This document shows positions 1 to 64,000 of a stretch of DNA of 64,000 nt, piece after piece. Within the stretch, counting starts at the first letter, position 1, and each line of letters starts with the position of its first letter. Where the stretch lies: contig DXJO01000006.1 in NCBI GenBank assembly GCA_019057475.1, positions 64,001 through 128,000 of the forward strand. The letters run 5' to 3'. The position numbers and the translations under genes are program-made. The DNA is from Candidatus Thorarchaeota archaeon. GTDB lineage: Archaea; Asgardarchaeota; Thorarchaeia; Thorarchaeales; Thorarchaeaceae. The notes beneath the pieces were generated by a model. That model was not told the origin of the DNA. It ran no database searches and worked only from the letters and a program-made list of their open reading frames with translations.

Positions 1-78
1 CAGATATTCGCTGACGGTGTCAGAACCTTGGTAAAGCAAGTGAAAGAACTGGGTCCTATCATGGAGGAATGGAAATGA
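1..78 (+). CDS. mvhD: 3' end of hydrogenase delta subunit MvhD/VhuD (partial)
   Basis: Frame 1 reads QIFADGVRTLVKQVKELGPIMEEWK*, resembling the MvhD C-terminus (..FA....F...IKELGP). It lies upstream of the mvhG/mvhA homologues. Confidence 0.72.
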   Translation, partial: QIFADGVRTLVKQVKELGPIMEEWK

Positions 79-314
79 GTGCAATCATCGCGCACTTCAA
101 ACAGAAACGCGGGGATGTCCGCGCACAGCGCAAGGCGATAATGGAAGTGTTGTCCGAGGGTCCATCCAAGGTTTCAGTGATAGCTGAAAAAACTGAACTA
201 TCCAAGGATAAGATCGTCTGGAACCTACTTGGCCTTCTCAGGTGGGGCACCGTAGAGATCATTGGGGAAGAAGAACATGAACTCATGTTCGCTGCAACGG
301 AGGTCCAAGAATGA
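75..314 (+). CDS. small winged-helix protein inside the hydrogenase operon
   Basis: ATGA overlaps with both the upstream gene (75-78) and the downstream gene (311-314). HTH-like pattern IMEVLSEGPSKVSVIAEKTELSKDKIVWNLLGLLRWGTVE. Confidence 0.7.
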   Translation: MSAIIAHFKQKRGDVRAQRKAIMEVLSEGPSKVSVIAEKTELSKDKIVWNLLGLLRWGTVEIIGEEEHELMFAATEVQE

Positions 315-1234
315 CAGAACCCACATCAATCGCAATGGCCCAAGGCAGCTCCTGTTGGGGCTGTTTCCAGAGCCTCATCGACATTCACCTCAATCTTGCA
401 ACTGTTTTGCCGCTGATTGACATCAAGTACTGGCAGTGTGTTGCTGACTTCAAGCTCAAGGACCTTGAGGGCTATCCAGACAAATCGATAACGGTTGGCC
501 TGTACGAAGGGATGGCTCGAACAGAAGAGGACATTCATCTGCTAAAGCTTATGAGAGAGAAGTGCAAGATTCTGATTTCATTCGGCTCGTGTTCTTGCTT
601 TGGCGGCATTCCGGGCCTAGCAAACTTTTCAACTCTAGAGGAGTGCCTAGAAGTTAAGTTCAGAAATAACAAGACAGTCAAGGATGGCGAGGTGCCGACA
701 GAGAACCTTCCAACGATTGCTCCTGTTGTGGTACCTAACAGCACCATCGTTGACTTTGAAATTTTTCTTCCAGGATGCCCTCCGACATCCAAATTGATTC
801 TAACGGCCTTGACTGCTCTGCTTGAAGGCAAACCGATTGAGCTACCGCCCCACACAGTGTGTCACTATTGCGACCGCGAGAAGAAAGAGACCCCGATAGA
901 GAAGATACTGAGACCCTACGAGGGCATTGCAGACCCTGACAGGTGCCTGTTAGAACAGGGCTACATCTGCGTTGGTTCTGCAACGTGGGGCCTCTGCGAA
1001 GGGCAGTGTGTCAATCACGGCGCCACATGCCGTGGCTGTTTCGGTCCACCTCCGCCAATAACGAACGACCAAGGAGCGGCGGCAATATCCATGTTTGGCT
1101 CATACGCACCTCTTGAATCGGAAGTCCTTGCTGAAACGGTCCTTGACCCACTTGGCTGTTTCTGGAGGTTCACCTACCCAACAAGCCACCTTGGTGCTAT
1201 TCGAATCAAGCGAGAGGAGGCAAAGACGAAATGA
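311..1234 (+). CDS. vhuG: F420-non-reducing hydrogenase small subunit (group 3c, MvhG/VhuG)
   Basis: Fe-S motifs SSCWGC, FGSCSCFGGIPGL, PGCPP, TVCHYC, CLLEQGYICVG and CRGCFGP. Confidence 0.92.
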   Translation: MTEPTSIAMAQGSSCWGCFQSLIDIHLNLATVLPLIDIKYWQCVADFKLKDLEGYPDKSITVGLYEGMARTEEDIHLLKLMREKCKILISFGSCSCFGGIPGLANFSTLEECLEVKFRNNKTVKDGEVPTENLPTIAPVVVPNSTIVDFEIFLPGCPPTSKLILTALTALLEGKPIELPPHTVCHYCDREKKETPIEKILRPYEGIADPDRCLLEQGYICVGSATWGLCEGQCVNHGATCRGCFGPPPPITNDQGAAAISMFGSYAPLESEVLAETVLDPLGCFWRFTYPTSHLGAIRIKREEAKTK

Positions 1235-2547
1235 CCAACGAGCGAACAATCCGCATTGACCCAGTGACACGCCTTGAAGGCCATGGAACGTTGACTATCA
1301 AACTAGGTCCTGGCAACAAGGTCAAGGATATCCAGTTCAACGTTAACAGCACACGATTCTTTGAGAAATTCCTAGAAGGGCGACCAATGGAGGAAGCTCC
1401 ACGAATCGCTCCACGGATCTGCGGCATATGCCCAATCCCACACCATCTTGCTTCACTGAAGGCAGTCGAGGCCGCTTGGGATGTGACACCTCCACCAGCC
1501 GCAATCAAACTGAGGCGGCTATTGATTGAGGCGAAGCAGCTTTCATCTCATGCAATCCACTTCTACGCTCTTGCGGCTCCGGACTTTGTCTTTGGACCCT
1601 TCGCGAGCCCGGCGGTACGGAACGTTGCTGCTGTTCTCAAGTATCTCCCTGATGTTGCAATCCAAGCAATCAAGCTGATGGAGTTTGGTCAGGAGTTGTG
1701 CACGACCATTGGGGCCAAGGCAATTCATCCGACGACAGGCATTCCTGGCGGGATGCTATACGCTATGAAAGAGGAGGAACGCGATGACTGGCTGACGAAG
1801 GTACCGGAAATGCTGGAGAATATCCACAAGACGGTGGACCTTGCCAAGACCGTTGTCAACTCATACATCGAGGTGATAACAAAGCTAGCGGTAACTCCAA
1901 CTTACTATATTGGGTTGACCAACAATGGAACTCATGATATCTACGATGGCAAGATTCGCGTGATGGACCCTGAAGGTAAGATTGTAGAGAACTTCAAGCC
2001 TAGCGAGTACACAAAGTACTACGGTGAGCATGTTGCCAAGCACTCCTATGCAACTCACATCTACTACAAACCAGTCGGCTACCCCGAGGGCATTTGGAGA
2101 GCGAATACTCTCGCACGGTGCAATGTAGCCGATAGGATGGCCACACCTCTTGCAGATGCGGCTCTGAAAGAGATGAGAGAACTCGTTGGGAGACCCTCGC
2201 ATCACACGTTTGTATACCACTACGCTCGAATCGTAGAGATGGTGCAAGCCGCTGAGATGATCAAGACGCTTCTGGAGGACCCGGAGATTGTGAGCACAGA
2301 CGTGAAGCTTTCTGACGTTGAACCCAAGGCTGGCGACGGCGTTGGTGTTGTCGAGGCTCCGCGAGGCATCCTGCTCCACAACTACGAGTCTGATGACAAG
2401 GGCATGCTGGTCAAGGCGAACCTCATTGTGGCCACGAATAACAATATTGCCGGCATCGAGAAGTCATTAATGGTTGCCGCGAAACAAATCTTCGAGGATA
2501 AAGTCCTCGAGAAGATTACACTTCCTGAACCTATGGTGAAAACTTAG
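1231..2547 (+). CDS. vhuA: [NiFe(Se)] hydrogenase large subunit lacking the C-terminal L2 motif (VhuA type)
   Basis: PVTRLEGHG, L1 motif RICGICPIPH and VEAPRG are present. There is no DPCxxC before the TAG stop. Confidence 0.93.
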   Translation: MTNERTIRIDPVTRLEGHGTLTIKLGPGNKVKDIQFNVNSTRFFEKFLEGRPMEEAPRIAPRICGICPIPHHLASLKAVEAAWDVTPPPAAIKLRRLLIEAKQLSSHAIHFYALAAPDFVFGPFASPAVRNVAAVLKYLPDVAIQAIKLMEFGQELCTTIGAKAIHPTTGIPGGMLYAMKEEERDDWLTKVPEMLENIHKTVDLAKTVVNSYIEVITKLAVTPTYYIGLTNNGTHDIYDGKIRVMDPEGKIVENFKPSEYTKYYGEHVAKHSYATHIYYKPVGYPEGIWRANTLARCNVADRMATPLADAALKEMRELVGRPSHHTFVYHYARIVEMVQAAEMIKTLLEDPEIVSTDVKLSDVEPKAGDGVGVVEAPRGILLHNYESDDKGMLVKANLIVATNNNIAGIEKSLMVAAKQIFEDKVLEKITLPEPMVKT

Positions 2548-2565
2548 ACGAGAGAATTGATGATT

Positions 2566-2718
2566 ATGACAGACGAAATACCTGAAGGAGTACTGAACAT
2601 CATCGAAATGGTTGTTCGGTGCTACGACTGCTGACTATCCTGCGGCGCTCATCTCGTCATTGTCGACGAAGAGGGCCGCGAGATAGTTAGGAAGGAGCTC
2701 GTGACTGGCGGCGGATGA
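2566..2718 (+). CDS. vhuU: selenocysteine-containing hydrogenase subunit VhuU (TGA at 2632-2634 = Sec); not in ORF track
   Basis: Translates as MTDEIPEGVLNIIEMVVRCYDC-U-LSCGAHLVIVDEEGREIVRKELVTGGG*. This supplies the L2 motif missing from VhuA, with TGA at the Ni-ligand position. Alternative in-frame starts at 2557 and 2560. Confidence 0.9.
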
Positions 2719-2760
2719 AGGCTCGGTCGAAAACTAACGGACCGGGTTGGACAGCCTCGC
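2707..2760 (+). promoter_or_regulatory. eukaryote-type SECIS element
   Basis: ATGA(2715-2718)-N11-AA(2730-2731)-N18-GA(2750-2751). Helix GGCTCGGTC(2720-2728)/GACCGGGTT(2740-2748) with an A-rich apical loop. Lies directly 3' of the Sec codon. Confidence 0.82.
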
Positions 2761-2800
2761 AAGGGCGCGCTAGTCGCGCTCCTTCTATCCCTTTATTTCT
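2761..2800 (+). terminator. hairpin plus pyrimidine tract ending the hydrogenase operon
   Basis: AAGG-GCGCG-ctagt-CGCGC-t-CCTT followed by CTATCCCTTTATTTCT. Confidence 0.55.
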
Positions 2801-2825
2801 ACAAGAAACGACGATTGTGGTGACC

Positions 2826-3281
2826 GTGATAGGCGAACTGCGAATAGAAAATGCTGAAACCTCAGACTTCCCTGCAATAGCAGCCTTGCTGCGGAACACT
2901 GGTCTTCCTCCTGATGACATCGAACATCATCTGGAAGGCTTTCTGGTAGTTCGGAGTCCAGAGGCTGCGATTGAACCTGATATTCTCTTAGGTAGTGTAG
3001 GTCTGGAAATCTATGGCAAGTTTGCGTTGCTTCGTTCTCTTGCCGTGCATCCGGATTTTCAAGGGAAAGGGCTAGGCAAGCGACTCGTCAGCGGAATTAC
3101 TCGGACTGCAAGGGAAAGAGGAATCACTCGACTCTACTTGCTCACTGATACTGCGGAAGATTTCTTCAAGAGGCTTGGATTCAGTCCAATATCGCGGGAT
3201 GAAGTTCCAGAAGAAGTCAAACAATCCATTGAGTTCACGATCTTATGTACAGAGTCTCCATCTATGATGAAAGAAATCTAA
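2826..3281 (+). CDS. GNAT N-acetyltransferase (ArsN2-like)
   Basis: ALLRSLAVHPDFQGKGLG acetyl-CoA motif, LYLLTDTAEDFF and SIEFTILC. Probable start is a GTG at ~2820-2826; the ORF-track ATG at 2715 is the SECIS core. Confidence 0.75.
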   Translation: MIGELRIENAETSDFPAIAALLRNTGLPPDDIEHHLEGFLVVRSPEAAIEPDILLGSVGLEIYGKFALLRSLAVHPDFQGKGLGKRLVSGITRTARERGITRLYLLTDTAEDFFKRLGFSPISRDEVPEEVKQSIEFTILCTESPSMMKEI

Positions 3282-3361
3282 GCTCGAAAGACTTCGTATT
3301 TTCAAGAACCTAAGAAGAGGATATATGAGGCCAGGTCAGTCTTGAATCACGGGGAACGCAT

Positions 3362-3982
3362 ATGAATCTGAATCCTCGTAAATGGCCGCTGACGACCCTT
3401 AGCGGAATCGTTGTTATCTTACTCTATTGTGTCTTCACACTCATTTCTTGGGCTTTCTACCCAGAGCCTTTCAGTCCGTGGGCTAATTACCTGAGCAGGC
3501 TGGGTAACTTCAACCATAGTCCCTTTGGTGCCTATTTTTACAACCTCGGCTGTGTGCTCACGGGAGCGGCTCTAATCCCCTTCTTTTTGGGTCTGAACAA
3601 ATGGCATTCCGAAGGGCGACTGAGCAAGATTCTCCTGATTGGTGGACAGATTGTTGGCATCCTTTCAGCCGTTGCGCTTATCATGATTGGCATTTTCTCT
3701 GAGGATCAGGGCAGTCCCCATATGACGGCCTCCTCAACTTTCTTCGTATTGAACTTCATTGTGTTAATTCTGATCAATGTTGCCCTCCTGTGGCATCCGA
3801 AGTTCCTGAAAGTGATTGCAGTCTACGGCTTTTCGGTTAACGCCCTAAGTTTGGGTTTTGAACTAGTAGTTGGAGGGCCTCTCGTTGAGTGGTTTACAGT
3901 CTTCGGGTCTCTAGGGTTTGTCGCACTACTGTCGTTCAATACGCTAAGTCTAGGCCTGAGTATTAATACGGTGGAAAAATGA
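3362..3982 (+). CDS. DUF998-like integral membrane protein
   Basis: About 5-6 TM segments; pattern FSPWANYLSRLG...GIFSE...H typical of this family. Confidence 0.6.
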   Translation: MNLNPRKWPLTTLSGIVVILLYCVFTLISWAFYPEPFSPWANYLSRLGNFNHSPFGAYFYNLGCVLTGAALIPFFLGLNKWHSEGRLSKILLIGGQIVGILSAVALIMIGIFSEDQGSPHMTASSTFFVLNFIVLILINVALLWHPKFLKVIAVYGFSVNALSLGFELVVGGPLVEWFTVFGSLGFVALLSFNTLSLGLSINTVEK

Positions 3983-4032
3983 AGAGGAAGGCAGGCCTTA
4001 CCTGCCATTCCTTAGATTTAAGATCTTGTTCG

Positions 4033-5142
4033 TCAGTCGTCCCAATCCAGGGCTCCAAAGTCTCGGGCCTTCTTCCACTGAGCACCACCGCTGATAGCAG
4101 CCATAATCACTAGAGAGAGTAGGAACACTGCGAAATTCTGATATGCGTCGAAACTGTCAGCAAAGAACCAGAACCAAGCTGTCAGTGCTAGGACCCAAAT
4201 AAACGCCAGCCCAATAGCCCACCAATTCTCAGGACCTTCACCTCTACGGCGGGCCCAAGGTAGCCATAGACCTAGAATTACTGCACAGAATATCGCAAAT
4301 GATAGGAGGACAACAGATACATTCTGGTTTGCGCTATAGATAGGATTCCCCGCAAAGTACACCAACCATATCACGATGAACACAAGCCACAGAATGAATC
4401 CTGCCATTGTTCCTTTTAGTCGGGGGAGCAGACCAGGTTCACGGTGAACCTCCCTACCGATTTCAGATCTCCAAGGAGCAATCACTACTACCAACATTAT
4501 CAAGAAGGAAGCAAGTATTATTGCAAAATTCTGATAGACATTGATTGAGTAAATGAGCGCGAAGTCATTCGCAAACGGAAGCCATAACACCAGGAATATC
4601 AGCCATCCAATACCACCTAGTGCACTAATCCGAGCTCCCCAACCTTCCCCTGCCGTTGGAATCCAAAGCAATACATTGAGAGCACCAATAATCAGGAGAG
4701 AGGCAATGCCAATTCCAATATTCTCATAGATTCCGTAATCACCTGCGAAAAAGATTATCCAAGCGATTCCACTAACAGCACTTGTTCGAGCTCTCCAACC
4801 TTCACCCTGAATTGGTATCCGTGAAACGGCATTCAATGCACCGACTATGAGAAGAGCAATTAGCACGACTGCTATGTTCTCAAAGATTCCATAGTTGCTT
4901 GCGTAGAAGAATAGCCATACAAACAGAAATGCCATCCAAGCAATCATACTAGCTAAAGAGCCGTATTCTTGAATCTTCGTTTCTTTGCGTCGACCTCTTC
5001 GTTTCCTAGTTGTAATCTCTATCTCTATTACAGACTCCACAGCCTCAACATCTTCAGGTGGTGGAGTTACATCTTCGTCATTTGGTTTCATTGTATCAAA
5101 CCCTAAATCCAACGCTATGGTTTCTTCTAGAGATATGCTCAT
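4033..5142 (-). CDS. polytopic membrane protein with ~5 internal two-helix repeats
   Basis: Recurrent W...F...W..F....Y...[EQ]N[IFV] units: YGIFENIAV, YGIYENIGI, NVYQNFAII, YSANQNVSVV, FDAYQNFAVF. Confidence 0.7.
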   Translation of the reverse strand: MSISLEETIALDLGFDTMKPNDEDVTPPPEDVEAVESVIEIEITTRKRRGRRKETKIQEYGSLASMIAWMAFLFVWLFFYASNYGIFENIAVVLIALLIVGALNAVSRIPIQGEGWRARTSAVSGIAWIIFFAGDYGIYENIGIGIASLLIIGALNVLLWIPTAGEGWGARISALGGIGWLIFLVLWLPFANDFALIYSINVYQNFAIILASFLIMLVVVIAPWRSEIGREVHREPGLLPRLKGTMAGFILWLVFIVIWLVYFAGNPIYSANQNVSVVLLSFAIFCAVILGLWLPWARRRGEGPENWWAIGLAFIWVLALTAWFWFFADSFDAYQNFAVFLLSLVIMAAISGGAQWKKARDFGALDWDD

Positions 5143-5336
5143 GAATCCGTTTGCGTCGGGTCTTTCTATTCAAAGCCGACCTTTTTTTGTATATAAAGCA
5201 GGGCCACAATTTAGGGTCACATCTTGTGACTAGTAGTTCTATCCATTAAAATAGGTAACAATTGTTAAAAATCTATATGTAGCGATAGTTCGGGCGTATG
5301 GATGATGCATGACTAACTGAAAATAGCACGCTCATT

Positions 5337-6170
5337 CTAGTTGAAAGTCTTCTCTAACCAAGTGACTAACGGAACCCAGCTCCCTTCTGAGAACTCTGTA
5401 TGCTTTCCACCCGGAAAAACATGAAACTTCTTCGAGTCAGAGGGAATCTCCTCAAAGAGCTCACGACACGAATCAACAGAGAATAACTCATCAGAGTCAC
5501 CGATTCCAACGAAGAATGGAATGTGCAATTCCTTTGGGATTTCCATGTCCCTATGATTCATTATTCTCATGAAGCGCAATGTGTATCTGAAATTGAACAA
5601 TGGATCGTCCAATCCGACCATTCCATCTCGCCCGTATTTGATCACTGGCTTGTTTGGCAAGAAAAGAGACCAAAGAGCTATCTTGGTCTTCTGCAGGATT
5701 GACATTTGCGGATACGCTTCTGGTCTAATGGTTCGAGCACCGCTCAACAGGATGACTCCGTCAATGTTCGCGAGGCAATTGTTCATTGCATGTACAGATG
5801 AAAGAACTCCAAGGCTATGTCCGAGCAACACTACAGTGTCATGAAGTTGCTTTGTGAAAGATATTGTTTCGCAAATATCCTTGACAAACCTGTCCTTGCT
5901 CGCGTAATCTCCTCGAACCCCATCAGACAGCCCATGCCCTCGAAGGTCGAGTCCGTAGACTGTGAAACCCGATTTCGCTAGTGGCTCACCAATCATCGAA
6001 TAGGGCCCGCTATGAGCAGTTATTCCATGAAGTATCAGGACCGCTTGCTTACGTTGAGTTCCGCCTTGAGGTTCCCATTTCCTAAGGAAAAGCGTTTGAC
6101 CATCGGAGGTTGTGATTAGATGGTGGGGTCCTTCAAACTGTTGGCGCAGTTTCGAAACATCCAGGCTCAT
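5337..6170 (-). CDS. alpha/beta hydrolase (lysophospholipase/monoglyceride lipase family)
   Basis: LHG, DLRGHGLS, GHSLG nucleophile, D..L and GGKH. Probable start MSLDVSK at 6170. Confidence 0.85.
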   Translation of the reverse strand: MSLDVSKLRQQFEGPHHLITTSDGQTLFLRKWEPQGGTQRKQAVLILHGITAHSGPYSMIGEPLAKSGFTVYGLDLRGHGLSDGVRGDYASKDRFVKDICETISFTKQLHDTVVLLGHSLGVLSSVHAMNNCLANIDGVILLSGARTIRPEAYPQMSILQKTKIALWSLFLPNKPVIKYGRDGMVGLDDPLFNFRYTLRFMRIMNHRDMEIPKELHIPFFVGIGDSDELFSVDSCRELFEEIPSDSKKFHVFPGGKHTEFSEGSWVPLVTWLEKTFN

Positions 6171-6325
6171 GATTTTCACATCATCTGAATTGCAATGCTT
6201 CTCAGGCTTAAACCTTCTTTGAGCACTTTTCTGGCTTGCTAGCTTGAGCAGAATGCGCAAACTGTGAATGATATCGTCGAAAAAGTAACAATGCGTAAGG
6301 TAATAAGGAAACATTTTTGGTAATC

Positions 6326-6456
6326 AATTGCAGGTACACCAAGCAAGAGACGCTTCGCACACGTGGTTCATTGAGGGTTCATTCCTTTTCGCACCATATC
6401 TGAAGAATTCCCTAGTTTTGACTAACCTGTAATTCGCAAAAGCGAGAGTACATACA
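6326..6456 (+). promoter_or_regulatory. structured 5' leader of ssb
   Basis: Closing helix AATTGCAGGT(6326-6335)/ACCTGTAATT(6425-6434) encloses internal hairpins. It is followed by TCGC-AAAA-GCGA and GAGTACATACA-ATG. TATA-like TAATAAG at 6301-6307. Confidence 0.5.
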
Positions 6457-6987
6457 ATGAGTTACGACAGAGAGCCTATTGAGGCTACAGTGGCTGAATT
6501 GAAGCCACGTATGAAGAATGTCACCATTTCATTCAAAGTGATTGAGATCGGTGAAGAGCGTGAGGTTTCATCACGCCGTGATGGAACGACACACCGTGTT
6601 GTTGATGTGGTAGTTGGCGATTCAAGTGGAACTGTTCAAGTGCCACTCTGGGACGACACAATTGACGCAGTTGAAGCAGGGAAGACCTACAACCTGACTA
6701 ACGGTTACACAGGTCTCTTCAGAGGCAACTTGAGACTGAACGTTGGCCGCTACGGCGAGCTAGCAGATGCAGAAGAAGCCATTGAAGAAATCAACACGGA
6801 ACTTGACATGTCAGCCGAGGAGCACGAAGATACTCGACGTCGCAGAGACTATGGCGGTGGCGGTCGTGGCGGCGGCGGATATGGCGGTGGCGGCGGTGGA
6901 TACGGCGGTCGCAGTGGCGGCGGCGGATACGGCGGTCGCGGTGGCGGCGGCGGTGGATACGGCGGCCGGGACAGACGACGCAGGTAA
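6457..6987 (+). CDS. ssb: single-OB-fold ssDNA-binding protein (crenarchaeal SSB/RPA-like) with Gly/Tyr/Arg-rich tail
   Basis: VAELKP..KNV..., VGDSSG...LWD and NGYT..FRG.LRLNVGRYG OB-fold motifs. Confidence 0.85.
   Translation: MSYDREPIEATVAELKPRMKNVTISFKVIEIGEEREVSSRRDGTTHRVVDVVVGDSSGTVQVPLWDDTIDAVEAGKTYNLTNGYTGLFRGNLRLNVGRYGELADAEEAIEEINTELDMSAEEHEDTRRRRDYGGGGRGGGGYGGGGGGYGGRSGGGGYGGRGGGGGGYGGRDRRRR
6850..6969 (+). repeat. coding low-complexity GGGGYGGR repeats
   Basis: Repeated ggcggcggcggatacggcggt units encoding YGGGGRGGGGYGGGGGGYGGRSGGGGYGGRGGGGGGYGGR. Confidence 0.9.
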
Positions 6988-7036
6988 TAGTAATCCCGAA
7001 TGGCATTAACCATTTGAGATGACTAACATCAGTTTC

Positions 7037-7096
7037 GAAGGCGGGTACGACGCCCTTTAGGGGGCAATCGTTGCTCTCCTTCTATCCTTTTTTTTT
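7037..7096 (+). terminator. double hairpin plus T9 tract after ssb
   Basis: GGCG..CGCC and GGGGGCAA-tcg-TTGCTCTC hairpins followed by CTTCTATCCTTTTTTTTT. Confidence 0.65.
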
Positions 7097-7109
7097 CATC
7101 AATCCATTC

Positions 7110-7979
7110 TTAGAAGCATTTTCGGTCGGGTTCTCTCCCGACATGCTTTTTGTTGAAGCGAATTATTCTCCTAGCTTCTTCAATGTCCGCGTGCATTGCA
7201 CCGGTTGAGCACGCTATGACACAGTTAAAACAGTGAAGGCAATCATTGCGCTTTTTGGACAAGTCTTGTACTGATATCACATGAACGGGGCAGGCGTTTT
7301 CACAAGCACCGCACTCGGTGCAGAGGTCCTTATCGAATCTAATTTTTGTGATTCTGAAGCGTCCAAACGCACGAACGAAAGGATATAGAACTCTCACCTT
7401 CATTGACATGTAGTTCAGCTTCTTTTTTAACACGGTCCACTCGATTGGTTTCTCAAGCCGCTGACGCATTATACTTACGAACTCTGAAATGAGCGTTCTA
7501 TCCTCGCTCCTAGGAAACTCAACATCTTCATCGTAGAAGTGAGGTGTCAAAAGCTTGAGTGCGCCCAGGATTTCAAAGCCTCGGCTGTGAAGCATCTTAC
7601 ACATGTTGAGCAAAGTCTTTCCACTATTCACACCCCCAAATGTCGTAAAACAGAAGGCTTTCCTTGGCTCATTTGCTGTGGCGCCTACGTTTAGCAATCC
7701 CTTAAGAAGGTGCTTGATTGGGTCTAGCATCGTCAATTGGTATACGGGTGTTCTGATGCCCAGAATTGGGATCTCTGCTAGTAGATTCCTTATCTCTAAC
7801 CGACCGTCATCGCTCCCGTAATCTGAAAGATTGAACAATTCAACTTCTCGCAAGAAGGCGAGCTCCTCAGCAAGGAGAGCGGCAACATCCTTCGTACTTC
7901 CGTTCGGTGAAAGATACACGATGCCCACTCGAGGAGGGGTCTTGCCCCATTCGGCATTTATGAGGAAGCCTGCTTCCAT
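7110..7979 (-). CDS. EFR1-family flavodoxin-ferredoxin fusion
   Basis: N-terminal YLSPNGST flavodoxin loop; C-terminal CTECGACENACP and CLHCFNCVIACS 2x[4Fe-4S] motifs. Confidence 0.8.
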   Translation of the reverse strand: MEAGFLINAEWGKTPPRVGIVYLSPNGSTKDVAALLAEELAFLREVELFNLSDYGSDDGRLEIRNLLAEIPILGIRTPVYQLTMLDPIKHLLKGLLNVGATANEPRKAFCFTTFGGVNSGKTLLNMCKMLHSRGFEILGALKLLTPHFYDEDVEFPRSEDRTLISEFVSIMRQRLEKPIEWTVLKKKLNYMSMKVRVLYPFVRAFGRFRITKIRFDKDLCTECGACENACPVHVISVQDLSKKRNDCLHCFNCVIACSTGAMHADIEEARRIIRFNKKHVGREPDRKCF

Positions 7980-8135
7980 GGAAGTACCTCTGTCTTCCAG
8001 ATTGTCGCAAGAGATAGTATTTTCACGATAAATATACCAAGTGAGGTTTAAAATCTCGCCACAGCAATTAAAATTGGTGAATGCGCACTTCGGCTTCGTA
8101 TCTATTCCTGATTGAATCTGCTGGACTTGCGCGGA

Positions 8136-9047
8136 TTATGCGCCTTTCCAGTACACTTGCAGCAGATCATCCTTGAACTCTGAACCATACTTGATGATGT
8201 CCATCGGATTAGCCACAATGAACGAGAATCGATAAACAACACATGCATTTGGAGCGGCCCACACTATATAGCTAGGACTTGTCAGGAACCTGGTTGTCCA
8301 ATTCTTACAGACATTTTCAAATGTAATTCGAAGATTCTGATGATCGAAATTCATATGGAAAGTCAGTTCGAAGGTGTAGCGATATGCTTCATCGTAGCCA
8401 GTCATGTCTTTGAGTCTATAGAGCGCTCTTCTCATTGAGCGCCTTACCGAGGAGTCCTCACCTGACTCCAGATCCTCATTCCTATCGATGAAATCTGACA
8501 TCTCGATGCGATAATTAGTGACCTCACTTGTTACAACCTTGCTATTGGGCACTAACTGAGTCGTTTCATCAGGCAACAGAACTTCCGTGTAATTGAGTGT
8601 AATCTCACGGACGATACCTTCGACACTTCCAATTTTCACGTAGTCTCCAACACGAAACGGTCTAGCGGCAAAGACATACAACCCACTGACGATATTTCCT
8701 AACGCCTGTGAGAATGCGAGACCTATCGCGGTTCCGAATAGTGTAGTTACTGATAGAATTGCAGCGAAACTGGATGAAAAGAAGCCTATAATGACCACGA
8801 CCATGGCTGCAAAGAGAACTAGTCTTGAAATCAGTACTATGCCGCTTGATGCCTCAGGTCCTACCCCCATAGCTGTCAAGGACCTGCGGAGAATCCGTGT
8901 TAAAATGAAGTATAGTAGAAATAGAATGACAAGTTGCAGTATCTGGAGCCAAAAATACTGGATGAATGCGACGGGATCAACAAACAGGTCCGGGATTGTT
9001 GTAGTTTCTTGCATGGCTGACTCCTCAGATGCCACGTTCCTGTTCAC
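8136..9047 (-). CDS. mscS: small-conductance mechanosensitive channel
   Basis: AIGLAFSQALGNIVSG...RPFRVGDYVKIG..EGIVREI...VPNS. The start may be the ATG at 9014. Confidence 0.85.
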   Translation of the reverse strand: MNRNVASEESAMQETTTIPDLFVDPVAFIQYFWLQILQLVILFLLYFILTRILRRSLTAMGVGPEASSGIVLISRLVLFAAMVVVIIGFFSSSFAAILSVTTLFGTAIGLAFSQALGNIVSGLYVFAARPFRVGDYVKIGSVEGIVREITLNYTEVLLPDETTQLVPNSKVVTSEVTNYRIEMSDFIDRNEDLESGEDSSVRRSMRRALYRLKDMTGYDEAYRYTFELTFHMNFDHQNLRITFENVCKNWTTRFLTSPSYIVWAAPNACVVYRFSFIVANPMDIIKYGSEFKDDLLQVYWKGA

Positions 9048-9272
9048 AGCTATTTGAATTGTGCTGAAGGGCAGCTCCAGTCTAAAGTTTCCTCTAATGG
9101 TTCAACGCTAGTCCATAATCAAGAATGTTTGCTCAGTCGGTACGCTTGCGAGAGATTTTACTCCTCCGTACTATACTACTAACACAGAAATACCAATTTG
9201 GCGCCTTTCAAAATAGCTAATCCAGAGGATTCGATAAACAATACAGAGTAGACCTAACGAGGTTTGACGGCC

Positions 9273-9797
9273 ATGGACGATAGAAGCTTCACTCGCATTT
9301 ACAAAATTGTAGTTGTTGGAAGCGGTGCCGTTGGAAAGACCTCTCTCATCTTGCGATTCACTACGGGCGCTTTCCGTGAAACTTACCTACAGACTCTGGG
9401 CGCAGGGTTCGCGTTCAAGAATTTAGATGTGGATAATCGACTGGTAAAGCTGCAAATTTGGGACCTCGCAGGTCAACCCGAGATGAAGAAGGTTCGTAGC
9501 AACTTCTACACTGGGGCCAGCGGAGTCATCTTCATTTACGATGTGACGCGCCGTGAAACATTTGATGAGATGCTGGGCTGGAAGACAGAGGCTGACACCC
9601 ATGCCCAAGGAAGCATTTCTCTCCTTGTGGCGAATAAGACCGATATGGTGCAAGACAGAGCCGTTACAGAGGCTGAAGGAAGAGAGCTCGCTGGGGAATT
9701 CGGCTGGAACTACATTGAAACCTCGGTCAAGTTGAATGAGAACGTTGGTGATGTTTTCAAAATCGTAACTCGCGAAATAATGAGAGCGATTGATTGA
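9273..9797 (+). CDS. Rab/Ras-like small GTPase (eukaryotic signature protein)
   Basis: G1 GSGAVGKTS, G2 T, G3 KLQIWDLAGQ, G4 NKTD, G5 ETSVK. No C-terminal Cys motif. Confidence 0.92.
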   Translation: MDDRSFTRIYKIVVVGSGAVGKTSLILRFTTGAFRETYLQTLGAGFAFKNLDVDNRLVKLQIWDLAGQPEMKKVRSNFYTGASGVIFIYDVTRRETFDEMLGWKTEADTHAQGSISLLVANKTDMVQDRAVTEAEGRELAGEFGWNYIETSVKLNENVGDVFKIVTREIMRAID

Positions 9798-9878
9798 GCT
9801 CTAACTATTACTCGGAAGAAAGATAACGTTTCATTCACAGAGCACTCCAAGCAGACTGGGGATTTACCGGTGGACTAA

Positions 9879-11312
9879 ATGCCTACGGAAAAAAATAGAG
9901 ATCAATTTCATCTCATCGTTGACAAGTTGCCAGTGGGTATACTGATCGTTGGCAAAAAAGGAATCATCTATGCGAATAAGAAGTTCCACAAGATATCAGC
10001 GGTGTCAGGAGACCTTCTCGGTAGAACAATCGGTGATGCTCTTCTTGCCGCCCTTCCTGGTGAGGTTGAAGCTCTTGAGAAGAAGGTGAATGCTCACCTT
10101 TCAAAGAAATCCAAGCGAACGCAATCAGTTGTTCTTCAGTGGAATGACCGTAAGAGCCGTCCCCGTTTCTTCGATGTGTTTCTGCAGACGATGGATTTCA
10201 AAGGGCAGACCGCCGTTCAGCTCGCATTCACTGATACAACCTTGCTCAGGAGCTCAGAGGTCAAATTGAGAGAACAGTACGAAACGCTTCAGCGCTATCT
10301 GGATATAGCCGGAGCCGCAATAGTTGTCCTAGACGCGTTTGGAAAAGTCACTTTCACCAATCGCAAGGCGACCGAGCTGCTCGGGTACTCGGGATCAGAG
10401 TTTGTGGGCCTGGACTGGTTCGAAACGATTATTCCTCCGCGAATTAGGCTTGAGATGAGGAGTGTCTTCCAGACTATTATTGCAGGTGAGGTTGAAACAA
10501 TCGAATATTACAACAATCCGGTGCTCACGAAACGTGGTGTGGAGAGGATAGTATCGTGGCGAGACACTGCTCTATCTGACAAAGATGGAAACATCATTGG
10601 CGTGCTCAGCTCCGGAATTGATATCACGGAGAGTCAAAGGGCTGCGTCAGAGCTTAAGGCTGCAGTTGAAACATCGATGTTGTATCTAGACCTGATGGGG
10701 CATGACATACGCAACCAACTGCAGGCCATCACCATGAGTGCAGATTTGCTCAAGGACATGGCGCAAGGGCCTGAAGGAGGACGGCTTCTTGAGTATGTTA
10801 TTAGCGCGGCAGATGTTTGTGATGCGCTGATTGACAAAGTCCATGCTACAGAACATCTTCTCTCTGTGCCCCTTGGTGATGTTTCCTTGAAGGAAACTTT
10901 AGAGCAGACATTGGATTTATTCCGTAGAAAGCACCGCAAAGTCAAGGTGATGGTCGACTACGGCGGACTTGACCCAGTTGTTCGTGCGGATCCATATCTT
11001 GAAAATCTATTGAGGGAACTTTTAGAGAATGCAGTCAAACATAATCCCAAAGAAAAGAAACAGGTATGGATCTGCATTGGACAAAGGGACGATGGCTTTA
11101 GAATCGCGATTTCGGATGATGGCCCCGGGATGTCCGAGAAGATGAAACTCTCTCTCTTCGATCTAGAGAAGCGACTTGGAGGTGTTGGAGCACAACAAGT
11201 CAAGCATATTGTCGACAAGTATCGTGGTCATATTGTCGTTGTGGACCGCGTAGAAGATGAACCTAAGCAGGGCGTGGAAATTCGAGTCTGGCTGCCAGGC
11301 TCTAAGCATTAG
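9879..11312 (+). CDS. cytoplasmic PAS-PAS histidine kinase
   Basis: Two PAS domains, H box LYLDLMGHDIRNQL, N box ELLENAVKH, G1 DDGPG. Confidence 0.88.
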   Translation: MPTEKNRDQFHLIVDKLPVGILIVGKKGIIYANKKFHKISAVSGDLLGRTIGDALLAALPGEVEALEKKVNAHLSKKSKRTQSVVLQWNDRKSRPRFFDVFLQTMDFKGQTAVQLAFTDTTLLRSSEVKLREQYETLQRYLDIAGAAIVVLDAFGKVTFTNRKATELLGYSGSEFVGLDWFETIIPPRIRLEMRSVFQTIIAGEVETIEYYNNPVLTKRGVERIVSWRDTALSDKDGNIIGVLSSGIDITESQRAASELKAAVETSMLYLDLMGHDIRNQLQAITMSADLLKDMAQGPEGGRLLEYVISAADVCDALIDKVHATEHLLSVPLGDVSLKETLEQTLDLFRRKHRKVKVMVDYGGLDPVVRADPYLENLLRELLENAVKHNPKEKKQVWICIGQRDDGFRIAISDDGPGMSEKMKLSLFDLEKRLGGVGAQQVKHIVDKYRGHIVVVDRVEDEPKQGVEIRVWLPGSKH

Positions 11313-11327
11313 ATGAGTTCTCAGCAC

Positions 11328-12767
11328 CTACTCTGTGCTGAATACCAGCGTCTTTACCACAACGGGAACAACAACCCCCTCGATTATGGGCTCTCCTATA
11401 TCCACGAAATCACCTTCGTCAAGGGAAATTTCATCGATGCAAAGTATCTCGTTCGCGATGCCGGTCTCCCTCTTCATGACATTTCCCACACTATTACCAA
11501 TGTCAGTGTCAAAACACATGAGAATTGATTTCCCAGTTCTTACAGTGGTGGGCAATGCTGCAACAACTCCTTCTGAAAATGACGCAAGATTCTCATATGA
11601 GGGTCTAACTGCGTCCTTGAACGCTAGAATCAACGGGTTTAGGCCTTCCTGAATATCGAATCTCTCAAGTGCTTTCATAATGGCTCTTTTGATTTCCTCG
11701 GAAGTTTGCTTTCCTTTTGGGATGTGAGGAACGACCACAGGCAGATTGCGCAGAGGGTACTCGAGTCCCGCAGAAAGGAAAGTTGTTGAGCCACTTACTT
11801 GCAGGCTGCTTTGTCCAGCACCTATAACGGTGGCCCTAATCTTATGCTCCGGTTCGTGCAAAGGCATACCGCGCTCTGTTACCTTCGCTCGGATTTCATC
11901 AGCAAGTGTGCGACCGAGATCATTAAACTCCCGAGTTTCAGTTTCGTAGATGTACTCAGCGACGCCTCCTGAGAAAGTCAGCTCGTCGATCTTCTGTGCT
12001 GCATCTAAGGGCGGAGTCATCATGAGCATTCTGGTAATGTTCGACTTGGGGGGCCCTTGCAAGGCTTCTACAAGAGACTCTGCGAGAGATGAAGCAAGTC
12101 TTCCCTGAGTATCAGCATCAATTCTTTGGCCAATGCTGAGATTAATTCCAAGTTGTTCAGCAACCTTGCGACCGGTTTCCTCAAGCCGGACAAGTGTCCC
12201 GCTGTCATCAGTTGCCAGCAACCTGCTTCCTACATTTATCGCAGCGGTCTGAACAATTCGTCCTTCTTGGCATATTGAGATGTTCGAAGAACCGCCACCG
12301 ACATCAACATTCATGATTGTAAGACCACTGTTCTCAGACCTTAGTACGGCGCCTGCTCCATACGCAGCTAGTACTGCCTCGAAGTTTGGTCCTGCAGTTG
12401 CTGCCACAAACTTGCCGGTTTCTCCCGCCAAGGCTTTTACAATCTGTTCTGCGTTTTGCTTTTTGGCTGATTCGCCCGTTATGATGACTGCACCAGTGTC
12501 TATCTCTGATACCTTGATTCCCGCCGCAGCATAATCTCTAAGGAACAAATCTCTGAGGGCTACAAGGTCTATTGTATCGGCATCGCTGAATGGTGTTAGG
12601 TGAATTGGTCCTGAGTGAAGGATCTTTCGCTCCTTGATTCTGAACTTCTCAGACTTGCTTTGCGCGTCCTTCTCAAGGAGTATACTGCTAAAAATGATGT
12701 GCGATGTTGAGGAGCCAATGTCAACCCCCACGCTTGTGAGTAGCTTCTGTGTGGTTTTGACAAACAC
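11328..12767 (-). CDS. eutA: ethanolamine ammonia-lyase reactivase EutA-like ATPase
   Basis: SVGVDIGSSTS, TGAVIITGESAKKQNA, FVAATAGPNFEAVLA, DVGGGSSN, IRATVIGAG, DIGEP..GVVVPVVVKTLVF. Confidence 0.88.
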   Translation of the reverse strand: MFVKTTQKLLTSVGVDIGSSTSHIIFSSILLEKDAQSKSEKFRIKERKILHSGPIHLTPFSDADTIDLVALRDLFLRDYAAAGIKVSEIDTGAVIITGESAKKQNAEQIVKALAGETGKFVAATAGPNFEAVLAAYGAGAVLRSENSGLTIMNVDVGGGSSNISICQEGRIVQTAAINVGSRLLATDDSGTLVRLEETGRKVAEQLGINLSIGQRIDADTQGRLASSLAESLVEALQGPPKSNITRMLMMTPPLDAAQKIDELTFSGGVAEYIYETETREFNDLGRTLADEIRAKVTERGMPLHEPEHKIRATVIGAGQSSLQVSGSTTFLSAGLEYPLRNLPVVVPHIPKGKQTSEEIKRAIMKALERFDIQEGLNPLILAFKDAVRPSYENLASFSEGVVAALPTTVRTGKSILMCFDTDIGNSVGNVMKRETGIANEILCIDEISLDEGDFVDIGEPIIEGVVVPVVVKTLVFSTE

Positions 12768-12879
12768 TCTAGAATCGGTGCCTCCTTAGAACTGGCACGA
12801 AGTTCATCAGCCTTTTAGGTTTGCGATTGGAGCTACATTGACTTGCTTCATATCGATGTCTTCATAATGCAATCGTCCA

Positions 12880-13404
12880 ATGGAAACGCGATCAATCATG
12901 GACGTTCTGGAAGCGATTCAGAATCGAAGGAGCATTCGTTCCTACCTCGCTAAAGAGGTTGAAGAGGAGAAAGTCAATATCATTCTGGAGGCCGGTCGAT
13001 GGGCGCCTTCAGCATCCAATAAGCAAGCCTGGCATTTTATTGTTGTACGTGACCTTGAAATTCGCAAGAAGCTTGCAAAGGCGCATCCTTACGGCAGATG
13101 GATGGACCAGTCGCCGGTTGTGATTGTTGTATTGGGTGACCCAGAGAAACATCCCAAGTACCACCTGTGTGACCCTCACAACGCAGTTCAAAACATGCTA
13201 CTTGCCGCCTTCTCGCTTGGCTTGGGCACCTGTTGGATGGGCGTAAGAGATGCTTCCATAGAACCCGAATTCCGCGAGATCCTGGATATCCCTGAGAACT
13301 TGAGGGTTGTTTGCGCAGTTTCCGTTGGGTACAGTGACGTGGATAGAAGCAGCTCGAGACAACCGATTGAGAACATTGTATCGCGGGATAAGTTTGGCAA
13401 ATAG
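12880..13404 (+). CDS. nitroreductase family flavoprotein
   Basis: RRSIRSY, APSASNKQAW and QNMLLAA..LGLGTCW. Probable start at 12898. Confidence 0.9.
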   Translation: METRSIMDVLEAIQNRRSIRSYLAKEVEEEKVNIILEAGRWAPSASNKQAWHFIVVRDLEIRKKLAKAHPYGRWMDQSPVVIVVLGDPEKHPKYHLCDPHNAVQNMLLAAFSLGLGTCWMGVRDASIEPEFREILDIPENLRVVCAVSVGYSDVDRSSSRQPIENIVSRDKFGK

Positions 13405-13461
13405 CCAGCTTGCCTGACTTGCTAATAACTCAACCAACGAAACCTTAGGCTGGGTGAAATT

Positions 13462-13863
13462 ATGAATGGAGAAAAAGATTTAGAAATCCTCCTGCGCTCC
13501 ATGCGTCCAAAGCTCTCCGAAATCCAGTTTGTTTTCTGTAACATCTTGCGGGACAAGCTCACCACTCTGAAGATGGAGCCGCTATTTGTATTCAGGGAAG
13601 AAGAAGGCGCTACAATCATCATTGAAAAACGGCAAGCAGATTCAGAATCCTTGGACTACGAGGATGTCTGGTCCTGGATTGCACTAACTGTTCACTCCAG
13701 CCTTTCTGCCATTGGTTTTCTCGCGGCCATCACAGCCAAGCTATCTGAAAATCGCATCAGTGTGAACGTTGTATCAGCTTACTTCCACGACCATCTCTTT
13801 GTGCCCCAAGAAAAGGCACGCTTGGCGATGCAGGTGTTGGATGACCTCCAGAGACGTAAATAA
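13462..13863 (+). CDS. ACT-domain protein (DUF2241/ACT_3-ACT_7 type)
   Basis: MNGEKDL..LL..M.P.L, FREEEG.T.I, LTVHSSL.AIG and SAYFHDHLFVP. Confidence 0.85.
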   Translation: MNGEKDLEILLRSMRPKLSEIQFVFCNILRDKLTTLKMEPLFVFREEEGATIIIEKRQADSESLDYEDVWSWIALTVHSSLSAIGFLAAITAKLSENRISVNVVSAYFHDHLFVPQEKARLAMQVLDDLQRRK

Positions 13864-13931
13864 CTAGGATTAGTAACACAGATATGCATAAAGAGCACAT
13901 TCAAGTTTGGGATTGAGGTGTTGGGTTCGTA

Positions 13932-14558
13932 TTGAGGCAAGGACGTTCGAGATTCATTCCATTCATAGTTCTTATTGTGATTCTTTTAGTCCCATGCTGC
14001 GCACAAGCTGGTGTTGCAGTGGACATCTGGCTCGATGAAGATGAACTCTACGAGATAGTCATTATGGCCAGCGTGGGTGATATAATCGCGGGGAACTACA
14101 CTGTTGTGGATGCGACCGGCAGTGCACCAATCATGCTGCTAGTTCTGGATTCCGAACACTTCTCGGATTGGGTGAATGGTTCAGTCTACGTGCCCCACGT
14201 ATACAGATATGGCATGTCGGGCGATTTTAGCTTTCCTGTCCCATATGCTGACACGTGGTATGTCGTGTTTTGGAATGATCCAGTCAATTCTGGAGCCAAA
14301 CATGTAGTCGGAAACGTTGACCACTTGATTGACGTTATAACAACCACAACCATCACAAACAGTCCCATTCCTATTGACATGGATGAGAGTCTTACGAGTC
14401 AGCTTTGGATTATCATTATTGGGGCACTAGGAGTGGTGGCGGCTGCGTTCATTGTGTTGATTTTGTTTATTCGACGGAGCGAGGACACAGAATACGTTTC
14501 GCGGTACGACCTGCCTAGGTCCGAAGGAGGCATCTTTCCATCGACAGACTCAGATTGA
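13932..14558 (+). CDS. type I membrane protein with GOLD/emp24-like beta domain
   Basis: Signal peptide, GNYTV...GDFSFPVP..DTWYVVFWN, Thr-rich stalk, C-terminal TM and short tail. Confidence 0.55.
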   Translation: MRQGRSRFIPFIVLIVILLVPCCAQAGVAVDIWLDEDELYEIVIMASVGDIIAGNYTVVDATGSAPIMLLVLDSEHFSDWVNGSVYVPHVYRYGMSGDFSFPVPYADTWYVVFWNDPVNSGAKHVVGNVDHLIDVITTTTITNSPIPIDMDESLTSQLWIIIIGALGVVAAAFIVLILFIRRSEDTEYVSRYDLPRSEGGIFPSTDSD

Positions 14559-15050
14559 AACGTCAGCTTTCTCAGCCCTCTTTCCACTTAAGTACTCAAT
14601 ATCGATTCTGCCGATGCCCAGTTTTTGAACTGCACTATCCTTGACCTTTGCTGCAATAACCTTTGAGGGATTATCTTCTAGGCACTCTATCATAACACGT
14701 AGTGCGTGTTTCTTTTCCACCAAGTCATCAATGAATGTGACTCTTCCCTTGAACTGAACGGCAGCGAAGATATGGTCACAGTCACCTTGGACATACCCTT
14801 TGTCAAGAAGAGCTTGACCCCAGACAACGCTGTTGGAATTCAGGATATCTATCTTCTTGCCCTCTTTAGCGCAGTGGAAGTAGATGCAATGGCGTTCTCG
14901 ATCGTAACCGTGGCTCAATGTGACAAGATATGGCTCGTTGTCTGAACACATAGCTATTGTCACGTATTGTACCGACTCGAGTATCTCAATCATCTCATTC
15001 CTATCAGTAATCGCCCTTTCTCTTCTTCTGATTTCTCGCAATAGATACAC
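14550..15050 (-). CDS. pyridoxamine 5'-phosphate oxidase-like (NimA family) flavin-binding protein
   Basis: IRRRERAI, PYLVTLSHGY, IYFHCAKEGKK.DIL, ending SGK. Confidence 0.82.
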   Translation of the reverse strand: MYLLREIRRRERAITDRNEMIEILESVQYVTIAMCSDNEPYLVTLSHGYDRERHCIYFHCAKEGKKIDILNSNSVVWGQALLDKGYVQGDCDHIFAAVQFKGRVTFIDDLVEKKHALRVMIECLEDNPSKVIAAKVKDSAVQKLGIGRIDIEYLSGKRAEKADVSI

Positions 15051-15188
15051 CCAGTACTAAGCTTGATTGAGGCCCTCGTAAGGTTCGAAGTGGTCATAAA
15101 GCTCGTGGCTATTACGCATGTGTGTCTTGCAGCTCCAAGTATTGCTCAGTTCGACGACATTCTGGTTTCAGTTGAATTGTCACACTGT

Positions 15189-15299
15189 TTATGGTGTGCG
15201 TGCTAGGTGAGCTTTATGCGGCAAAAAATAGTAAGCCACCGTCAATAGCAGCAAAGATTCCACAATCACGAACAGGGTTACAGTTTCCAAGAGCCACAT
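15189..15299 (-). CDS. putative 36-aa single-TM microprotein (not in ORF track)
   Basis: MWLLETVTLFVIVESLLLLTVAYYFLPHKAHLARTP*. Preceded by a promoter-like motif (15370-15389) duplicated in front of the next gene (15080-15102). Confidence 0.35.
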   Translation of the reverse strand: MWLLETVTLFVIVESLLLLTVAYYFLPHKAHLARTP

Positions 15300-15544
15300 T
15301 TCCTAGACCTTCCATGTAATAGTTGTCCCGAGTGTAGAAAAGGTCTGAGCATATGCATCATATGAAGTGAAGGTTGAAGTGGTTAAAGCATTTGCTGCAT
15401 ATACGGATTTGTACTAGCATTAGCAGCAAGAGTGGAAGTCTAGTTGGGTTTCTCCAATTCGGGCATCACTCAATCAGGATAAGCTTCATAATGCTGTTTC
15501 CGCGAAAAGCGAATACGACACGTTAACTGCTGAAGTGATACGCG

Positions 15545-16357
15545 ATGGATATTGGAGCATCTTTCTATGCGGGTTGTGAGATACCATTCGATCAGTTCCT
15601 TAGCATGTGTAGTAACCTAGGTATGAGCTATGTTGAGATTCAGACTGAACATCCCTACACACCTTCCGAGATGAACAGGAAACATGTCAATGAAGTCAGG
15701 GAACTTGCGAACACCTGCGGTCTCAACATCATCCTTCATGGCTCCCTGTTCGACACAAATCTGTCTAGCCTCAAGGAATGCATTAGAAGGGCATCAGTGA
15801 AGTTCATGCAGGAATGTGTTGAGCTAGCTAGCAAGTTAGGTGCCAATTTGCTAGTTGTACACGCCGGCTCATTTCCCGGAGACTTTCCAAATAATCTGAT
15901 GAATAAAGCCCGCGATCAACTCCATAGCAGTTTCTCTGAATTAACCAAGGTCGCTATGAACTCTGGAGTGACAATCGGCGTAGAAAATAAGCAAAAATCT
16001 GAAGATCGAGAACTGGTTCTGTATCCAGATGAACACCTTGAGGTTGTTGAGGCATTTCGTGATCAAGGGGCTAGGGCAGTTCTAGACATCGGGCATGCTC
16101 ACACTGCTAATAGCGACCTGGCGAACTATACACACCTACTTAATGACCTGAATATCGAGTTGCACCTTCATGATAACAACGGGATTTCTGACGACCATCT
16201 CCTTCTTGGTGGAGGAAGCATTGACTTCGAAAGCTTCTTTGAGGTAGTCAGAAGCATTGGTTTTACTGGCCCGGCGATTCTTGAGTTAAAGAATAGACCT
16301 GACCTAGAGTCCAGTATGGGATTCCTCCGTAAGAATGGTATCCCATGTACGCGATGA
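15545..16357 (+). CDS. sugar phosphate isomerase/epimerase (AP endonuclease 2 TIM barrel)
   Basis: VVHAG, GVEN, LDIGHA, HLHDNNG..DDH and ILE metal ligands. Confidence 0.85.
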   Translation: MDIGASFYAGCEIPFDQFLSMCSNLGMSYVEIQTEHPYTPSEMNRKHVNEVRELANTCGLNIILHGSLFDTNLSSLKECIRRASVKFMQECVELASKLGANLLVVHAGSFPGDFPNNLMNKARDQLHSSFSELTKVAMNSGVTIGVENKQKSEDRELVLYPDEHLEVVEAFRDQGARAVLDIGHAHTANSDLANYTHLLNDLNIELHLHDNNGISDDHLLLGGGSIDFESFFEVVRSIGFTGPAILELKNRPDLESSMGFLRKNGIPCTR

Positions 16358-16363
16358 CGGATG

Positions 16364-16621
16364 CTAGGCTTGCTTAGCTTTGCTGGCAGCCAAGCGCCAC
16401 ATCATAACACCATCAACGATACGGTAGACTGAGTGAACGAATGCGAAGAATATCACTCCGAGAAGGAACACTATCATCCCCCCGCCCGAAGGTCCAAAGT
16501 CTGGGCCCACATCAGTTAGGTAAATCAAGAGACCTAAGGCCGCCAGAAACTGAAGAAAAGCCAAGATGATTTGGAAGAGCAAGCGGATAATTGAAGCACT
16601 AGTTTCTTTCAAAGCGCTCAC
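16364..16621 (-). CDS. small two-TM hypothetical protein
   Basis: Two hydrophobic segments; fills the gap between neighbouring genes. Confidence 0.55.
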   Translation of the reverse strand: MSALKETSASIIRLLFQIILAFLQFLAALGLLIYLTDVGPDFGPSGGGMIVFLLGVIFFAFVHSVYRIVDGVMMWRLAASKAKQA

Positions 16622-16754
16622 CTGCGTGACTTACATTTCAGTATGTGATGTGGGCCTATAAGTTTAGTCAACAAATGAATTAAACATCACGAAACGCAGA
16701 ACAAGTGGCATTTTACAACGAACGTTTTTGAGGGGCCTATCTGGGTGATGGAGT

Positions 16755-17642
16755 CTAATCTTTCGTCTTGATGTAATATGCGCTGAAGATGATTATAGGT
16801 AACACTATGGTGAAGAATACGGCTAGAACAATATGTAATGGGTTCGAGAACGGATCCGGTTTGTACGTGGAAACTTCATACTGCGCCGCCCAGAATGTGA
16901 CGTAGTTATCGTCCAGTTCGCTGATTAGGAATTCCCATCGTATTGTTTCAGTTTCGTTTTCCACCATGAGATCTTCATAGTTTTCTGGTTCGAAACCGTG
17001 CTCCAACAGATTTGCATGGTTCGTCAAATCCATTTGGATAACTTGATGGGTATTTCCATCCCAGCTGCGCGCAGAACCTATACAGTAGGCGAATGTGAAG
17101 TTGTGAGCATTGGAATGAAGCGTGATGTCCGCCTCAACACTGACAACGAGCGTTGAGTTGGGAGGCATTTCAAGTGAGAATATTGCGAATTGATTGCTGC
17201 CGAGCCAAAGCCAATCCGACGCATCAAAATCATAGGTGTCCAAAAGGTCTGCCCACTCCATGACAGAGAAATCGATTTCAGAACCATTTATGCTGATCCC
17301 AAAAGACTTGAACTCCGCTTCCGGCTGGGAGCACAAGCCCCATTCACTTGGGTATACAAATGCGGTGGTGAAATTCTGTCCGGTAACGGTCTGCAGTAGG
17401 AACTGACAGGACACATTGATGATGTAACAGAAGCCATCTTCCACAACAATGCCTATGTCGACGTACGCTTCAGGCATTGAAACGTTTGAACCAAAGCATA
17501 AGCCCGAACCTATGTTCACTTGGTCAGAGACAGGAATTTCGATTACGATTGGGTCTGCTCTAACATGTAGACCTTCAACTGCTATTTGAAACTGGAAGAA
17601 AAGGGCCCAGAGAACTATTGCAGCAATGCAATGCCGTTTCAC
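16755..17642 (-). CDS. secreted, C-terminally anchored beta-rich protein of unknown function
   Basis: Signal peptide, acidic beta-rich body and C-terminal TM. Confidence 0.65.
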   Translation of the reverse strand: MKRHCIAAIVLWALFFQFQIAVEGLHVRADPIVIEIPVSDQVNIGSGLCFGSNVSMPEAYVDIGIVVEDGFCYIINVSCQFLLQTVTGQNFTTAFVYPSEWGLCSQPEAEFKSFGISINGSEIDFSVMEWADLLDTYDFDASDWLWLGSNQFAIFSLEMPPNSTLVVSVEADITLHSNAHNFTFAYCIGSARSWDGNTHQVIQMDLTNHANLLEHGFEPENYEDLMVENETETIRWEFLISELDDNYVTFWAAQYEVSTYKPDPFSNPLHIVLAVFFTIVLPIIIFSAYYIKTKD

Positions 17643-17708
17643 CAGATTTGCCCACCCTTACGAGATGGTTATGTCCACACTGGCTTATCAGCGTTATTGT
17701 GTCTTGGC

Positions 17709-20700
17709 TCACATCATTTCGCTGGGCAGCTTCTGATTCCTGTGTGTTGTCTTCGGGAACCACATCAAGATGCCTGCTCCTCTACCCGGTTGCCCAGGCA
17801 CTCTATCGTAAGCCTCAATTCTTCCGCCATATTTTTCCACAATGTGTTTGGCTTGATGAAGTCCCACACCTCCAAACCGTCGTGAGGTGTCGAATAGCTT
17901 TGGCTTGAGCCTCGTTGAGATTCCGGGACCATTATCTTCGATGTTCACTTCGTATCCGTTCCCACTTTCGGACATGTTAATCCAGACTTTCTTTATGTCG
18001 TGTGGGTTTTTTTCGATCGCGTTGTCAATCACGTTATTGAATATGTGCTCAAGGAATTTATCAGCTTGAATGGTTGCTTCGGTTGCCCGAATGTCTGAAA
18101 CGAATTTCACATCCTTGTGCTTAGATGTCATCGTTTCAACGGTTTTCCGGAGGACATCGTCTAGAAGCCTTGGGCTAAGCGGTACAACCATCAGGTCTTC
18201 AGTAATCTTGACCTTGGTAATTATTTTTGCACATTTCTCAGCTGACTCCAGGATTTGATCCAGTTGTTCAGATACTCCGGGTCCTCCTGCTGTATGTCTA
18301 AGAAGCGCGGCTCCACCAAGTATTGCTTGCATTTGATTCGTGATATCGTGACCCAGTATATCGAGGTATAGATTGGACCTTTCGTTGGCCGTTCGAATGT
18401 TCATTTCGGCCTTCTTGCGGTCAGTTACATCAACGAAAGCTGCTTGGACTGCAGGTTCCCCTGCGTAGGTTACTTTTCCGGCTGTAAGTTCAAACCACAG
18501 CAGTTCCCCGTCTTTTCGGGTTACTCGTGCTTCGAAGTGGTCAGGAGTCGACCGCCCTTCAAGGATGTCTCTGAATCGCTGGAAAATCGTTGCTCTGTCT
18601 TCATAATGCACAATATGTTCAAGCTCAGAAGGCTGCAAATTCAAAAGCTCACCGACCGAGTAACCAAAAGTGTTGGCAAGAGCTGGATTCGCAAAGGATA
18701 ATCTGAATGGATCTCCCTGTAGTATGGCAATGCCTTGGAGGGAGCTATCTACTAGCATGCGATATTTCTCTTCGCTCTCCCTTAGAGCCATAATGGCTTC
18801 AGTCTTCTCGGTGATGTCCAAAATTTGCGACAGATATCCCACCAAGGAACCATCCTTTTTCAAGCCCAATGGCACTATGTTGACATCAAGGTATGCGGTG
18901 CCCCGTCTTGATGTTTTGTATTGTCCTACTTCTGCTACCTTGCCATAATCGAAGTCAACCTCATGCCTGACGGATTCACCTCGTCGAATCTTTTCCTTTA
19001 ACATTGAGGGGAGATTCGGGTCATCGAATAAGTTAAATTCACGCAAGTCGTCAAGGCTTGATACTCCCCACAGCTCGAATACTGCTCTGTTGGCATCCAC
19101 AAGATAACCATCGGCATCAAACAATTCGATGCCTATTGGTGATTGCTCAAACATCTGCCGAAACTTCTCTTCACTAGCCTTGAGGGCCTCTTCTGCTTTT
19201 CTACGCTCTGTGAGATCCGAATAGGCCACAACCATCATTTCAGGGAGAGCGCGAAATGCAGTAACCTGAAATGCACTCTTCACTTCGTCATTTTCCTGAA
19301 TGACATCCTCAGTCAGCCACGTACTCCCATTCCTGATGACATTCTGGAGATGTGAGATAATCTCAGAGCCTGGCGGGTCGGGAACCACATCCTTGATTTT
19401 CTTACCGACGAAATCAGCGTCATCCATGCTGAACATGTGCCTTCCGGCAGGATTGACCTCGGAGAGAATTAAGTCGCCGTCTTCATCAAGTCGAAGAAGG
19501 TGCATTCCCAGCGGGATTGATTCGAATATACTTCTGAACTTCGCTTCGGATTCCCTTAACGCATCCTCCGCTCGAATACGTTCAGCTATATTCCGGGCGA
19601 CGCCGATGATTCCTATTGGTGTTCCATCATCATCTCTCAGAAATGAGCGATTTACCTCCATCACGATTCGGCGCCCATTCTTGTGGTAGAGCTCCAATCG
19701 AAGAGCGACGTTGGAATCATATTCGAGGTTCTCCGGCACTGCAGCCATCGCTTCGACAAGTGTTCTTTTTGCTAGCAGCATTGACTCTGGAGTCATTATG
19801 TCTTCAAGGGATTTGCCAACTATCTCACTAACAGTGTAGCCGAGGTGTTCCTCTACTGAAGGTGTGACAAATGTCATTATCAAATTCAAGTCTGTAATCC
19901 AGATTATATCCTTAACATGCTCCGCAAGCAGACGATATCGTGTTTCGCTTTCACGCAGATCCTCTTCCGCAAGGCGGCGGTCAGTTATGTCTCGTACGTA
20001 CCCGATGATTCCTGTAACTTCTCCCGTTTCTCTGTCTCTTAATGGGAACGAATGAAGATCCAGCCATCCAATTTCTTTGCCGCTGGCATCCCTCCTCGGT
20101 ACAATTCCGGAAGCGGCCTTACCTGTTTTCAGTGTTATTGCTGCTGGACATTTCTCGCACGGAGCGGAGCCCCCATGCGCTTCATAGCACTTCTTGCCAA
20201 CCAATGGCATCGCGTGGGCGTACCATTGCTCCATTGTTGGATTAACGCGGAGAATCATTCTGTCCGAATCGAGGATGTTGATGCCATCTTGGATGCTGCT
20301 GAACACACTGGACAGGAAGCGCTCGTTTTCCCGTAGCGCATCTTCAATATGACGAATCTCAGTTATGTCTGTGATGACTGCGTAGGAGCCCATATGCAAG
20401 CCATTCTCGCCAACAAGCGGAGCGCCTGACACAATGGTTGGAACCAGTTTGCCATTCTTTGATGACCATTCAAGCTCGTATTGCGAAGGAAGTCCCTTGG
20501 TCCTCTTTCTGACATTGTCATCTAGAATCGCACGGTTCTTCTCATCTACGAAGCTCACAAGTGAATGGCCTACCATCTCGTTAGGTTCATACCCCAACAT
20601 GGATGCCCAACGTGCGTTGACATAGGTTAGTCTACCACCTTTATCGATAACCCCGAAACCATCATTCATACTGTCAACAAGAGCTCTATACCGAATCGAT

Positions 20701-20759
20701 TCTTCTTCAAGACTAGCGATTCGCTCTTCGTGGGGTACATCAGGAAGTTCGCCTGGCAT
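17709..20759 (-). CDS. six-PAS histidine kinase
   Basis: Six PAS/PAC units (RYRALVD, RFLSSVF, RYRLLAE, KFRSIFE, KFRQMFE, KYRMLVD), H box LYLDILGHDITNQ, NVIDNAI, DNGPG. Confidence 0.9.
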   Translation of the reverse strand: MPGELPDVPHEERIASLEEESIRYRALVDSMNDGFGVIDKGGRLTYVNARWASMLGYEPNEMVGHSLVSFVDEKNRAILDDNVRKRTKGLPSQYELEWSSKNGKLVPTIVSGAPLVGENGLHMGSYAVITDITEIRHIEDALRENERFLSSVFSSIQDGINILDSDRMILRVNPTMEQWYAHAMPLVGKKCYEAHGGSAPCEKCPAAITLKTGKAASGIVPRRDASGKEIGWLDLHSFPLRDRETGEVTGIIGYVRDITDRRLAEEDLRESETRYRLLAEHVKDIIWITDLNLIMTFVTPSVEEHLGYTVSEIVGKSLEDIMTPESMLLAKRTLVEAMAAVPENLEYDSNVALRLELYHKNGRRIVMEVNRSFLRDDDGTPIGIIGVARNIAERIRAEDALRESEAKFRSIFESIPLGMHLLRLDEDGDLILSEVNPAGRHMFSMDDADFVGKKIKDVVPDPPGSEIISHLQNVIRNGSTWLTEDVIQENDEVKSAFQVTAFRALPEMMVVAYSDLTERRKAEEALKASEEKFRQMFEQSPIGIELFDADGYLVDANRAVFELWGVSSLDDLREFNLFDDPNLPSMLKEKIRRGESVRHEVDFDYGKVAEVGQYKTSRRGTAYLDVNIVPLGLKKDGSLVGYLSQILDITEKTEAIMALRESEEKYRMLVDSSLQGIAILQGDPFRLSFANPALANTFGYSVGELLNLQPSELEHIVHYEDRATIFQRFRDILEGRSTPDHFEARVTRKDGELLWFELTAGKVTYAGEPAVQAAFVDVTDRKKAEMNIRTANERSNLYLDILGHDITNQMQAILGGAALLRHTAGGPGVSEQLDQILESAEKCAKIITKVKITEDLMVVPLSPRLLDDVLRKTVETMTSKHKDVKFVSDIRATEATIQADKFLEHIFNNVIDNAIEKNPHDIKKVWINMSESGNGYEVNIEDNGPGISTRLKPKLFDTSRRFGGVGLHQAKHIVEKYGGRIEAYDRVPGQPGRGAGILMWFPKTTHRNQKLPSEMM

Positions 20760-20902
20760 TTCATCTCAACCTAGTACTGCCTAAGGGCTCCAAGATGTCT
20801 GAGAATACCATGTGATATAGCTTTGTCGGGTGTCTTGACTAGCATCATTGATACACTGTTCAATCTTATCTTCTAGCCGGCTGAAAGATGATGCGAGCTG
20901 CT

Positions 20903-22786
20903 TCATTGCTCTTCTAATTTAGGGATAGTCAACTTGAATGTCGTCTTCTCCGAGGGCTCAAGTGTGATCTTCCATCTATGAGCATCTACTATTTTCTTGA
21001 CAATTGTGAGTCCCATACCGCCCCCCTCCTTCGTTGTGAAGCCGCGGTCAAAGACCTTTTCGCGCTCCTTCTCAGCAATGGTTGTTCCATCGTTGGAGAA
21101 CAATAATGAAATGCTCCCTTCCCCTTTCTCTGCCTTGACTTCAATCACATTCGGCTTTCCGTGCTGTATTGCGTTTGCAAGGAGGTTCTGTACCACTTGT
21201 TTCATCTTCTCACGGTCACAGCTGACCACCGGCAGCTTCTGCTGCTTGAATCGAATGCTTTTGGGCACAACAGTTGCTGCAACTTCAGCAACGAGCTTGT
21301 CGAGATCAACCGGATGGGTTTCTCCAATCACTTGACCTGCATCAGCGAGAGTAATGGATTGTTCAAGCATGGTAACTATACCCCTGGTCAAGTTCGTTAT
21401 CTCTTGAGCACGTGACTGATCATATTCTTCTTCAAGCAGGTTTGCGTATCCTATGATTGCATGTAACGAGCCTCTAAGGTCGTGACCCATAGCATGTGCG
21501 AATTCGCTGAGCTCTTGCTTTTGCTTTAGGAGTATAGCTTGGGATTTTACTCTCTCAGTGAGATCCTCCATGAAAAGCAAAACTCTCGATAGGGTTTCCT
21601 CATAACCTGGCGGAACGATGAGCTGCACGAGTAAATGTTTATTCTCGCCGGACAGATTCAGCATTGTTGCCTCTTTCGCGAAGTATTGCGCCCTCCCAGT
21701 GATCGCAACTATCTCTTCCCGAAACATGTCTAGTGCGTCTTCGAGAATTATGTCACTTAAACTCCCAAGAAGATGAGCTTTGCTTCTTACATTATGCAAG
21801 TCAATCGTGGCTTGATTCACGTCAATCAGTTTCACAAGCTTTGCACACTTGGTGACTTCATCGGGATTTTCCAGGAAGAATTTATTGATGTCCTCGATTC
21901 CGGACGCCTGAAGATCATTAACATACTTCTTGACTTCTGAGAAGTCCTCTATCCATATTGATACTGGTGAGTTTTGGAATATGCTTCGATAGCTACTCTC
22001 ACTCTCCTTGAGGGCCTGTTCTATCTTCCTCGTTTCAGTGATGTCCCTTGTAACGAAGACTGTGCTCTCACCATCCTGATGCAGGTCTATCCCGCAAGAG
22101 AACCAGCGCTTATCGTCGCCCATAGGCATAGAGTACTCTGTGTTTGTGTGCTTTCCAGTTTTTCGCACTTCAGCCGATAGACGTGTCAGCATTTCGGCGG
22201 CCCTAGGAGGCACGATTTCCTTGATGTTGCGTCCTAAGAACGCATCTGGTTTGGCAGGGAATTCTACAGAGCCAGAGGGATAGAATTCTACGAATACATC
22301 ATCTTTACTTAGCACGAATATCGTATCGTTTAGCGATTGAACGAGGGTGCGATGCCTTTCTTCACTCTCTTTGAGGGTCTTTTCTGCGACGACCTGTTCT
22401 GTTATTTCTCTGGACACTTCCACTACTCCGATTGAAGTGCCGTCGTCATCGCGCACCGGATAGCCTCTGACGAGCCACACCCGACCATCTGGGGTTCGCA
22501 TTTCCTTATGATGACTCTCCCCGGTTTCAAACGCCTTGATGACTGGACAGGAATCACATGGTCTCTCGGTGCCATACCAAACCTCGTAGCATCTTTTTCC
22601 CACGAGTTCTTCTTGAGCTAGTTTGACTGCCTCTGCAGATGCTTTGTTGGCCCACGTGATTCGCATGTCTAAGTTTTGGTAGTACATTACATGCTCCGCG
22701 ATGCTATCGAGTATCGCGGTTCTTGCTTTCTCGATCTCTCTAAAGCTGTCCCCCATCATTCTTCTTTCTCCAAAGCTGTCTTCCAC
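20903..22786 (-). CDS. three-PAS histidine kinase
   Basis: H box FAHAMGHDLRGSL, NLLANAIQHG, FDRGFTTK and GGGMGLTIV. Confidence 0.9.
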   Translation of the reverse strand: MEDSFGERRMMGDSFREIEKARTAILDSIAEHVMYYQNLDMRITWANKASAEAVKLAQEELVGKRCYEVWYGTERPCDSCPVIKAFETGESHHKEMRTPDGRVWLVRGYPVRDDDGTSIGVVEVSREITEQVVAEKTLKESEERHRTLVQSLNDTIFVLSKDDVFVEFYPSGSVEFPAKPDAFLGRNIKEIVPPRAAEMLTRLSAEVRKTGKHTNTEYSMPMGDDKRWFSCGIDLHQDGESTVFVTRDITETRKIEQALKESESSYRSIFQNSPVSIWIEDFSEVKKYVNDLQASGIEDINKFFLENPDEVTKCAKLVKLIDVNQATIDLHNVRSKAHLLGSLSDIILEDALDMFREEIVAITGRAQYFAKEATMLNLSGENKHLLVQLIVPPGYEETLSRVLLFMEDLTERVKSQAILLKQKQELSEFAHAMGHDLRGSLHAIIGYANLLEEEYDQSRAQEITNLTRGIVTMLEQSITLADAGQVIGETHPVDLDKLVAEVAATVVPKSIRFKQQKLPVVSCDREKMKQVVQNLLANAIQHGKPNVIEVKAEKGEGSISLLFSNDGTTIAEKEREKVFDRGFTTKEGGGMGLTIVKKIVDAHRWKITLEPSEKTTFKLTIPKLEEQ

Positions 22787-23059
22787 CGTTTTTCTTCCCG
22801 AAATGCATCGTTATCATCAAGGAGGAGGAGTTGTATCGTCTTCTTCACGCCCGTCAACGCCAAAACAAGGCAGGCTCTGCATATATCATTAGCGCACTTG
22901 TACTGACCAATTAGTTGCCAATGTAGAACGTGGATACAGGTGTGGCACAGGACAGATAGATTCGGCAATCTCTCTACTCTTCTCTTGTTCATTGGGGGCG
23001 ACATTTCAACACGGCAATTGCCAAAGGTCTTTGTGTGAGTTGTTGGTCGGGTTATCTAG

Positions 23060-24160
23060 TTGCAGCGCTGGATTATGCACGTAGACATGGATGCGTACTT
23101 CGCTTCCGTCGAACAGTACAGAAATCACCCCGAACTCCAGGGGCTGCCTGTATGTGTAGGTCATAATCCAAAGGGAGGCAAAGGCCGCGGAGTTGTTCGA
23201 GCCGCCTCGTATGAGGCAAGAAATCATGGCATACGGGCTGGAATGCCAGTTTCTAGGGCTTACGGGCTGTGTCCAGATGCAGTCTTTGTACGTGGTGACT
23301 TCCAAAGCTATGTGAGTGCTTCAGACGAGTTCATGGCAGTTCTCCGTGAATTCGCAGACGAGGGAAGGGTCCGACGAGCCAGTATCGATGAGGCCTACAT
23401 TGAGGTCACCTTCAAATGTCAAGGGTATGAACATCCAAGGGAACTCGCACTTGAGATTCAGACAACCATCAAGGACTCCACCAAGCTGCCTTGCTCGGTA
23501 GGCATCGCGCCCAACATGTCAGTAGCCAAGATTGCGACAGGTATGAACAAACCTATGGGAATCACCTTCGTTCCTCAAGACCCATTGGATGTTGTCCGTT
23601 TCCTAGCTCCACTCCCAGTGGATGCATTAAATGGTGTAGGCAAGGTTACAGCCCAGCGTCTCCTACGATATGACATAGAATCTCTTGGACAAATACAGCA
23701 GATGAGCGTGACAGAGCTTTGGCCGATTATGGGAAAAGGCTCGAGATGGTTGTATAGACGCGCATCTGGAATTGACGAGCGCCCTCTTGTTGACAACGGG
23801 CCTCGAGTCCGCAAGTCGATTAGCAAGGACCGAACTTTCCTTGAAGATGTAGAACCGGAGGCCGTGAATTACCTTCATGAAACGATGTCCAAGATTTGTG
23901 AACGAATAGCTGAGAAAGTGAAGAAGAAAGCGCTACAGTACAGAACAGTGACCGTGAAGCTACGCTACGCCGACTATACAACCATTCAACGCAGCCGAAC
24001 CTTGCCAGTATCTACAGGTGATGCTGACATGTTGAAACGGATAGCTCAGGAAATCTTTGACCAAAAGCGTGATCCAGATAGAGCTGTACGACTCCTTGGC
24101 GTGAAAGTGTCAGGTTTGAGCGAGAACTCAGCGCAGATGTGCCTTACTAATTTCTTGTGA
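23060..24160 (+). CDS. dinB: DNA polymerase IV (Y family)
   Basis: HVDMDAYFASVE, AASYEAR..GI..GMP, ASIDEAY, SVGIAPN...AKIA and RLLGV. Confidence 0.95.
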   Translation: MQRWIMHVDMDAYFASVEQYRNHPELQGLPVCVGHNPKGGKGRGVVRAASYEARNHGIRAGMPVSRAYGLCPDAVFVRGDFQSYVSASDEFMAVLREFADEGRVRRASIDEAYIEVTFKCQGYEHPRELALEIQTTIKDSTKLPCSVGIAPNMSVAKIATGMNKPMGITFVPQDPLDVVRFLAPLPVDALNGVGKVTAQRLLRYDIESLGQIQQMSVTELWPIMGKGSRWLYRRASGIDERPLVDNGPRVRKSISKDRTFLEDVEPEAVNYLHETMSKICERIAEKVKKKALQYRTVTVKLRYADYTTIQRSRTLPVSTGDADMLKRIAQEIFDQKRDPDRAVRLLGVKVSGLSENSAQMCLTNFL

Positions 24161-24212
24161 CACACGCGATGGCATCAGCTGAACTGAGAAGTGATGCTTC
24201 AGGGAATCTGCG

Positions 24213-24262
24213 GAGAAAAAAGAGAAGTCAGCAGTCAGAAACATTCTGACCGCTGTAGCTTC
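24213..24262 (-). terminator. hairpin plus U-tract after hppA
   Basis: GTCAGAA-aca-TTCTGAC with flanking CAGC/GCTG, followed on the minus strand by CTTCTCTTTTTTCTCC. Confidence 0.65.
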
Positions 24263-24274
24263 GTACGGTTCTGT

Positions 24275-26395
24275 TCAAAACAATCCGACAAACCATATGT
24301 GGAGCATGGCGATAATGGGTAGGAATAGTGTTGCAGTGAGCGAAAGCACTACGAGAAGAGTGTTGATGCTTGGTCCAGCTGTGTCTTTGAATGGATCACC
24401 GACCATGTCGCCGAGGACGACCGAATCATGAACATCATGCCACTTATCAGTGTCCTTCTCGTATTTCTTGTATTCCGGCGATTCAATCCACTTCTTGGTG
24501 TTGTCCCATGCGCCTCCAGCGTTGTCCATCATGATCGCAAGGATGAAGCCAATCAGAACTGCTCCGCCTAGATACGCAGCAAGAGCCTCAAGTCCCAAGA
24601 TTACACCGGTGAGAATAGTGGCACCGATTGCAATTATGGTTCCTGGCATCAGCTCCCGGATAGCTCCATGAGTTGCTATGCCAATGCATGAGTCGTAGTC
24701 TGGTTGTGAAGTTCCTTCAAGGATTCCGGGGTCTTCAGCGAATTGCCTGCGTATCTCCTTGATCATGCGCCCGGAGTTCTTCGAAACTCCAAGCACCAGT
24801 ATCGCAGAGAAGACGGTTGGAATCAATGTCCCGATGAACGCTCCAGCGATAACAAATGGATTCGCGAAGTCCACAGAGGTTATTCCTGCAGATTGAATGA
24901 ATGCTGAGAATAGTGCTAGTACTGATATCGCGGATGCGCCAATTGCAAAGCCCTTTGTGATTGCCTTGGTTGTATTGCCACTAGCATCCAGTTTGTCACA
25001 AGCAACAATTGCTTCATGTGGGGCATGTGCCTGTTCAATGACACCCCTTGCATTATCGACAATCGGACCATATGCGTCAATGGACATAATGTAACCATTG
25101 GTAGCCAGAAGGCCGACTGCTGCAATCGCTACAGCATATATGCCTCCATCCCAGCCACCTAGACCGGGAGTAATAGCAGTGCTACCCAGAATGAATGACC
25201 CAATAAGGGCAACAACCACACCAATGACAGATGGGACTGTGCTAAGAAGGCCGTATGAATACCCTGACAGGATTAGACCCGCGGGGCTCTCTTCAGCCGC
25301 ATCGACCATATTCATCACAGGTTGGAATCCAAGTATTCCACGGTCACTTGTGAAAACGTCTGACGTGAAACCAATTAGTACACCTGCAACCAAACCGAGT
25401 ATTGCCGCACCAGCTAGCGCGAGATCCAAGCCCACTAATGCCATGAACGCCACAGCGAGTATCGAGAACATTATGGTGGTGAGGTAGGTTCCTCTATTCA
25501 ACGCCGGACCAGGGTCCTCGCTCTCTTTTGGTTTAACAAGAAACACGCCCACTATTGAAGCTACTGTGCCAAGTGCGGCAAGCAGCAGAGGTAGAATAGC
25601 AAATGAAATCGGAGTGCTCACGGTGGCATCTATTGCAGCGCCTATGATGGACGCAGCTAGTATAGATGCTACATTGCTGTCGAAAATATCCGCTCCGCTT
25701 CCCGCAACATCACCAACATTGTCTCCAACTGCATCAGCGATTGATGCGGGGTTTCTTGGGTCATCCTCGGGAATGTGCTGCTCTATCTTTCCGACAATAT
25801 CAGCAGCCATGTCTGCAGTTTTCGTGAAGATTCCGCCGCCAGCCTTTGCAAATAGAGCTACCGTGGAAGCGCCAAAGCTAAAGCCCACAATAATCTCCCA
25901 GATTTCGGGGGTGGTAGCAGCAGGGAAAACGGCTTCCCATAATAGGAGTATCAGTCCTAGGCCAGTTAAGGCGATTCCTGCAATGCAAAGACCCATGAAC
26001 GAGCCTGCTCTAAATGCTACTCTGAATGCTGGAATAAGGCCACCCTTCGCAGCAGCTGCGGCTGTTCGTCTATTCGCTCTAGTTGCCACAATAATCCCTA
26101 GATAGCCAGCAGCCATACTAGCAAGAGAGCCCAGAATATAGGAGATTGCAATTGCAAATGCAAACTCACCAAATACAAGGGCGATCACAACTGCTAGAAC
26201 TAAGGTAAATGCAGTCAAGACTTTGTATTGACGTTTAAGAAACGAGTATGCACCTTGCTCAATGAGGTGGCTGACCTCTTTCATTCGTTCGTCGCCTTCA
26301 TCTGCCTTTTCATTGGCTCTGAAGATGTAAATCGCGACGACAATGGCGAGCAGACCGGATGCAAGTATCGGTCCGATTAACAGTAAGTCCGTCAT
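24275..26395 (-). CDS. hppA: membrane-bound proton-translocating pyrophosphatase, predicted K+-independent
   Basis: GGGIFTKTAD..AD.VGK.E..IPEDDPRNP, DNAGGAWDN and GDPFKDTAGPS. GNTTKA has Lys at the K+-dependence determinant. Confidence 0.93.
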   Translation of the reverse strand: MTDLLLIGPILASGLLAIVVAIYIFRANEKADEGDERMKEVSHLIEQGAYSFLKRQYKVLTAFTLVLAVVIALVFGEFAFAIAISYILGSLASMAAGYLGIIVATRANRRTAAAAAKGGLIPAFRVAFRAGSFMGLCIAGIALTGLGLILLLWEAVFPAATTPEIWEIIVGFSFGASTVALFAKAGGGIFTKTADMAADIVGKIEQHIPEDDPRNPASIADAVGDNVGDVAGSGADIFDSNVASILAASIIGAAIDATVSTPISFAILPLLLAALGTVASIVGVFLVKPKESEDPGPALNRGTYLTTIMFSILAVAFMALVGLDLALAGAAILGLVAGVLIGFTSDVFTSDRGILGFQPVMNMVDAAEESPAGLILSGYSYGLLSTVPSVIGVVVALIGSFILGSTAITPGLGGWDGGIYAVAIAAVGLLATNGYIMSIDAYGPIVDNARGVIEQAHAPHEAIVACDKLDASGNTTKAITKGFAIGASAISVLALFSAFIQSAGITSVDFANPFVIAGAFIGTLIPTVFSAILVLGVSKNSGRMIKEIRRQFAEDPGILEGTSQPDYDSCIGIATHGAIRELMPGTIIAIGATILTGVILGLEALAAYLGGAVLIGFILAIMMDNAGGAWDNTKKWIESPEYKKYEKDTDKWHDVHDSVVLGDMVGDPFKDTAGPSINTLLVVLSLTATLFLPIIAMLHIWFVGLF

Positions 26396-26552
26396 AGTGG
26401 ATTCACTGTGTCCGTTGGAAAAGCACCTCCCTCTTAGGTGTTACTCTTTGAACTCTCAAATTAGCAATTCGATGAGAGTGAAATCCGCCCGTGATTTCAT
26501 AAGGTACTCCTATCACGTTGGATCGCCTAGACCCTCTTCTACCAGTGGTGAA

Positions 26553-27272
26553 ATGCCTGTGCCTCAAAGAAACATCATTGAAGGACGCCTGATTGAAAGA
26601 CCAAATCGATTCCTTGGAGTAGTGGACATCAATGGAATTCAAGTCAAGGCGTTTATTCCAAATCCTGGCAGGATGTACGAACTGATGGTGCCTGGCAAGC
26701 ATGTCTACCTTACACCTGCCACTGGGAACAAGAGAAAGACTCAGTACAATCTCATTGGCGTTGAGCATGCAGGCGTTCTTGTTTCAATTGATTCAAACCT
26801 GCCTAATCGGTTCATGAAGAGAATGCTTCACGAACACAAACTGGAGATGTTCTCTGATTATGAAACGGTGGTTCCAGAGCCTAGGTACTACAATGGGCGC
26901 TTTGACTTCAAGCTTGAAGGGTTGAACGGGATTACTCTCATAGAGGTGAAGTCGTGTACTCTTGTGGAGGATGGTCGTGCGATATTCCCCGATTCTCCAA
27001 CTAAGAGAGGTGCCAGGCATATGAAACATCTTGCATGGGCTCTAACAGAGAAGATTGCGGATGCGACAGCGGTGGTGTTCATCATTCAAAGACCTGATGT
27101 ACAGGTCTTCTCACCGAATGATCCAACAGACCCGGAATTTTCAAATGCGCTGCGAAGTGCTGCCATGAACGGCGTAGAGGTGTATGCTTTAGCAACCAAA
27201 GTCGTGGATTGGGATCTTCAACTCCTCGGTCAAGTCCCTGCGGAGCTAGAGCACTTCTCCACATCCCATTGA
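26553..27272 (+). CDS. sfsA: SfsA family DNA/RNA nuclease
   Basis: RPNRF, PNPGRMYEL, IEVKSCTL and FPDSPTKRGARH. Probable start is the ATG at 26553. Confidence 0.9.
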   Translation: MPVPQRNIIEGRLIERPNRFLGVVDINGIQVKAFIPNPGRMYELMVPGKHVYLTPATGNKRKTQYNLIGVEHAGVLVSIDSNLPNRFMKRMLHEHKLEMFSDYETVVPEPRYYNGRFDFKLEGLNGITLIEVKSCTLVEDGRAIFPDSPTKRGARHMKHLAWALTEKIADATAVVFIIQRPDVQVFSPNDPTDPEFSNALRSAAMNGVEVYALATKVVDWDLQLLGQVPAELEHFSTSH

Positions 27273-27318
27273 TGGAAACATTAAGCTTTTCTTGCTGTAC
27301 TGCTAGGTTTTTGATGAG

Positions 27319-28458
27319 ATGCTAGCTCGGGTAGGGGAGAAACTGCGTTCGTTTTGGCCAGTGCAGACGTTGAAACTTATCGTTTTACTTCTTATCCCCT
27401 ATAGAGTTTCAATAGAATTCGTTCCCTATGACACCTACATCCATCTCAGCAGCATATTCTGGCAATGGTACTCGTATGAACCTGGTTGGTTTATAGCTCA
27501 GAGATTCGGATTAATGTCTCCTTGGACTGCTGCTGCAAACATTTCAGTGATTACAGCTCCAAGTCTATATTTCTGCTATAGGCTGCGGAGTATGTCGGAA
27601 ACTGAGTCTTCCTCCTGGCTAGCCGCTTCAACTACGGCAGTGTCGTTCATCTGTTTTATTCTGATATCCTATTCATACTGGTTTGAGTTTGGAGGTTGGG
27701 GATCGGATACAATGTATTGGCACGCGCTGCAAGGATTTCTCACAATCCTTCTCACCTTGTTTGTGTTCGTGCCTACCCTTAAACGTGTATCAAACAAATG
27801 CATTCCCAAGCGGCAGATGCGAAGGGCTAAGCGTATCCGCGACAGACTCCATCAGACTCTAGTGAAACTGTTGCCACAACATGTTAGCAGGATGATGATT
27901 CTGGCCGCGTTGGTTCCACCTTACATGTTTGGATTGTTCGTTGACACTTACGGCAGCGGCTTGAGCCTTTTTAGTCCGCTAGCCGGAATGTTTTCCTTTT
28001 ACTTCCAAGTTGATCGCTTTTTAGTAACTCCGTTTCTGCCGTACCGTGCCAGTTTCCTCATGCAACTCGGGAGCACGACAATTGGCTTTCTTGCACTTGG
28101 CATTCTTTGGCTTCAATTACTGTATGCTCACGAAGTTCTAAGATACGTTGAGGGGCGGGTTGGTAAGAAAAGGGTCACGCTCATCGGATTGACGTTACTA
28201 GTTCCGATCGTATTCCTCGGAGTTTCAAGCGGAGTTACAATGATGCTGGGTCAAGCTAATAGCGCATTCATTCCCTTCCCTGTGTCGATTCTTATAGGGT
28301 CTTGGCTTGTTCAGAGAAAGGATCGACTTCTCTCAAATGGAGATGCGGAGCCAGTGGAGGTAGAACCTTCTCCAAGTCATGAGAACGAAGTTTCCGTTCC
28401 TATTATCTACATCTTAGAGTCGCGTTTGAAGAAATTGCTTAGGAGGCATAAATCTTGA
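27319..28458 (+). CDS. polytopic membrane protein of unknown function
   Basis: About 8 TM segments; translationally coupled to the ABC ATPase gene. Confidence 0.65.
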   Translation: MLARVGEKLRSFWPVQTLKLIVLLLIPYRVSIEFVPYDTYIHLSSIFWQWYSYEPGWFIAQRFGLMSPWTAAANISVITAPSLYFCYRLRSMSETESSSWLAASTTAVSFICFILISYSYWFEFGGWGSDTMYWHALQGFLTILLTLFVFVPTLKRVSNKCIPKRQMRRAKRIRDRLHQTLVKLLPQHVSRMMILAALVPPYMFGLFVDTYGSGLSLFSPLAGMFSFYFQVDRFLVTPFLPYRASFLMQLGSTTIGFLALGILWLQLLYAHEVLRYVEGRVGKKRVTLIGLTLLVPIVFLGVSSGVTMMLGQANSAFIPFPVSILIGSWLVQRKDRLLSNGDAEPVEVEPSPSHENEVSVPIIYILESRLKKLLRRHKS

Positions 28459-29378
28459 ACTCGGTAAAGAGTATCGTTGAACGAATGAACAATGACGAGC
28501 TAATCCGACTGGCACGACAACTAGAGGTGTCTTTGACAAATCGGAAAGTTAAGCGTGATTTGCTCGTAGAAACCATTCAAAGCGAGCTCGAAGAGCACTA
28601 TCGTGAAAGGATTCCATGGAAGAAAACTCGATTGAAAGATCCAGCAATCCAGATTAGTGGTCTGACCAAGAAGTTTGGAAATACTATTGCTGTGCGAGGC
28701 CTGAACCTTGTTGTGCGCCCGGGCCAAATCGTGGGTCTTGTCGGGCCTAACGGTGCTGGGAAAACAACCACATTGCGAGTGCTTGCAGGTATTATCAGAC
28801 CAACAGAGGGCTCAGTGCGGGTGAATGGATTCGACATGAACGTTTCTCCGCTCAAAGCCAAACAGACACTTGGATACATACCTGAGAGACCTACCTGTTA
28901 TCCAAACCTGAAGGTCCGCGAGTACCTCACTTTCATCGCCAAAATCTACCGTGTTCCGCCAATTGATGCCACTCTTAGGATGAAGGAATATGTAGACCTG
29001 TTCCAATTGAACGACCTTCTTGATGCCTATATTGGTACTCTCTCAAAAGGCAACTTGCAAAGGGCTCTCCTAGTGGGCATATTTGTAAGACCTCCGCCGC
29101 ACATCCTTGCTTTGGACGAGCCGATTTACGGGCTTGATCCTCGTGGAGCGTGGAGCTTGAAGGTGCTCTTGAAAAAACTACGCGATGAAGGCTCAGCCAT
29201 TCTCATATCTACTCACATTCTTGAAATTGCGGAGGGCCTCTGTGATCGTTTTGTCATAATGAATGAAGGAGACGTTGTAGGAAAAGGAACTCTGGAGGAG
29301 CTACTTGTTCAGACACCTAACGCACATACAATTGAAGAAATATTCTTGGAGCTAACTGGCGGCATACCGGGAACGTAG
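28455..29378 (+). CDS. ABC exporter ATP-binding subunit with N-terminal helical extension
   Basis: Walker A GPNGAGKTT, LSKGN signature, LDEP and ISTH. Confidence 0.88.
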   Translation: MNSVKSIVERMNNDELIRLARQLEVSLTNRKVKRDLLVETIQSELEEHYRERIPWKKTRLKDPAIQISGLTKKFGNTIAVRGLNLVVRPGQIVGLVGPNGAGKTTTLRVLAGIIRPTEGSVRVNGFDMNVSPLKAKQTLGYIPERPTCYPNLKVREYLTFIAKIYRVPPIDATLRMKEYVDLFQLNDLLDAYIGTLSKGNLQRALLVGIFVRPPPHILALDEPIYGLDPRGAWSLKVLLKKLRDEGSAILISTHILEIAEGLCDRFVIMNEGDVVGKGTLEELLVQTPNAHTIEEIFLELTGGIPGT

Positions 29379-30971
29379 GTGTTTCAACTGAAAGCGAGTA
29401 CTTTCTCTTTGTTAGCTAATGAGATTCGCATGTTATTCAATCACTTGAAGCGCACAATTACTTCACCCTCGATGCTCTCGTTCTATGCAATAATGCTAGT
29501 AGGAACCTACCTCGTGAGTTCGGTCATTGCGATTCTAGGCAGTTACGAGCCGCTTTTCGAAACTGTGACCACAACCATTGAATCTACCATTGACAGAAGC
29601 ATGGTAATGTCTGCTCTAGGCTTGGTCAGTCTAATGGCAGTGGTTGGGGGTTACCTTGGGCGGGGGCCTTCAGCCGAGCTGACTGAGATTGATGAGTACA
29701 TCATGATGCCCACACCAACAATGCCGTATCAATTGTTCATTCCCAAATATATACGTAGAATATTCAGGAAACTGGGCTTTGCGTTCTTGGCTTTGCTTGT
29801 CGTCCTTCCTCTTGTATCTTCTTCGGATATTCCGCTAATTCCTCTAGGGGTTCTGATGGCCTGCTTCATCGTTTTCTTGGAAATAAACTATCTATTAGGA
29901 AGCATTAGCTTTCAGATTCGTTCTAGGCTTGAGAGAAAATTCAAAACGCCTTTCAGGCATTTCATCCTTCTTTTCTTGGCACTTGTTGTGTACATCCCAA
30001 CTCTTCCTGAAGTTACAATAAACCCGATTTCTTCTCTTCTCATTCCTTCAAACGCATTCGCTTACATTGTAATGGAGATGACAGGCATTTTCGCATCCGG
30101 GTTGGGTCCCTTGAATGGATTAGTTTGCCTTCTTCTTGGCTACCCCATCGCGTTTCTTGTGGTAGTCAATCTTGTTGGTCAAGATTATTACGAACGATTT
30201 GCGTTGAAGACATCGAATGGAGGAAATGAGAGCAGAATAAGTAGAATGATCAGAGGAGAGGTTGACTTCTCGGAATCAAGGTTCAATGATCCCCTAATGT
30301 GGGTGTTTCTGAAGGACTTCTGGAGCAAGATGCGCAAGCCGTTTCAGTTCTGGAAATACCTCTATTTCTTCATTGGCATAGCGATTGCATTGTATCTCAA
30401 CATAGTCCGACCAATATGGCTTCCTCCTCTCATCATACCACCTGAATTGAGCTTTGCGGCTGTTCCGGCATTTCTTCTAGTCCTAATATTGGTAACACAG
30501 ATGGCTAGCGTGAGCGCGCTGCTCAGTTTCATTGATGAGAAAGAAAATATATACCTACTAAAATCCAGTCCATTCAAAGCCTCTGATATTGTTCTTGCGA
30601 AGTACTTTCTAAGTCTCTTTGAAGTAACACTCACTGCTGCCCCTATTGTCGGATTCCTAGCGTACTTCATGCGCATAGAAGGCTCCTTCTATCTGCTCAC
30701 CTTGGTTGCTCCACTAGTGCTTATTTTCTCCGCGACAGGTGTTATGGTCGGAGCATATGTCCCTGTGTTCACAAATGAACCGAGCGATCCTCCTGTGCCA
30801 CTTGCATTTGGATTTCCTGCCATCAATATCGGCTTCGGGGCATTGCTGATGGCTATCGTAGCAATATACGCAGACGACATGCAACTAGTGCAAGTCATGC
30901 CTGCGTTCGTTGTCGTGGTTGTCTTGGGTCTTCTAGCATTGGCCACATTCGCACTAAGATCTTACAAGTAG
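29379..30971 (+). CDS. ABC exporter permease (tandem ABC-2-like halves)
   Basis: About 12 TM segments in two halves; EKENIYLLKSSP...IVLAK motif. Confidence 0.78.
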   Translation: MFQLKASTFSLLANEIRMLFNHLKRTITSPSMLSFYAIMLVGTYLVSSVIAILGSYEPLFETVTTTIESTIDRSMVMSALGLVSLMAVVGGYLGRGPSAELTEIDEYIMMPTPTMPYQLFIPKYIRRIFRKLGFAFLALLVVLPLVSSSDIPLIPLGVLMACFIVFLEINYLLGSISFQIRSRLERKFKTPFRHFILLFLALVVYIPTLPEVTINPISSLLIPSNAFAYIVMEMTGIFASGLGPLNGLVCLLLGYPIAFLVVVNLVGQDYYERFALKTSNGGNESRISRMIRGEVDFSESRFNDPLMWVFLKDFWSKMRKPFQFWKYLYFFIGIAIALYLNIVRPIWLPPLIIPPELSFAAVPAFLLVLILVTQMASVSALLSFIDEKENIYLLKSSPFKASDIVLAKYFLSLFEVTLTAAPIVGFLAYFMRIEGSFYLLTLVAPLVLIFSATGVMVGAYVPVFTNEPSDPPVPLAFGFPAINIGFGALLMAIVAIYADDMQLVQVMPAFVVVVVLGLLALATFALRSYK

Positions 30972-30975
30972 TGTA

Positions 30976-32892
30976 TCATCGTCGGGCTGCGAGTCTCAGA
31001 GCATTGGCAATCACTACTAACGATAAACCCATATCCCCTATTCCGATTGCTACCCAGAGACTAACAAGGCCTGGGACTGCTAAGACCGCTAGGAGAACCT
31101 TCACTCCTATTGACAATCCTACGTTTTGCCTAACAACTCTCATTGTGCCTTTTGATTGCTCTAGCAACTCGAGGATCTTTCTGAGGTCGTCCTTCATAAG
31201 TGCGACATCTGCGGTTTCTAGTGCTGTATCGCTGGCAATTACGCCCATTGCTATACCGACATCAGCAGCGGCCATAGCCGGGGCATCATTCACACCATCT
31301 CCAACCATGAGAACACGTCCTTGCTTGGCAAGATCTTCAATGTATTCGACCTTTTGGGAGGGAAGCAACTCCGCTTTGTATTCATCAATCCCGAGGAACT
31401 CTGCAATTTTCTTTGCCGCGACTTCGTTATCACCAGTCAGCATGACTGTACGAATTCCACGTTGCTTAAGGCTGGTTACCGTTTCCTTTGCACTATCTCT
31501 AACTCTGTCAGAGAGAACAATGGATCCCAAGTGCGTATTTTCTCGTGCAACATACACAAGAGTGCCGGTTCCACATTCGTGGTCGTGTGAGTGATCGACA
31601 ATAATTCCATTTTCTTTGAGCAAAGCCTTGTTCCCCACCAAATGTCTTCGACCTGCAATGCTACCAGCTAAACCTCGTCCTGGAATTGCAAAGAAGTCAT
31701 CCGCATCTGGGATGCGAAAGCCTTGCTGTTCTGATACTTCCAGAAGTGCCTTCGCAATAGGGTGTTCAGACATCCTTTCAAGTGCAATTGCTATCGAAAG
31801 AACTTCCTCTTTCGTAGCACCATTGTGTACACACACATGATCAACAGCTAAGCGGCCTTCAGTGAGAGTTCCGGTCTTGTCAAATGCTACCGTGTAGACA
31901 TTGCTCATGCTTTCGATATACTTTGAACCCTTGACAAGTACTCCATTGCGTGCAGATCCAGCTATTGAAGATACCATACTAACTGGAATCGAAATGGCGA
32001 ATGCGCAGGGGCATGATATGACCAAGAGGGTCAATCCTCTGTATATGGAATCCTGTGCACTAAGGCCAAAGAGTAAAGAACCTATGACAAGGGCGAAAGA
32101 GAGAATCACAACTGCTGGTGTGTATATGTGCGAGAACCTTGACACGAAGGCTTCCGTAGGAGATCGCTTTCCGCGGGCTTCTTCAACCAATTTCACAATC
32201 TGAGATAGCATAGAATTTTCAGAGGACTTAGTGACTCGGATTTCAAGGAACCCTTCCTGATTTATTGTTCCTGCATAGACATCATCGGTGATTGACTTAG
32301 TAACTGGAAGCGACTCGCCTGTAATGGTAGCTTGATTGACTGTGGAGTTTCCTTTCACAACTTCCCCATCGAGACCTATTCTTTCTCCCGGCTTGACACA
32401 GATTATGTCGCCTACTTTGACATCTTCTACGTGAATGCAGGCTTCTGCCCCATTGACTCTGATTGTAACAGTCTGTGGGGACAGCTCTAGTAGTGATTGA
32501 ATATTCCTTCGAACGCTGGTTCCAGCTTTCTCTTCAAGCAGCTCAGCGACGTAGAAGAGCAGCATTACGGCCGCACCCTCTTCCGGTGCACCTATGAGTA
32601 ATGCGCCGAAAGCTGCAACAGTCATGAGGAAGTTTATATCAAGATGAATTTTCGCAGCTCCTCTCAGTCCCCTAGGAATGACCCATCTTCCTGCAGAGAC
32701 TATTGACACAACGAACGCGGCATAGACCCAGATTGCATCGAAGTTCAACCATTGAAGAGTAAATCCAGCGGCAAAGGCTGCGGCTGACGAAATTACAAGG
32801 ATGTACTTCACGCGAAAATCGGTGTCATCTGCTCTTGCCTCCTCTGCGGCGCAATGGGAGCAGTAATGTTCAGTTTCCTGAGACATGTTCAA
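30976..32892 (-). CDS. cadA: P1B-2 heavy-metal (Zn/Cd/Pb) ATPase
   Basis: TGES, CPC, DKTGT, SEHP and GDGVNDAP motifs; TM Lys and GDMG Asp; N-terminal CSHC. Confidence 0.92.
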   Translation of the reverse strand: MNMSQETEHYCSHCAAEEARADDTDFRVKYILVISSAAAFAAGFTLQWLNFDAIWVYAAFVVSIVSAGRWVIPRGLRGAAKIHLDINFLMTVAAFGALLIGAPEEGAAVMLLFYVAELLEEKAGTSVRRNIQSLLELSPQTVTIRVNGAEACIHVEDVKVGDIICVKPGERIGLDGEVVKGNSTVNQATITGESLPVTKSITDDVYAGTINQEGFLEIRVTKSSENSMLSQIVKLVEEARGKRSPTEAFVSRFSHIYTPAVVILSFALVIGSLLFGLSAQDSIYRGLTLLVISCPCAFAISIPVSMVSSIAGSARNGVLVKGSKYIESMSNVYTVAFDKTGTLTEGRLAVDHVCVHNGATKEEVLSIAIALERMSEHPIAKALLEVSEQQGFRIPDADDFFAIPGRGLAGSIAGRRHLVGNKALLKENGIIVDHSHDHECGTGTLVYVARENTHLGSIVLSDRVRDSAKETVTSLKQRGIRTVMLTGDNEVAAKKIAEFLGIDEYKAELLPSQKVEYIEDLAKQGRVLMVGDGVNDAPAMAAADVGIAMGVIASDTALETADVALMKDDLRKILELLEQSKGTMRVVRQNVGLSIGVKVLLAVLAVPGLVSLWVAIGIGDMGLSLVVIANALRLAARR

Positions 32893-33184
32893 TCGCCCGT
32901 TTCAGAATGTCTTTCACACACTGGTCATCGAGGGAGTGATAGATTTGTTTGCCATTGCGTTTCTTTCCTACGAATCCAAGATTTCCTAGGATGCTAAGGT
33001 GATGGCTAACGCTGCTTATCGACATGTTCAACTCGTTGGCAATCTCAGATACGTTTCGCCTTCTATCCTCCGCAAGGATCGCTATTATGCGGAGTCGGGA
33101 TTGGTCGGACAACGCCTTGAAGATTCTGACAAGCGCTTCCAAATTATCACCGTCTTCACTCAGTTGGGAATTAAGAGTCGACAT
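32870..33184 (-). CDS. ArsR/SmtB metal-sensing repressor
   Basis: FKALSDQSRLRII...SVSHHL..L...G.V...R.GK..Y.SLDD; overlaps the ATPase start. Confidence 0.9.
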   Translation of the reverse strand: MSTLNSQLSEDGDNLEALVRIFKALSDQSRLRIIAILAEDRRRNVSEIANELNMSISSVSHHLSILGNLGFVGKKRNGKQIYHSLDDQCVKDILKRAIEHVSGN

Positions 33185-33202
33185 AATCTAACCCACATTA
33201 TC

Positions 33203-33226
33203 ACATTTGAACAAGTATTGGAATGT
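33203..33226. promoter_or_regulatory. SmtB/CzrA-like operator
   Basis: Imperfect palindrome ACATTTGAACAAGTATTGGAATGT between the minus-strand TATA-like box (33233-33240) and the arsR start. Confidence 0.65.
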
Positions 33227-33466
33227 TTTGTGGTAAATAAGGATTGCTTTAGGGCAGTGATTGATGATTTCCCTTCAGTAACACTACTCATATCGACAAG
33301 GAACAATTATGTAGACTCCAGAGGGAGTTTCAATAGATGGGACTACTTCGCGACTGTGACCCTACTCAATCGCGAGTCAGTGTGCTGTGTTAAGGATACT
33401 ACATGGTCCAAGCCACACACTTTGCAATAATCTTTGAAATCCACGAAATGTTGGAGCGGCTTCGAC

Positions 33467-35230
33467 ATGAATGGCGACCGAAAACAGCTACTGGATGACC
33501 TCCACAGGAAGGTGATTGAGAAAGCTAACGACGGAATTGTCGTTCTCAAGAACGAGATGATTGTTCTCTCAAACCATGCATTCGTTGCTATGCTAGACTA
33601 TGAAGGTCCTGAGCTGGAGGGTACCCGATTTGAAGACCTTGTAGAACCATCTAGCATTCACGAGTATCGGGATCGCTGGGAATCAATTGTGCACCAAGAA
33701 GACTCCACTGGAACGATTCGTGCTCGACTTCTGACAAAAAGAAAGCGGATACTGAACGTTGAGATGAGCACTGCAGAGCTTGATTTCGAGGGAGCACCTG
33801 CATTGGTAACAGTTGTTAGAGATGTTTCTGAACGAATGACGTTGGAGGCGGCTGTAGAGGAATCCGAGGCTCGCTACCGAACCTTGTACGAATCCTCGCC
33901 CATCGCTTACTTCACCTTGAGCCCGCGAGGGACAGTGCAGCAAGTAAACAATGCTGCTGAAAAACTCCTAGGCTACTCCAAAGAGGATATGATAAGAAGA
34001 AACATCTCAGCGTTTCTCCCTAAAGATGAAAGAGCTAGCGAGATGGGAAATCAAGTTATCGCTGAAATCCTTCAAGGAAAGAATCTCGAAGATATTGAGA
34101 TGCAACTCCAGCACGCAGAAGGGAAGAAAGTATGGGTCAGTGTTACTTCGAGCGTGTTAAGCGATTCAGTTCAATCATCTAATATCGGGCTTATGGCATT
34201 GGAGATAGATCGGAGAAAAGTAGCTGAGAGCAGAGAAACAGAGGAGCGCGAAAGAGCAAATCTCTATCTTGAAATAATGACACATGATCTCAACAATATC
34301 AATCAGAGCGCGCTATTTACAATGGAGCTCCTCACAACTACGGCGGATTTGCCGGAAAATCTTGAATTAGTCTTAACGGAGACCTCCTGGAACGTGCGAC
34401 GCGCTGCCAGGATGATTGCGAATATGAGAGCGATTATCACCCTCAAACAGTCCCCTCCAACAAAGAGCAAAACGGACCTCTATCCCCATATCGAACGAGC
34501 AGCGACTGAAACTGATAGAGACTTCCCTTGGAAGTCCCTTAACATCAACTCTAACATTGAGGATGATGAGTTTGAGATTGCAGGTCACATGTACCTCTGG
34601 AGCGTGTTCTTTAACATCATCCACAATTCCATGATGTTCTCTAGGGATAATGAAATCACCGTCAACGTAAGCGCAAGGAAGGTAGACTCTGGCAGGATGG
34701 TCCGAATTGAATTCGAGGATTTTGGTCCGGGAATACCAGACAACATGAAGCAGTACATCTTCAAACGTACTGGCAGTCCCGAATTGCAGCTTGTTGGCAG
34801 AGGTCTGGGACTTACGGTGGTTGACCACTATGTCACGGACCTAGGAGGAACGGTGTGGGTCGAAAACCGAGTTGAGGATGATCATTCCCAGGGAACAAGA
34901 ATAGTCATGCTTCTTCCATCGTGGGTAGAGAAGAAGGATCTCCCCTGTGGAAGGATTACCTGCATCACATTCTACAAATCAGACCATTGCCTGTTCTGCG
35001 AACCAACCTACGACATTCTTATGATGGTTCTCAATGAAATGAACGTACCAAACCATCATGTTGAGGTGATTAACGTCGACGACCCCTCTGCAGGCATTTC
35101 TGAGGGCGAATTGCCCATGCTTCCCTTCATCAAGATTTGTGATGTCGAGCTAACTGGTCTTGTTTCAGATGATCAAGTCCGGTCCGCTGTATTGACACTT
35201 CTTATGAAGGACTGCTATCCTGAGCTTTAG
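33467..35230 (+). CDS. PAS-PAS histidine kinase with C-terminal thioredoxin-fold domain
   Basis: H box LYLEIMTHDLNN, NIIHNS, DFGPG and GRGLGL; C-terminal FYKSDHCLFCE...MLPFIKI. Confidence 0.88.
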   Translation: MNGDRKQLLDDLHRKVIEKANDGIVVLKNEMIVLSNHAFVAMLDYEGPELEGTRFEDLVEPSSIHEYRDRWESIVHQEDSTGTIRARLLTKRKRILNVEMSTAELDFEGAPALVTVVRDVSERMTLEAAVEESEARYRTLYESSPIAYFTLSPRGTVQQVNNAAEKLLGYSKEDMIRRNISAFLPKDERASEMGNQVIAEILQGKNLEDIEMQLQHAEGKKVWVSVTSSVLSDSVQSSNIGLMALEIDRRKVAESRETEERERANLYLEIMTHDLNNINQSALFTMELLTTTADLPENLELVLTETSWNVRRAARMIANMRAIITLKQSPPTKSKTDLYPHIERAATETDRDFPWKSLNINSNIEDDEFEIAGHMYLWSVFFNIIHNSMMFSRDNEITVNVSARKVDSGRMVRIEFEDFGPGIPDNMKQYIFKRTGSPELQLVGRGLGLTVVDHYVTDLGGTVWVENRVEDDHSQGTRIVMLLPSWVEKKDLPCGRITCITFYKSDHCLFCEPTYDILMMVLNEMNVPNHHVEVINVDDPSAGISEGELPMLPFIKICDVELTGLVSDDQVRSAVLTLLMKDCYPEL

Positions 35231-35298
35231 TCATAATCCAGTTCCGATTTCGGAACTATTATCCAAGAGTGTACAGCATGCAAATGCTGTTGATACTA

Positions 35299-36246
35299 AT
35301 GACGGAGTTCGGGATACAAGTTGAGCCTCAGTTTGGGTTTACTCTAGATGAGGTGGAGCAAATTGCAGAAGTTGGTCTTGCTAATGGCTTCTCAACTCTT
35401 TGGTTTTCAGATCATTTCATGCTTGATGCGGATGCTGTGGATAAGGTGCTTCTGGATCCATGGTTACTGATGACGGCTCTTGTGACAGCGAATAAAGAAA
35501 TACGAGTTGGGAGTCTCGTCTTCTGTAATAGCTACAGGTCACCTCCACTCCACGCCAAGATGGTAGCAACGCTTGACAATCTATCAAACGGAAGATTGGA
35601 GTTCGGCATTGGCGCAGGATGGAAAAAAATGGAGTACGAAGCATATGGATATCCATTCCCCGATGACTTGACGCGAATCGCTCAACTTGGCGAAGCAATC
35701 CAGATCATAAAGGGGGTCTTAACGCATGACAAATTCACATTCGAGGGAGAACACTATCATGTGAAGGATATCGTCTCATTCCCTAAGCCAGTTCAGAAAC
35801 CACATCCCAAAGTGTGGGTAGGGACGATGCGAGGAAAGGAAAAGATGCTGGAGCTCATAGCTAAGTACGGCGATGGAATCAACGTCGCTTGGACATTCTC
35901 TCCAAGCCAATGTGAAGAAATCTTCAGTAAGCTTGACAAGCTATGCAAGGTGAATGGGCGCGATTCTACTGAAATGGGCAAGTCAGTGGGTCTATGGACA
36001 AGGTGTTTCGTTTCGGATGAGGAGATGAATCACACAATTACAGAGAACGCCGCTAAGAGGGGGGTTTCTGAAAAGAAGTACAGAGAGAGAATCTCCAGTG
36101 CTCTTTGGGGCACACCCAAGATGATGGTCGAGCGATTAAGGCAACACCTTGATCTCGGGGTTTCTCATATCATTCTGATGCTGCCCCATGGTGAAGAATT
36201 GGATCAAATCAAGCTGATAGGCCAGAATGTCCTTTCCAAGCTGTAA
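35299..36246 (+). CDS. LLM-class (probably F420-dependent) oxidoreductase
   Basis: WFSDHF, YRSP...AK..ATLD.LSNGRLEFGIGAGW and PKPVQKPHP. Confidence 0.88.
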   Translation: MTEFGIQVEPQFGFTLDEVEQIAEVGLANGFSTLWFSDHFMLDADAVDKVLLDPWLLMTALVTANKEIRVGSLVFCNSYRSPPLHAKMVATLDNLSNGRLEFGIGAGWKKMEYEAYGYPFPDDLTRIAQLGEAIQIIKGVLTHDKFTFEGEHYHVKDIVSFPKPVQKPHPKVWVGTMRGKEKMLELIAKYGDGINVAWTFSPSQCEEIFSKLDKLCKVNGRDSTEMGKSVGLWTRCFVSDEEMNHTITENAAKRGVSEKKYRERISSALWGTPKMMVERLRQHLDLGVSHIILMLPHGEELDQIKLIGQNVLSKL

Positions 36247-36261
36247 TCTAATTAGATAGCG

Positions 36262-36316
36262 AAAAGGACAGAATTAGCCCTTGGAGCCCTCTATTGATTA
36301 GAGGACTCAAGAGCTA
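36262..36316 (-). terminator. long hairpin plus TTCTGTCCTTTT after the flotillin-like gene
   Basis: Hairpin core CCTCTA-ttgat-TAGAGG extended by GAG/CTC, CTT/AAG and TAGC/GCTA. Confidence 0.6.
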
Positions 36317-36329
36317 TCGATTGATACTA

Positions 36330-37637
36330 TCAGGCTTCGATAGCCAAATCTGCAAGGGATTCCTTCATGAGCCCTTTGAAGTCAAAGCCCATCATTCGAG
36401 CCATCAACATCATCGGTAGCAGAACGTTTCCGAAGACTTGGAACGCACCTGCGCCTCCGCCCTCCTCACCTGCTTCGCCATTCATTCCTCCTCCAAAGAG
36501 AGTCACATCGCCTATGTCAATATTCTCATAGAGCTGAGGCAATACGGCAAGAAAATCTCTTGCAAAGGCCTGTGGCGTGTAATCCTTGGCGGCATCCAGT
36601 GTCTGGCGAATACCCTCGGCTTGCGCGCTTGTGACCTTCAATATCTTCTCGGCGTCAGCCACCGCGACGATACTTATGCGTTCAGCATCGGCTCTCGCCT
36701 GCTGAAGTATTCGCTGCGCTTCAACCTCTACTTCCTGCTTGATTTTTCGCTGCTTCTCAGCTTCAGCCTTGAGCTTGGCGACTTCAAGATCCTTCGACGC
36801 ATCGACCTCGGCCTGCTGCTTTTCATAACGTTTCTGCATCAGGTCCTTCTGAAGCTCGATTTCTAGAACGCTTTGCTGTCGTTGCTGCTCCGCTTCCTGA
36901 ATGGCACGTAGTTGATCTTGTTCTTGAATGCCAATGTACTTGTCCTTCTCGATCTCTTTATCTCGCAGTATACGAATCTTTGCGATATCGCTTGTACCAG
37001 TTGCTTGATCCGCCTCAATCGTAGCTATCTGGGCAAGACGACGCATCTCAGCCTCACGAGGCTTCGACATATTCTGCAAAAAAGATTCATTGACAACTGC
37101 AACGTCTACTAACTCAACAGTGACCACCTTGAGACCCCATTCGGAAATGACATCCACGAGTTCCTTCTTGATTGCTTCAATGATTAGCTGGCGCTCTTCA
37201 AGAATCTCCTCGACTGACAACTGCGCACAAGCCGTTCTGATGACTGACTCTATGATTGCCGTTAGGCGCGCTGGAATTTCTTCCCAATGTGTATTATTGA
37301 TCGTCGCGATGGCGTTGTCAGCCTGCCATTGAAGGACAGTACTGAGCCTTATCTTCTGCTTCTCTTTGGATAGTACTGACTCTGCATGGATGTTCAGCTG
37401 TTGGACCGTTCTATCAATCGCAAGAATGCGGTCAAGAAAAGGAATGCGTACAACCATTCCCCCTTCGCCCTGCTTGATGGGCTTGCCTTTACGCAGGTGC
37501 ACGTAGAATACATTCGGGTCAAAAATGCGAATGTACTTCTTGATGTAGAAGGTGATCAACAGTACTACCAATATACCGAGAAATGCAATGGATAGTCCAA
37601 AGTTCTGAGCAAATATGTCCATTATTCCCGCTTGCAT
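36330..37637 (-). CDS. SPFH/flotillin-like membrane scaffold protein
   Basis: N-terminal TM, SPFH domain (IIESVIRT..AQLSVEEILEER...WGLKV) and a long AEA-rich coiled coil. Confidence 0.85.
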   Translation of the reverse strand: MQAGIMDIFAQNFGLSIAFLGILVVLLITFYIKKYIRIFDPNVFYVHLRKGKPIKQGEGGMVVRIPFLDRILAIDRTVQQLNIHAESVLSKEKQKIRLSTVLQWQADNAIATINNTHWEEIPARLTAIIESVIRTACAQLSVEEILEERQLIIEAIKKELVDVISEWGLKVVTVELVDVAVVNESFLQNMSKPREAEMRRLAQIATIEADQATGTSDIAKIRILRDKEIEKDKYIGIQEQDQLRAIQEAEQQRQQSVLEIELQKDLMQKRYEKQQAEVDASKDLEVAKLKAEAEKQRKIKQEVEVEAQRILQQARADAERISIVAVADAEKILKVTSAQAEGIRQTLDAAKDYTPQAFARDFLAVLPQLYENIDIGDVTLFGGGMNGEAGEEGGGAGAFQVFGNVLLPMMLMARMMGFDFKGLMKESLADLAIEA

Positions 37638-37667
37638 TTGTTTTTCTACTCACATCTCTTTTTTAGA

Positions 37668-37832
37668 GAGTGCACCTAAAACCCACAGCCCTCTTCCTTC
37701 CACTGAGAACGCGGTACTGTGTGGTTTGACCTATGTACCTCTATCTTAGGGCATTGGATAGGTCGCTTCATCCCTCGGAGTTCAGATCCCCCAACGAGAC
37801 ATCAGAATCCTGCTTCGGGTTCTGGTGCACTC
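37668..37832 (-). ncRNA. unidentified multi-stem RNA / riboswitch-like 5' leader
   Basis: Terminal helix GAGTGCAC(C)/(G)GTGCACTC encloses four hairpins (37803-37824, 37771-37799, 37728-37764, 37679-37727). Most non-WC pairs are G-U on the minus strand, and the element begins at the predicted TSS. Confidence 0.7.
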
Positions 37833-37853
37833 ATGTTCATATTGTATTCTAAC

Positions 37854-37867
37854 GTTATAAATTCGCG
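37854..37867 (-). promoter_or_regulatory. BRE/TATA promoter
   Basis: Minus strand CGCGAA-TTTATAAC, ~29 nt upstream of the RNA 5' helix. Confidence 0.65.
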
Positions 37868-37921
37868 CCGAGATTTGTGTCTTATCGACAATCGAATGAA
37901 GCATTTCGATTATGACTTCTT

Positions 37922-38851
37922 TTACCGTTGGAGTTTCTGACTTTGCTTATGTTGACCCTTGACCACTTCGATTCTTGGATCAACAAATACGAACTTATCA
38001 TTTGCAGAAACTACATAGAGCGTCATCCCTTTCCTGAATACAAGTCCCTGCTGTAATGGTCGTGCATGGAATCTTCTGAGACCCATCTCGGTTTCATACC
38101 TTACCTCACCAAAGTCATCGCTTATGGTGGAGACTGCTTCAACTTCTTGTCCTACAATGTGTTTTGGCTCGATGCTAAAGCCTGACTCCACAAACACCTT
38201 CCCAAGTACAGTTCGTACCAAAAATACAAGCAGAGCCGCTCCGATGAACTGGAAGCAAATTTTCGCAGCAAGAGGTGCTAGCAGTCCATCATAGTACACT
38301 ATAGACCCCAGAAACCCGACACTGACAAGAGATGTTCCGATAGTGACGCCCAGTGGAGCGCCCCTTGCGGCTTCGAAGAAACCTGAGTGATCACCTGCTT
38401 CAACATCATAGTCCAGTTCATGTTCGTGGTCAGTATCATGCTCTGTGTCGTGATCAGCTTCATGGTCTGCATCGAGGTGATGCTCCATGTCATGTTCTAC
38501 ATCGTGCTCGACTTCGTGTTCAACATCTGTCTCCAACTGATGCTCTATGTCATGTTCAACATCGTGATCGTAATCATGATCGACGTCATGATCAATCTCA
38601 ACGTGTGTATCGTAGTCATGTTCAATGTCGTGTTCCATATCATGGTCATAATCGTGTTCAACATCATGCTCAATGTGATGATCCAAGTCATGTTCTGCTT
38701 CGTGGAAAACATCATGCTCATGCCCGTGTTCAGAAATTGCAGCAAAGAGTCGTCCCATCAGAAACATGCCGAAGGTGTAGAAAAGCCCCACAAGAAGTAT
38801 CCCAAATGAAATCTCACGTAGTATGATTGCTAACGGCATGAATTCTTGCAT
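37922..38851 (-). CDS. NfeD/YqiJ-like flotillin partner with long His/Asp/Glu repeat
   Basis: TM, ~115-aa His-rich loop, two TMs and a C-terminal OB-like domain (VGQEVEAV..I..DFGEVRY...G...FHAR). Lies upstream of the SPFH gene. Confidence 0.8.
   Translation of the reverse strand: MQEFMPLAIILREISFGILLVGLFYTFGMFLMGRLFAAISEHGHEHDVFHEAEHDLDHHIEHDVEHDYDHDMEHDIEHDYDTHVEIDHDVDHDYDHDVEHDIEHQLETDVEHEVEHDVEHDMEHHLDADHEADHDTEHDTDHEHELDYDVEAGDHSGFFEAARGAPLGVTIGTSLVSVGFLGSIVYYDGLLAPLAAKICFQFIGAALLVFLVRTVLGKVFVESGFSIEPKHIVGQEVEAVSTISDDFGEVRYETEMGLRRFHARPLQQGLVFRKGMTLYVVSANDKFVFVDPRIEVVKGQHKQSQKLQR
38385..38731 (-). repeat. coding tetrad repeat [DE]-H-[DE]-hydrophobic
   Basis: EHDV/EHDY/DHDM/EHDI... with 12-nt periodicity; about 29 His by manual count. 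Confidence 0.9.
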
Positions 38852-39013
38852 GTCCTTTACCCCCCGTATTCATTATGTAACAAAGCGATATAAAGTTGAG
38901 CAAGCGTTTACCTGGGTCAATGCAGATTGTGTCTTCTTCTTGCTCGAGTTCGCGCGGACCCAACATATCACATAAGAGGCGCGAATACAACCGCGGAACC
39001 GGTGGAATACGTA

Positions 39014-40036
39014 ATGCCTACGTCCATTGAACTTGTCGAACAGGCAATGCAGAATGAGGAACCGCCACGCACTCCAGTTATTCCATTAGTCGGGCTGTAT
39101 TCGAGTGTATGCTCGGGATATCCTGTCAACGACCTTCTGAGGGACGGAAACCTACAGGCGAAGTCGCAGCTAGCTGCTCTTCAATGCTTCAAGTATGATG
39201 GTGTTTTCACTTGTATGGACCTTACTGTGGAAGCTGAGGCGCTGGGTGCATCTATCGCGTTTCCGCAAGGAGATTTTCCGTATGTTAGTGATCACCCAGC
39301 AGAATCGCCTTGTGCGGTTCTTGATTTAGAGATGGCATCAATAAAAGGTGCCCGCCTGTTGACATTTGTAAATGCGACAAAACAGCTTGTGAACTGTGTG
39401 GGGCGATCGCACTTGGTTAGCACTTACATAATTGGACCATTCACACTTGCAGGACACCTCATCGGTGTTGAAAGTCTACTCGAATACGCTATCGAGGACC
39501 CAGAGTTGACCAAGAAAGTAGTCAACTACTGTCAGGAGGTGCTTGAGCCTTTGGTAGAAGCGTATATCTCCGCAGGGGCACACAATGCTGTGATTTTGGA
39601 GCCAACAGCTAGTTCGAGCATAATCTCTCCGAAGTTCTTTGAGAAATACTCCGCGCCCGACCTCTCCAGAATGGTGTCGCGCATTCATAAAGGAGGAATA
39701 AAGGCAACCATCCACATATGCGGCAATACACATCCGATATTGCACGCAATGTGCGATACGAAAGCTGATGCTCTGAGCATTGACTCTGCTGTTGATCTGA
39801 AAGAGGCAAAAGAAATAGTCAAGGGGCGTGCGACTCTCATAGGCAATGTCGATACCACTCTCATTCTGACTGCATCCAAAGAAAATGTGCAAAAAGCGGC
39901 GGAAGATTGCCTTAAGAAGGCCGCCAAAGGAGGAAGTTTCTTTCTCTCAACCGGTTGCGACATACCCCTTGAAACTCCAAATCATAATGTACACGCGCTC
40001 GTTAATGCGGCTACCGGCAACTTGACTCAGCATTAG
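39014..40036 (+). CDS. MtaA/CmuA-type methylcobamide:thiol methyltransferase (UroD fold)
   Basis: DLTVEAEALG, GPFTLA, Zn motif HICG, GNVD and STGCDIP. Probable start at 39014. Confidence 0.82.
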   Translation: MPTSIELVEQAMQNEEPPRTPVIPLVGLYSSVCSGYPVNDLLRDGNLQAKSQLAALQCFKYDGVFTCMDLTVEAEALGASIAFPQGDFPYVSDHPAESPCAVLDLEMASIKGARLLTFVNATKQLVNCVGRSHLVSTYIIGPFTLAGHLIGVESLLEYAIEDPELTKKVVNYCQEVLEPLVEAYISAGAHNAVILEPTASSSIISPKFFEKYSAPDLSRMVSRIHKGGIKATIHICGNTHPILHAMCDTKADALSIDSAVDLKEAKEIVKGRATLIGNVDTTLILTASKENVQKAAEDCLKKAAKGGSFFLSTGCDIPLETPNHNVHALVNAATGNLTQH

Positions 40037-40200
40037 GTGCTCCAATCAGAAGGTGTGAGCGTACAGAATGTGTCAGCAGCAGGAAAAAGCACCCGAAGAG
40101 TTAAGGCAAGCGGTTGTCCATTGCTAGAAGCCATTGTATTGTTTCTAAGCTAGCCTGAATGCTGAAGATTATGCGCAAGGTAATAGGTGTGAAGAAGGAA

Positions 40201-41163
40201 ATGAACAACAAGAACAAGTGGAATGAGATATACGCTGTGGAACATCCACCTCTAGTCAGCTTTGGGGAGGGCGAACTGCTAACGATTTATGATAGTTCAA
40301 GCTTTGGAGTAGCGTCCAACCACACAACCTTGAAACGGGTCTTACTCCACCGACCTTGTGAAGATCTGGAAGCCGTCAAGAAGAATCCAGTATGGTGGCT
40401 TTGGGATGGCGTGCCGGACTTAAAGAAGTCTCGCAGTGAGTGGGACTCTTTTGCGGCTATTCTAGCGAAGAACGGGGTTGAGGTGGAATTACTTGAGAAG
40501 GGGTATCAAGGGTGTGCCAAGAGCTATTTCATGCGAGACCCCGCTACAATGACCCCATGGGGCGCCATCATAAGTCGAATGGCCCTCACCCAGCGATGGG
40601 GTGAGGAGCAGCACATCGCGAAGAAACTCTGGGAAATGCATATCCCCGTCCTAATGATGGTCACAGGCCATGGCATCTTCGAAGGAGGCAACTACATCCC
40701 ACTGGATGAGCACACAGTTATCCTCGGGCGTGGTATCAGGTCCAATGACATCGGAATTCGTCAAGTCCAGAATCTGCTTGAACTCATGGATCTAGAATCG
40801 ATTATCGTTGACATCCCTGCCTATCTGGAGCACTACGGTGGCTATGTTCACGTAGATGTATGCCTGAACCCGATTGACAAGGACTTGGCGCTGGTCTATC
40901 CCCCAGGTCTTCCGTATTGGTTTCTTGAAGATCTCAGAAACCGAGGGTTTGATATGATTGAGGTCGAGAGAGAGGAGGTCTTGCGCATGGGTACAAATGT
41001 ATTGCCTCTTGGAAAAAAGAAAGTCATCCTCCCTGCGGGGAATCCGACTGTCAAGAAGCGTCTTGAGGAAGTTGGAATGAAAATCATTGAAATTAGCATG
41101 AATGAGCTGATGAAGGGCGGCGGCGGACCCCGATGCATTACTATGGAGCTTCTACGAGCTTAG
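40201..41163 (+). CDS. amidinotransferase-superfamily enzyme (short arginine deiminase/DDAH-like)
   Basis: LKRVLLHRP, YFMRDP, FEGGN, HVD and catalytic Cys in GGGGPRCITM. Confidence 0.85.
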   Translation: MNNKNKWNEIYAVEHPPLVSFGEGELLTIYDSSSFGVASNHTTLKRVLLHRPCEDLEAVKKNPVWWLWDGVPDLKKSRSEWDSFAAILAKNGVEVELLEKGYQGCAKSYFMRDPATMTPWGAIISRMALTQRWGEEQHIAKKLWEMHIPVLMMVTGHGIFEGGNYIPLDEHTVILGRGIRSNDIGIRQVQNLLELMDLESIIVDIPAYLEHYGGYVHVDVCLNPIDKDLALVYPPGLPYWFLEDLRNRGFDMIEVEREEVLRMGTNVLPLGKKKVILPAGNPTVKKRLEEVGMKIIEISMNELMKGGGGPRCITMELLRA

Positions 41164-41179
41164 GGGGCGAACATGAGAT

Positions 41180-42142
41180 ATGAACACTCTACGACCTCTC
41201 AAGGGGAAAGACTTCCTCACGCTCATGGACTATTCGAAAGAGGAAATCTTAAGGATTCTTGATCTGGCTGACGAATTGAAAGATAGACTAGCAAAAGGAG
41301 CGCCACATGAGTGTCTCTCTGGCAAAACAATAGCCATGATTTTCGAGAAACACTCCACTCGCACGCGTCTATCATTTCAGGCTGGGGCCGCACACCTGGG
41401 GCTTTCTGCTTTCTATATGGATCCAACCACCATGCAACTATCTCGCGGAGAATCACTTTCTGACACGGCAAAGACAATCGACCGATATATCGACGCACTG
41501 GTCATCCGAACATTCGAACAAGAGATTGTTGAAGACTTCGCGAAGCATATGAAGAAACCAGTCATTAACGCGTTGACTAATGATACTCATCCGATGCAGC
41601 TTCTAGCGGATTTTCAGACGATACGTGAGAAGAAGAAACGTCTGCACGATTTGAAGATAGGATACATTGGAGATGCTTGGAATATGATCCACTCTTGGGG
41701 TATCATGAGCTCCATTATTGGATTGGACATGACTTACGCGGTCCCAGAAGGATACACAGTGAAGACAAAATACAGAGATTTTATCGACAGAACCAACAGG
41801 GAAACTGGTGGCAGCTTCACCGTCACCCACGATCTCAAACAGGCCATGACGGATGTTGACATAGTCGTGGGGATAACTTTCATCAGCATGACTCGTGCCG
41901 GAATGACGGAGGATGCGAAGGCGAAGAAACTCAAAGATTTCATGCCTTATCAAATCGATTCTGAGGTCATGGGGTGGGCTAAGAAAGATGCGATATACAT
42001 GCATTGCCTGCCCGCACATCGCGGAGAGGAGGTAACCGATGAGGTCCTTGATGGTCCTCAATCAGTCGTCTTCGACGAAGCAGAAAACAGAATGCATACC
42101 GAGAAAGCCGTGCTAGCCCTGCTACTCGGCGGGGTGGATTGA
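41180..42142 (+). CDS. ornithine carbamoyltransferase-like transcarbamylase with altered acceptor site
   Basis: STRT, HPMQ, HCLPAHRG and AENR are conserved. The DxxxSMG loop is replaced by ITFISMT. Confidence 0.85.
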   Translation: MNTLRPLKGKDFLTLMDYSKEEILRILDLADELKDRLAKGAPHECLSGKTIAMIFEKHSTRTRLSFQAGAAHLGLSAFYMDPTTMQLSRGESLSDTAKTIDRYIDALVIRTFEQEIVEDFAKHMKKPVINALTNDTHPMQLLADFQTIREKKKRLHDLKIGYIGDAWNMIHSWGIMSSIIGLDMTYAVPEGYTVKTKYRDFIDRTNRETGGSFTVTHDLKQAMTDVDIVVGITFISMTRAGMTEDAKAKKLKDFMPYQIDSEVMGWAKKDAIYMHCLPAHRGEEVTDEVLDGPQSVVFDEAENRMHTEKAVLALLLGGVD

Positions 42143-42165
42143 TACGCTGTAACTCGCTTGCGATC

Positions 42166-43305
42166 CTACTTGAGTATTTTAATCATCTCGTCCAATCGGG
42201 ACAATCCCGCATTTAGGTGGTCCTCCTCGTAACCGAAGCCGATTCTTAAATGCATGGGCATTCCGAAGTGTTCACCGGGGATGATTAGCAAGCTTTTCTC
42301 TCTTAACAGACGTGTGGTCAGTTCAAGTGAAGAAACATTCAGATTGTGTCTTGGAAAGCAGATTGAAGCAGCCCTTGGCGCAACGTATTCGAAGACTTCA
42401 TTTCGTTCGTCAAGCCACTCGCGTAGAATACTCCAATGTTTCTTAACAATCCTGCTGGTCCTTTCAAGTATCTTCCTTCGGCATTTTGGTTGCAATGCTA
42501 TTGTTGCAAGTGTATCACTCAGCTTTGTTGGACATATTGTCGTGTAATCTGAATACGCCCACAAGTCTGTCACGTTGATTTTATCCGAGCACATTATCCA
42601 ACCTAGCCTGAGACCGGGAAGTCCGTAAGCTTTTGACAGGCTATTCGTCACAATGACCTTGTCGTAATAGTCGAACATCGTAGGAGTCGAGTCTCCTTCG
42701 AGTTCAGCACCTTGATAGATCTCATCTGAGACCACCCAAAGGTGGGCATCCGCCGCAATCTCGGCAATCGCTTTCAAGTATGTCGGGCCAAAGGTTGCAC
42801 CTGTCGGGTTGTTCGGGTTACAGATGGCTATCGCCATGGTCTTCTTTGATATGGCTGATTTTAGTTCCTCAAGATCCGGAATCCATTCCCCTTTTTCAAT
42901 TTTAAGGCGAAACGGACTCACGACCCCATTGAGCCCTTTGATTATTCCTGGTATCTGCATATAGTTTGGAAGCATCACCACAATCTCTTTGGCATCGTGT
43001 TCATGAAGCAAGTTCCAGATAGTGAGGAAGTTTGCCTCTGCCCCTCCATTTGTGACTAGAACATTGTCCGCGTCTGCCCCTTGATACATGCCGCTAATCG
43101 CCTCCTTTAACGGCATTGTGCCATTGGTTTGTGAGTATGCCAGTTTCGTTTCGATGAGTTCTTTTTGAGCTTCTTTGTCAGGGATAAGATCCGATATCGT
43201 AAGTGGTTCAACGCCACTCTCTGTTAGATTTATGTCTATTACGTGCTCCCACTCTGACTGCATCCGTTCGAGCTCGAAAGGCTCCAATCTCATATCCAAC
43301 ACCAT
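42166..43305 (-). CDS. class I/II PLP aminotransferase
   Basis: NPNNPTG, DEIY, SLSKAYGLPGLRLGW. Confidence 0.88.
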   Translation of the reverse strand: MVLDMRLEPFELERMQSEWEHVIDINLTESGVEPLTISDLIPDKEAQKELIETKLAYSQTNGTMPLKEAISGMYQGADADNVLVTNGGAEANFLTIWNLLHEHDAKEIVVMLPNYMQIPGIIKGLNGVVSPFRLKIEKGEWIPDLEELKSAISKKTMAIAICNPNNPTGATFGPTYLKAIAEIAADAHLWVVSDEIYQGAELEGDSTPTMFDYYDKVIVTNSLSKAYGLPGLRLGWIMCSDKINVTDLWAYSDYTTICPTKLSDTLATIALQPKCRRKILERTSRIVKKHWSILREWLDERNEVFEYVAPRAASICFPRHNLNVSSLELTTRLLREKSLLIIPGEHFGMPMHLRIGFGYEEDHLNAGLSRLDEMIKILK

Positions 43306-43349
43306 TCCATGTCCACGGGTCCAGGGCTTCTACATCAATCTTCTGTGCA

Positions 43350-44615
43350 CTACTGCAAATATCCCAGTCCTTCAATTATTATGTCGATGGCCTTATCGAT
43401 GTTTTCGTAGGTCTGAGCAAAGGATACTCGAAGAAAGCTTTCTCCTCCCGGCCCGAACCAAGCTCCTGAAACTGTCAGAACCTTAGTCGCAACAATGAGA
43501 TAGAACATTGTGACCAATGAACCCGACCTGTTTAGGTCTTCAATACTGAACAAGTGCTGAGGAAGAGATTCCAAGAAAGCTCTTCCTTTGGTTTTCAGAA
43601 ATGCCTTCATATCATCGTGATGTTTCTCTATCAATTCTCTTGCGTTGACAAACATGTAAAAGGTGCCTTGGGGACTTATAGTACTAAGAAGAGGGATTTC
43701 TTTGTTAATCCTGTTTACAAGAAGCTTCCTTCGTCTGTCATATTCCGCCAACATTGTCTTGACTGGTTCATCAGGTCCGGTGAGCGCAGCGAGTGCCGCT
43801 GCCTGCGAAGTTGTGGGCGCACAGATTGAGCTGTACTGATGGATCTTGCTGAACCCTGTGATGATTTCTTTCGGTGCTATGAGCCAGCCGAGCCTAAAGC
43901 CTGTCATTGCATGACTCTTCGAAAGGCCATTGATTGTGATAGTGCGCTCAAACATGCCGTTAATCGCTGCAGGGCTATGGACCCTTGCTCCATCATATAC
44001 CAGCTGCTCGTACAGTTCATCCGACAGGATAAGAAAGTCATGATCAGTGGCAAGGTCCGCCACCGCTGAAACTTTGTTCCTGTCCCATACTGCTCCGGTG
44101 GGATTGGTTGGTGAGCATACTATAATCATCTTAGTCTTTGGCGTGATTGCTTCTGCAAGTTTTTCCAGTGCGGGTACAAACTGGTCCTCTTCAGTAGCAG
44201 GAACAAAAACGGGTTTGCCTCCTGCAATTCGCACAATCGATTCATATGCGAAATATGAAGGGCTGGGAATAATTACTTCATCGCCTTCGCCCACGGTGGC
44301 AAGGATTGCGCCAAACACGCCGGGGCTAGTGCCCGCTGTGACGATGACTTCACTTTCGGGGTCAACCGTGAAACCGTTGTCGCGCTTTGTTTTATCAGCA
44401 ATCGCTTTCCTTAGTTCTAATGTCCCAGCGTCTGGCGAGTAATGGGTGTTTCCTGACTGTAGAGACCTCATTGCCGCTTCTATGATATGCTTCGGTGTGT
44501 TGAAGTTTGGTTCTCCAATGCCCAGATTCAGCAGTTTGTGATGCTCACCGATATGAAGCAGTAGGCCGATTCTACCAGGGGGCAGTGTTTCCAGATTCTG
44601 CGTTATCTTACCCAA
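43350..44615 (-). CDS. class I PLP aminotransferase (AspC-like) with C-terminal insertion
   Basis: GIGEP, SPTNPTG, DELY, GLSKSHAMTGFRLGW and RVSFA. Confidence 0.88.
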   Translation of the reverse strand: MGKITQNLETLPPGRIGLLLHIGEHHKLLNLGIGEPNFNTPKHIIEAAMRSLQSGNTHYSPDAGTLELRKAIADKTKRDNGFTVDPESEVIVTAGTSPGVFGAILATVGEGDEVIIPSPSYFAYESIVRIAGGKPVFVPATEEDQFVPALEKLAEAITPKTKMIIVCSPTNPTGAVWDRNKVSAVADLATDHDFLILSDELYEQLVYDGARVHSPAAINGMFERTITINGLSKSHAMTGFRLGWLIAPKEIITGFSKIHQYSSICAPTTSQAAALAALTGPDEPVKTMLAEYDRRRKLLVNRINKEIPLLSTISPQGTFYMFVNARELIEKHHDDMKAFLKTKGRAFLESLPQHLFSIEDLNRSGSLVTMFYLIVATKVLTVSGAWFGPGGESFLRVSFAQTYENIDKAIDIIIEGLGYLQ

Positions 44616-44634
44616 TTCTATTCACCCACTTTAA

Positions 44635-45357
44635 TCATAGTCCCAAGAGATTGGCCACAAACTCAGGAAAATCGAGCATTTTAAGGTCACTGCCAGCATG
44701 CTCTACCCTTTCTCTCAGATTGAACGTGCAGAATGGACAAGCTGTGGTCAATATCGTCGCCTCGGTTTCCTCAGCCTCTTGTATTCGAATCGCTGCCGCT
44801 TCGCGTGCCATCTCACGGTTCGTTGAGCGTACACCACCCCCAGCACCGCAACAGGAAGCATTTTTCCCGCTCTTGTGCATCTCCCTCAGTTCAACATTCG
44901 GGATTGCCTGCATGACTTCTCGCGGGTCGTCGTAGATGCCCATATGTCTTCCAACGTGGCAGGGGTCATGATATGTAACTGTGATTGGTTCACCTTTGAG
45001 GAATTCAATTCTGCCATCTTCAATGAGTTCTTTGAGCAGAGTTGGAAAATGGATGACCTCAAACGGGAGCTCTTCTCCTAGGATTGATGGATAATCAACT
45101 GAAATCGTTCTGAAGCAACCTGCGCAAGCTGTGACCACTCCAGTTGCTCCTGCGGCTTTTAGTACGTCCACATTGTGCCGAGCCATGTACTTGGCTTCAT
45201 CAACGTAACCTGTTCTAAGGGCAACGCTACCGCAGCACCATTCATCTTCTCCAAGAATCTTGAAGTCTACGTTTGCATGTTTGAGAACCTTGATTGTTGA
45301 TTCAGCTATGTTTGGAAGACGATATGTTGCCATACATCCAGCGAAATACACTAGCAT
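44635..45357 (-). CDS. CCG-domain Fe-S protein (GlcF/HdrD C-terminal part)
   Basis: FAGC, EWCCG, TACAGC, YHDPC, SCCGAGGG and TACPFC. Confidence 0.88.
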   Translation of the reverse strand: MLVYFAGCMATYRLPNIAESTIKVLKHANVDFKILGEDEWCCGSVALRTGYVDEAKYMARHNVDVLKAAGATGVVTACAGCFRTISVDYPSILGEELPFEVIHFPTLLKELIEDGRIEFLKGEPITVTYHDPCHVGRHMGIYDDPREVMQAIPNVELREMHKSGKNASCCGAGGGVRSTNREMAREAAAIRIQEAEETEATILTTACPFCTFNLRERVEHAGSDLKMLDFPEFVANLLGL

Positions 45358-45359
45358 AA

Positions 45360-45752
45360 CTATGCCTCCGCAAGTTCCTTCAACCTGTTTCTGGCCTTTG
45401 GATCTTCACCAAAAGGGTTGTGTGTTTTCTGCATATTCTTGACTAACTGAGCAGATACTTCGTTACCAAGGCCCCTCTTCACGAGCTCAGCGCGCGCAGC
45501 TTCGACAACTGCTGGGATGTCAAGACCGGATAGGCAAGTTGCCTGGCAATTCTTACAGGTTGTGCATTCATACATCCTCTCAGCAACTTCATCCCAGTTC
45601 AGCCATCCTTCCAGCAAAGCAAACAGAATTGTCATCTTGCCTTTCGCACTGTTTGATTCCAAGTTTGTCTGCTTGTAAATGGGGCAATTGGATTGGCATA
45701 GCCCGCAACTGACGCATTCCATGATAATATGTAGGTGTTCCTTCAATGGCAT
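45360..45752 (-). CDS. 2x[4Fe-4S] protein (GlcF N-terminal part)
   Basis: CVSCGLCQSNCP and CTTCKNCQATC; HNPFG. Confidence 0.85.
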   Translation of the reverse strand: MPLKEHLHIIMECVSCGLCQSNCPIYKQTNLESNSAKGKMTILFALLEGWLNWDEVAERMYECTTCKNCQATCLSGLDIPAVVEAARAELVKRGLGNEVSAQLVKNMQKTHNPFGEDPKARNRLKELAEA

Positions 45753-45758
45753 TGCTTT

Positions 45759-47216
45759 CTACTCCGCCATCTCTTCATCAGTCACGTATTCCTTGTAGAT
45801 GAACCCAACATCCGAATCACGTTCCTCAGTGTCCAGCGCCATCTTGCCTGGATTAAGAATTCCATTGGGGTCTAGCAATTTCTTGATTCTTCTATCGAGC
45901 TCGAGTTTGTCTTGGCCAATAGCCATCCGAACATAGGGATTCTTGACATAGCCGAATCCGTGCTCCGCTGTAACCACGCCGCCTATGCCCACGACATATT
46001 CTAGAATTTCCTGTTCGGCCTTCTTCATCGCGACCCAATGTTCTCTATTCCTTGCATCAATTAGGACTGCAGGATGAATTATCCCAATTCCCGCATGGCA
46101 GAAGACGGCGGCAATGATGCCATGAGACCGGATTATCCGACCGATCTCCCTGATCGCTTCAGCTTGTTTAGACAGTGGAACACAAGGATCTGCCGCGGCA
46201 AAACCGAACTCTCTGTATCCGGGATGCACCTTCACTATTGCTGTGTCTATCTCCAATCTTGGAGCCCAGAGTTTGTTGGTTGTTTCTTCATCCCGTGCTA
46301 TGACGACATTCTCGCCGCCATGCTCCTTGAGGATTCTCTCCATCACCATCAGCTTGCGCTGAAGATTCTCTTCATCGAAGCCTTGGACATCTCCAACGAA
46401 GTTGCCCTCACAAGTTGGGAATCCGAGATTCATGACATCACTGATTGTTTTCACGGTTTTGCCATCGGTCGCCTCAAAGGTTCCCGCATCAATTCCCGAC
46501 ATAGTGATCGCCAAAGAAGCATTCATCAGCCCATCAAGATTCTGGAAGAAGGCACCGATGGTTGCCTCAACTGGCATTCTAGGTACAAGTTTCAGGGTTG
46601 CTTCGGTGATTATTCCCAGGGTACCCTCAGACCCAGCGAAGAGTGCAGCTAGGTTGTATCCCATGTTGTAGCGAGGTGCTCTTGTTCCCAGTCTAAGGAT
46701 TGTCCCATCAACCAAAACTACTTCCATACCTTGAATCCAAGCTCCAACTCGACCATGCTTGTAGGCATGGTGACCGTTTGAGTCCGAGGCGAGGATTCCA
46801 CCGATGGTCGCGGCGTTATGACTTCCGACGTCATGAGGAAAGGTCAGTCCTCTTCTCTCCAGCTCGTGTTCGAATGTTTCGTATCTGACTCCAGGCTGAA
46901 CAATGGCAATCATGTCTTCGTTGCTAATCTCAAGGATCTTGTTCATGCGACTCAGGTCGAGAAGTATTCCTCCTCTAACGGCAAGCGACGACCCCTGAAA
47001 TGATGCACCGCCGCCTCGGGGCGTGACTGGTACTCCCTTTTCATTGAGCAGAATAAGTATCTCCACGACTTGCTCAGTAGTTGTTGGATAGACCACCGCA
47101 TCGGGAATTGAGAAATACGGTGTGAGGTCCCGAGAATAAGCAACTCGATCGACCTTGGCCGTTATAACATTATTTTCGCCAACGATTTGCCTAAGCTGTT
47201 CAATTGTATCTGACAC
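45759..47216 (-). CDS. FAD-linked oxidoreductase, GlcD/D-2-hydroxyacid dehydrogenase family
   Basis: TPRGGGAS, ATIGG, GSEGTLGIITEA, AEHGFG and DPNGILNPGK. Confidence 0.88.
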   Translation of the reverse strand: MSDTIEQLRQIVGENNVITAKVDRVAYSRDLTPYFSIPDAVVYPTTTEQVVEILILLNEKGVPVTPRGGGASFQGSSLAVRGGILLDLSRMNKILEISNEDMIAIVQPGVRYETFEHELERRGLTFPHDVGSHNAATIGGILASDSNGHHAYKHGRVGAWIQGMEVVLVDGTILRLGTRAPRYNMGYNLAALFAGSEGTLGIITEATLKLVPRMPVEATIGAFFQNLDGLMNASLAITMSGIDAGTFEATDGKTVKTISDVMNLGFPTCEGNFVGDVQGFDEENLQRKLMVMERILKEHGGENVVIARDEETTNKLWAPRLEIDTAIVKVHPGYREFGFAAADPCVPLSKQAEAIREIGRIIRSHGIIAAVFCHAGIGIIHPAVLIDARNREHWVAMKKAEQEILEYVVGIGGVVTAEHGFGYVKNPYVRMAIGQDKLELDRRIKKLLDPNGILNPGKMALDTEERDSDVGFIYKEYVTDEEMAE

Positions 47217-47232
47217 GTTTGGGGCACCTTCT

Positions 47233-48327
47233 CTACCGTTTGACTCTCTTTTTCTTCTTCGTAATCCTACGGATAAGCTTGTAGATGATAAAGAGAATTA
47301 GCAAGAGTCCAACAATAGCGCCATAACCAAGCAGTAAATTCTGGTTCAAGAACCCTCCAGTCCAGTCCAAAACCGGCAGACCCAACAAGAACTGGTTGAG
47401 ATCCTGTAGAATAACGTCTAGACCGATTGTGACGAGGAAGCTACTCACAATGGTCAGCATCGTCGATACGATAATCGAGAGAGATACCCAAGTGATTGAT
47501 GTGGGCTCAAAGTACATCAAATACATCATAAAGCTGAAGAACCCAACAACAATAATTGTGCCCACGTAGTCTCTCGCCTTGAACGAGAGATCCTCGACAT
47601 TGGTCCGGTCTTCACGAGCTCCAAATGCTCTTGCATTGATGGCCACCTCAAGGTCCATTGCGCGGCGAAACATCAGAAGAAGGAGTGGCGTTATGATGGG
47701 GACGTACGCTCTCCTGAGCTTCTGATACATGTTGGCAGCATCAATGTCAAACCCCCTGATTTTTTGAGCCTCTATGATAGCGTCCATGCTTTCCTGAACC
47801 AGAGGGACAAACCTCATAGCTGTGATGAACATGAAAATAATTTTCTGAGGAACGCGTATCTTCGCAAGTGCACCGCTAATCTTGGTCATTGGGGAAGTCA
47901 TTGTGAAGATGGGTACGACAGTGACTACAGCAATGACCCGGAGCATAACAAGCAGACCATACATTATTCCGCCGATTGTTATCTCACCATAATTGACCAT
48001 AACATTTCCATGCTCGTCGGGCCAGGGCAAATCAAACAGCTGCAGGATTACTGTGCTATCGCCAAACCTGTAGGTTAGTCCTTGCACCAAGAACAGAAAC
48101 ACGAAGAGCATACTCAACAGCTTTAGCAGGAACCCCAGGCTGCTAAGCTCGATTTTTCCAACAAGCCACCATAGAGAGGCGAACGATATCCAAATTAGGA
48201 GTATGCTGATATGCTCGATGCTCGTGCATTGGACAACTAAGATGAGCGCCAAAAACATAAGGAGCAGCTTCACAAGAGGACTCATTCTATCCAGAGGTGT
48301 GTCCTTTTTGACGTACTCGAACGCCAT
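47233..48327 (-). CDS. ecfT: ECF transporter T component
   Basis: RFVP...AQKIRG and ARAF motifs; C-terminal TM extension. Confidence 0.87.
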   Translation of the reverse strand: MAFEYVKKDTPLDRMSPLVKLLLMFLALILVVQCTSIEHISILLIWISFASLWWLVGKIELSSLGFLLKLLSMLFVFLFLVQGLTYRFGDSTVILQLFDLPWPDEHGNVMVNYGEITIGGIMYGLLVMLRVIAVVTVVPIFTMTSPMTKISGALAKIRVPQKIIFMFITAMRFVPLVQESMDAIIEAQKIRGFDIDAANMYQKLRRAYVPIITPLLLLMFRRAMDLEVAINARAFGAREDRTNVEDLSFKARDYVGTIIVVGFFSFMMYLMYFEPTSITWVSLSIIVSTMLTIVSSFLVTIGLDVILQDLNQFLLGLPVLDWTGGFLNQNLLLGYGAIVGLLLILFIIYKLIRRITKKKKRVKR

Positions 48328-48329
48328 GC

Positions 48330-50081
48330 CTAGGCACCTCCTGCCTTGAAACAGGCAAGCATTTCATCGACAGTCACCAAGTTCTTTTCTATGCCGTAGC
48401 CTTCAAGCTTCTGAGAGAGCTGTATGATTTGAGGAGGCTTTAGAAATGCCTTATCCATGACCTCATGCATACTGAAGACTTCACGCTTTGGACCATCAGC
48501 GATAATTATCCCCTCGACCATAACAACGAGCCGATCTGCATACTGAGCAACAAGGTCCATATCGTGCGAGATCATGACGATTGTCTTTCCCTTCTCTCGC
48601 ATGCGTGTGGCAATTTGACACAGTGCGTGACGCCCTTGGTAATCCTGTGCAGTAGTTGGTTCATCCAGAATCAAGATATCAGGATCCATTGCAATCCCAG
48701 CTGCAGCTGCTACCTTCCGGCGGTCGCCAAAGCTCAATCTGAATGGAAAGATGTCCCGCATATCCTCCAGACCCGCTTCTTTCAAACTCTCTTCCACTCG
48801 CCGGGCTATTTCGTCCTCAGGGAGGCCCAAATTCCTCAAACCGAACTCGAGCTCCTTCTCTACACTTATGCAAAAGAGCTGGTAGTCAGGATTCTGCAAT
48901 ATCAATGCAATGCTCTTTGCAATGCTGCCCGTGGTTAATTCCGATACATCTTCACCCTCGACCTTTGTCACTCCTTCGGTGGCCTCTAGAAGTCCCAGAA
49001 AATGTTTTACCAGGGTTGTTTTGCCGCTCCCATTCTGGCCAACAATCGCCACAATCTCACCTCGCTTGATTTTGAGATTAATACCCCTGAGGGCAGTTAC
49101 TGGTATTCTTGCCGGATATACGAAAGTAACATTCTCAACTTCAAGCACAGTTTCGTCAGACATCGGTGGCGCAGGAAGCGGTTCCGTCCATTCCACTTGG
49201 AAAAATCCTTCGTCCAATAGTTCCTTGAGCATAGAGTAGGACTCGTCCAGGGTCAGCGGTAAGCCCCCGATCCGCTCTAATCTCTCTTGGAACCCTGGAA
49301 TTTTCTTGGCCATCTTGGCGGCGAGTACGGTTACCGCAGGCGGGTTTACACCAACACTATCTAACAGCTCAGTCTGTGCAAAGACATCCTTTGGGGTACC
49401 TAAGGCCATGACACGACCATCACTTAGAACTAGAACTTTTGACGCCAGTCTGGCAATCTCGTCTGTCTTATGACTGGTGATGAGAATCGTCATGTCTTCT
49501 GTGTTTGCCAGCTGCTTTATGACATCGAATACCTCAGTTGTGCCGATTGGGTCCAGCTGGCTTGTTGGCTCATCTAGAATTAAGACCTCCGGGAGCATCG
49601 TAAGTCCCGCAGCTAATGCAACTCGCTGTTTCTGGCCGCCACTCAACTCTTTGGGCTTTCGTTCTTCAAGGCCGTCAATACCACAGACTTTGGCCGCCCA
49701 AGCTGCACGCCGAAGTATCTCATCCCGTTCGACTGCAAGATTCGCCGGACCAAAGAATAACTCTGAAGCAACATTCGTAGTTGTGAACTGAGACTCTGGA
49801 TCTTGGAGAACCATCGATACTTTGCTTGCGAGCTGAATAATGGGTGTTTCCCACGGATCCAGACCACAAAGGCTGATCGACCCCTTTTCGACTCCGGTGT
49901 AGACCGTGGGAATTATCCCATTCAGATGGAAACATAGTGTTGTTTTCCCCGCACCATTCGCTCCGAGAATTCCAAGTATCTCGCCCTTCTTGACTTCGAA
50001 ACTAACTTCATGCAAAGCAAGAGGACCACGCTCATAGGTGAAAGTGACATTATTCACTTTTGCTGTCGAGTATTCAGTCAT
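48330..50081 (-). CDS. ecfA: ECF transporter fused double ATPase
   Basis: Two Walker A motifs (GANGAGKTT, GQNGSGKTT), QDPESQ/QNPDYQ Q-helices, LSGGQ/LSFGD. Probable start at 50081. Confidence 0.9.
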   Translation of the reverse strand: MTEYSTAKVNNVTFTYERGPLALHEVSFEVKKGEILGILGANGAGKTTLCFHLNGIIPTVYTGVEKGSISLCGLDPWETPIIQLASKVSMVLQDPESQFTTTNVASELFFGPANLAVERDEILRRAAWAAKVCGIDGLEERKPKELSGGQKQRVALAAGLTMLPEVLILDEPTSQLDPIGTTEVFDVIKQLANTEDMTILITSHKTDEIARLASKVLVLSDGRVMALGTPKDVFAQTELLDSVGVNPPAVTVLAAKMAKKIPGFQERLERIGGLPLTLDESYSMLKELLDEGFFQVEWTEPLPAPPMSDETVLEVENVTFVYPARIPVTALRGINLKIKRGEIVAIVGQNGSGKTTLVKHFLGLLEATEGVTKVEGEDVSELTTGSIAKSIALILQNPDYQLFCISVEKELEFGLRNLGLPEDEIARRVEESLKEAGLEDMRDIFPFRLSFGDRRKVAAAAGIAMDPDILILDEPTTAQDYQGRHALCQIATRMREKGKTIVMISHDMDLVAQYADRLVVMVEGIIIADGPKREVFSMHEVMDKAFLKPPQIIQLSQKLEGYGIEKNLVTVDEMLACFKAGGA

Positions 50082-50240
50082 TATCGCAGGCTCCACCAGA
50101 TAATCGCGCATTCCTTCTATAAGATATATCTCTTCCTTTGCAAATGTCTGTCAAAGGCAATCAGTCACTCTATTCGACTTACCAACGATGTATGCAAATC
50201 AGGAGCATGAAGTTGGCTTATGACCTCAGCTGATAAGGGC

Positions 50241-50280
50241 AAGAAAAGAAAATATGGCACTGGCCAGAAAAGGCCAGTGC
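50241..50280 (-). terminator. perfect 9-bp hairpin plus U-tract after the ECF S gene
   Basis: GCACTGGCC-agaaaa-GGCCAGTGC followed on the minus strand by TTTTCTTTTCTT. Confidence 0.7.
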
Positions 50281-50293
50281 TCGTTGTTTCGCA

Positions 50294-51076
50294 TCACCAA
50301 ATGGCATCTGGAATACGGGGCAAGCCGCTTCTCTTAAGCGCCTCTACAATCGGTATTGCGATGATGGTCGTAAGGATGGCTAGCACAGGCCACCACACAG
50401 TGTAGCCTATGTTCGTCCCGGTCGCAAGTGCCATTGGATATGTAAAGATGTACCAGTACGGCGCTGCCCACCAGTAATAGAACGCCATGAAACCCATTAG
50501 AAACACGAGGAAGACGCCAAGATACTGCATTTTGGGATCATCCCCTCGGCACCATTCTGGAATCAGTTTCCTACCTATTGGCGTAAGCGTTATGATTAGC
50601 CACGGAAGCCAGAAGACAGGTGTTGTCGCAAAAAACGTAAGAGTCGCAGGTTCCCCAGGTATTGTGGGCCAGACATATGGGAAGACAATGAACATCACTC
50701 CCGTGATAACTAGGGCGACAACTGTCAATATCCAAGCAATGATCTTGTTTGTGTTGACAAACAAAGCGGTAAACACCGCAGGCATTATTCCTGTGAGCAG
50801 CACATCCAAAAGGCCTAATGGGAACATGGCAGGACTCACGAACATGCCAATAATCCCTCCGATAATTGCGGCTATTATCCCGCCAATCGGGCCAAGTATA
50901 AGCGGACCGATGGCAGTGAACACAACTGATAGAGGTACAAAACCTCCACCTCCGAAGTATGGGAATATCGGGACCAGGGCAAGTGCGCCGTTTATCGCAC
51001 CGTAGACTGCAATAAAGGCAATATTGGCTCCTCCGTATCCCATCGGGGCTCTCTCTCTCGTTCGTTCTTCTGTCAC
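50294..51076 (-). CDS. ECF transporter substrate-specific S component
   Basis: NIAFIAVYGA...PIFP...LILGPIGGIIAAIIG. GTG start at 51076 behind GGAGG; upstream of ecfA/ecfT. Confidence 0.8.
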   Translation of the reverse strand: MTEERTRERAPMGYGGANIAFIAVYGAINGALALVPIFPYFGGGGFVPLSVVFTAIGPLILGPIGGIIAAIIGGIIGMFVSPAMFPLGLLDVLLTGIMPAVFTALFVNTNKIIAWILTVVALVITGVMFIVFPYVWPTIPGEPATLTFFATTPVFWLPWLIITLTPIGRKLIPEWCRGDDPKMQYLGVFLVFLMGFMAFYYWWAAPYWYIFTYPMALATGTNIGYTVWWPVLAILTTIIAIPIVEALKRSGLPRIPDAIW

Positions 51077-51470
51077 GCGAATTTCCTCCCAGTAGGTTAT
51101 TAGCCTACTAGTAAAAACGATACTCATAAAGCTGAACCGACTTATATCAGTTGGCTAATCGCGAGCCAATAATACAGCAGCATTGTTCAGTTACGAATAG
51201 AAGCATTCTGCTTAACTGACGCTCGTTTTCTGGCTAGTTCACGGCATACAGACAGGTTGAGCTAGCGAATGGTCATTAAGGTCCTATTGGCATTCAAAGC
51301 TGCGTTTTCAACCATTGTTTTGCAGTGTGCCCCATTCTTTCTAATTTATGACAGGAAAAGGGCCTCAGGTTCGAAAAGCACGACTCGGAATGTTCAAATC
51401 GTGGAATCGATGAAGTAGTTCCCATTGTTACCTACGATTTAATGCGGCCATTCTCCTATGGTGAAACAAT

Positions 51471-52121
51471 ATGGGAACCAAAAAAATCCTTGAGATTCTC
51501 AAGCAAACCATTATTGATGGAAACCGAAAGGCCACTCCTGCGCTCGCGCAGAAGGCAATTGATATGGAAGTCCCCCCCTATACCATTGTGACAGATGCAT
51601 GCTCACCGGCAATGGCTGAGGTTGGAGAGCTCTATCAGCAAGGTGAGTACTTCGTCCCTGAGATTCTAATGTCAGCCAAGGCATTTGAGTCTGCAATGGC
51701 CATTATTGAACCACTTCTCAAGAGCAAGAAGTTGGAGCTCGCTGGCACCGTAGTCCTTGGAGTCTGCGAGGGTGACATACACTCAATCGGAAAGAACTTG
51801 GTTGCCACCATGTTGGAGGCGGGCGGGTTCAACGTCATCGACTTGGGTACAGATGTACCCGCGAAGAAGTTCATCGCAACCGCCATCAAGAGCAACGCTG
51901 ACATTATTGGGGTTTCTGCTCTGATGACCACATCGATGATTGGTATGAAAGACATCGTACATATGGTGAAAGAAGAAGGACTGGGCGTGAAAGTCATGGT
52001 GGGTGGAGGACCAGTCAACCAAGAGTACGCAGATTCGATTGGGGCAAATGCATACGGTCGGGATGCGATGGATGCCGTAAGAGTGGCGAGGAATCTCATG
52101 GAAGACATAAGGGGGTCGTAA
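51471..52121 (+). CDS. methyltransferase cognate corrinoid protein (MtbC/MttC-like)
   Basis: Cap domain (GEYFVPEIL) and DIHSIGKNLV B12 motif; SALMTT and VGGGP. Confidence 0.92.
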   Translation: MGTKKILEILKQTIIDGNRKATPALAQKAIDMEVPPYTIVTDACSPAMAEVGELYQQGEYFVPEILMSAKAFESAMAIIEPLLKSKKLELAGTVVLGVCEGDIHSIGKNLVATMLEAGGFNVIDLGTDVPAKKFIATAIKSNADIIGVSALMTTSMIGMKDIVHMVKEEGLGVKVMVGGGPVNQEYADSIGANAYGRDAMDAVRVARNLMEDIRGS

Positions 52122-52125
52122 GTCT

Positions 52126-53145
52126 ATGCAATCTGGCAAGGAACTCATTGACACTGCTTTGTATGGCGGCATTCCCGAGAGGATTCCAGTATCCATAGTA
52201 TCAACAGCTTGGATCTTCAATAACTACGGCCAGGACTTGGCATTGGTTGATCGCGACGGAGAGCAGATGGCAAAATCCTGGCTCGCGTTCAATAGGGACT
52301 TCGGAGCGGACTCCGTGTGCCCAATGCTTAGCCCTATGCTTATCCCCGAATATTATGGATCTGAACTGAGAATACCGCAAGGCGGTTTTCCGCTTCTCGT
52401 CAAGCCGGCAATTCAGGAGCCAGCGGATCTTGACAAACTTGAAGCGTTTGATCCAGCTGGAGCGCCTCGAGTTGCGGCCGCTGTCGATTGTGTGAAAAGA
52501 CTAGTCAAGGAGATAGGTTCGACCACATTCATCTGGTTGGTGTGCATAGGGCCCATTTCAACCCTCTCCCGCCTAATGGACACTCAGCTAATCATGGAGT
52601 GTCTTGTGGAGGACCCCGGGTTTATTGAGCGTGCTTTCGAGTTCAGCGTTGAGGTTTTCAAAACAACAATGGAGCCTCTCATTGAAAGCGGCGTAGATGC
52701 AATTGATTTTTCTGACCCCGTCGCGTCTCCTGATATGGTTTCGCCACGAATGTACAAACGATTCTTCTGGAAACATGACAGAGAGGTCGCGAAATGGATT
52801 CAATCCAAAGGTGTTCATGCCATCTACCACATCTGTGGAGATGTACTTAGAATAATCGAGGAGATGCAAAACACAACAGCAAGGGGGTTGAGTGTTGACG
52901 CGCCATTAGACCTTGCACAGGCAAGAGATAGGGTTCCTGACGCAACACTGATTGGAAATGTGGACCCAGCTAACATCATCATGAATGGCACACCCGCTAC
53001 AGTGACAGCCGCTTGCGAGGCGGCAATGATACAGGGTGGATCTAATGGTAGGTTCATCTTGGCTCCAGGCTGCGATGTGCCGCCAACATCTCCATCTCGG
53101 AATATCGATGCGATGATTCGTGCAGCCAGGCAATTCAGACACTAA
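52126..53145 (+). CDS. MtaA/CmuA-type methyltransferase (UroD fold)
   Basis: HICG, GNVDP and APGCD; directly downstream of the corrinoid gene. Confidence 0.82.
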   Translation: MQSGKELIDTALYGGIPERIPVSIVSTAWIFNNYGQDLALVDRDGEQMAKSWLAFNRDFGADSVCPMLSPMLIPEYYGSELRIPQGGFPLLVKPAIQEPADLDKLEAFDPAGAPRVAAAVDCVKRLVKEIGSTTFIWLVCIGPISTLSRLMDTQLIMECLVEDPGFIERAFEFSVEVFKTTMEPLIESGVDAIDFSDPVASPDMVSPRMYKRFFWKHDREVAKWIQSKGVHAIYHICGDVLRIIEEMQNTTARGLSVDAPLDLAQARDRVPDATLIGNVDPANIIMNGTPATVTAACEAAMIQGGSNGRFILAPGCDVPPTSPSRNIDAMIRAARQFRH

Positions 53146-53371
53146 TCCAATCCAGTTTCAGTGTTTGAATGGGTTCTTGGACCGATGCATCACTTCTAGC
53201 ATTCGCTAGTAGTTGTATGTGATTGATTATGTGCCATTGTCGTCCCTACGTCACCTAATCTCTCCTCTTGCACAATCAAAGATAACAGCCAGGATTGAAG
53301 TCGATGCCGCTATTACGATCGCCATAATTGCACGCAGCATACTGAAGCTCCAGCCTAGTTTTCCGGCTGTT

Positions 53372-55408
53372 CTATACGGCTCTTCTTCTTCTTGTGAAGT
53401 CGACAACCACGAATACTATCATGATGACTGCGGCGCCGTAGAGAGCGATACTTGTGACATCACCCAGCGGGATATTAAAGAACCCCCATCCTGAGGGGCT
53501 TGGGTCCAGGTATACAAGCAATCGGATGTCTAGGTTATAGTAGTCCGGGTTGTCCACGTTGACTGAGGAATCTGCCATGTAGATGCGACCACTTGAATCG
53601 CAATCCATAAGGCCCGGATAGAACCCGTAGGAAATAGGATAGGTGTCGTCTGACATGGTTCTATTCCATATCTGGCTCCCGTATATATCGTACTTGGCAA
53701 GGTAATGTGTGATTCCCCCACTGGAGTGCGTATAGAACCAGAAGTATGCATTGCCGTCTGCAGTAGTCGTCAGAGCTCCCGGAACAACATGTTCCTCCCA
53801 CATATCACCGAATGAAATCTCAAGAGATATGTTGGTGATTGGCTCCCTGTTAGTTTGCCAAACAACAAGACGGGGTTCCCTTGGCTCGACAGGTAATTCG
53901 TACATCGACGGCGTCTGCACTGCATAAGCGTACCCATTCGGAGCAACGCTCATGCACATGAAAGTGCCATTCTTGAACCATATGATATTGCCATCGCTGT
54001 CCCATTTTGTTATCTGATTGAGTGTAGATGTGTAGACATAACCATCGCTCGTGATTCCAATTGTCTGTCCAAGCATCCAGAAGGAGTCCTTGATGGAAAC
54101 ATTCCATATCATCTCTAGGTTGGAATCGAACTTGCCGAGATAAGTTTCTAGGGTAAGCGGATCGTTTTCATCCTGAACTATGTACGCAACATATAGTGAC
54201 CCATCTGGTCCTGTGTCTGCGCCAATGGCAGCATCAAGAGTCCCGAAATTATATGTACGTTCGAGATTCTTATTTCCATACAAATCCCATTTTATAAGGA
54301 CCGTGTTAGGTTCGAACGGGAATGTAGTGTTTCTGAAGCTGTATCCTACGGTGTACACATAGTTGCCATATGTCGCCACATCGAAGCCAAACATCATTAC
54401 CGAATCATTACCTGCTGTCCGCGCCCAAGAAACATTTGCCTGAGAATCCCACTTCACCAAGAGAAGATTAGGGTCGCTCGTCAAGTACGGGTCATCCACG
54501 GATGAATCTGTACCTACAGTATAGATTGCTCCATCAGGGCTGACATCTATTCCGATGACCTGTTCGTTTCGATCTGTTCTACCCCATGTCTTGTTTTCCA
54601 GCGGCTGAATCATTTCGTCAGGTAAGGTTTCTTTGAGGAGCACCCAAGCATCGAAGTGGGTGACCATTAGGGTCACGGAACCATCATAAGTCAGCCACGG
54701 AGTACCGCCGTAGTAGTTCACGAAGGTATCAGTTGGAGCAAGTCCTATCGCAAAAGTCAACTCATCGCTTGGGTCCTCTTGGTGCCCCGCATCGTTCTCA
54801 ATCATTCCACCCCATGCGTTGTAGATGTCAAAGCCAAAAAGCGAGATGTTATGTGAACCGATATGACCGTTCACGTACGGTGGATATGACCCATAGATTT
54901 CTTCCCAATCACCCGACGAGTCAATAAGCCAAACATAGACACGAAACATGAGCTCACTTGCGTAGAAGTCCCCAGTCCTAACGATACCGTAGTCAATGGT
55001 GATATCAACATCTGATGGCAGGACGTTGTACTCCCATTCAACTGTCTGCTTGAAGTAGACGAACTCCATAGTATCAGGCATTTCTGAATTATAGGGACTT
55101 CGAGTGTGTATCTCGGTTCCTGAATCGTGATTCCATGTGAGGTTCAGATACCCATGGTTACCTCCAGCGTAGCCGTACTCGTAACCGAACTCGTTTGTGC
55201 CGCCCATTTCAACAACATCATTGGAGGAATCCAATAGGGGCCCCTCAATGAGTTCAAAGTACTCATATCCTGCCAGACTCACATTGTTTCCCATTGGAGC
55301 TGACAGAAACAAGGGAGCGGCAACAGATGTCACTGATAGCAATACACAGATAGTTAGCGCATACATTGTTGCGATTTTCCTGAAACTCAAATGCTTTCCT
55401 CCACCCAA
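53372..55408 (-). CDS. secreted membrane-anchored protein with beta-propeller (SBBP-like) repeats
   Basis: Signal peptide, repeated L.KWD..GN..W.. blades, C-terminal TM followed by RRRR. Confidence 0.8.
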   Translation of the reverse strand: MGGGKHLSFRKIATMYALTICVLLSVTSVAAPLFLSAPMGNNVSLAGYEYFELIEGPLLDSSNDVVEMGGTNEFGYEYGYAGGNHGYLNLTWNHDSGTEIHTRSPYNSEMPDTMEFVYFKQTVEWEYNVLPSDVDITIDYGIVRTGDFYASELMFRVYVWLIDSSGDWEEIYGSYPPYVNGHIGSHNISLFGFDIYNAWGGMIENDAGHQEDPSDELTFAIGLAPTDTFVNYYGGTPWLTYDGSVTLMVTHFDAWVLLKETLPDEMIQPLENKTWGRTDRNEQVIGIDVSPDGAIYTVGTDSSVDDPYLTSDPNLLLVKWDSQANVSWARTAGNDSVMMFGFDVATYGNYVYTVGYSFRNTTFPFEPNTVLIKWDLYGNKNLERTYNFGTLDAAIGADTGPDGSLYVAYIVQDENDPLTLETYLGKFDSNLEMIWNVSIKDSFWMLGQTIGITSDGYVYTSTLNQITKWDSDGNIIWFKNGTFMCMSVAPNGYAYAVQTPSMYELPVEPREPRLVVWQTNREPITNISLEISFGDMWEEHVVPGALTTTADGNAYFWFYTHSSGGITHYLAKYDIYGSQIWNRTMSDDTYPISYGFYPGLMDCDSSGRIYMADSSVNVDNPDYYNLDIRLLVYLDPSPSGWGFFNIPLGDVTSIALYGAAVIMIVFVVVDFTRRRRAV

Positions 55409-55483
55409 GCGAGAACCTCCCGCTGAATCACAGGTATACTAGCGCGCGAATCCAGATATTTCTTTGGCTTCACGTACTCATGC

Positions 55484-57427
55484 CTAAGTACGAAACCGGA
55501 GTCCTTTTCGTCGTCGTACGACATCACAGACCACAAGCACTGCGATAACGGAAAATGCTATGACCAAACCTGTCTCAGGCAGATTGAATGGGTCCACTGG
55601 ATAGTCTGAATCGAAATACACAAACATTCGAAGGCTGAGGTCTTCAGATTCGATATCGTACTGGCTTCCTATGATATGGATCAGTCCATTTCGACCTGGG
55701 ACCATCTTCCATCTAGGGTAGTAAACCGATTCATTGCTAAGTGGAGCAAGGCTCTTGTTCCACAGCTGTATGCCTGAGCTGTTGTATTTCGCAAGTCTAA
55801 ACCCTTGCTCGTCTTGGGGTATTCGAAAGAACATGTATAAGGAGCCGTCTGTCGCAATTTCCATGGAATGCAGCAAAATAGGCTCAGACCAAGTTTCTGT
55901 ATAGTGAATATCAATGGATTGATTCCAAAGAACAGTCCCATCCGAGTCACGTTTTACGAGATACATGTGTGGAACAAAGGAGCCATAGTACCATTCGCTG
56001 TATGTTGCTTCCGCGGTGTAAATTGAACCGTTTGGTGAAAGACATAGGTCGTAGAACAATCCTGTCTTATTCCACAAAAGATTGGCATCTTGGTCCCATT
56101 TTATGAAACTGTAGCGGCCTAACGCGTAGACATCACCCTCCTCAGACACCTCTAGCGAAGTGGATGCGAATGAATCTGTTCCCAAAGTTACTTCCCAAAT
56201 TACCGTACCTTCGTGGTTGATTTTAATCAGGTGTTCCGTTATCCCGCCCGAGCTCTCCCAAACGTATCCATAATGCCTGTAACCTGTAAGATAGATGGAA
56301 TCATCGTTGGCGATTTCAAGGTCGATTACCCAACTGAGGTCCAAGCTCAACTCCTTGGCTAATGTTAGTGCTCCATCTGAGCTCCACCTAAGTAGAATCG
56401 GGCTCATGTTACCTGGGCTTGAATCGTACATACCAATAGCGTACACGTTGTCACCGTAGACATCAATGGCGACACCATGGATTGTACATGAGCTATTCGT
56501 TTTGAAGGCCCATAGCACATCTGCGCGTTCATTCCATCGAATTAGAATTGTCCCATATGACACAGAGCCGGACTCTCTGGATAAGGAATATACTGTGCCA
56601 TCACCTGCATCCTCCACATCTACAAAAAACTCATAGCTGTTCCGAGATGTGTACCCAGCGTGTACAGGCTCAATCTCTTCAACAGCTGCCGGCCCACCGC
56701 GCAATGCCTTTACGCTAATGCCCTCAACTGTCATTGTCACGATGCCTGTGTAGCTGCTCCACGGCTCTGACCCAGTAGAAGGCTCAATGCATCGACGGCT
56801 GGGCGCGAATCCAATTGCCAGACGTATGTCGTTGAGAGGGTATTCCAGGTCAGACCATGCACTGTCTATAGTGTGTTCCCATAGGTTAATGAGAAATGAT
56901 TGAGGCGTTCCATTGATAGACGGTAACCAAGAGTAATAAATTGGTATCCAGTTTTGCGGAGTTATCAAGTAGACGAATGCCCTGAACTTGTCCCACCCTG
57001 ACTCATCCGTTTTGAATGTACCTGTTACATCAAACCCATACTCCATGATTACTTTGACTCTATACGGAGGGGAGCTACTCTCCCAAAGCAAAGGTTGGAA
57101 GAAATAGATGAAATCGTCACAGTCAATGAACTCGACGTCTGGAAACGCTGGAAAATCCAATTGAGTTCCCGCAGTATGATTCCAGATGAGAAGCGCTCTC
57201 CCGTCCTCACCGTCGGTGTCGTAGCTATGTGAGAATTCGCCTGATTCTCCGACGACTACAATCTCAGGTGGGTTGGCAATGTCTGGATCTATCACTAGTT
57301 CTTGTGACTCGAATTCCGCGAGCGCCTTGGCTCCTGAAGAAGCGTTAGTCAAGAGGGAGTCTTGAAGCGGATGAGCTCCGGAGAGGGATGCAAGTAGAAT
57401 GAATGTGATCGCAATTGTGCATATCAA
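55484..57427 (-). CDS. paralogous secreted membrane-anchored beta-propeller protein
   Basis: Shares WNH..GT and F.YF.Q...W in the N-domain, plus KWD blades, with its neighbour. Confidence 0.8.
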   Translation of the reverse strand: MICTIAITFILLASLSGAHPLQDSLLTNASSGAKALAEFESQELVIDPDIANPPEIVVVGESGEFSHSYDTDGEDGRALLIWNHTAGTQLDFPAFPDVEFIDCDDFIYFFQPLLWESSSPPYRVKVIMEYGFDVTGTFKTDESGWDKFRAFVYLITPQNWIPIYYSWLPSINGTPQSFLINLWEHTIDSAWSDLEYPLNDIRLAIGFAPSRRCIEPSTGSEPWSSYTGIVTMTVEGISVKALRGGPAAVEEIEPVHAGYTSRNSYEFFVDVEDAGDGTVYSLSRESGSVSYGTILIRWNERADVLWAFKTNSSCTIHGVAIDVYGDNVYAIGMYDSSPGNMSPILLRWSSDGALTLAKELSLDLSWVIDLEIANDDSIYLTGYRHYGYVWESSGGITEHLIKINHEGTVIWEVTLGTDSFASTSLEVSEEGDVYALGRYSFIKWDQDANLLWNKTGLFYDLCLSPNGSIYTAEATYSEWYYGSFVPHMYLVKRDSDGTVLWNQSIDIHYTETWSEPILLHSMEIATDGSLYMFFRIPQDEQGFRLAKYNSSGIQLWNKSLAPLSNESVYYPRWKMVPGRNGLIHIIGSQYDIESEDLSLRMFVYFDSDYPVDPFNLPETGLVIAFSVIAVLVVCDVVRRRKGLRFRT

Positions 57428-57614
57428 GGGTGTCCTCCTATTACGCAGTTCTAGTACCTCCCCATTTCAGCGAGATTGTTACCCCTTTGGATAGATGAAA
57501 TAGGTCGCAAAACCAGATATCTCTTGGGTTTCACGCGGAGATCGTGGTTTCATTGCAATAATGAACCTTCTAACCATAATTCTCAATTCCTCAAGGGATT
57601 TTGGTATCTCATTA

Positions 57615-58802
57615 TCAAAGATTCGTAGCAAATCCCTTGCCAAAATCAATGCATCTCTCAAAGGATTCTCTATCGGGATTCCAGAGTTCGCGGAGTCCGT
57701 CCCCTATGATTTTAAAGCCGCTTTCCTTTAGCAGTTCAGTGATCATTTTCACTCCTTCTCCAGACCAACCATAGGAACCAAAAGATGCAGCAGATTTTCC
57801 TTTAAAACGAAGGCCTCGAATCTCCTCAAGAATTCCCGCTACTGAAGATAGTATCCCGTTGTTGATGGTAGAGGAGCCAACAAGAATCGCTTTAGACTTG
57901 AAGACCTCCTTGATGATATCGTTTTTGTCAGCTCTGGCAGAGCTGAATAGTTTAACAACTATCTTTTCATCAGCAGATTTAATCCCTTCAGCTATGCTTT
58001 CGGCCATTCTTCTAGTACTATTCCACATGGTATCATAGATAATTGTGATTTGATTCTCTTGATAATCACCAGCCCACTCGACGTACTTGTTGACGATTTG
58101 TAGTGGATCGTTTCGCCATATCACGCCATGACTAGTACAGATAAAGTCCACAGGAAGCTTGAGTCCAACGACCTCCTCGATTTTTTTAATCACTTGTTTG
58201 CTGAAGGGCGTTAGAATATTGGCATAGTATTTGATACATTCATCATAGAGCTCATACTGGTCAACCAAGTCATTGTACATGGCTTCCGAGGCATAATGTT
58301 GACCAAAAGCGTCGTTAGAGAAGAGGATGTTATCTCCAGTCAGATAACAAAACATGTTATCAGGCCAATGAAGCATGGGCGCACTCACAAAAACAAGCTC
58401 TCGCGAACCAAGACTTAGCTTGTCGCCTGTCTTGACCAATCGAAAGTCCCAATCCTTGTGATAGTACCCCCTGAGAAACTTCTCTGCTTGTGCTGTACAA
58501 TAGATGGGTGTGTCCGGAATTACATCCATTAGTGCTGGCAATGCACCACTGTGATCCGGCTCGGAATGATTGGCAATTATGAAATCTATCTCATCCAGCG
58601 GAACAACATCAGAGAGTCCGTCGACGAACTCCTTGCTAAAAGGTGTCCAAACTGTATCAATCAAAGCTGTGTGGGTATCCTTAACCAAATAGGAATTATA
58701 AGTTGTGCCTTTATGGGCAGAGTATTCTTCACCATGAAACTTTCGAAGTTCCCAGTCTACCTTGCCTACCCAAAAGACGTTGTTTCTGATTTCAAAATTC
58801 AT
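57615..58802 (-). CDS. fprA: flavodiiron protein (FprA, O2/NO reductase)
   Basis: GTTYNSYL, HSEPDHS, HWPD, SNDAFG and SHG diiron ligands; flavodoxin YDTMWNST and FGSYGWSG. Start MNFEIR at 58802. Confidence 0.93.
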   Translation of the reverse strand: MNFEIRNNVFWVGKVDWELRKFHGEEYSAHKGTTYNSYLVKDTHTALIDTVWTPFSKEFVDGLSDVVPLDEIDFIIANHSEPDHSGALPALMDVIPDTPIYCTAQAEKFLRGYYHKDWDFRLVKTGDKLSLGSRELVFVSAPMLHWPDNMFCYLTGDNILFSNDAFGQHYASEAMYNDLVDQYELYDECIKYYANILTPFSKQVIKKIEEVVGLKLPVDFICTSHGVIWRNDPLQIVNKYVEWAGDYQENQITIIYDTMWNSTRRMAESIAEGIKSADEKIVVKLFSSARADKNDIIKEVFKSKAILVGSSTINNGILSSVAGILEEIRGLRFKGKSAASFGSYGWSGEGVKMITELLKESGFKIIGDGLRELWNPDRESFERCIDFGKGFATNL

Positions 58803-58955
58803 TCCACGTACCCCTTCTATTGCTCTGTTCGACTGCTCTAGGCTTCTTTCTACATCCCTGCTAATAGTTCTATTGAATTGGATGAGTACAAGGAGTACAG
58901 AGAGATGCAATAGCAAGCATCTTAATATGGCAGATAATCAGTATCTCGCCCTGAG

Positions 58956-59360
58956 GTGTCTGAACTGGGAACAATAGATCATGTTGCCTCTCTACTAGAA
59001 TCACTTGACATCAAATTCACTCGTGAAGAAAATGTGCTAATGATGCGTTGGAGCACGGAGCACATCAAGAACCTCAAGGTCAGGATTGCCACCAACGAAG
59101 ATGAATCGTGGGTCTATATCGTTTATCCCTTTGCCAACTACAACGACGTAGATGAAAGCAAACGAGCGAAGCTAGCTTACGACATGCTTAGGGCTTCGTG
59201 GGAGGCCAATGGAGTCAAGTTCGCGATAGATGACGACGACGATATCATCCTCCTCGCCGAAACAAATGATACCGACCTGAAAGCGGAAGAGATGAAGACG
59301 CTTATTGGGCACCTTGTGCACGCCTGTGATACCCTCTGGGAAATATACCCTCGACACTAA
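58956..59360 (+). CDS. YbjN/T3SS-chaperone-fold small protein
   Basis: Acidic 134-aa alpha/beta protein with ML.AS.....VKFAIDDDDDI.L pattern. Confidence 0.6.
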   Translation: MSELGTIDHVASLLESLDIKFTREENVLMMRWSTEHIKNLKVRIATNEDESWVYIVYPFANYNDVDESKRAKLAYDMLRASWEANGVKFAIDDDDDIILLAETNDTDLKAEEMKTLIGHLVHACDTLWEIYPRH

Positions 59361-59391
59361 ATAGAAGGCCAGAACTAAAACTCAAAGCAGA

Positions 59392-59943
59392 GTGGGACAA
59401 ATGAGTAACTCCCCGATTGACTCTCCAGCGCCCCATAAAAAAAGGGAGCGACTGGTTGCCATTTATCATCCCAAGAGAGGTTCTACGATCTTCAACTATG
59501 TCTTTGGCTTCGTGGTCTTCATTTTTGGCCTTGGGTCAAACGTCATCGCTGCCGCAGGTTTCGTGGAGTTCGGCCTCGTATCTTGGACCCTTGGTCTATT
59601 CGCTTTGGCATTTGGGTTGGTTCTGGTTCTCTGGACGGAAACTCGACGGCGACATATTTTGTACATAGTGACCACATGGAACATAAGAATTCGGACTGGA
59701 TATGTCAACAAAAAGACTGCTCGAGTCTTTTATGATGAGATAACGGAAGTTGCAACGTCTAGTGAACCAGTAGAGGAAGCTATCAATCAGGGCGATGTCG
59801 TTGTGTATTCCGTGAAATCTAAGGATGAACCAGCTCTTATCTTCGAAGGGGTTCATAATCCTCATGGCATTCGAGAAGTGATACTTAGATTCGTGGCAAC
59901 AATCCCTGAGCCACCCCCCTGGTTACACGTTCCAAGAGACTAG
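59392..59943 (+). CDS. membrane protein with bacterial PH (bPH_2) domain
   Basis: Two TMs followed by Y.VT...I.I.TG......Y.EI..V......GDV...L.F.GV.NP. Confidence 0.7.
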   Translation: MGQMSNSPIDSPAPHKKRERLVAIYHPKRGSTIFNYVFGFVVFIFGLGSNVIAAAGFVEFGLVSWTLGLFALAFGLVLVLWTETRRRHILYIVTTWNIRIRTGYVNKKTARVFYDEITEVATSSEPVEEAINQGDVVVYSVKSKDEPALIFEGVHNPHGIREVILRFVATIPEPPPWLHVPRD

Positions 59944-60070
59944 ATTTGTCGTAATTTGAAACGTATTGCAGGTTTTTATATCTGAAGAGAATACTATTCA
60001 TTATACCCTCTGAAGAGAGTATACAGAATAAGAATGCGTTTCCATAGATCTGCTAAGGAGAGTTTTAGCA

Positions 60071-60919
60071 ATGACTTTGGTCGAAATTACCTACACAACT
60101 CGTGACGGGGAATCGAAACAAGAGTCTGTGAATAGCGACTCGACTAGCATGAACCTAAGCGGCAAGGAAATCATTGAGATTGACCTTGCCCCACTCCAGA
60201 GCTGCAAGTCCCTTGTTGAACTCGATCTCTCTGCCAATTGGCTGAAGCGGGCAGAGTTAATGTCCTTAAGCTCCTTGGAGCACCTTGAGATTCTGAAGCT
60301 TGGTTCAAACGGCCTGATCACAATCGATTTAACCCCTCTCTCCGAGTGCTCCAACTTAACTCAGCTTCACCTTGAAGTTAATCAACTTCAGAGGGTCGAC
60401 ATCGCCCCACTAAGCAACTGCCAGAAGCTTGAGGAGCTGTATCTCAACTCTAACAACCTGCAGGACATCGATCTTACTCCACTGAGTGATTGTCCGAATC
60501 TGAGATTCCTTCGTCTTGACAACAACCAGCTTTACAACCTAGATCTCATGCCGTTGGGTTTCTGCATTCTACTCCAGGAATTGTTTCTTGAAAATAACCC
60601 CTTGGAGGATTTGGACCTTACGCATCTAGGCAATTGTACAGCCTTGGAAGGTCTTTGGCTACGTGGTACCTCTCTTCAGCACCTTGACTTGTCCCCGTTG
60701 TTTCCGTTAGAGGAGTTATTATGGCTTGATTTGAGTGAGAATGACATCTATCTCATTGACCTCTCTCCGCTCTACAATTTGAAGGGCCTCGAATCATTGA
60801 TGATTGATGACTCAATCGTCATTATGGTTAACCGAATTCTTGAAGACGATGAGCCTCCGAATTCCATGGCCCAATATATGGACCGCGTCTTCTATCCGAC
60901 TTACAAAGATTCCAGCTAA
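60071..60919 (+). CDS. leucine-rich-repeat protein (22-aa repeats)
   Basis: About 9 repeats of L..L.L..N.L..IDL.PL..C. Confidence 0.9.
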   Translation: MTLVEITYTTRDGESKQESVNSDSTSMNLSGKEIIEIDLAPLQSCKSLVELDLSANWLKRAELMSLSSLEHLEILKLGSNGLITIDLTPLSECSNLTQLHLEVNQLQRVDIAPLSNCQKLEELYLNSNNLQDIDLTPLSDCPNLRFLRLDNNQLYNLDLMPLGFCILLQELFLENNPLEDLDLTHLGNCTALEGLWLRGTSLQHLDLSPLFPLEELLWLDLSENDIYLIDLSPLYNLKGLESLMIDDSIVIMVNRILEDDEPPNSMAQYMDRVFYPTYKDSS

Positions 60920-60989
60920 CCGATTCTAACTTGGGAAGTACATCATATCTCCGCAATACATGCCCTAATTTGTTTACGCCCTTGAACCA

Positions 60990-61667
60990 TTGTCAGTGGT
61001 GTCAATGAGTACTCCTGAGGATATTGCCGCGAAACTAACTTTGAAGCTTGCCGGAGTTTTTCAGCAAGCTAGAAACCTCTGGGTTCGACGCATTGACTCT
61101 TATTTCTCTCAGTTGGAATCGCTAACTGATGGACAATGGCTGGACTCCTCGGACATTGCTGGGATTATCAAGGAATCAAAGCTCGCGTCGCGCGAGGCTC
61201 TCGACGGACTAAGCAACGACTTGAGTACTGAACTCATTCATGCATCCAATGGAATGCTGGTACGGCATGAGTCTGACCGAGTCATTCTCCTAAGCGAAAT
61301 TTCCAATCTTAAACTAAGCTTGGACAAGTATCTTTCCGGTGATGAAAAGGCCGCTCGGAGAGAAAACCAGAGCCTTCGAACTGCCCTCATGAAAATGCCG
61401 GAATTCCAGCTGCTGACTATTATTCAAAGCGAGCGTAGAGCATCATATGGCTGTCTTTCCGAATTGTCAGGAGCAAAGAAGGGCAAGGTGCGCAAGTTTG
61501 TTAAGGTCCTAGCAGAGAGCGGATTTTGCCATGTTGACAAGAAATCAAGGCCCCACGCAGTCATCTTTGATCTTGCCCCTTGGAATACGCGTGGTTCTCC
61601 TGGGCATCAGACATTTCGGTCTCAGAGTACTGTTTCGTTTCAGCAGGTACCACTTGGACATCTTTAG
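60990..61667 (+). CDS. coiled-coil protein with C-terminal winged helix
   Basis: Helical N-terminal region; FQLLTII...LSELSG....VRKFVKVLAESG wHTH-like segment. Confidence 0.6.
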   Translation: MSVVSMSTPEDIAAKLTLKLAGVFQQARNLWVRRIDSYFSQLESLTDGQWLDSSDIAGIIKESKLASREALDGLSNDLSTELIHASNGMLVRHESDRVILLSEISNLKLSLDKYLSGDEKAARRENQSLRTALMKMPEFQLLTIIQSERRASYGCLSELSGAKKGKVRKFVKVLAESGFCHVDKKSRPHAVIFDLAPWNTRGSPGHQTFRSQSTVSFQQVPLGHL

Positions 61668-62532
61668 CACCTAGCTGCCTAGCAATACTCTGAATACGAG
61701 GTGTTGTAAAGCCAAGCATCACTTCGTTTAGGATGACAATAGGCACGACAAAAGCCATCATTAGTAGTGGAAGCCCAATTGTCCAGAAAAGGCTAGTAAT
61801 TGCATTTAATGGAGTAAAGACTCGGCCGTCAACAAGATAGGGTCGTATGAAGAAGTGAACTATGCTTGAAAGCGGAAGTGCAATCACTGAAAACCCGCCT
61901 AGGAAATTACTGTACCATCGACCAACTCCTTCGGTATCTGGGCACGTGCGGACTTTTAGCTGTCCCTCCTTGAGATGAAGGACAATTCCCGAATCATTGA
62001 GAAGCCATGTGGGCATAAAGAACGCCAAGGACACAGGAAGGGCGATTACGGCACTTACGATTGCAAAGAGAGGAGTAATGAATGATCCAACTTCATTTGT
62101 GAGACTTGCGGGATGAATTAGAAAGTAGTCACCAAGCAGATAGATTGACAACTGACCGGAAGAAATGGCGAAGAGGGCCGGAACTGCAGCTCTTCTTAGG
62201 ATTCGATCAATCCCAAACCTGTCGCCCAATTTCACTATATTCTGTTCATATGCTGATGCCTTGAGGACTTTGTTCAGAGCCATGAAAACTGCTGTGAGCG
62301 GGAGCGCCAAGACCACGTACTCTATGAAGATAACTGGGACAATGGCAACCAAGATTGTCCAGACATCTCCCGCCATACTCTCGTGAGCGATGGCTCGGGT
62401 CAGGTCCGCTTCTGGATATGTTCGAACGATGTAACCTGCCAACGTGTTGGCTAACAACAAAGTCAGATAGATGCCTGTTGCCGCCAAGATAGCCGGTACA
62501 ATGAATCTGAGCTTTCCTTCATTCATGCACAT
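61561..62532 (-). CDS. polytopic membrane protein of unknown function
   Basis: About 6 TM segments; P.WLLNDSGIV motif. Confidence 0.65.
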   Translation of the reverse strand: MCMNEGKLRFIVPAILAATGIYLTLLLANTLAGYIVRTYPEADLTRAIAHESMAGDVWTILVAIVPVIFIEYVVLALPLTAVFMALNKVLKASAYEQNIVKLGDRFGIDRILRRAAVPALFAISSGQLSIYLLGDYFLIHPASLTNEVGSFITPLFAIVSAVIALPVSLAFFMPTWLLNDSGIVLHLKEGQLKVRTCPDTEGVGRWYSNFLGGFSVIALPLSSIVHFFIRPYLVDGRVFTPLNAITSLFWTIGLPLLMMAFVVPIVILNEVMLGFTTPRIQSIARQLGAKDVQVVPAETKQYSETEMSDAQENHAYSKGQDQR

Positions 62533-62755
62533 TCCTCAGCTCTATTTCCACAACTGGATTTGTAAGCGTATTGGTGGCCTAATCAATAATAAGGATGATT
62601 TAGAAAATGGAAGAGTCCCTTCGGTTCATCGTTAGCTCTGAGAAACGAAGGCTCTGCCTAGCTTTTTAACAATCTACTTTGAGTTGCCGTCGATCTCGAC
62701 ATCTTCAAAAAAGAGTGTAGGAATTGACAGGAGCCTGCAGACGTAACATCTTGGA

Positions 62756-64000
62756 CTACTCGTTGGTGTAGAATTCAGTGATACTGTCCTCTTCAATCTT
62801 CGAGGGGCTGTGACGAGTTCGCCATTCGTCGACCGGCACTGAGAACTTTTTCTCCACCCTTGATCTGTGAATTGTGTTCATCGTGCAGAATGGGATTATC
62901 CTGCCGTCGGGCACAGCGTAGTTAATGTCGCAGTGCTGCACACGCTCTAGATCTAAATTATAGGGGTCCTGGAAGTGCATCATTCCAATCATGATTACGT
63001 GATTCATGAAATTCGAAAGGGTCAAGTAATCGCCTGTCTTCAGGAACGCCTTCGTCAGCTGACTGAGCATGCCCCTATCCTTGACGTAACGAATACCTGC
63101 CGCAAGTTTGACCTTAGCTCTTTTGCCAGCCCCTTTCTTTTTGTCTGCATAGAGATTTGAGATGTCCACGAATAAATCGATGAACTTGTCAATATCCATC
63201 AAATCTGTAATGGGCCTGTATCTGCCATCGTCGTCGATGTAGATGAAAGTGGACATTCCGCAAGCGAAGTGTGTACAGAGTTCAAGCTGAGGGGTGTTCT
63301 GCATGAAACCCAGTCCGCGACCTAAAGGCATCATCGAGGGCACAGTGTACCATTCCGAGGCTGGTATCTGACCTCCGGTCTGTTCCTCGATTAACTTGAT
63401 GACATCGGGGATTGTGATTCGCATCTCTTTGCGCGCATCATGGTCAATCCGTCCAGTGATACTTACAGGCTGGAAGTTGACACTGCGAACCACATCTCGA
63501 TTCTCCACAGCGAACTCAATGATTTTTCCAACCTGATCATCGTTCATACCGCGAACCACTGTCGGGACCAGGATGAGAGAGAGCTCTCCAACCTCTCGAA
63601 CATTCTGTATTGCCTGCTTCTTTACGGGCAGAATGTTGATGCCTCTGGCTGCAATGTATGGCTCCGGCGTGACGCCATCGAACTGCATGTAGATCGTTGA
63701 GAGGCCCGCATCACGAAGTTCTTGCAGGTACACCTTGCTCTTGCCAATTCTAATGGCGTTGCTTGCAATCATAACATAGTTGAATCCTAGCTGCCTCGCC
63801 CATTTGATGTATTGTGGCAGGTGTTTGCTAACGGTTGGCTCTCCACCCGCAAACTGGATGGCCGGAGGATAGACCGGAAGGTTCCTTCGAAGATTTCTCA
63901 TCATCTCAAGGACTTGCTCCGGCGAGGGTTCATACACAGTGCCTTCTTCTGCAGCTACCGCAAAACAGATTGGACATCGCAAGTTGCAGCGGTTGGTGAC
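62756..64000 (-). CDS. tes: tetraether lipid synthase Tes / GDGT-MAS (MJ0619 family) radical SAM, 5'-truncated by window
   Basis: VTNRCNLRCPICFA (CxxxCxxC), PAIQFAGGEPT, YMQFDG, NFQPVS.TGR, RITIPD and MHFQD.YN.D..R...C...Y..PDGRIIPFC. Confidence 0.88.
   Translation of the reverse strand, partial: VTNRCNLRCPICFAVAAEEGTVYEPSPEQVLEMMRNLRRNLPVYPPAIQFAGGEPTVSKHLPQYIKWARQLGFNYVMIASNAIRIGKSKVYLQELRDAGLSTIYMQFDGVTPEPYIAARGINILPVKKQAIQNVREVGELSLILVPTVVRGMNDDQVGKIIEFAVENRDVVRSVNFQPVSITGRIDHDARKEMRITIPDVIKLIEEQTGGQIPASEWYTVPSMMPLGRGLGFMQNTPQLELCTHFACGMSTFIYIDDDGRYRPITDLMDIDKFIDLFVDISNLYADKKKGAGKRAKVKLAAGIRYVKDRGMLSQLTKAFLKTGDYLTLSNFMNHVIMIGMMHFQDPYNLDLERVQHCDINYAVPDGRIIPFCTMNTIHRSRVEKKFSVPVDEWRTRHSPSKIEEDSITEFYTNE

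Follow-up and report, generated by a model that had tools for sequence, protein, structure and literature searches.

A Structured 5' Leader with a Co-Evolving Long-Range Helix Precedes a Flotillin-like Gene in a Thorarchaeota Family

Introduction

Stem-loops at the 5' terminus stabilize bacterial mRNAs, as in the 5' UTR of Escherichia coli ompA and in the aprE and ermC leaders of Bacillus subtilis. Methanogen mRNAs with long regulatory 5' UTRs, for example Methanosarcina mtaCB1, are thought to be controlled post-transcriptionally. To our knowledge, few conserved cis-acting structured mRNA leaders have been catalogued for archaea. We found no description of the element reported here in the literature, and none of such leaders in Asgard archaea.

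In this study, we analysed a stretch of 64,000 nucleotides from a Candidatus Thorarchaeota genome, hereafter the window. A preliminary description had proposed a riboswitch-like five-way-junction RNA on the minus strand, ahead of a flotillin-like gene. We found a strand-specific structured RNA before the SPFH/flotillin gene; the riboswitch reading was not supported. The element is real, family-wide and uncatalogued, and a riboswitch claim is not justified at present.

Results

Locus and Gene Layout

A 284-nt gap on the minus strand of the window separates a 309-aa ORF (37922-38851) from a 435-aa SPFH/Band_7 ORF (36330-37637). The latter is the SPFH/flotillin-like gene downstream of the leader (Pfam Band_7, 1.3e-22), and its product matched the FloT and HflC models of NCBIfam weakly, below their cut-offs. 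Read along the minus strand, the gap contains a TATA-like box (37855-37861), a 9-bp helix starting at 37832, and a 30-nt A-rich linker that leads to the ATG. The leader of this genome is untranslated and folded, and is roughly 195 bases long. The element was found once in the 3.34-Mb genome using blastn and a covariance model, and it sits only before flotillin. A MITE or other repeat element was ruled out by this single copy.

The 309-aa ORF on the minus strand encodes a membrane protein that is NfeD-like by position only. Its gene adjoins flotillin upstream in several genera and also in the sister family. The protein gave no Pfam match, and neither did its C-terminal 102 aa when E values up to 10 were allowed. 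The His/acidic repeat of the protein gave only low-complexity matches, to Ser-Asp-repeat adhesin models.

Promoter and Predicted Transcription Start

An archaeal promoter was recognized on the minus strand at 37855-37868, where the TATA-like box (37855-37861) is preceded by a G+C-rich BRE-like stretch. The TATA-like box proposed earlier for this strand is present, and it is invariant among the genus relatives, in contrast to the divergent spacer on its upstream side. A TTTATA box was found in all genera at an equal distance from the helix. From the TATA spacing, transcription is predicted to start on the minus strand between 37829 and 37834, most likely at G37832, which is 29 nt after the first T of the box. 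In all lineages, the long-range helix begins 27-31 nt past this T. The helix onset thus appears to fall within about 2 nt of the expected start, which is itself predicted.

In most genera, a perfect 8-bp palindrome, CTGCGCAG, immediately precedes the TATA box in the promoter of flotillin. It is 8 nt long and ends 1-2 nt before the box in L018, L020, L032, L036 and others. The equivalent position in the window is about 37862-37870, where the palindrome is degenerate in this genome (GGCGCG). This palindrome may be a transcription-factor site overlapping the BRE.

RNA evidence came from Logan contigs of three RNA runs, all from one study and from a relative about 93% identical. A fourth run from another study is probably DNA, and it covers only part of the flotillin coding region. 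Contigs from the RNA libraries extended without interruption from flotillin coding sequence into the leader (37305/37370 to 37798), which is compatible with one transcript but is no proof of it. At 37829-37832, contig ends from this one study carried fold-back joins, which as contig features cannot show RNA ends. Positions 37840-37893 were not covered by the RNA-library contigs of this study and this relative. The helix foot was crossed by unbroken contigs in two of the three RNA runs, and in one run there was a break at 37654-37668.

One contig of run X3 followed the leader from 37798 to 37668 and then continued with 92 nt unlike the window, switching exactly at the helix foot. The first 30 nt of the continuation matched G000:C54:26500-26523 (23/24), a 5' UTR-like segment of this genome just upstream of a replication-factor-C small-subunit-like gene. 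Run X3 also had a fold-back contig turning at 37654/37664. The X3 break at 37668 may reflect template switching at an RNA end, an A-run that varies between strains, or another copy of the leader in an unsampled relative.

Fold Stability, Strand and Selection

The minimum free energy (MFE) structure of the minus strand predicted by RNAfold was a five-way junction, which was also the centroid (-67.3 kcal/mol; z = -2.89; not matched by any of 200 shuffles). The trimmed leader of this genome had a folding z of -3.41, and the plus strand of the same stretch folded more weakly (z = -2.35). Among 26 homologous leaders, the mean folding z was -3.0 against dinucleotide shuffles, and 22 of them were at or below -2.2. 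The fold is thus better than shuffles, both in this genome (z about -2.9 to -3.4) and across the family. The antisense strands averaged a z of -1.55 and were on average 11.7 kcal/mol less stable than the sense strands. The earlier preference for the minus strand was borne out, since the sense strand was the more stable in 24 of the 26 leaders and one-sided C-to-U changes in the closing helix yield G-U pairs on the minus strand only.

The 169-nt core of the leader was 91-95% identical to that of four genus relatives, compared with 71-85% at the four-fold degenerate sites of the two flanking genes. Substitution in the core is thus roughly a quarter to a half as frequent as at four-fold sites. 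These results indicate that the leader RNA is under purifying selection. Indels of 1 nt inside the core rule out coding on either strand.

The Closing Helix Co-Evolves across Genera

The closing helix, P1, is formed on the minus strand by 37824-37832 (5' strand) and 37668-37676 (3' strand). The preliminary description gave this helix 8-9 bp; it is present as 9 bp and is the best-supported part of the leader. It occurs in both the MFE and the centroid folds with pair probabilities of 0.74-0.997, and the one-sided C-to-U changes in relatives keep its pairing. The helix foot is about 29 nt upstream of the flotillin start codon in this genome. P1 may be continued by about 10 bp, giving about 19 bp with a bulge and a mismatch. 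In this extension, minus-strand segment 37812-37823, which can otherwise form hairpin 1 with 37804-37810, pairs with 37678-37689 on the same strand; the five-way model uses the latter segment as the 3' strand of hairpin 4. Pairing of the first 24 nt with the distal segment was computed to give a duplex of -33.2 kcal/mol in this genome. The MFE folds of nearly every lineage pair the transcript from bases 1-5 onward with a segment ending about 25-33 nt before the ATG.

The helix sequences differ greatly from genus to genus. Co-evolution was scored as the duplex energy between the first 24 nt and the -75 to -18 segment, using 48 unique leaders. The mean was -19.7 kcal/mol for cognate pairs, compared with -14.1 kcal/mol for non-cognate ones. 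When 24 clade representatives were used, the sum over cognate pairs had a z of -9.4, which was reached by 0 of 20,000 permutations. The signal was found both in the core 12 nt (z = -6.1) and in the following 18 nt (z = -4.25). The negative controls were null (5' end against interior, z = +0.4; interior against 3' segment, z = +0.2). Using mirrored windows, significance held up to a 24-40-nt window on each strand and then faded. Because co-evolution extends past the core and holds in the mirrored windows, the conserved object is a long, imperfect basal helix and not merely 9 bp.

The Interior Varies between and within Genera

The preliminary description had placed four hairpins in a five-way junction inside P1. 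This is the MFE fold here, but it is not conserved, and hairpins 1 and 4 are broken in genus variants. Hairpin 2 (minus strand, 37770-37800) is the best-supported interior stem and occurred in the MFE of all five genus variants. Two substitutions in L058 turn it into a perfect 7-8-bp stem with the register shifted by one; no pair was changed on both sides. Hairpin 3 (minus strand, 37728-37764) has an invariant outer 7 bp and two one-sided compatible changes in its inner pairs, and loses its apical 3 bp in L058. Hairpin 4 has its 5' strand at 37716-37727 of the minus strand in the MFE fold, and this strand has an alternative local pairing with 37702-37706. In L058, hairpin 4 is weakened and the local alternative gains one pair.

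Two genus variants bear on whether the five-way junction or the extended helix is the better model. A G-to-A change in L017 disrupts a pair of hairpin 1 and yields an A-U pair in the P1 extension (37812-37823 with 37678-37689). L058, a metagenomic variant, carries five changes that disrupt hairpins 1 and 4 yet preserve or repair the P1 extension. The five-way junction was preferred in this genome (-65.0 vs. -56.5 kcal/mol for the extended helix), and the preference was reversed in L058, where the extended-helix fold was the MFE at -67.6 kcal/mol. With the five genus sequences, RNAalifold gave a structure comprising extended P1, hairpins 2 and 3 and one small local hairpin; the five-way junction was not returned. 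Pair counts in the genus cannot separate the two models, since 96.5% of cells were paired in the five-way model and 96.1% in the extended-helix model, neither with a both-side change.

Across genera, the predicted leader shapes included rods and three-, four- and five-way junctions. Plain MAFFT aligned leaders from different genera only at their two ends. Interior 6-8-mers common to the genus representatives did not exceed shuffled controls, and the absence of a cross-genus interior motif beyond composition indicates that there is no conserved aptamer core. Purine-rich interior motifs suspected by eye were rejected because they were not above base composition. Local stems resembling hairpin 1 showed no family-wide co-evolution (z = -1.2 and +0.4). 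Resemblances to a K-turn, a C/D box, a bulge-helix-bulge and a group II 5' end were sought by eye only, and none fitted. Upstream-region covariation had been suggested as a check on the element; the long-range helix does co-evolve across genera, and the interior architecture is not conserved.

RNAalifold gave a weak consensus for the largest genus (-0.7 and -15.2 kcal/mol), with no both-side pair changes. In this genus (alignment A5, columns 1-65 vs. 100-128), the 5' half of the leader was almost invariant among ten species. The 3' half due to pair with it varied, often without compensation. A nearly invariant 5' half with a drifting 3' half hints at a sequence-specific partner for the 5' half.

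Distribution of the Leader

Using blastn and covariance model R1, which was built from three genus sequences, recognizable copies were obtained in same-genus genomes only. Across 87 genomes of the order, R1 recovered only its three source sequences. Homologues in other genera were located via the flotillin protein. Flotillin orthologues with 74-80% identity were found in 40 of 86 family genomes and 11 of 16 genera, and also in metagenome contigs. Wherever the upstream DNA sufficed, the same layout preceded the orthologues, in at least 11 genera of the family, namely the membrane-protein gene (where detected), the TTTATA promoter, the leader, the -16 motif and the ATG. Leader lengths in the family ranged from 135 to 240 nt, and more than 130 nt were kept in every lineage.

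In the sister family (L023, L070 and L104), the upstream gene and flotillin abut with few bases between them and without a leader. This indicates that the leader is a lineage-specific addition. From this comparison of sequences, the promoter and leader look like an insertion specific to the family of the window. In these sister-family loci, the upstream gene carries a Shine-Dalgarno-like GGGGAT within its terminal part.

The proposed absence of the element from known families was confirmed with Rfam. Neither the window nor any of 15 homologous loci matched one of the 4227 models at gathering score. When E was relaxed to 10, the sole match in 37500-38000 was a chance CRISPR-repeat on the other strand.

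The Linker, the -16 Motif and the Proposed Switch

The linker from the helix foot to the ATG (minus strand, 37638-37667) is A/G-rich, with 61% A and 82% purine. Its predicted unpaired probability was 0.64, compared with 0.32 for the leader body, and the family means over 26 leaders were 0.63 and 0.37. It contains a GTGAG-TAGAA motif (GTGAG at 37649-37653), in which GTGAG and then TAGAA occur at -16 from the ATG and are conserved across genera. The 3' end of the 16S rRNA is the usual GGATCACCTCCT. Across 1906 long ORFs of this genome, the start of GGAGG falls at -15 to -12 and that of GTGA at -10 to -8. The GTGAG had been regarded as an RBS-like site, which does not agree with its start at -16 before flotillin. 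Judged from its sequence and position, the motif is too far upstream and too conserved for a plain Shine-Dalgarno site. Since the GTGAG is 6-8 nt upstream of the usual Shine-Dalgarno position, masking it is unlikely as a means of translation control.

According to the preliminary description, the 3' strand of P1 could instead form a hairpin covering this site, the two folds being mutually exclusive. We found that this hairpin (37665-37672/37651-37659) does not compete thermodynamically with P1. Its energy was -6.4 kcal/mol vs. -15.7 kcal/mol for P1, and its outer pairs had a probability of 0.003 vs. about 0.99. L058 has lost the inner pairs of this hairpin, and L017 the outer ones. The P1 3' strand and the -16 region showed no family-wide co-evolution (z = -1.15). 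A small hairpin beside the -16 motif had a marginal family-wide signal (z = -1.9). No U-run was seen after the structure when the sequence was read.

A leaderless uORF (MSAPEPEAGF) had also been proposed at the start of the transcript. It carries a 1-nt deletion in L024 and L073 and an ATG-to-GTG change in L073, and it is absent from most genera. A leader-peptide or uORF attenuator was rejected because the short ORF is not conserved and most genera have no ATG there.

Discussion

The flotillin gene of this family is preceded by a leader whose closing helix co-evolves across genera and begins at the predicted transcript start. With the mRNA 5' end sequestered by the helix, an effect on stability, translation or processing is most likely. 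The reading that we favor, at what we judge to be an even chance, is that the element is a cis-acting structured 5' UTR of the flotillin mRNA that acts post-transcriptionally via protection of the 5' end. The flotillin mRNA would be transcribed from its own TATA promoter and would begin with the structured leader. Its first nucleotides would be clamped by the long imperfect helix to a segment ending about 29 nt before the start codon, and the helix would enclose a stable domain whose shape varies by lineage. The paired 5' end would shield the transcript from 5'-end-dependent decay and so set the half-life and translation level of the mRNA, and the unpaired A/G-rich stretch 3' of the helix may serve as a landing pad for the ribosome. 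The action is most likely constitutive or factor-dependent rather than metabolite-sensing, and the element is probably not a metabolite riboswitch. The analysis shows the helix and its co-evolution, the fold stability, the strand, purifying selection and the tie to flotillin throughout the family; where transcription starts and how stability or translation is affected are inferred.

Several observations fit 5'-end protection poorly. A simple local hairpin would suffice for it, and the model does not account for the interior of more than 100 nt found in every lineage. Nor does it give a reason for the purifying selection on the interior at the genus level. The nearly invariant 5' half in the largest genus hints at a sequence-specific partner that the model does not name. 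The conservation of the -16 motif and its distance from the ATG also count against it.

In the closest rival reading, the basal helix would be a processing stem at which a double-strand-specific endonuclease frees the leader as a separate stable RNA; the flotillin mRNA would keep a 5' UTR of about 27-30 nt. Both the release of the leader and the shortened mRNA are unlikely in our judgment. The co-evolving basal pairing, which extends to a 24-40-nt window per strand and comprises about 19 bp here, would suit such a stem, as would the near-constant distance of the helix foot from the ATG. This genome also has a 196-aa RNase III-domain ORF (G000:C27:19210-19509; locus L115:1222-1812, plus strand; PF00636, 48.2 bits; PF14622, 39.9 bits). 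The ORF lacks a dsRNA-binding domain, and no dsRNA-binding (dsrm) domain was found in this genome. Such an ORF was found in 80 of the 87 genomes from the order, with 24 of 24 positive among those of high quality; the RNase III domain was found in 0 of 4 archaeal control genomes. Because the nuclease is present with or without flotillin, its distribution gives no specific link to the leader. Processing is opposed by the contigs of two RNA runs that cross the helix foot unbroken, and inspection of the helices by eye showed no bulge-helix-bulge pattern. The multi-branch MFE of this genome with its short linkers, the strong genus-level purifying selection on the interior and the His/acidic repeat in the upstream gene product would instead suit a riboswitch-like or factor-responsive switch, in which a ligand, metal or protein at the junction tips P1 against the RBS-masking hairpin. 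That hairpin can be drawn at 37651-37672, and the hairpin adjacent to the -16 motif is marginal (z = -1.9). However, the switch model fails every family-level test that was run. There is no cross-genus interior motif, the architectures differ between and within genera, and P1 has a probability of about 0.99 vs. 0.003 for the alternative, with a z of only -1.15 between the P1 3' strand and the -16 region. Moreover, the GTGAG lies 6-8 nt beyond the usual Shine-Dalgarno position, no Rfam model matched, and the element occurs before flotillin only, with no second genomic copy. We therefore consider the switch quite improbable. Broader versions of both ideas can be taken jointly, namely a new Asgard-specific class of signal-sensing RNA that controls the amount of a membrane-microdomain scaffold, or a separate stable RNA excised at the helix by the RNase III-domain protein; this too seems improbable. 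In the sensing version, the signal could be a protein, a metal or a membrane-related cue, and local hairpins would compete with the extended 5'/3' helix.

Flotillins are linked to membrane order, and the fold of the 5' UTR could depend on temperature and tune flotillin to membrane fluidity, in a manner like cspA. The length of the leader and the two competing folds in the genus, with the preference reversed in L058, would agree with such an RNA thermosensor. Against this, the stability of the closing helix precludes melting at physiological temperature, and no conserved temperature-labile Shine-Dalgarno hairpin was found. RNA thermometers of the ROSE and fourU types hold the Shine-Dalgarno sequence or AUG in a weak hairpin; the start region here is predicted to be open in all folds, so that melting would unmask nothing. 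A thermosensor is therefore very improbable. The leader might also have no specific function and be a spacer acquired with the internal promoter, its structure being incidental. The variation of the interior between genera and the lack of a known family would agree with this reading. The co-evolving helix and the consistent excess of fold stability, together with core substitutions reduced relative to four-fold sites and the more than 130 nt kept in every lineage, speak against it. This reading is already disfavored, and we regard it as highly unlikely.

The leader is tied to one gene across the whole Thorarchaeota family, and its helix is statistically supported. It offers a handle on how mRNA stability or translation of a membrane-scaffold protein is controlled in eukaryote-related archaea. 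It could also seed a new Rfam family.

Compared with known systems, the leader shares a structured 5' position, the closing helix P1 and, in this genome, a multi-branch interior with riboswitches such as those for TPP, fluoride, NiCo and Mn. Unlike these, it lacks a conserved core and a competitive expression platform, matches none of 4227 Rfam models and is not associated with any metabolite or transport gene. As in the RNase III stems of bacterial 5' UTRs and rRNA precursors, the sequences on either side of a structured segment form a long imperfect helix, and the genome encodes an RNase III-domain protein; the protein here differs in being Mini-III-like without a dsRNA-binding domain, and contigs cross the helix foot in two of the three runs. 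The mRNA of Methanosarcina mtaCB1 is likewise archaeal and has an unusually long leader, of 150-200 nt, although its sequence is unrelated and both the lineage and the gene differ. The ompA, aprE and ermC stabilizers are bacterial, while the host here is an Asgard archaeon. The helix of this leader also differs from theirs in being long-range, with 130-200 nt between its strands, and in enclosing a large domain. By analogy, the flotillin leader resembles these stabilizers in having a helix within a few nt of the (predicted) 5' end, a putative single-stranded ribosome-binding stretch and an apparent action in cis on one gene. The unstructured ribosome-binding region 3' of the helix that characterizes such stabilizers has its counterpart in the linker, whose mean predicted unpaired probability over the 26 leaders is 0.63 vs. 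0.37 for the leader body.

Follow-up and report, generated by a model that had tools for sequence, protein, structure and literature searches.

The window analysed here is a stretch of 64,000 nucleotides of a Candidatus Thorarchaeota archaeon (contig DXJO01000006.1). The first-pass annotation had claimed thirteen genes in one part of it, and an open reading frame is found at the position of each; the families, assigned with Pfam and NCBIfam, are as follows:

39014..40036, plus strand: MtaA1, methyltransferase-like protein of the URO-D/MtaA-CmuA family (PF01208, 230 bits; the open reading frame opens at 38927)
40159..41163, plus strand: deiminase-like enzyme of the GME superfamily, K/RC subtype (PF02274, PF19420)
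41180..42142, plus strand: OTC-like transcarbamylase, "I-type" (OTCace_N and OTCace)
42166..43305, minus strand: AT1, class I/II PLP enzyme of the PRK07324/GntC/VioD-related group
43350..44615, minus strand: AT2, class I aminotransferase, AspAT/aromatic-AT-like (PF00155, 221 bits)
44635..45357, minus strand: CCG-domain iron-sulfur protein, HdrD/TfrB/GlcF C-terminal type (two PF02754 domains)
45360..45752, minus strand: small 2x[4Fe-4S] dicluster protein, GlcF N-terminal type (PF13183)
45759..47216, minus strand: GlcD-like FAD D-2-hydroxy-acid dehydrogenase (PF01565, FAD_binding_4; PF02913, FAD-oxidase_C)
47233..48327, minus strand: CbiQ-type ECF-T component (PF02361, residues 10-240)
48330..50111, minus strand: fused double ECF ATPase, A-A' (TIGR04521 and TIGR04520)
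50294..51127, minus strand: putative ECF S component of 277 aa, polytopic with ECF-S-like features
51471..52121, plus strand: corrinoid (B12-binding) methyl-carrier protein (PF02607, PF02310)
52126..53145, plus strand: MtaA2, second methyltransferase-like protein of the URO-D/MtaA-CmuA family (PF01208, 179 bits)

Failure of these genes to co-occur in relatives had been named as grounds for rejecting a common function; in fact, other Thorarchaeota carry the gene set too, in varying order and far more often than chance would give, with all thirteen families co-located in three genomes (G000, G005, G084) and twelve in a fourth (G057). The locus is composite, and is tentatively read as a catabolic or salvage cluster carried by a subset of Thorarchaeota, an explanation that, taken as a whole with the pathway proposed below, has slightly less than an even chance of being right. 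It is made of a core, an accessory deiminase/transcarbamylase module and a methyltransferase trio.

The core comprises the ECF S, AA and T genes, the GlcD-like dehydrogenase and its 4Fe-4S and CCG partners, in most loci AT2 (closest PDB structures 1gd9 and 1dju), and often the MtaA-like, corrinoid and second MtaA-like genes. In the Thorarchaeota family of this archaeon, 22 of 86 genomes have the ECF S marker of the core, in most cases with no guanidino enzyme, and 29 have MtaA1-like proteins. The deiminase module is missing from the cores of G075, G064, G017, G100 and G071; a minimal unit of ECF and GlcD/Fer4/CCG genes occurs in G024 and G011, and sister genomes add an EamA permease and a LarA-type 2-hydroxy-acid racemase, the latter in four Thorarchaeota loci. 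The putative S component, which has no Pfam or NCBIfam match, is hydrophobic and polytopic, its ESM-Atlas neighbours are ECF-S-like clusters (score 0.97) and its orthologs invariably adjoin ECF-AA/T genes. The ECF-T protein carries a C-terminal extension of about 120 aa, and the two domains of the double ATPase score above the TIGR04521 and TIGR04520 cut-offs. The CCG protein, whose top NCBIfam match is TfrB (under cut-off), adjoins the Fer4 and GlcD genes in every case, and the small 4Fe-4S protein is encoded by its own open reading frame in all orthologs; since this split is conserved throughout, it is not due to a frameshift.

Motif deviations had been claimed for three enzymes, the GlcD-like dehydrogenase, the deiminase and the transcarbamylase, and each is confirmed in the sequence. 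The GlcD-like protein (335 bits, below the TIGR00387 cut-off of 568; closest PDB structure mouse D-lactate dehydrogenase, 8jdc) has HAGIGIIH in place of HAGDGNLH and retains, despite this change, both metal-site His residues and the metal-site Glu; all ECF-linked GlcD orthologs, including those of a second Asgard family, share the motif H-x-G-[IL]-G-I-I-H and this His/His/Glu triad.

The deiminase-like and OTC-like genes form the accessory module, which is found in 9 of the 86 genomes. The I-type transcarbamylase occurs in 8 of 400 Asgard genomes, all eight deiminase-positive, while in the ninth deiminase genome the OTC-like gene is cut by the contig end; wherever downstream sequence is available (12 of 12 contigs) it lies directly 3' of the deiminase gene. 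The module takes differing positions inside or beside the core (G000/G005, G057, G084, G079, G082, L091, L093) and, within one genus, is present in G057 and absent from G075 and G064; the varied gene order could also derive from one ancestral cluster, and the loci would then not be independent events. AT1 (closest PDB structures 3op7, 8fft and 4m2j) accompanies the module in G000, G005, G084, G086, L090 and L093, a class-III aminotransferase, whose best NCBIfam match is the acetylornithine-aminotransferase family, lies upstream of the deiminase in nine loci, and OCD adjoins the OTC-like gene in L029 and L093. In the genome of the window itself, OCD and a close LarA are missing, and the ortholog of the class-III aminotransferase lies on a different contig. 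Coupling of the module to the dehydrogenase is not obligatory, because in G086 the two are separated by about 0.8 Mb and in G079, which has the module, a GlcD ortholog was not found.

The deiminase-like enzyme falls far under all NCBIfam ADI/DDAH cut-offs (90 bits versus 489 for arcA) despite its PF02274 and PF19420 matches. Its AF2 model (pLDDT 90.6) has the GME fold, with a TMt of 0.90 to DDAH and 0.86 to ArgZ-N and a TMq of 0.81 to NnhA. Residue roles were mapped by sequence alignment and from known ADI, DDAH and OTC structures: the catalytic triad C326/H231/E175 and the carboxylate-binding R146/R194, with ADI/DDAH spacing, are retained, whereas K121 takes the position of N160 in ADI and D60 in DDAH, which the mapping identifies as the alpha-amino-binding site. 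The EGGN that had been noted in place of EGGD is present, as FEGGN, and is not special to this protein, being common to the relatives retrieved with scan patterns that themselves included FEGGN.

The transcarbamylase is about 50% identical to the P. furiosus OTC (1pvv) and retains STRTR, HPMQ (HPxQ) and HCLP, with GITFISMT replacing TDVWxSMG; in particular, SMG becomes SMT and the Asp, which binds the alpha-amino group of ornithine, becomes Ile. The I-type sequences, recognised by GD[AV]WNM and G[IV]TF[IVT]SM[TQR]R, form a monophyletic clade (support 1.0), and all 15 have Ile or Val at this Asp. The nearest clade, the N-type of Bathyarchaeia, likewise has no Asp here and may function as the OTC of its hosts. 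The I-type protein exceeds the NCBIfam OTC cut-offs (374 versus 306 and 362 versus 281 bits) and, given these scores, may be a true OTC with an odd loop; it reaches 148 bits against N-acetylornithine carbamoyltransferase and is not of the knotted AOTC/SOTC type.

These OTC scores, the intact catalytic residues of both enzymes, the presence of a carbamate kinase and the failure to find a canonical ADI elsewhere in the genome speak for an ordinary arginine deiminase pathway, in which arginine would be fermented by a short ADI, a catabolic OTC and a distant carbamate kinase, the first two encoded by chance among unrelated operons. Such a pathway is nevertheless quite improbable: the Asp is lost throughout the I-type clade while the canonical DxxxSMG OTC of the same genome (contig C21) keeps it, the deiminase is far from the arcA cut-off and carries Lys at the position of Asn in ADI and Asp in DDAH, and the neighbours are conserved, not random. 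The first-pass view that this is not an ordinary ADI/OTC pair thus holds, the alpha-amino-binding residue being lost in both enzymes.

The composite reading suggests instead that ATP is gained by an undescribed route from a compound resembling arginine, not from arginine itself. Since both enzymes keep the residues for the carboxylate and for a chain of arginine/ornithine length and have lost the alpha-amino binder, the substrate would have an arginine skeleton in which no alpha-amino group is free. It is most likely to be 2-oxoarginine, which may arise through AT1 or AT2, or 2-hydroxy-5-guanidinovalerate (argininic acid), with 5-guanidinovalerate as a close alternative; the neighbouring LarA, class-III aminotransferase and OCD genes suggest a 2-hydroxy acid and a product resembling ornithine. 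Among the substrates proposed in the first-pass annotation, its third, a 2-hydroxy/2-oxo arginine analogue, fits the data best. In the direction of flux proposed here, the ECF transporter would import the compound, and the GlcD/4Fe-4S/CCG proteins and AT2 would interconvert the 2-hydroxy acid, 2-oxo acid and amino acid; the deiminase-like enzyme would hydrolyse the guanidino to a ureido group, which the OTC-like enzyme would phosphorolyse to carbamoyl phosphate and a delta-amine. ATP would be made from this carbamoyl phosphate by the carbamate kinase of the genome: the absence of such an enzyme had been a caveat, and one is encoded elsewhere, on contig C38, above the TIGR00746 cut-off. The accessory module, with AT1 here and a class-III omega-aminotransferase and OCD elsewhere, would thus be an arginine-deiminase-type pathway, a variant of the ADI pathway feeding the 2-hydroxy/2-oxo/amino-acid core.

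An unlikely alternative, resembling the agmatine deiminase/putrescine transcarbamylase route, is that the deiminase, transcarbamylase and class-III aminotransferase convert 5-guanidinovalerate or 4-guanidinobutyrate to an omega-amino acid and carbamoyl phosphate, with the ECF, GlcD, AT2 and methyltransferase genes as mere neighbours. Loss of the alpha-amino binder only is most simply accounted for by a des-amino arginine, the module stands apart from GlcD in G086, and two non-Asgard loci (L146 and L128) combine a K/RC-type deiminase, an N-type transcarbamylase, a class-III (GABA-AT/AcOrn-AT-like) aminotransferase and an AcetylCoA_hydro-family CoA-transferase, L146 having in addition an aldehyde:ferredoxin oxidoreductase and an ABC importer and no GlcD. 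However, in Thorarchaeota the module lies repeatedly inside the ECF/GlcD/AT2 cluster, accompanied by AT1 and OCD, enzymes that require a 2-amino or 2-oxo group. A GME enzyme is again found beside a GlcD-like dehydrogenase in a separate Asgard family, f32, where a DDAH-like enzyme occurs with GlcD/Fer4/CCG, OCD, ECF-T/AA/S, a class-I aminotransferase, LarA and EamA, and in three non-Asgard loci (L107, L120, L096), where a K/RC-type deiminase occurs with M20, EtfAB and a GlcD-like gene. Coming from independent lineages, these clusters, and those of L146 and L128, also count in favour of the main reading.

The deiminase and transcarbamylase could also act on an N-alpha-substituted arginine, an N-acyl-arginine or an opine such as octopine, with the class-III enzyme as acyl-ornithine aminotransferase, as in the AST pathway, and the flavoprotein cleaving or oxidising the substituent. 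AstB and AstC set a precedent, in that a GME enzyme and a class-III aminotransferase together process an N-acyl-arginine; the top NCBIfam match of the class-III enzyme agrees with this role, the Lys may serve to bind a further carboxylate or carbonyl, and K/RC-type deiminases have M20 deacylase-like genes beside them in L096, L107, L112 and L128, with saccharopine-dehydrogenase-like genes in L107. This proposal is quite improbable, as no acyltransferase, deacylase or opine dehydrogenase is found in the Thorarchaeota clusters, the transcarbamylase is of the unknotted type, and LarA and the D-2-hydroxy-acid dehydrogenase, with its metal site intact, argue for a genuine 2-hydroxy acid.

The methyltransferase trio bears on another reading, in which all thirteen genes serve one pathway and its substrate is one methylated guanidino compound, such as methylarginine or creatine. 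After uptake through the ECF transporter, the corrinoid system would remove the methyl group, and the deiminase, transcarbamylase, aminotransferases and GlcD would break down the remainder. MtaA1 (189 bits, below the TIGR01463 cut-off of 235; closest PDB structure MtaA, 4ay7) probably starts at Met30, at 39014, its orthologs beginning near residue 30; MtaA2 (158 bits, also under this cut-off) is invariably 3' of the corrinoid gene, whose product scores 210.9 bits (below the TIGR02370 cut-off of 215.3) and has the DxHxxG motif. Physical ties between these genes and the deiminase module, together with the genomes that co-locate twelve or thirteen families, speak for a single pathway: MtaA1 heads the deiminase transcription unit in G000, G005, G084, G086 and L093, a unit that in G084 and L093 is also flanked by the corrinoid and MtaA2 genes. 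A single pathway is still improbable, because at least four genomes have the core with methyltransferases and neither deiminase nor transcarbamylase, the f32 guanidino clusters have no methyltransferases, and the deiminase and methyltransferase features do not suit the substrates. Methylarginine is disfavoured by the absent alpha-amino binder and by the HxC...C zinc motif kept in both MtaA-like proteins, a site typical of thiol or O-/S-methyl chemistry; these proteins are of the Zn/thiolate type, unlike MtmB/MtbB/MttB, no gene for which is found within the cluster with Pfam or NCBIfam. Creatine is disfavoured since the spacing of the carboxylate-binding Arg residues and the HCLP and SM loops fit arginine/ornithine length, not a short creatine/sarcosine skeleton, and the genes that recur nearby encode an omega-aminotransferase and OCD.

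Of the earlier interpretation, the co-occurrence, the odd deiminase/transcarbamylase pair and, as the best fit, the third candidate therefore stand, and the single methylated-substrate island does not. The locus is not indivisible: Thorarchaeota genomes whose ECF, GlcD/Fer4/CCG, AT2 and methyltransferase core lacks a guanidino enzyme outnumber those with one, and the f32 clusters place a guanidino enzyme at the same core without the transcarbamylase as well. In the composite cluster, MtaA1, the corrinoid protein and MtaA2 would be a Thorarchaeota-specific add-on, the substrate of which need not be a guanidino compound.

The region between 38.9 and 53.1 kb of the window contains thirteen ORFs organized in three transcription units, the first-pass annotation having spoken of several:

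Unit 1, + strand: MtaA1, deiminase-like protein, OTC-like transcarbamylase
Unit 2, - strand: ECF-S, ECF-AA, ECF-T, GlcD, Fer4, CCG, AT2, AT1
Unit 3, + strand, divergent from ECF-S: corrinoid protein, MtaA2

In the minus-strand unit a gap of 182 bp follows ECF-S, and the other intergenic gaps are of 2-44 bp; AT1 and AT2 are PLP aminotransferases and Fer4 is a 4Fe-4S protein. Each of the thirteen gene families originally named is confirmed by Pfam and NCBIfam, the membrane protein being without a family match, and the motif deviations reported for the OTC-like, deiminase-like and GlcD proteins are all found. In the following, G000 is the source genome, other G numbers are further Asgard genomes, C numbers are contigs and L numbers are other retrieved loci.

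The deiminase-like protein, a member of the GME superfamily, has the size of DDAH (334 aa), compared with about 410 aa and a helical insertion domain for ArcA, and it reaches only 90 bits with TIGR01078 (ArcA) against a cut-off of 489. Its predicted model (pLDDT 90.6) has the guanidino-group-modifying fold and matches DDAH (TMt 0.90), ArgZ-N (TMt 0.86) and the nitrohydrolase NnhA (TMq 0.81), which is the best match by query coverage; the model spans DDAH and ArgZ-N almost completely, but just ~0.6 of ADI. The catalytic triad C326, H231 and E175 and the guanidinium-binding D127 are invariant across the family alignments, while R146 and R194 align, with equal spacing, to R185/R243 of ADI and R85/R132 of DDAH, which from published structures we take to be the binders of the alpha-carboxylate. 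Six positions before the guanidinium-binding Asp, Lys121 is aligned with Asn160 of ADI and Asp60 of DDAH, presumably the alpha-amino binders according to the published structures; this lysine is present in all Thorarchaeota orthologs and in the relatives at L095, L128 and L146.

Some further features of this family can be recorded. The orthologs begin about 14 residues downstream of the annotated start (window 40159-40200), so that the true start may be Met15 (~40201). In one genus the gene is duplicated in tandem, with copies about 70% identical (G086:C1:880713-882702, G094:C6, L093:7148-9136), and in Lachnospiraceae and other gut Bacillota (L054, L056, L058-L061, L123, L125, L136) three to five tandem paralogues are accompanied by an ABC transporter and a class-III aminotransferase. 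Paralogues of 33-37% identity in other Thorarchaeota have unrelated gene neighbourhoods and were not considered further.

The OTC-like protein shares about 50% identity with P. furiosus OTC and contains the carbamoyl-phosphate motifs HSTRTR and HPMQ, both aligned to that enzyme, as well as an intact HCLP loop (MHCLPAHRGEE), which in OTC holds the delta-amino end of ornithine. Its GITFISMT aligns to TDVWASMG of the P. furiosus enzyme, and GDAWN replaces GDGNN; the Asp of DxxxSMG (Asp231 in E. coli OTC) is assumed here, from established structures, to bind the alpha-amino group of ornithine. Ile or Val is found at this position in 15/15 members of a single clade with support 1.0 (I-type), and the nearest sequences outside it, mostly from Bathyarchaeia, have Asn. 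The protein passes the OTC family cut-offs (NF001986, 374 vs 306; TIGR00658, 362 vs 281), although these models give no weight to the single Asp. A canonical OTC paralogue with GDSNN and DTFFSMG is encoded on C21 of G000, which also has a further transcarbamylase on C3 and pyrB on C18. With the putrescine carbamoyltransferase profile the OTC-like protein scores 281 bits against a cut-off of 500, and putrescine transcarbamylase, AOTC and YgeW are ruled out by the scores as its identity.

The transcarbamylase on C3 (G000 C3:44176-45207) is of a third type, in which HCLP is kept and the SMG loop is absent (W-G/T-x-L-K). This type is widespread beside His-Cys-type deiminase-like genes in Bathyarchaeia-type contigs (L055, L121, L140) and looks like another uncharacterised deiminase/transcarbamylase pairing.

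The association of the two enzymes is strict: among 400 Asgard genomes searched, the I-type transcarbamylase occurs in 8, all of them deiminase-positive, and in a ninth deiminase-positive genome its gene is cut by the contig end; it lies directly downstream of the deiminase gene in 12/12 contigs that extend past the latter. Carbamate kinase is encoded at C38:18097-19020, unlinked to the cluster, and exceeds the curated cut-off of TIGR00746 (365.7 vs 358.25 bits), therefore ATP formation from carbamoyl phosphate is possible. Taken together, the residues retained and lost in both enzymes imply that the hold on an arginine/ornithine-length chain and on its carboxylate is kept and the grip on the alpha-amino group is lost.

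Within the Thorarchaeota family, orthologs of the deiminase-like protein (67-93% identity) are present in just 9/86 genomes, across four genera, in comparison with 22/86 for ECF-S and 29/86 for MtaA1-like genes. Synteny with the window is complete in G005, of the same genus as G000; elsewhere the same families recur around the deiminase in varying order, as in G057:

MtaA1 / corrinoid protein, MtaA2 / CCG, Fer4, GlcD / class-III aminotransferase, deiminase, OTC-like / AT2, ECF-T, AA, S

All thirteen families occur in yet another order in G084, and more arrangements are seen in G079, G082 and the metagenome contigs L091-L093. The set ECF-S/AA/T, GlcD, Fer4, CCG and AT2 exists without deiminase or transcarbamylase in five genomes (G075, G064, G017, G100, G071), four of which also carry MtaA1, the corrinoid protein and MtaA2, G071 retaining only an MtaA1 fragment; two genomes have ECF plus GlcD/Fer4/CCG alone. 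The guanidino module varies among members of one genus: G057 has it, and G075 and G064 are without it at the same locus. On account of these core-only genomes and shifting arrangements, the island is best described as a core that is conserved and a guanidino module that is accessory to it. The proposal of one coherent island for a methylated guanidino compound is thus upheld for the neighbourhood, conserved as modules, and for the non-standard deiminase/transcarbamylase pair, both of which are real, but the locus is composite and can be explained without assuming one methylated guanidino substrate.

Other Thorarchaeota loci contain further genes. A class-III aminotransferase resembling acetylornithine/GABA aminotransferases is directly upstream of the deiminase in nine Thorarchaeota loci, and its ortholog in G000 is on C26; an OCD/mu-crystallin gene adjoins the OTC-like gene in L029 and L093, a LarA-type nickel 2-hydroxy-acid racemase occurs in four Thorarchaeota loci and an EamA permease in six. 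Rarer neighbours are PEPCK, a PALP enzyme similar to beta-hydroxyaspartate/threonine dehydratases and a CN-hydrolase. The dehydrogenase is not obligatory, because G079 has ECF, AT2 and the module with no detectable GlcD, and in G086 the module is apart from GlcD.

A guanidino enzyme stands beside the same ECF/GlcD unit in a second Asgard family (f32; ECF-S identity 47%):

DDAH-like enzyme / GlcD, Fer4, CCG / OCD / ECF-T, AA, S / class-I aminotransferase / alpha/beta-hydrolase, LarA / EamA

The f32 GME enzyme retains the DDAH-type Asp, and the locus has neither a transcarbamylase nor a methyltransferase. It is flanked by an IS605 OrfB/TnpB gene and a C2H2 zinc-finger protein (L086:1244-3053, L086:19321-19929), and a gelsolin-repeat protein is encoded just past the cluster. 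Deiminases that share the Lys and the Arg-Cys signature also occur outside Asgard archaea, in two kinds of context. In L146 and L128 the neighbours are an Asn-type transcarbamylase, a class-III aminotransferase plus a CoA-transferase of the acetyl-CoA-hydrolase family, and in L107, L120 and L096 they are an M20 hydrolase, EtfAB and a GlcD-like dehydrogenase. The scans that retrieved these relatives used patterns with FEGGN, which for this reason is not evidence, the Lys and Arg-Cys signature lying outside the patterns.

A GME enzyme is repeatedly encoded together with a D-2-hydroxy-acid dehydrogenase, LarA, class-I aminotransferases and OCD, which suggests a 2-hydroxy or 2-oxo acid with the arginine skeleton as the substrate. 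Of the three substrates previously suggested (methylarginine, creatine and a 2-hydroxy/2-oxo arginine analogue), the last is the best. The Lys-type deiminase and Asp-less transcarbamylase of Thorarchaeota would fit a loss of the guanidino group, with formation of carbamoyl phosphate, while the alpha-position does not yet bear an amino group; the Asp-type enzyme and OCD of f32 would fit a loss of this group once transamination has taken place. The rivals ranked against the 2-hydroxy/2-oxo acid as possible substrates are 5-guanidinovalerate, N-alpha-substituted arginines and arginine itself. An alpha-blocked arginine is the substrate of the AST pathway (AstB, AstC), which likewise combines a GME enzyme with a class-III aminotransferase, and in the ATA pathway (AruH/AruI) arginine is transaminated to 2-oxoarginine as the first step; unlike both, the cluster is without succinyltransferase, 2-oxoarginine decarboxylase and guanidinobutyrase, and the energy conservation via carbamoyl phosphate predicted here occurs in neither.

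The proposed pathway may be regarded as a variant of the ADI/agmatine-deiminase type. As in the ADI pathway (ArcA/ArcB/ArcC), the gene of a GME-superfamily hydrolase immediately precedes that of an OTC-family transcarbamylase, the genome encodes a carbamate kinase, and the predicted chemistry proceeds from guanidino to ureido group, carbamoyl phosphate and ATP. The differences are the Lys at the alpha-amino-binding position of the deiminase, the Ile in place of the ornithine-binding Asp of the transcarbamylase, the unlinked carbamate kinase and an ECF importer (EamA elsewhere) instead of the ArcD antiporter. Agmatine deiminase and putrescine transcarbamylase are a precedent for an ADI-type pathway retuned, with a specialised OTC paralogue, to an arginine derivative lacking one alpha substituent. 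However, agmatine deiminase is a member of a different GME family (PF04371), and unlike putrescine transcarbamylase the OTC-like protein keeps the SM carboxylate loop, therefore its substrate should retain the carboxylate. DDAH and ArgZ-N are among the nearest structural matches of the deiminase-like protein, and the f32 DDAH-like enzyme with OCD at one ECF/GlcD unit echoes the ArgZ/AgrE domain pair (arginine dihydrolase and ornithine cyclodeaminase). In contrast to DDAH/ArgZ, the Thorarchaeota enzyme, at about 22% identity, has no equivalent of DDAH Asp60, and its coupling to a transcarbamylase implies that it forms a ureido compound and does not carry out a full dihydrolysis as in ArgZ/AgrE.

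No account of such a pathway was found in the literature on Asgard ADI/OTC, Thorarchaeota corrinoid/MtaA proteins, argininic acid/guanidinovalerate and guanidinobutyrate deiminase. If the proposed variant holds, it would be a third kind of deiminase/transcarbamylase pathway, after the arginine and agmatine routes, present in Asgard archaea and, judging from related modules, in Bathyarchaeia-type sediment archaea and some bacteria. Substrate-level phosphorylation would then yield ATP from an arginine derivative outside the standard amino acids, which is relevant to energy-starved sediment archaea subsisting on detrital nitrogen compounds. The annotations "ornithine carbamoyltransferase" and "dimethylarginine dimethylaminohydrolase family protein" would be misnomers in these genomes, a new transcarbamylase specificity would have a simple sequence signature, and a substrate class would be assigned to an orphan ECF importer and a GlcD subfamily.

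In the importer, ECF-T belongs to PF02361 and the ATPases, with two ATPase domains, are above the cut-offs of TIGR04521 and TIGR04520. The putative S component is a 277-aa membrane protein with no match in Pfam or NCBIfam; its language-model similarity to ECF-S-like clusters is 0.97, and it is always beside ECF-AA/T genes. In ECF-T (window 47233-48327, - strand, 364 aa) the CbiQ domain covers residues 10-240, and no family matches the C-terminal extension of ~120 aa. A metal importer (CbiM/NikM) is ruled out by the lack of a CbiM-like S component and by the ECF-S-like language-model neighbours, while a CbrT-like importer providing B12 for the corrinoid protein is not favoured, because the ECF genes stay beside GlcD/Fer4/CCG where the methyltransferase genes are missing. 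An Rfam scan of 37500-54000 gave zero matches with E up to 1, hence no riboswitch clue to the ligand.

The GlcD-like protein has the FAD_binding_4 and FAD-oxidase_C domains and the His...His and Glu residues, whose role as metal ligands we assume from D2HGDH/LDHD structures. It resembles GlcDEF, LDHD and LctD-EtfAB as a GlcD-family flavoprotein with an intact His/His/Glu site and iron-sulfur/CCG partners, with LarA-like neighbours in sister genomes. It differs from them in the absence of GlcE from the cluster, the division of GlcF-like functions between two genes (the CCG protein scoring higher as TfrB than as GlcF), the fixed ECF importer and scores below every NCBIfam cut-off (335 vs 568 for glycolate oxidase GlcD, TIGR00387). 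A further difference is the subfamily motif H-x-G-[IL]-G-I-I-H, found with intact His/His/Glu in every ECF-linked GlcD of both the Thorarchaeota family and f32. A role of the core in the metabolism of C4-dicarboxylates (malate, oxaloacetate, aspartate) is also possible, given the neighbouring PEPCK, malate-racemase-like LarA and beta-hydroxyaspartate-dehydratase-like PALP enzyme.

The methyltransferase trio resembles MtaABC, MtsAB, MtpCA and MtoABCD in the combination of a corrinoid protein with flanking MtaA/CmuA-family proteins that bear the MtaA zinc motif. Both MtaA-like proteins and all their orthologs carry HxC...C (HICG, GCD), with TIGR01463 scores of 189 for MtaA1 and 158 for MtaA2 against a cut-off of 235; the corrinoid protein has GDIHSIG, corresponding to DxHxxG, and scores 210.9 with TIGR02370 (cut-off 215.3). 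Unlike the known corrinoid systems, both methyltransferases are of the URO-D type and the cluster has no MT1 of the MtaB/MttB/MtmB or MtbB type, no MtrH-type MT2 and no activase. The archaeal methoxydotrophy system that has been characterised uses an MtrH-like MT2 (MtoA, M. shengliensis), and only its MT1 is MtaA/CmuA-related (PMC8630106); the locus differs from MtoABCD in having neither an MtrH-like MT2 nor a RACo-type activase. Other contigs of G000 carry three MtrH-like genes and two RACo genes. At C40:104913-108096 the genes of an MtrH-like protein and a RACo-type activase adjoin a second corrinoid gene, 39% identical to that of the cluster, in an Mto-like locus that could supply the MT2 and activase that the cluster lacks.

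The trio is linked to the core in at least 8 genomes, lies on either side of the deiminase module in G084 and L093 and is absent from f32 and several core loci. Next to AT2 in G071, a cluster otherwise without the trio, an MtaA1 remnant of 69 aa (L079:2839-3045) suggests its recent loss. The Zn/thiolate-type MtaA-like enzymes suggest O- or S-methyl chemistry and not N-methyl guanidines or amines. That the whole cluster is one pathway for a hitherto undescribed O- or S-methyl 2-hydroxy acid of the arginine skeleton, imported via ECF, is improbable; in such a pathway the Zn-type MtaA-like pair would use the corrinoid protein to feed the methyl group into the Wood-Ljungdahl pathway, ATP would come from the guanidino group via carbamoyl phosphate and the flavoprotein/CCG complex would oxidise the carbon skeleton, so that one osmolyte-like compound would serve an Asgard archaeon as a source of methyl, reducing and phosphoryl energy. 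For the trio, a methionine analogue (2-hydroxy-4-methylthiobutyrate, with an MtnE/MtnU-like AT2 and CN-hydrolase) remains a lead, to which the zinc motifs and the CN-hydrolase in two loci are the sole pointers.

Beyond the cluster, two neighbouring paralogous ORFs on the minus strand (window 53372-55408, 678 aa, and 55484-57427, 647 aa) have no Pfam match, a faint similarity to beta-propeller lipoproteins being the sole signal; more paralogues of this family are encoded on contigs C24, C56 and C40.

Follow-up and report, generated by a model that had tools for sequence, protein, structure and literature searches.

To our knowledge, arginine and agmatine are the only guanidino compounds from which substrate-level ATP formation is known. 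In both pathways, ArcA-ArcB-ArcC-ArcD and AguA-AguB/PTCase-AguC-AguD, a guanidino hydrolase acts first, a phosphorolytic transcarbamylation follows, and a carbamate kinase is available. The ornithine transcarbamylases (OTC; ArgF/ArgI/ArcB, EC 2.1.3.3) are set apart from their relatives by the motif DxxxSMG, and they bind ornithine through D231, S235, M236, N167 and K53 (PMC4581275; E. coli numbering). The non-OTC members of the OTC branch known as DPTCase and DBTCase are biosynthetic (PMC4581275). On the hydrolase side, an Asn of arginine deiminase (ADI; Asn155 in M. arginini, Asn198 in M. penetrans) contacts the amino/carboxylate end of the substrate (PMC3474736), and Asp73 of human DDAH1 binds the alpha-amino group (PMC10958460). 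Our search of the literature returned no description of the transcarbamylase clade presented here, or of a pathway that joins a short deiminase to an OTC-like enzyme.

Here we present an analysis of a window of 64,000 nucleotides from a Candidatus Thorarchaeota archaeon (GCA_019057475.1, DXJO01000006.1:64001-128000), in which a gene that passes for OTC lacks the ornithine-binding Asp. Judging from the sequence, this gene probably encodes a catabolic non-ornithine transcarbamylase, the second step of a two-gene module whose first step is the deiminase-like gene directly upstream. The features of the locus are as follows.

39014..40036, + strand: MtaA/CmuA-family (URO-D fold) Zn methyltransferase-like gene, upstream of and co-directional with the pair
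40159..41163, + strand: ADI/DDAH-fold guanidino-group hydrolase (deiminase-like), 334 aa, with Cys326, His231, Glu175, Asp127, Arg146 and Arg194 kept, and with Lys121
41180..42142, + strand: OTC-fold transcarbamylase (TC), 320 aa, of a Thorarchaeia subclade of the non-Asp 'KWN' group, with W167, I232, F234, S236-M237 and R239
41669..41686, + strand: GDAWNM of the TC, residues 164-169, with Trp167 at the E. coli N166 position and Asn168 at N167, the latter kept
41858..41902, + strand: altered and lengthened SMG (240's) loop of the TC, residues 227-241, with Ile232 for Asp and an invariant Arg239 gained
42166..43305, - strand: PLP enzyme, convergent with the TC, from the PRK07324 group; its relatives include the arginine-derivative enzymes GntC, VioD and OrfR
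43350..44615, - strand: class I aminotransferase, closest to the Pyrococcus aspartate/aromatic aminotransferases
44635-45357 and 45360-45752, - strand: split GlcF-like Fe-S/CCG subunit
45759-47216, - strand: GlcD-like FAD 2-hydroxyacid dehydrogenase
47233..51127, - strand: ECF-type transporter, made up of a T component, a fused double ATPase and a 277-aa membrane protein
51471..53145, + strand: corrinoid protein (216 aa) and second MtaA-like methyltransferase (339 aa)

The TC carries both domains of its family (OTCace_N and OTCace in Pfam), and the nearest solved structure is that of Pyrococcus furiosus OTC (1PVV/1A1S; sequence match, E 1e-88), with which it shares the unknotted OTC fold, an identical carbamoyl-phosphate site, the HCLP motif and a similar length. 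Residues were mapped by aligning the TC to this protein and to E. coli ArgI. The motifs lie at 55-62 (FEKHSTRT), 137-140 (HPMQ), 164-169 (GDAWNM), 227-241 (DIVVGITFISMTRAG) and 275-278 (HCLP). Every signature by which the transcarbamylase superfamily binds carbamoyl phosphate is present, namely SxRT, HPxQ, HxLP, the beta4 Arg and the C-terminal Arg, and within the clade STRT (59-62), R110, HPMQ, HCLP and ENR(M)H (302-306) are invariant. The initial annotation had called STRT, HPMQ and HCLP intact, and they are, at the positions it gave. An AlphaFold model of the clade member P0015 (pLDDT 80, below 50 in the decisive loop) has the OTC fold with a TM of 0.89, and at the level of prediction it confirms that fold for the clade.

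The acceptor site is altered. In the alignments to ArgI and P. furiosus OTC, E. coli D231 falls on Ile232, N166 on Trp167 and W233 on Phe234, so that the replacement of the ornithine-binding Asp by Ile, already read from the bare sequence in the initial annotation, is upheld. The DxxxSMG of OTC is therefore missing, whereas the Lys of FxKxSxRT (K53), Asn168 (N167) and Ser236-Met237 (S235-M236) are retained, which leaves four of the five ornithine contacts in place. The same annotation had read SMG as changed to SMT; the loop is indeed changed, but not by a plain swap of Gly for Thr, since MAFFT places a three-residue insertion, T-R-A, after S-M, and P. furiosus OTC takes a four-residue gap just past its SMG loop when aligned to the TC. 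The loop is thus 3-4 residues longer than that of OTC and bears the invariant Arg239. GDAWNM had likewise been read as a replacement of GDGxNN; there the first Asn has become Trp, but the second, ornithine-contacting Asn is kept, and the register of that earlier reading was slightly off.

Curated models take this protein for an OTC. It scores 362 against TIGR00658 (cut-off 280.85) and 374 against NF001986 (cut-off 306), and public records name close relatives, for example in Thorarchaeota SMTZ1-83, 'ornithine carbamoyltransferase', just as had been foreseen in the expectation that automated annotation would call the gene argF. Because the TC passes these equivalog cut-offs, the models do not discriminate the Thorarchaeia clade; and with the cut-offs passed and four of five contacts retained, residual or even full OTC activity is possible.

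The TC also differs from each of the described non-OTC types. The knotted transcarbamylases (AOTCase, SOTCase, YgeW) combine a proline-rich loop with an extended 120's loop and exceed the cut-offs of their family HMMs; the TC, at 320 aa, has OTC-like architecture, and it scores 148 against NF003384 (cut-off 288) and 85-92 against the ygeW models (cut-offs 453-500). With DPTCase and DBTCase it shares the replacement of the DxxxSMG Asp and an Arg in the 240's loop, proposed in those enzymes to bind a carboxylate, but their own motifs, HDLP and (T/S)RWQ(T/S)(T/M)G, are represented in the TC by HCLP and by G-I-T-F-I-S-M-T-R. Putrescine transcarbamylase (PTC) deserves closer comparison, as a known OTC-branch enzyme that lost DxxxSMG and whose structures are good fold matches to the P0015 model (TM 0.87). 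On this basis the TC might act on a decarboxylated amine, of the agmatine/N-carbamoylputrescine type, and the ADI-fold protein might be an alternative agmatine deiminase. We consider this highly improbable: PTC is marked by Gln in FxQxSxRT, a (Y/W)(G/W)(V/L/I)x loop, a C-terminal extension of ~20 aa and a TIGR04384 score above cut-off, whereas the TC has Lys at that position, keeps S-M, lacks the extension and scores 281 against a TIGR04384 cut-off of 500, and its partner retains both carboxylate-binding Arg residues.

That partner is closely tied to the TC. The stop codon of the deiminase-like gene lies 16 nt before the TC start, and each of the six related loci with sequence on that side has an orthologue immediately upstream of the TC. 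In two genomes of another genus than that of the window genome the gene is tandemly duplicated at this place (G059:C1:880713-882702 and G069:C6:2025-4017), the copies being 70-73% identical to the window copy. Orthologues at identities of at least 67% occur only in the same eight genomes as the variant TC, plus one fragment in genome G055. A second, distinct ADI/DDAH-like family, 33-37% identical to the window deiminase and about 320-350 aa long, is present in about 19 Thorarchaeia genomes (G043, G058-G080) and absent from the host genome.

Profile searches place the deiminase nearest to ADI (E 1e-28), nitroimidazole nitrohydrolase and P. aeruginosa DDAH (PaDDAH; E 1e-22), and a search of the ESM Atlas returned only the ADI/DDAH family name. 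Within that fold it keeps the residues that define the guanidino-group-modifying superfamily: Cys326, His231 and Glu175 align with the catalytic triad, Asp127 with the guanidinium clamp, and Arg146 and Arg194 with the two carboxylate-binding Arg residues of DDAH/ADI, and all six are invariant across the alignments. Unlike the hydrolases of the arginine and agmatine pathways, it is only ~330 aa long, lacks the helical domain of ADI (ADI residues ~74-156 find no counterpart) and falls outside the agmatine deiminase (PF04371) family; its score of 90 against TIGR01078 (arcA) compares with a cut-off of 489, and it lies far under the DDAH cut-off too. The Asn contact of ADI is also missing. At its place is Lys121, three positions before a conserved Phe, which aligns with ADI Asn155/Asn198 and with PaDDAH Asp60, the equivalent of human DDAH1 Asp73 by a constant offset of +13. 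These correspondences come from alignments at 25-35% identity, anchored by the gap-free motif F-x-R-D.

The initial annotation had allowed that the TC substitution might be unique to this assembly, but it recurs widely. At least 16 protein clusters (90%-identity clusters of the homologue list), 60-100% identical to the window TC, share the altered site; all 16 carry [GSA]-[IV]-T-F-x-S-M-x-R and GDxWNM, so that DxxxSMG has given way to I/V-T-F-x-S-M-x-R and the Asp is missing from every one. The D231 column holds Ile or Val in 16/16 clade clusters and in 8/8 clade members of our tree, and Asp in 67/67 canonical OTC representatives of the same tree, a difference far beyond chance. In a library of 50%-identity representatives the clade is a single representative at 525 bits, and the next match scores 323 bits. 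Orthologues of the variant TC occur in 8 of 87 Thorarchaeia genomes and 4 of 17 genera (8 of the 400 phylum genomes), and they are absent from the other 313 Asgard genomes searched. The most divergent members, P0013-P0016, are about 60% identical to the window TC; a deiminase homologue labelled Thermoplasmatota (P0286, 46% identical to the window deiminase) hints at that phylum as their source. A scan of genome contigs found two clade members only, and a scan of metagenomes with the generic patterns FEKHSTRT and MHCLP found ordinary or sister TCs and no member of the clade.

Patchy distribution and accessory status might suggest an inactive or decaying paralogue. Against this, not one catalytic residue varies over the 60-100% identity range, and every genome has an uninterrupted reading frame. 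The residues specific to the clade do not vary either, a sign of selection; we give decay hardly any credence.

The host genome (3.34 Mb, 96% complete) also encodes a canonical OTC on contig 21, with D-T-F-F-S-M-G and FMKSSTRT, one ATCase and two tandem knotted-type transcarbamylases. The latter, on contig 3 (L003/L004), are paralogues of 350 and 379 aa with SLRT/SVRT phosphate motifs as in knotted AOTCase/SOTCase; one has HCLPCDRG and the other no recognisable HxLP. The canonical OTC is a core gene of the class, found in 83 of 87 genomes, in 24/24 high-quality ones and in all eight carriers of the variant. Unlike ArgF, ArgI or ArcB, then, the window TC is an accessory paralogue beside a canonical OTC, and its companion in the operon is a non-ADI deiminase, not one of the arginine genes.

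It could nevertheless be a divergent but genuine catabolic OTC, with other residues, or atoms of the backbone, making up for the missing Asp; the pair would then form a compact arginine deiminase pathway that takes L-arginine through citrulline to ornithine and carbamoyl phosphate. The OTC cut-offs passed, the retention of K53, N167, S235 and M236, the ranking of ADIs as the best profile matches of the deiminase and the carbamate kinase in the genome all speak for such an enzyme. We nonetheless regard it as unlikely, given that the alpha-amino ligand has been lost independently in both enzymes (to Ile/Val in the TC, to Lys in the deiminase), that the Asp is kept in all 67 canonical representatives, that the deiminase falls so far short of the arcA cut-off (90 bits against 489) and lacks the ADI helical domain, and that no ArcD-type antiporter is present. 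The carbamate kinase (arcC) itself does not discriminate, because it is near-universal in the class (70 of 87 genomes); it is present in 8/8 carriers and is unlinked to the pair in the host genome, a further departure from the arginine and agmatine pathways.

The phylogenetic position of the TC was obtained from an IQ-TREE tree of 97 sequences rooted on the host genome's own ATCase. The TC does not fall among the canonical OTCs: the Thorarchaeia clade (SH-aLRT 99) is nested in a group of 26 non-Asp sequences (SH-aLRT 100), which is sister to the 67 Asp-bearing OTCs (SH-aLRT 95). Across the 26, position 231 is Asn in 16 and Ile, Val, Leu or Thr in the remainder, never Asp, and position 166 is Trp in nearly all. 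The non-Asp group is large, making up the majority of the top 120 homologues, with sources in Bathyarchaeia, Bacillota and others, and its members (Bathyarchaeia, Bacillota, Enterococcus) are annotated as ornithine carbamoyltransferase. Our clade's nearest relatives (~55% identity) are the 'KWN / NxxxSMG' OTC-like proteins, which have in common with it the Trp at N166, the loss of Asp231, Met120 and, in bacterial members, a neighbouring short deiminase homologous to that of the window. They differ in having mostly Asn at D231, an SMG loop of normal length and HCLPGYRG, against Ile/Val, the TF-x-SM-x-R loop and HCLPA(H/R)RG in the Thorarchaeia clade; the bacterial sister deiminases have Tyr at the Lys121 position, and the Thorarchaeia enzyme has in addition an N-terminal extension of ~40 aa.

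In Enterococcus sp. PF1-24 (L026, NZ_JARXWL010000029.1, 9989-16192), a sister TC of the G-N-T-W-H-S-M-G type opens a complete operon that continues, in this order, with an APC permease, a 284-aa ADI/DDAH-like deiminase, a carbamate kinase and a PucR-like regulator. This is the same four-gene layout as aguBDAC, and because it mirrors the agmatine operon it supports a catabolic, ATP-yielding role for the wider group. A contig of a Bacillota MAG (L025, 523-6024) holds a sister-type TC and a short deiminase, after which come a CN-hydrolase resembling N-carbamoylputrescine amidase, an NCS1 permease and a nitrilase-like gene, a layout that looks like a hydrolytic alternative beside the phosphorolytic route. 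On a JGI metagenome contig (L103, 3876-9200), a Bathyarchaeia-like TC of the A-N-T-F-H-S-M-G type stands beside DUF1846, an MFS transporter and a class III aminotransferase, and no deiminase is found next to it within that interval. Pairing with a deiminase is therefore not universal in the wider non-Asp group; DUF1846 may stand in for the deiminase, or this subgroup may have another role.

The island around the pair recurs between genera with its gene order shuffled. The MtaA-like gene has a homologue upstream on the same strand in four of the loci compared, and many paralogues of ~50% identity occur in the genomes, which makes its distribution uninformative. The first 29 residues of the ORF as listed, from a TTG at 38927, resemble read-through, and translation probably begins at the ATG at 39014 (MPTSIELV...). 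H-I-C-G, with G-C-D-[IV]-P further along, matches the pattern of Zn ligands in MtaA/MtsA-type enzymes and is kept in both MtaA-like proteins of the window, and the corrinoid gene with the second of them lies beside the pair in three other genera-level loci. A PRK07324-group PLP enzyme adjoins the TC in five loci, one copy being partial. In G059 the GntC-like PLP gene by an OCD-family gene appears truncated, with only residues 157-379 matched. The class I aminotransferase is in the island in five loci compared, a class III (omega) aminotransferase is directly upstream of the deiminase in three other loci, and an OCD/mu-crystallin-family enzyme is downstream of the TC in two loci. At the window locus an ECF transporter takes the place held by the antiporter in the arginine and agmatine systems. 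Its 277-aa membrane protein (50294-51127, - strand) has no Pfam or NCBIfam match, is kept in the island in three other loci, and can be presumed to act as a novel S (substrate-capture) component; its ligand, once known, would reveal the substrate of the island.

By their sequence families the neighbours (aminotransferases, class III omega-aminotransferase, OCD-family enzyme, transporter) appear catabolic, and none of those in the loci compared is an arginine-biosynthesis gene. This bears on whether the TC might instead work anabolically, carbamoylating an unusual amine to a ureido metabolite beside an ADI-fold protein that is an amidinotransferase or unrelated. Precedent exists, in that the known non-OTC members of the OTC branch, DPTCase and DBTCase, are biosynthetic (PMC4581275), and the ADI fold includes amidinotransferases, which give weak matches to the deiminase (E 1e-7). 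However, NRPS, PKS or other biosynthetic scaffold genes are found in none of the seven loci, the neighbours are transporters, aminotransferases and dehydrogenases, the sister operon has a carbamate kinase, and the HDLP of DPTCase/DBTCase is absent from the TC, so we hold an anabolic role to be improbable.

We return to the catabolic non-ornithine transcarbamylase. The sequences show directly the altered features and how well these are conserved, as well as the gene linkage, the paralogy and the place in the tree; the direction of the reaction, what stands at the alpha position and the link to carbamate kinase are inferred. A guanidino, arginine-like acid would be imported, and the deiminase would hydrolyse its guanidino group to give a ureido acid. 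With phosphate, the TC would then split the ureido compound into carbamoyl phosphate and a free omega-amine; the unlinked carbamate kinase would make ATP from the former, and the latter may be handled by the neighbouring aminotransferases, dehydrogenase or OCD-family enzyme. That the acceptor lacks a free alpha-amino group was proposed in the initial annotation, and it gains support here from the fixation of Ile/Val for Asp in a clade whose genomes keep a canonical OTC. It is supported further by the deiminase, which lost its alpha-amino ligand independently. The strongest argument is that two unrelated, successive enzymes have each lost the alpha-amino ligand and kept their carboxylate ligands, which points to an arginine-like acid without a free alpha-ammonium.

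Each enzyme has, moreover, acquired a cationic side chain (Lys121 of the deiminase, Arg239 of the TC). The substrate is thus most likely an arginine-like carboxylate that has no free alpha-ammonium and may bear an oxygen or anionic function at that position. Candidates are the 2-oxo and 2-hydroxy analogues 2-ketoarginine and argininic acid, arginine with a substituent on N-alpha, and des-amino guanidino acids. Provided that the main reading is right, a 2-oxo or 2-hydroxy substituent comes first, at well short of an even chance, and would fit the PLP enzymes, the GlcD-like dehydrogenase and the OCD-family reductase. Two options share the next rank: an N-acyl or N-carboxyalkyl substituent, which would fit the gained Lys and Arg and the class III aminotransferase, and a des-amino compound (5-guanidinovalerate/4-guanidinobutyrate type), which would fit the hydrophobic Ile/Val and the same aminotransferase. 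Some other alpha substituent is the least probable of the four. The co-located corrinoid and MtaA-like genes count against the main reading, having no role in the proposed pathway. They suggest a methylated guanidino substrate (creatine, methylarginines, alpha-N-methyl or betaine forms), which we disfavour because the residues that the two enzymes acquired at the alpha position are cationic, and because of the chemistry of MtaA-type Zn enzymes, which act on thiols, thioethers or ethers and not on N-methyl groups.

More tentatively, Thorarchaeia and a larger set of bacteria and archaea with the sister 'KWN' enzymes may run a third deiminase-type ATP-yielding pathway, on an alpha-keto or alpha-hydroxy arginine analogue, by the steps outlined above; we rate this as a possibility well below the non-ornithine assignment itself. 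The analogue would be made by the adjacent GntC/OrfR-like PLP enzyme or GlcD-like dehydrogenase and then fermented. Were it the 2-oxo compound, the product 5-amino-2-oxopentanoate would cyclise spontaneously to pyrroline-2-carboxylate, which would pull the otherwise unfavourable phosphorolysis forward, and the OCD/mu-crystallin-family reductase that adjoins the TC in two loci could carry out the last step, to proline.

These results expose a systematic annotation error in the OTC equivalog models: since curated models accept proteins without DxxxSMG, metabolic reconstructions will assign argF or arcB too often. That two unrelated folds, working as a pair, have both lost the alpha-amino ligand offers a clear, testable specificity rule, and the cultured Enterococcus sp. 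PF1-24 is a tractable model for the uncharacterised sister family. If our reading is true, a pair for a third, alpha-amino-less substrate would give sediment Asgard archaea a new source of energy and nitrogen, and by extension to the sister group this would hold for Bathyarchaeia, Bacillota and enterococci as well.
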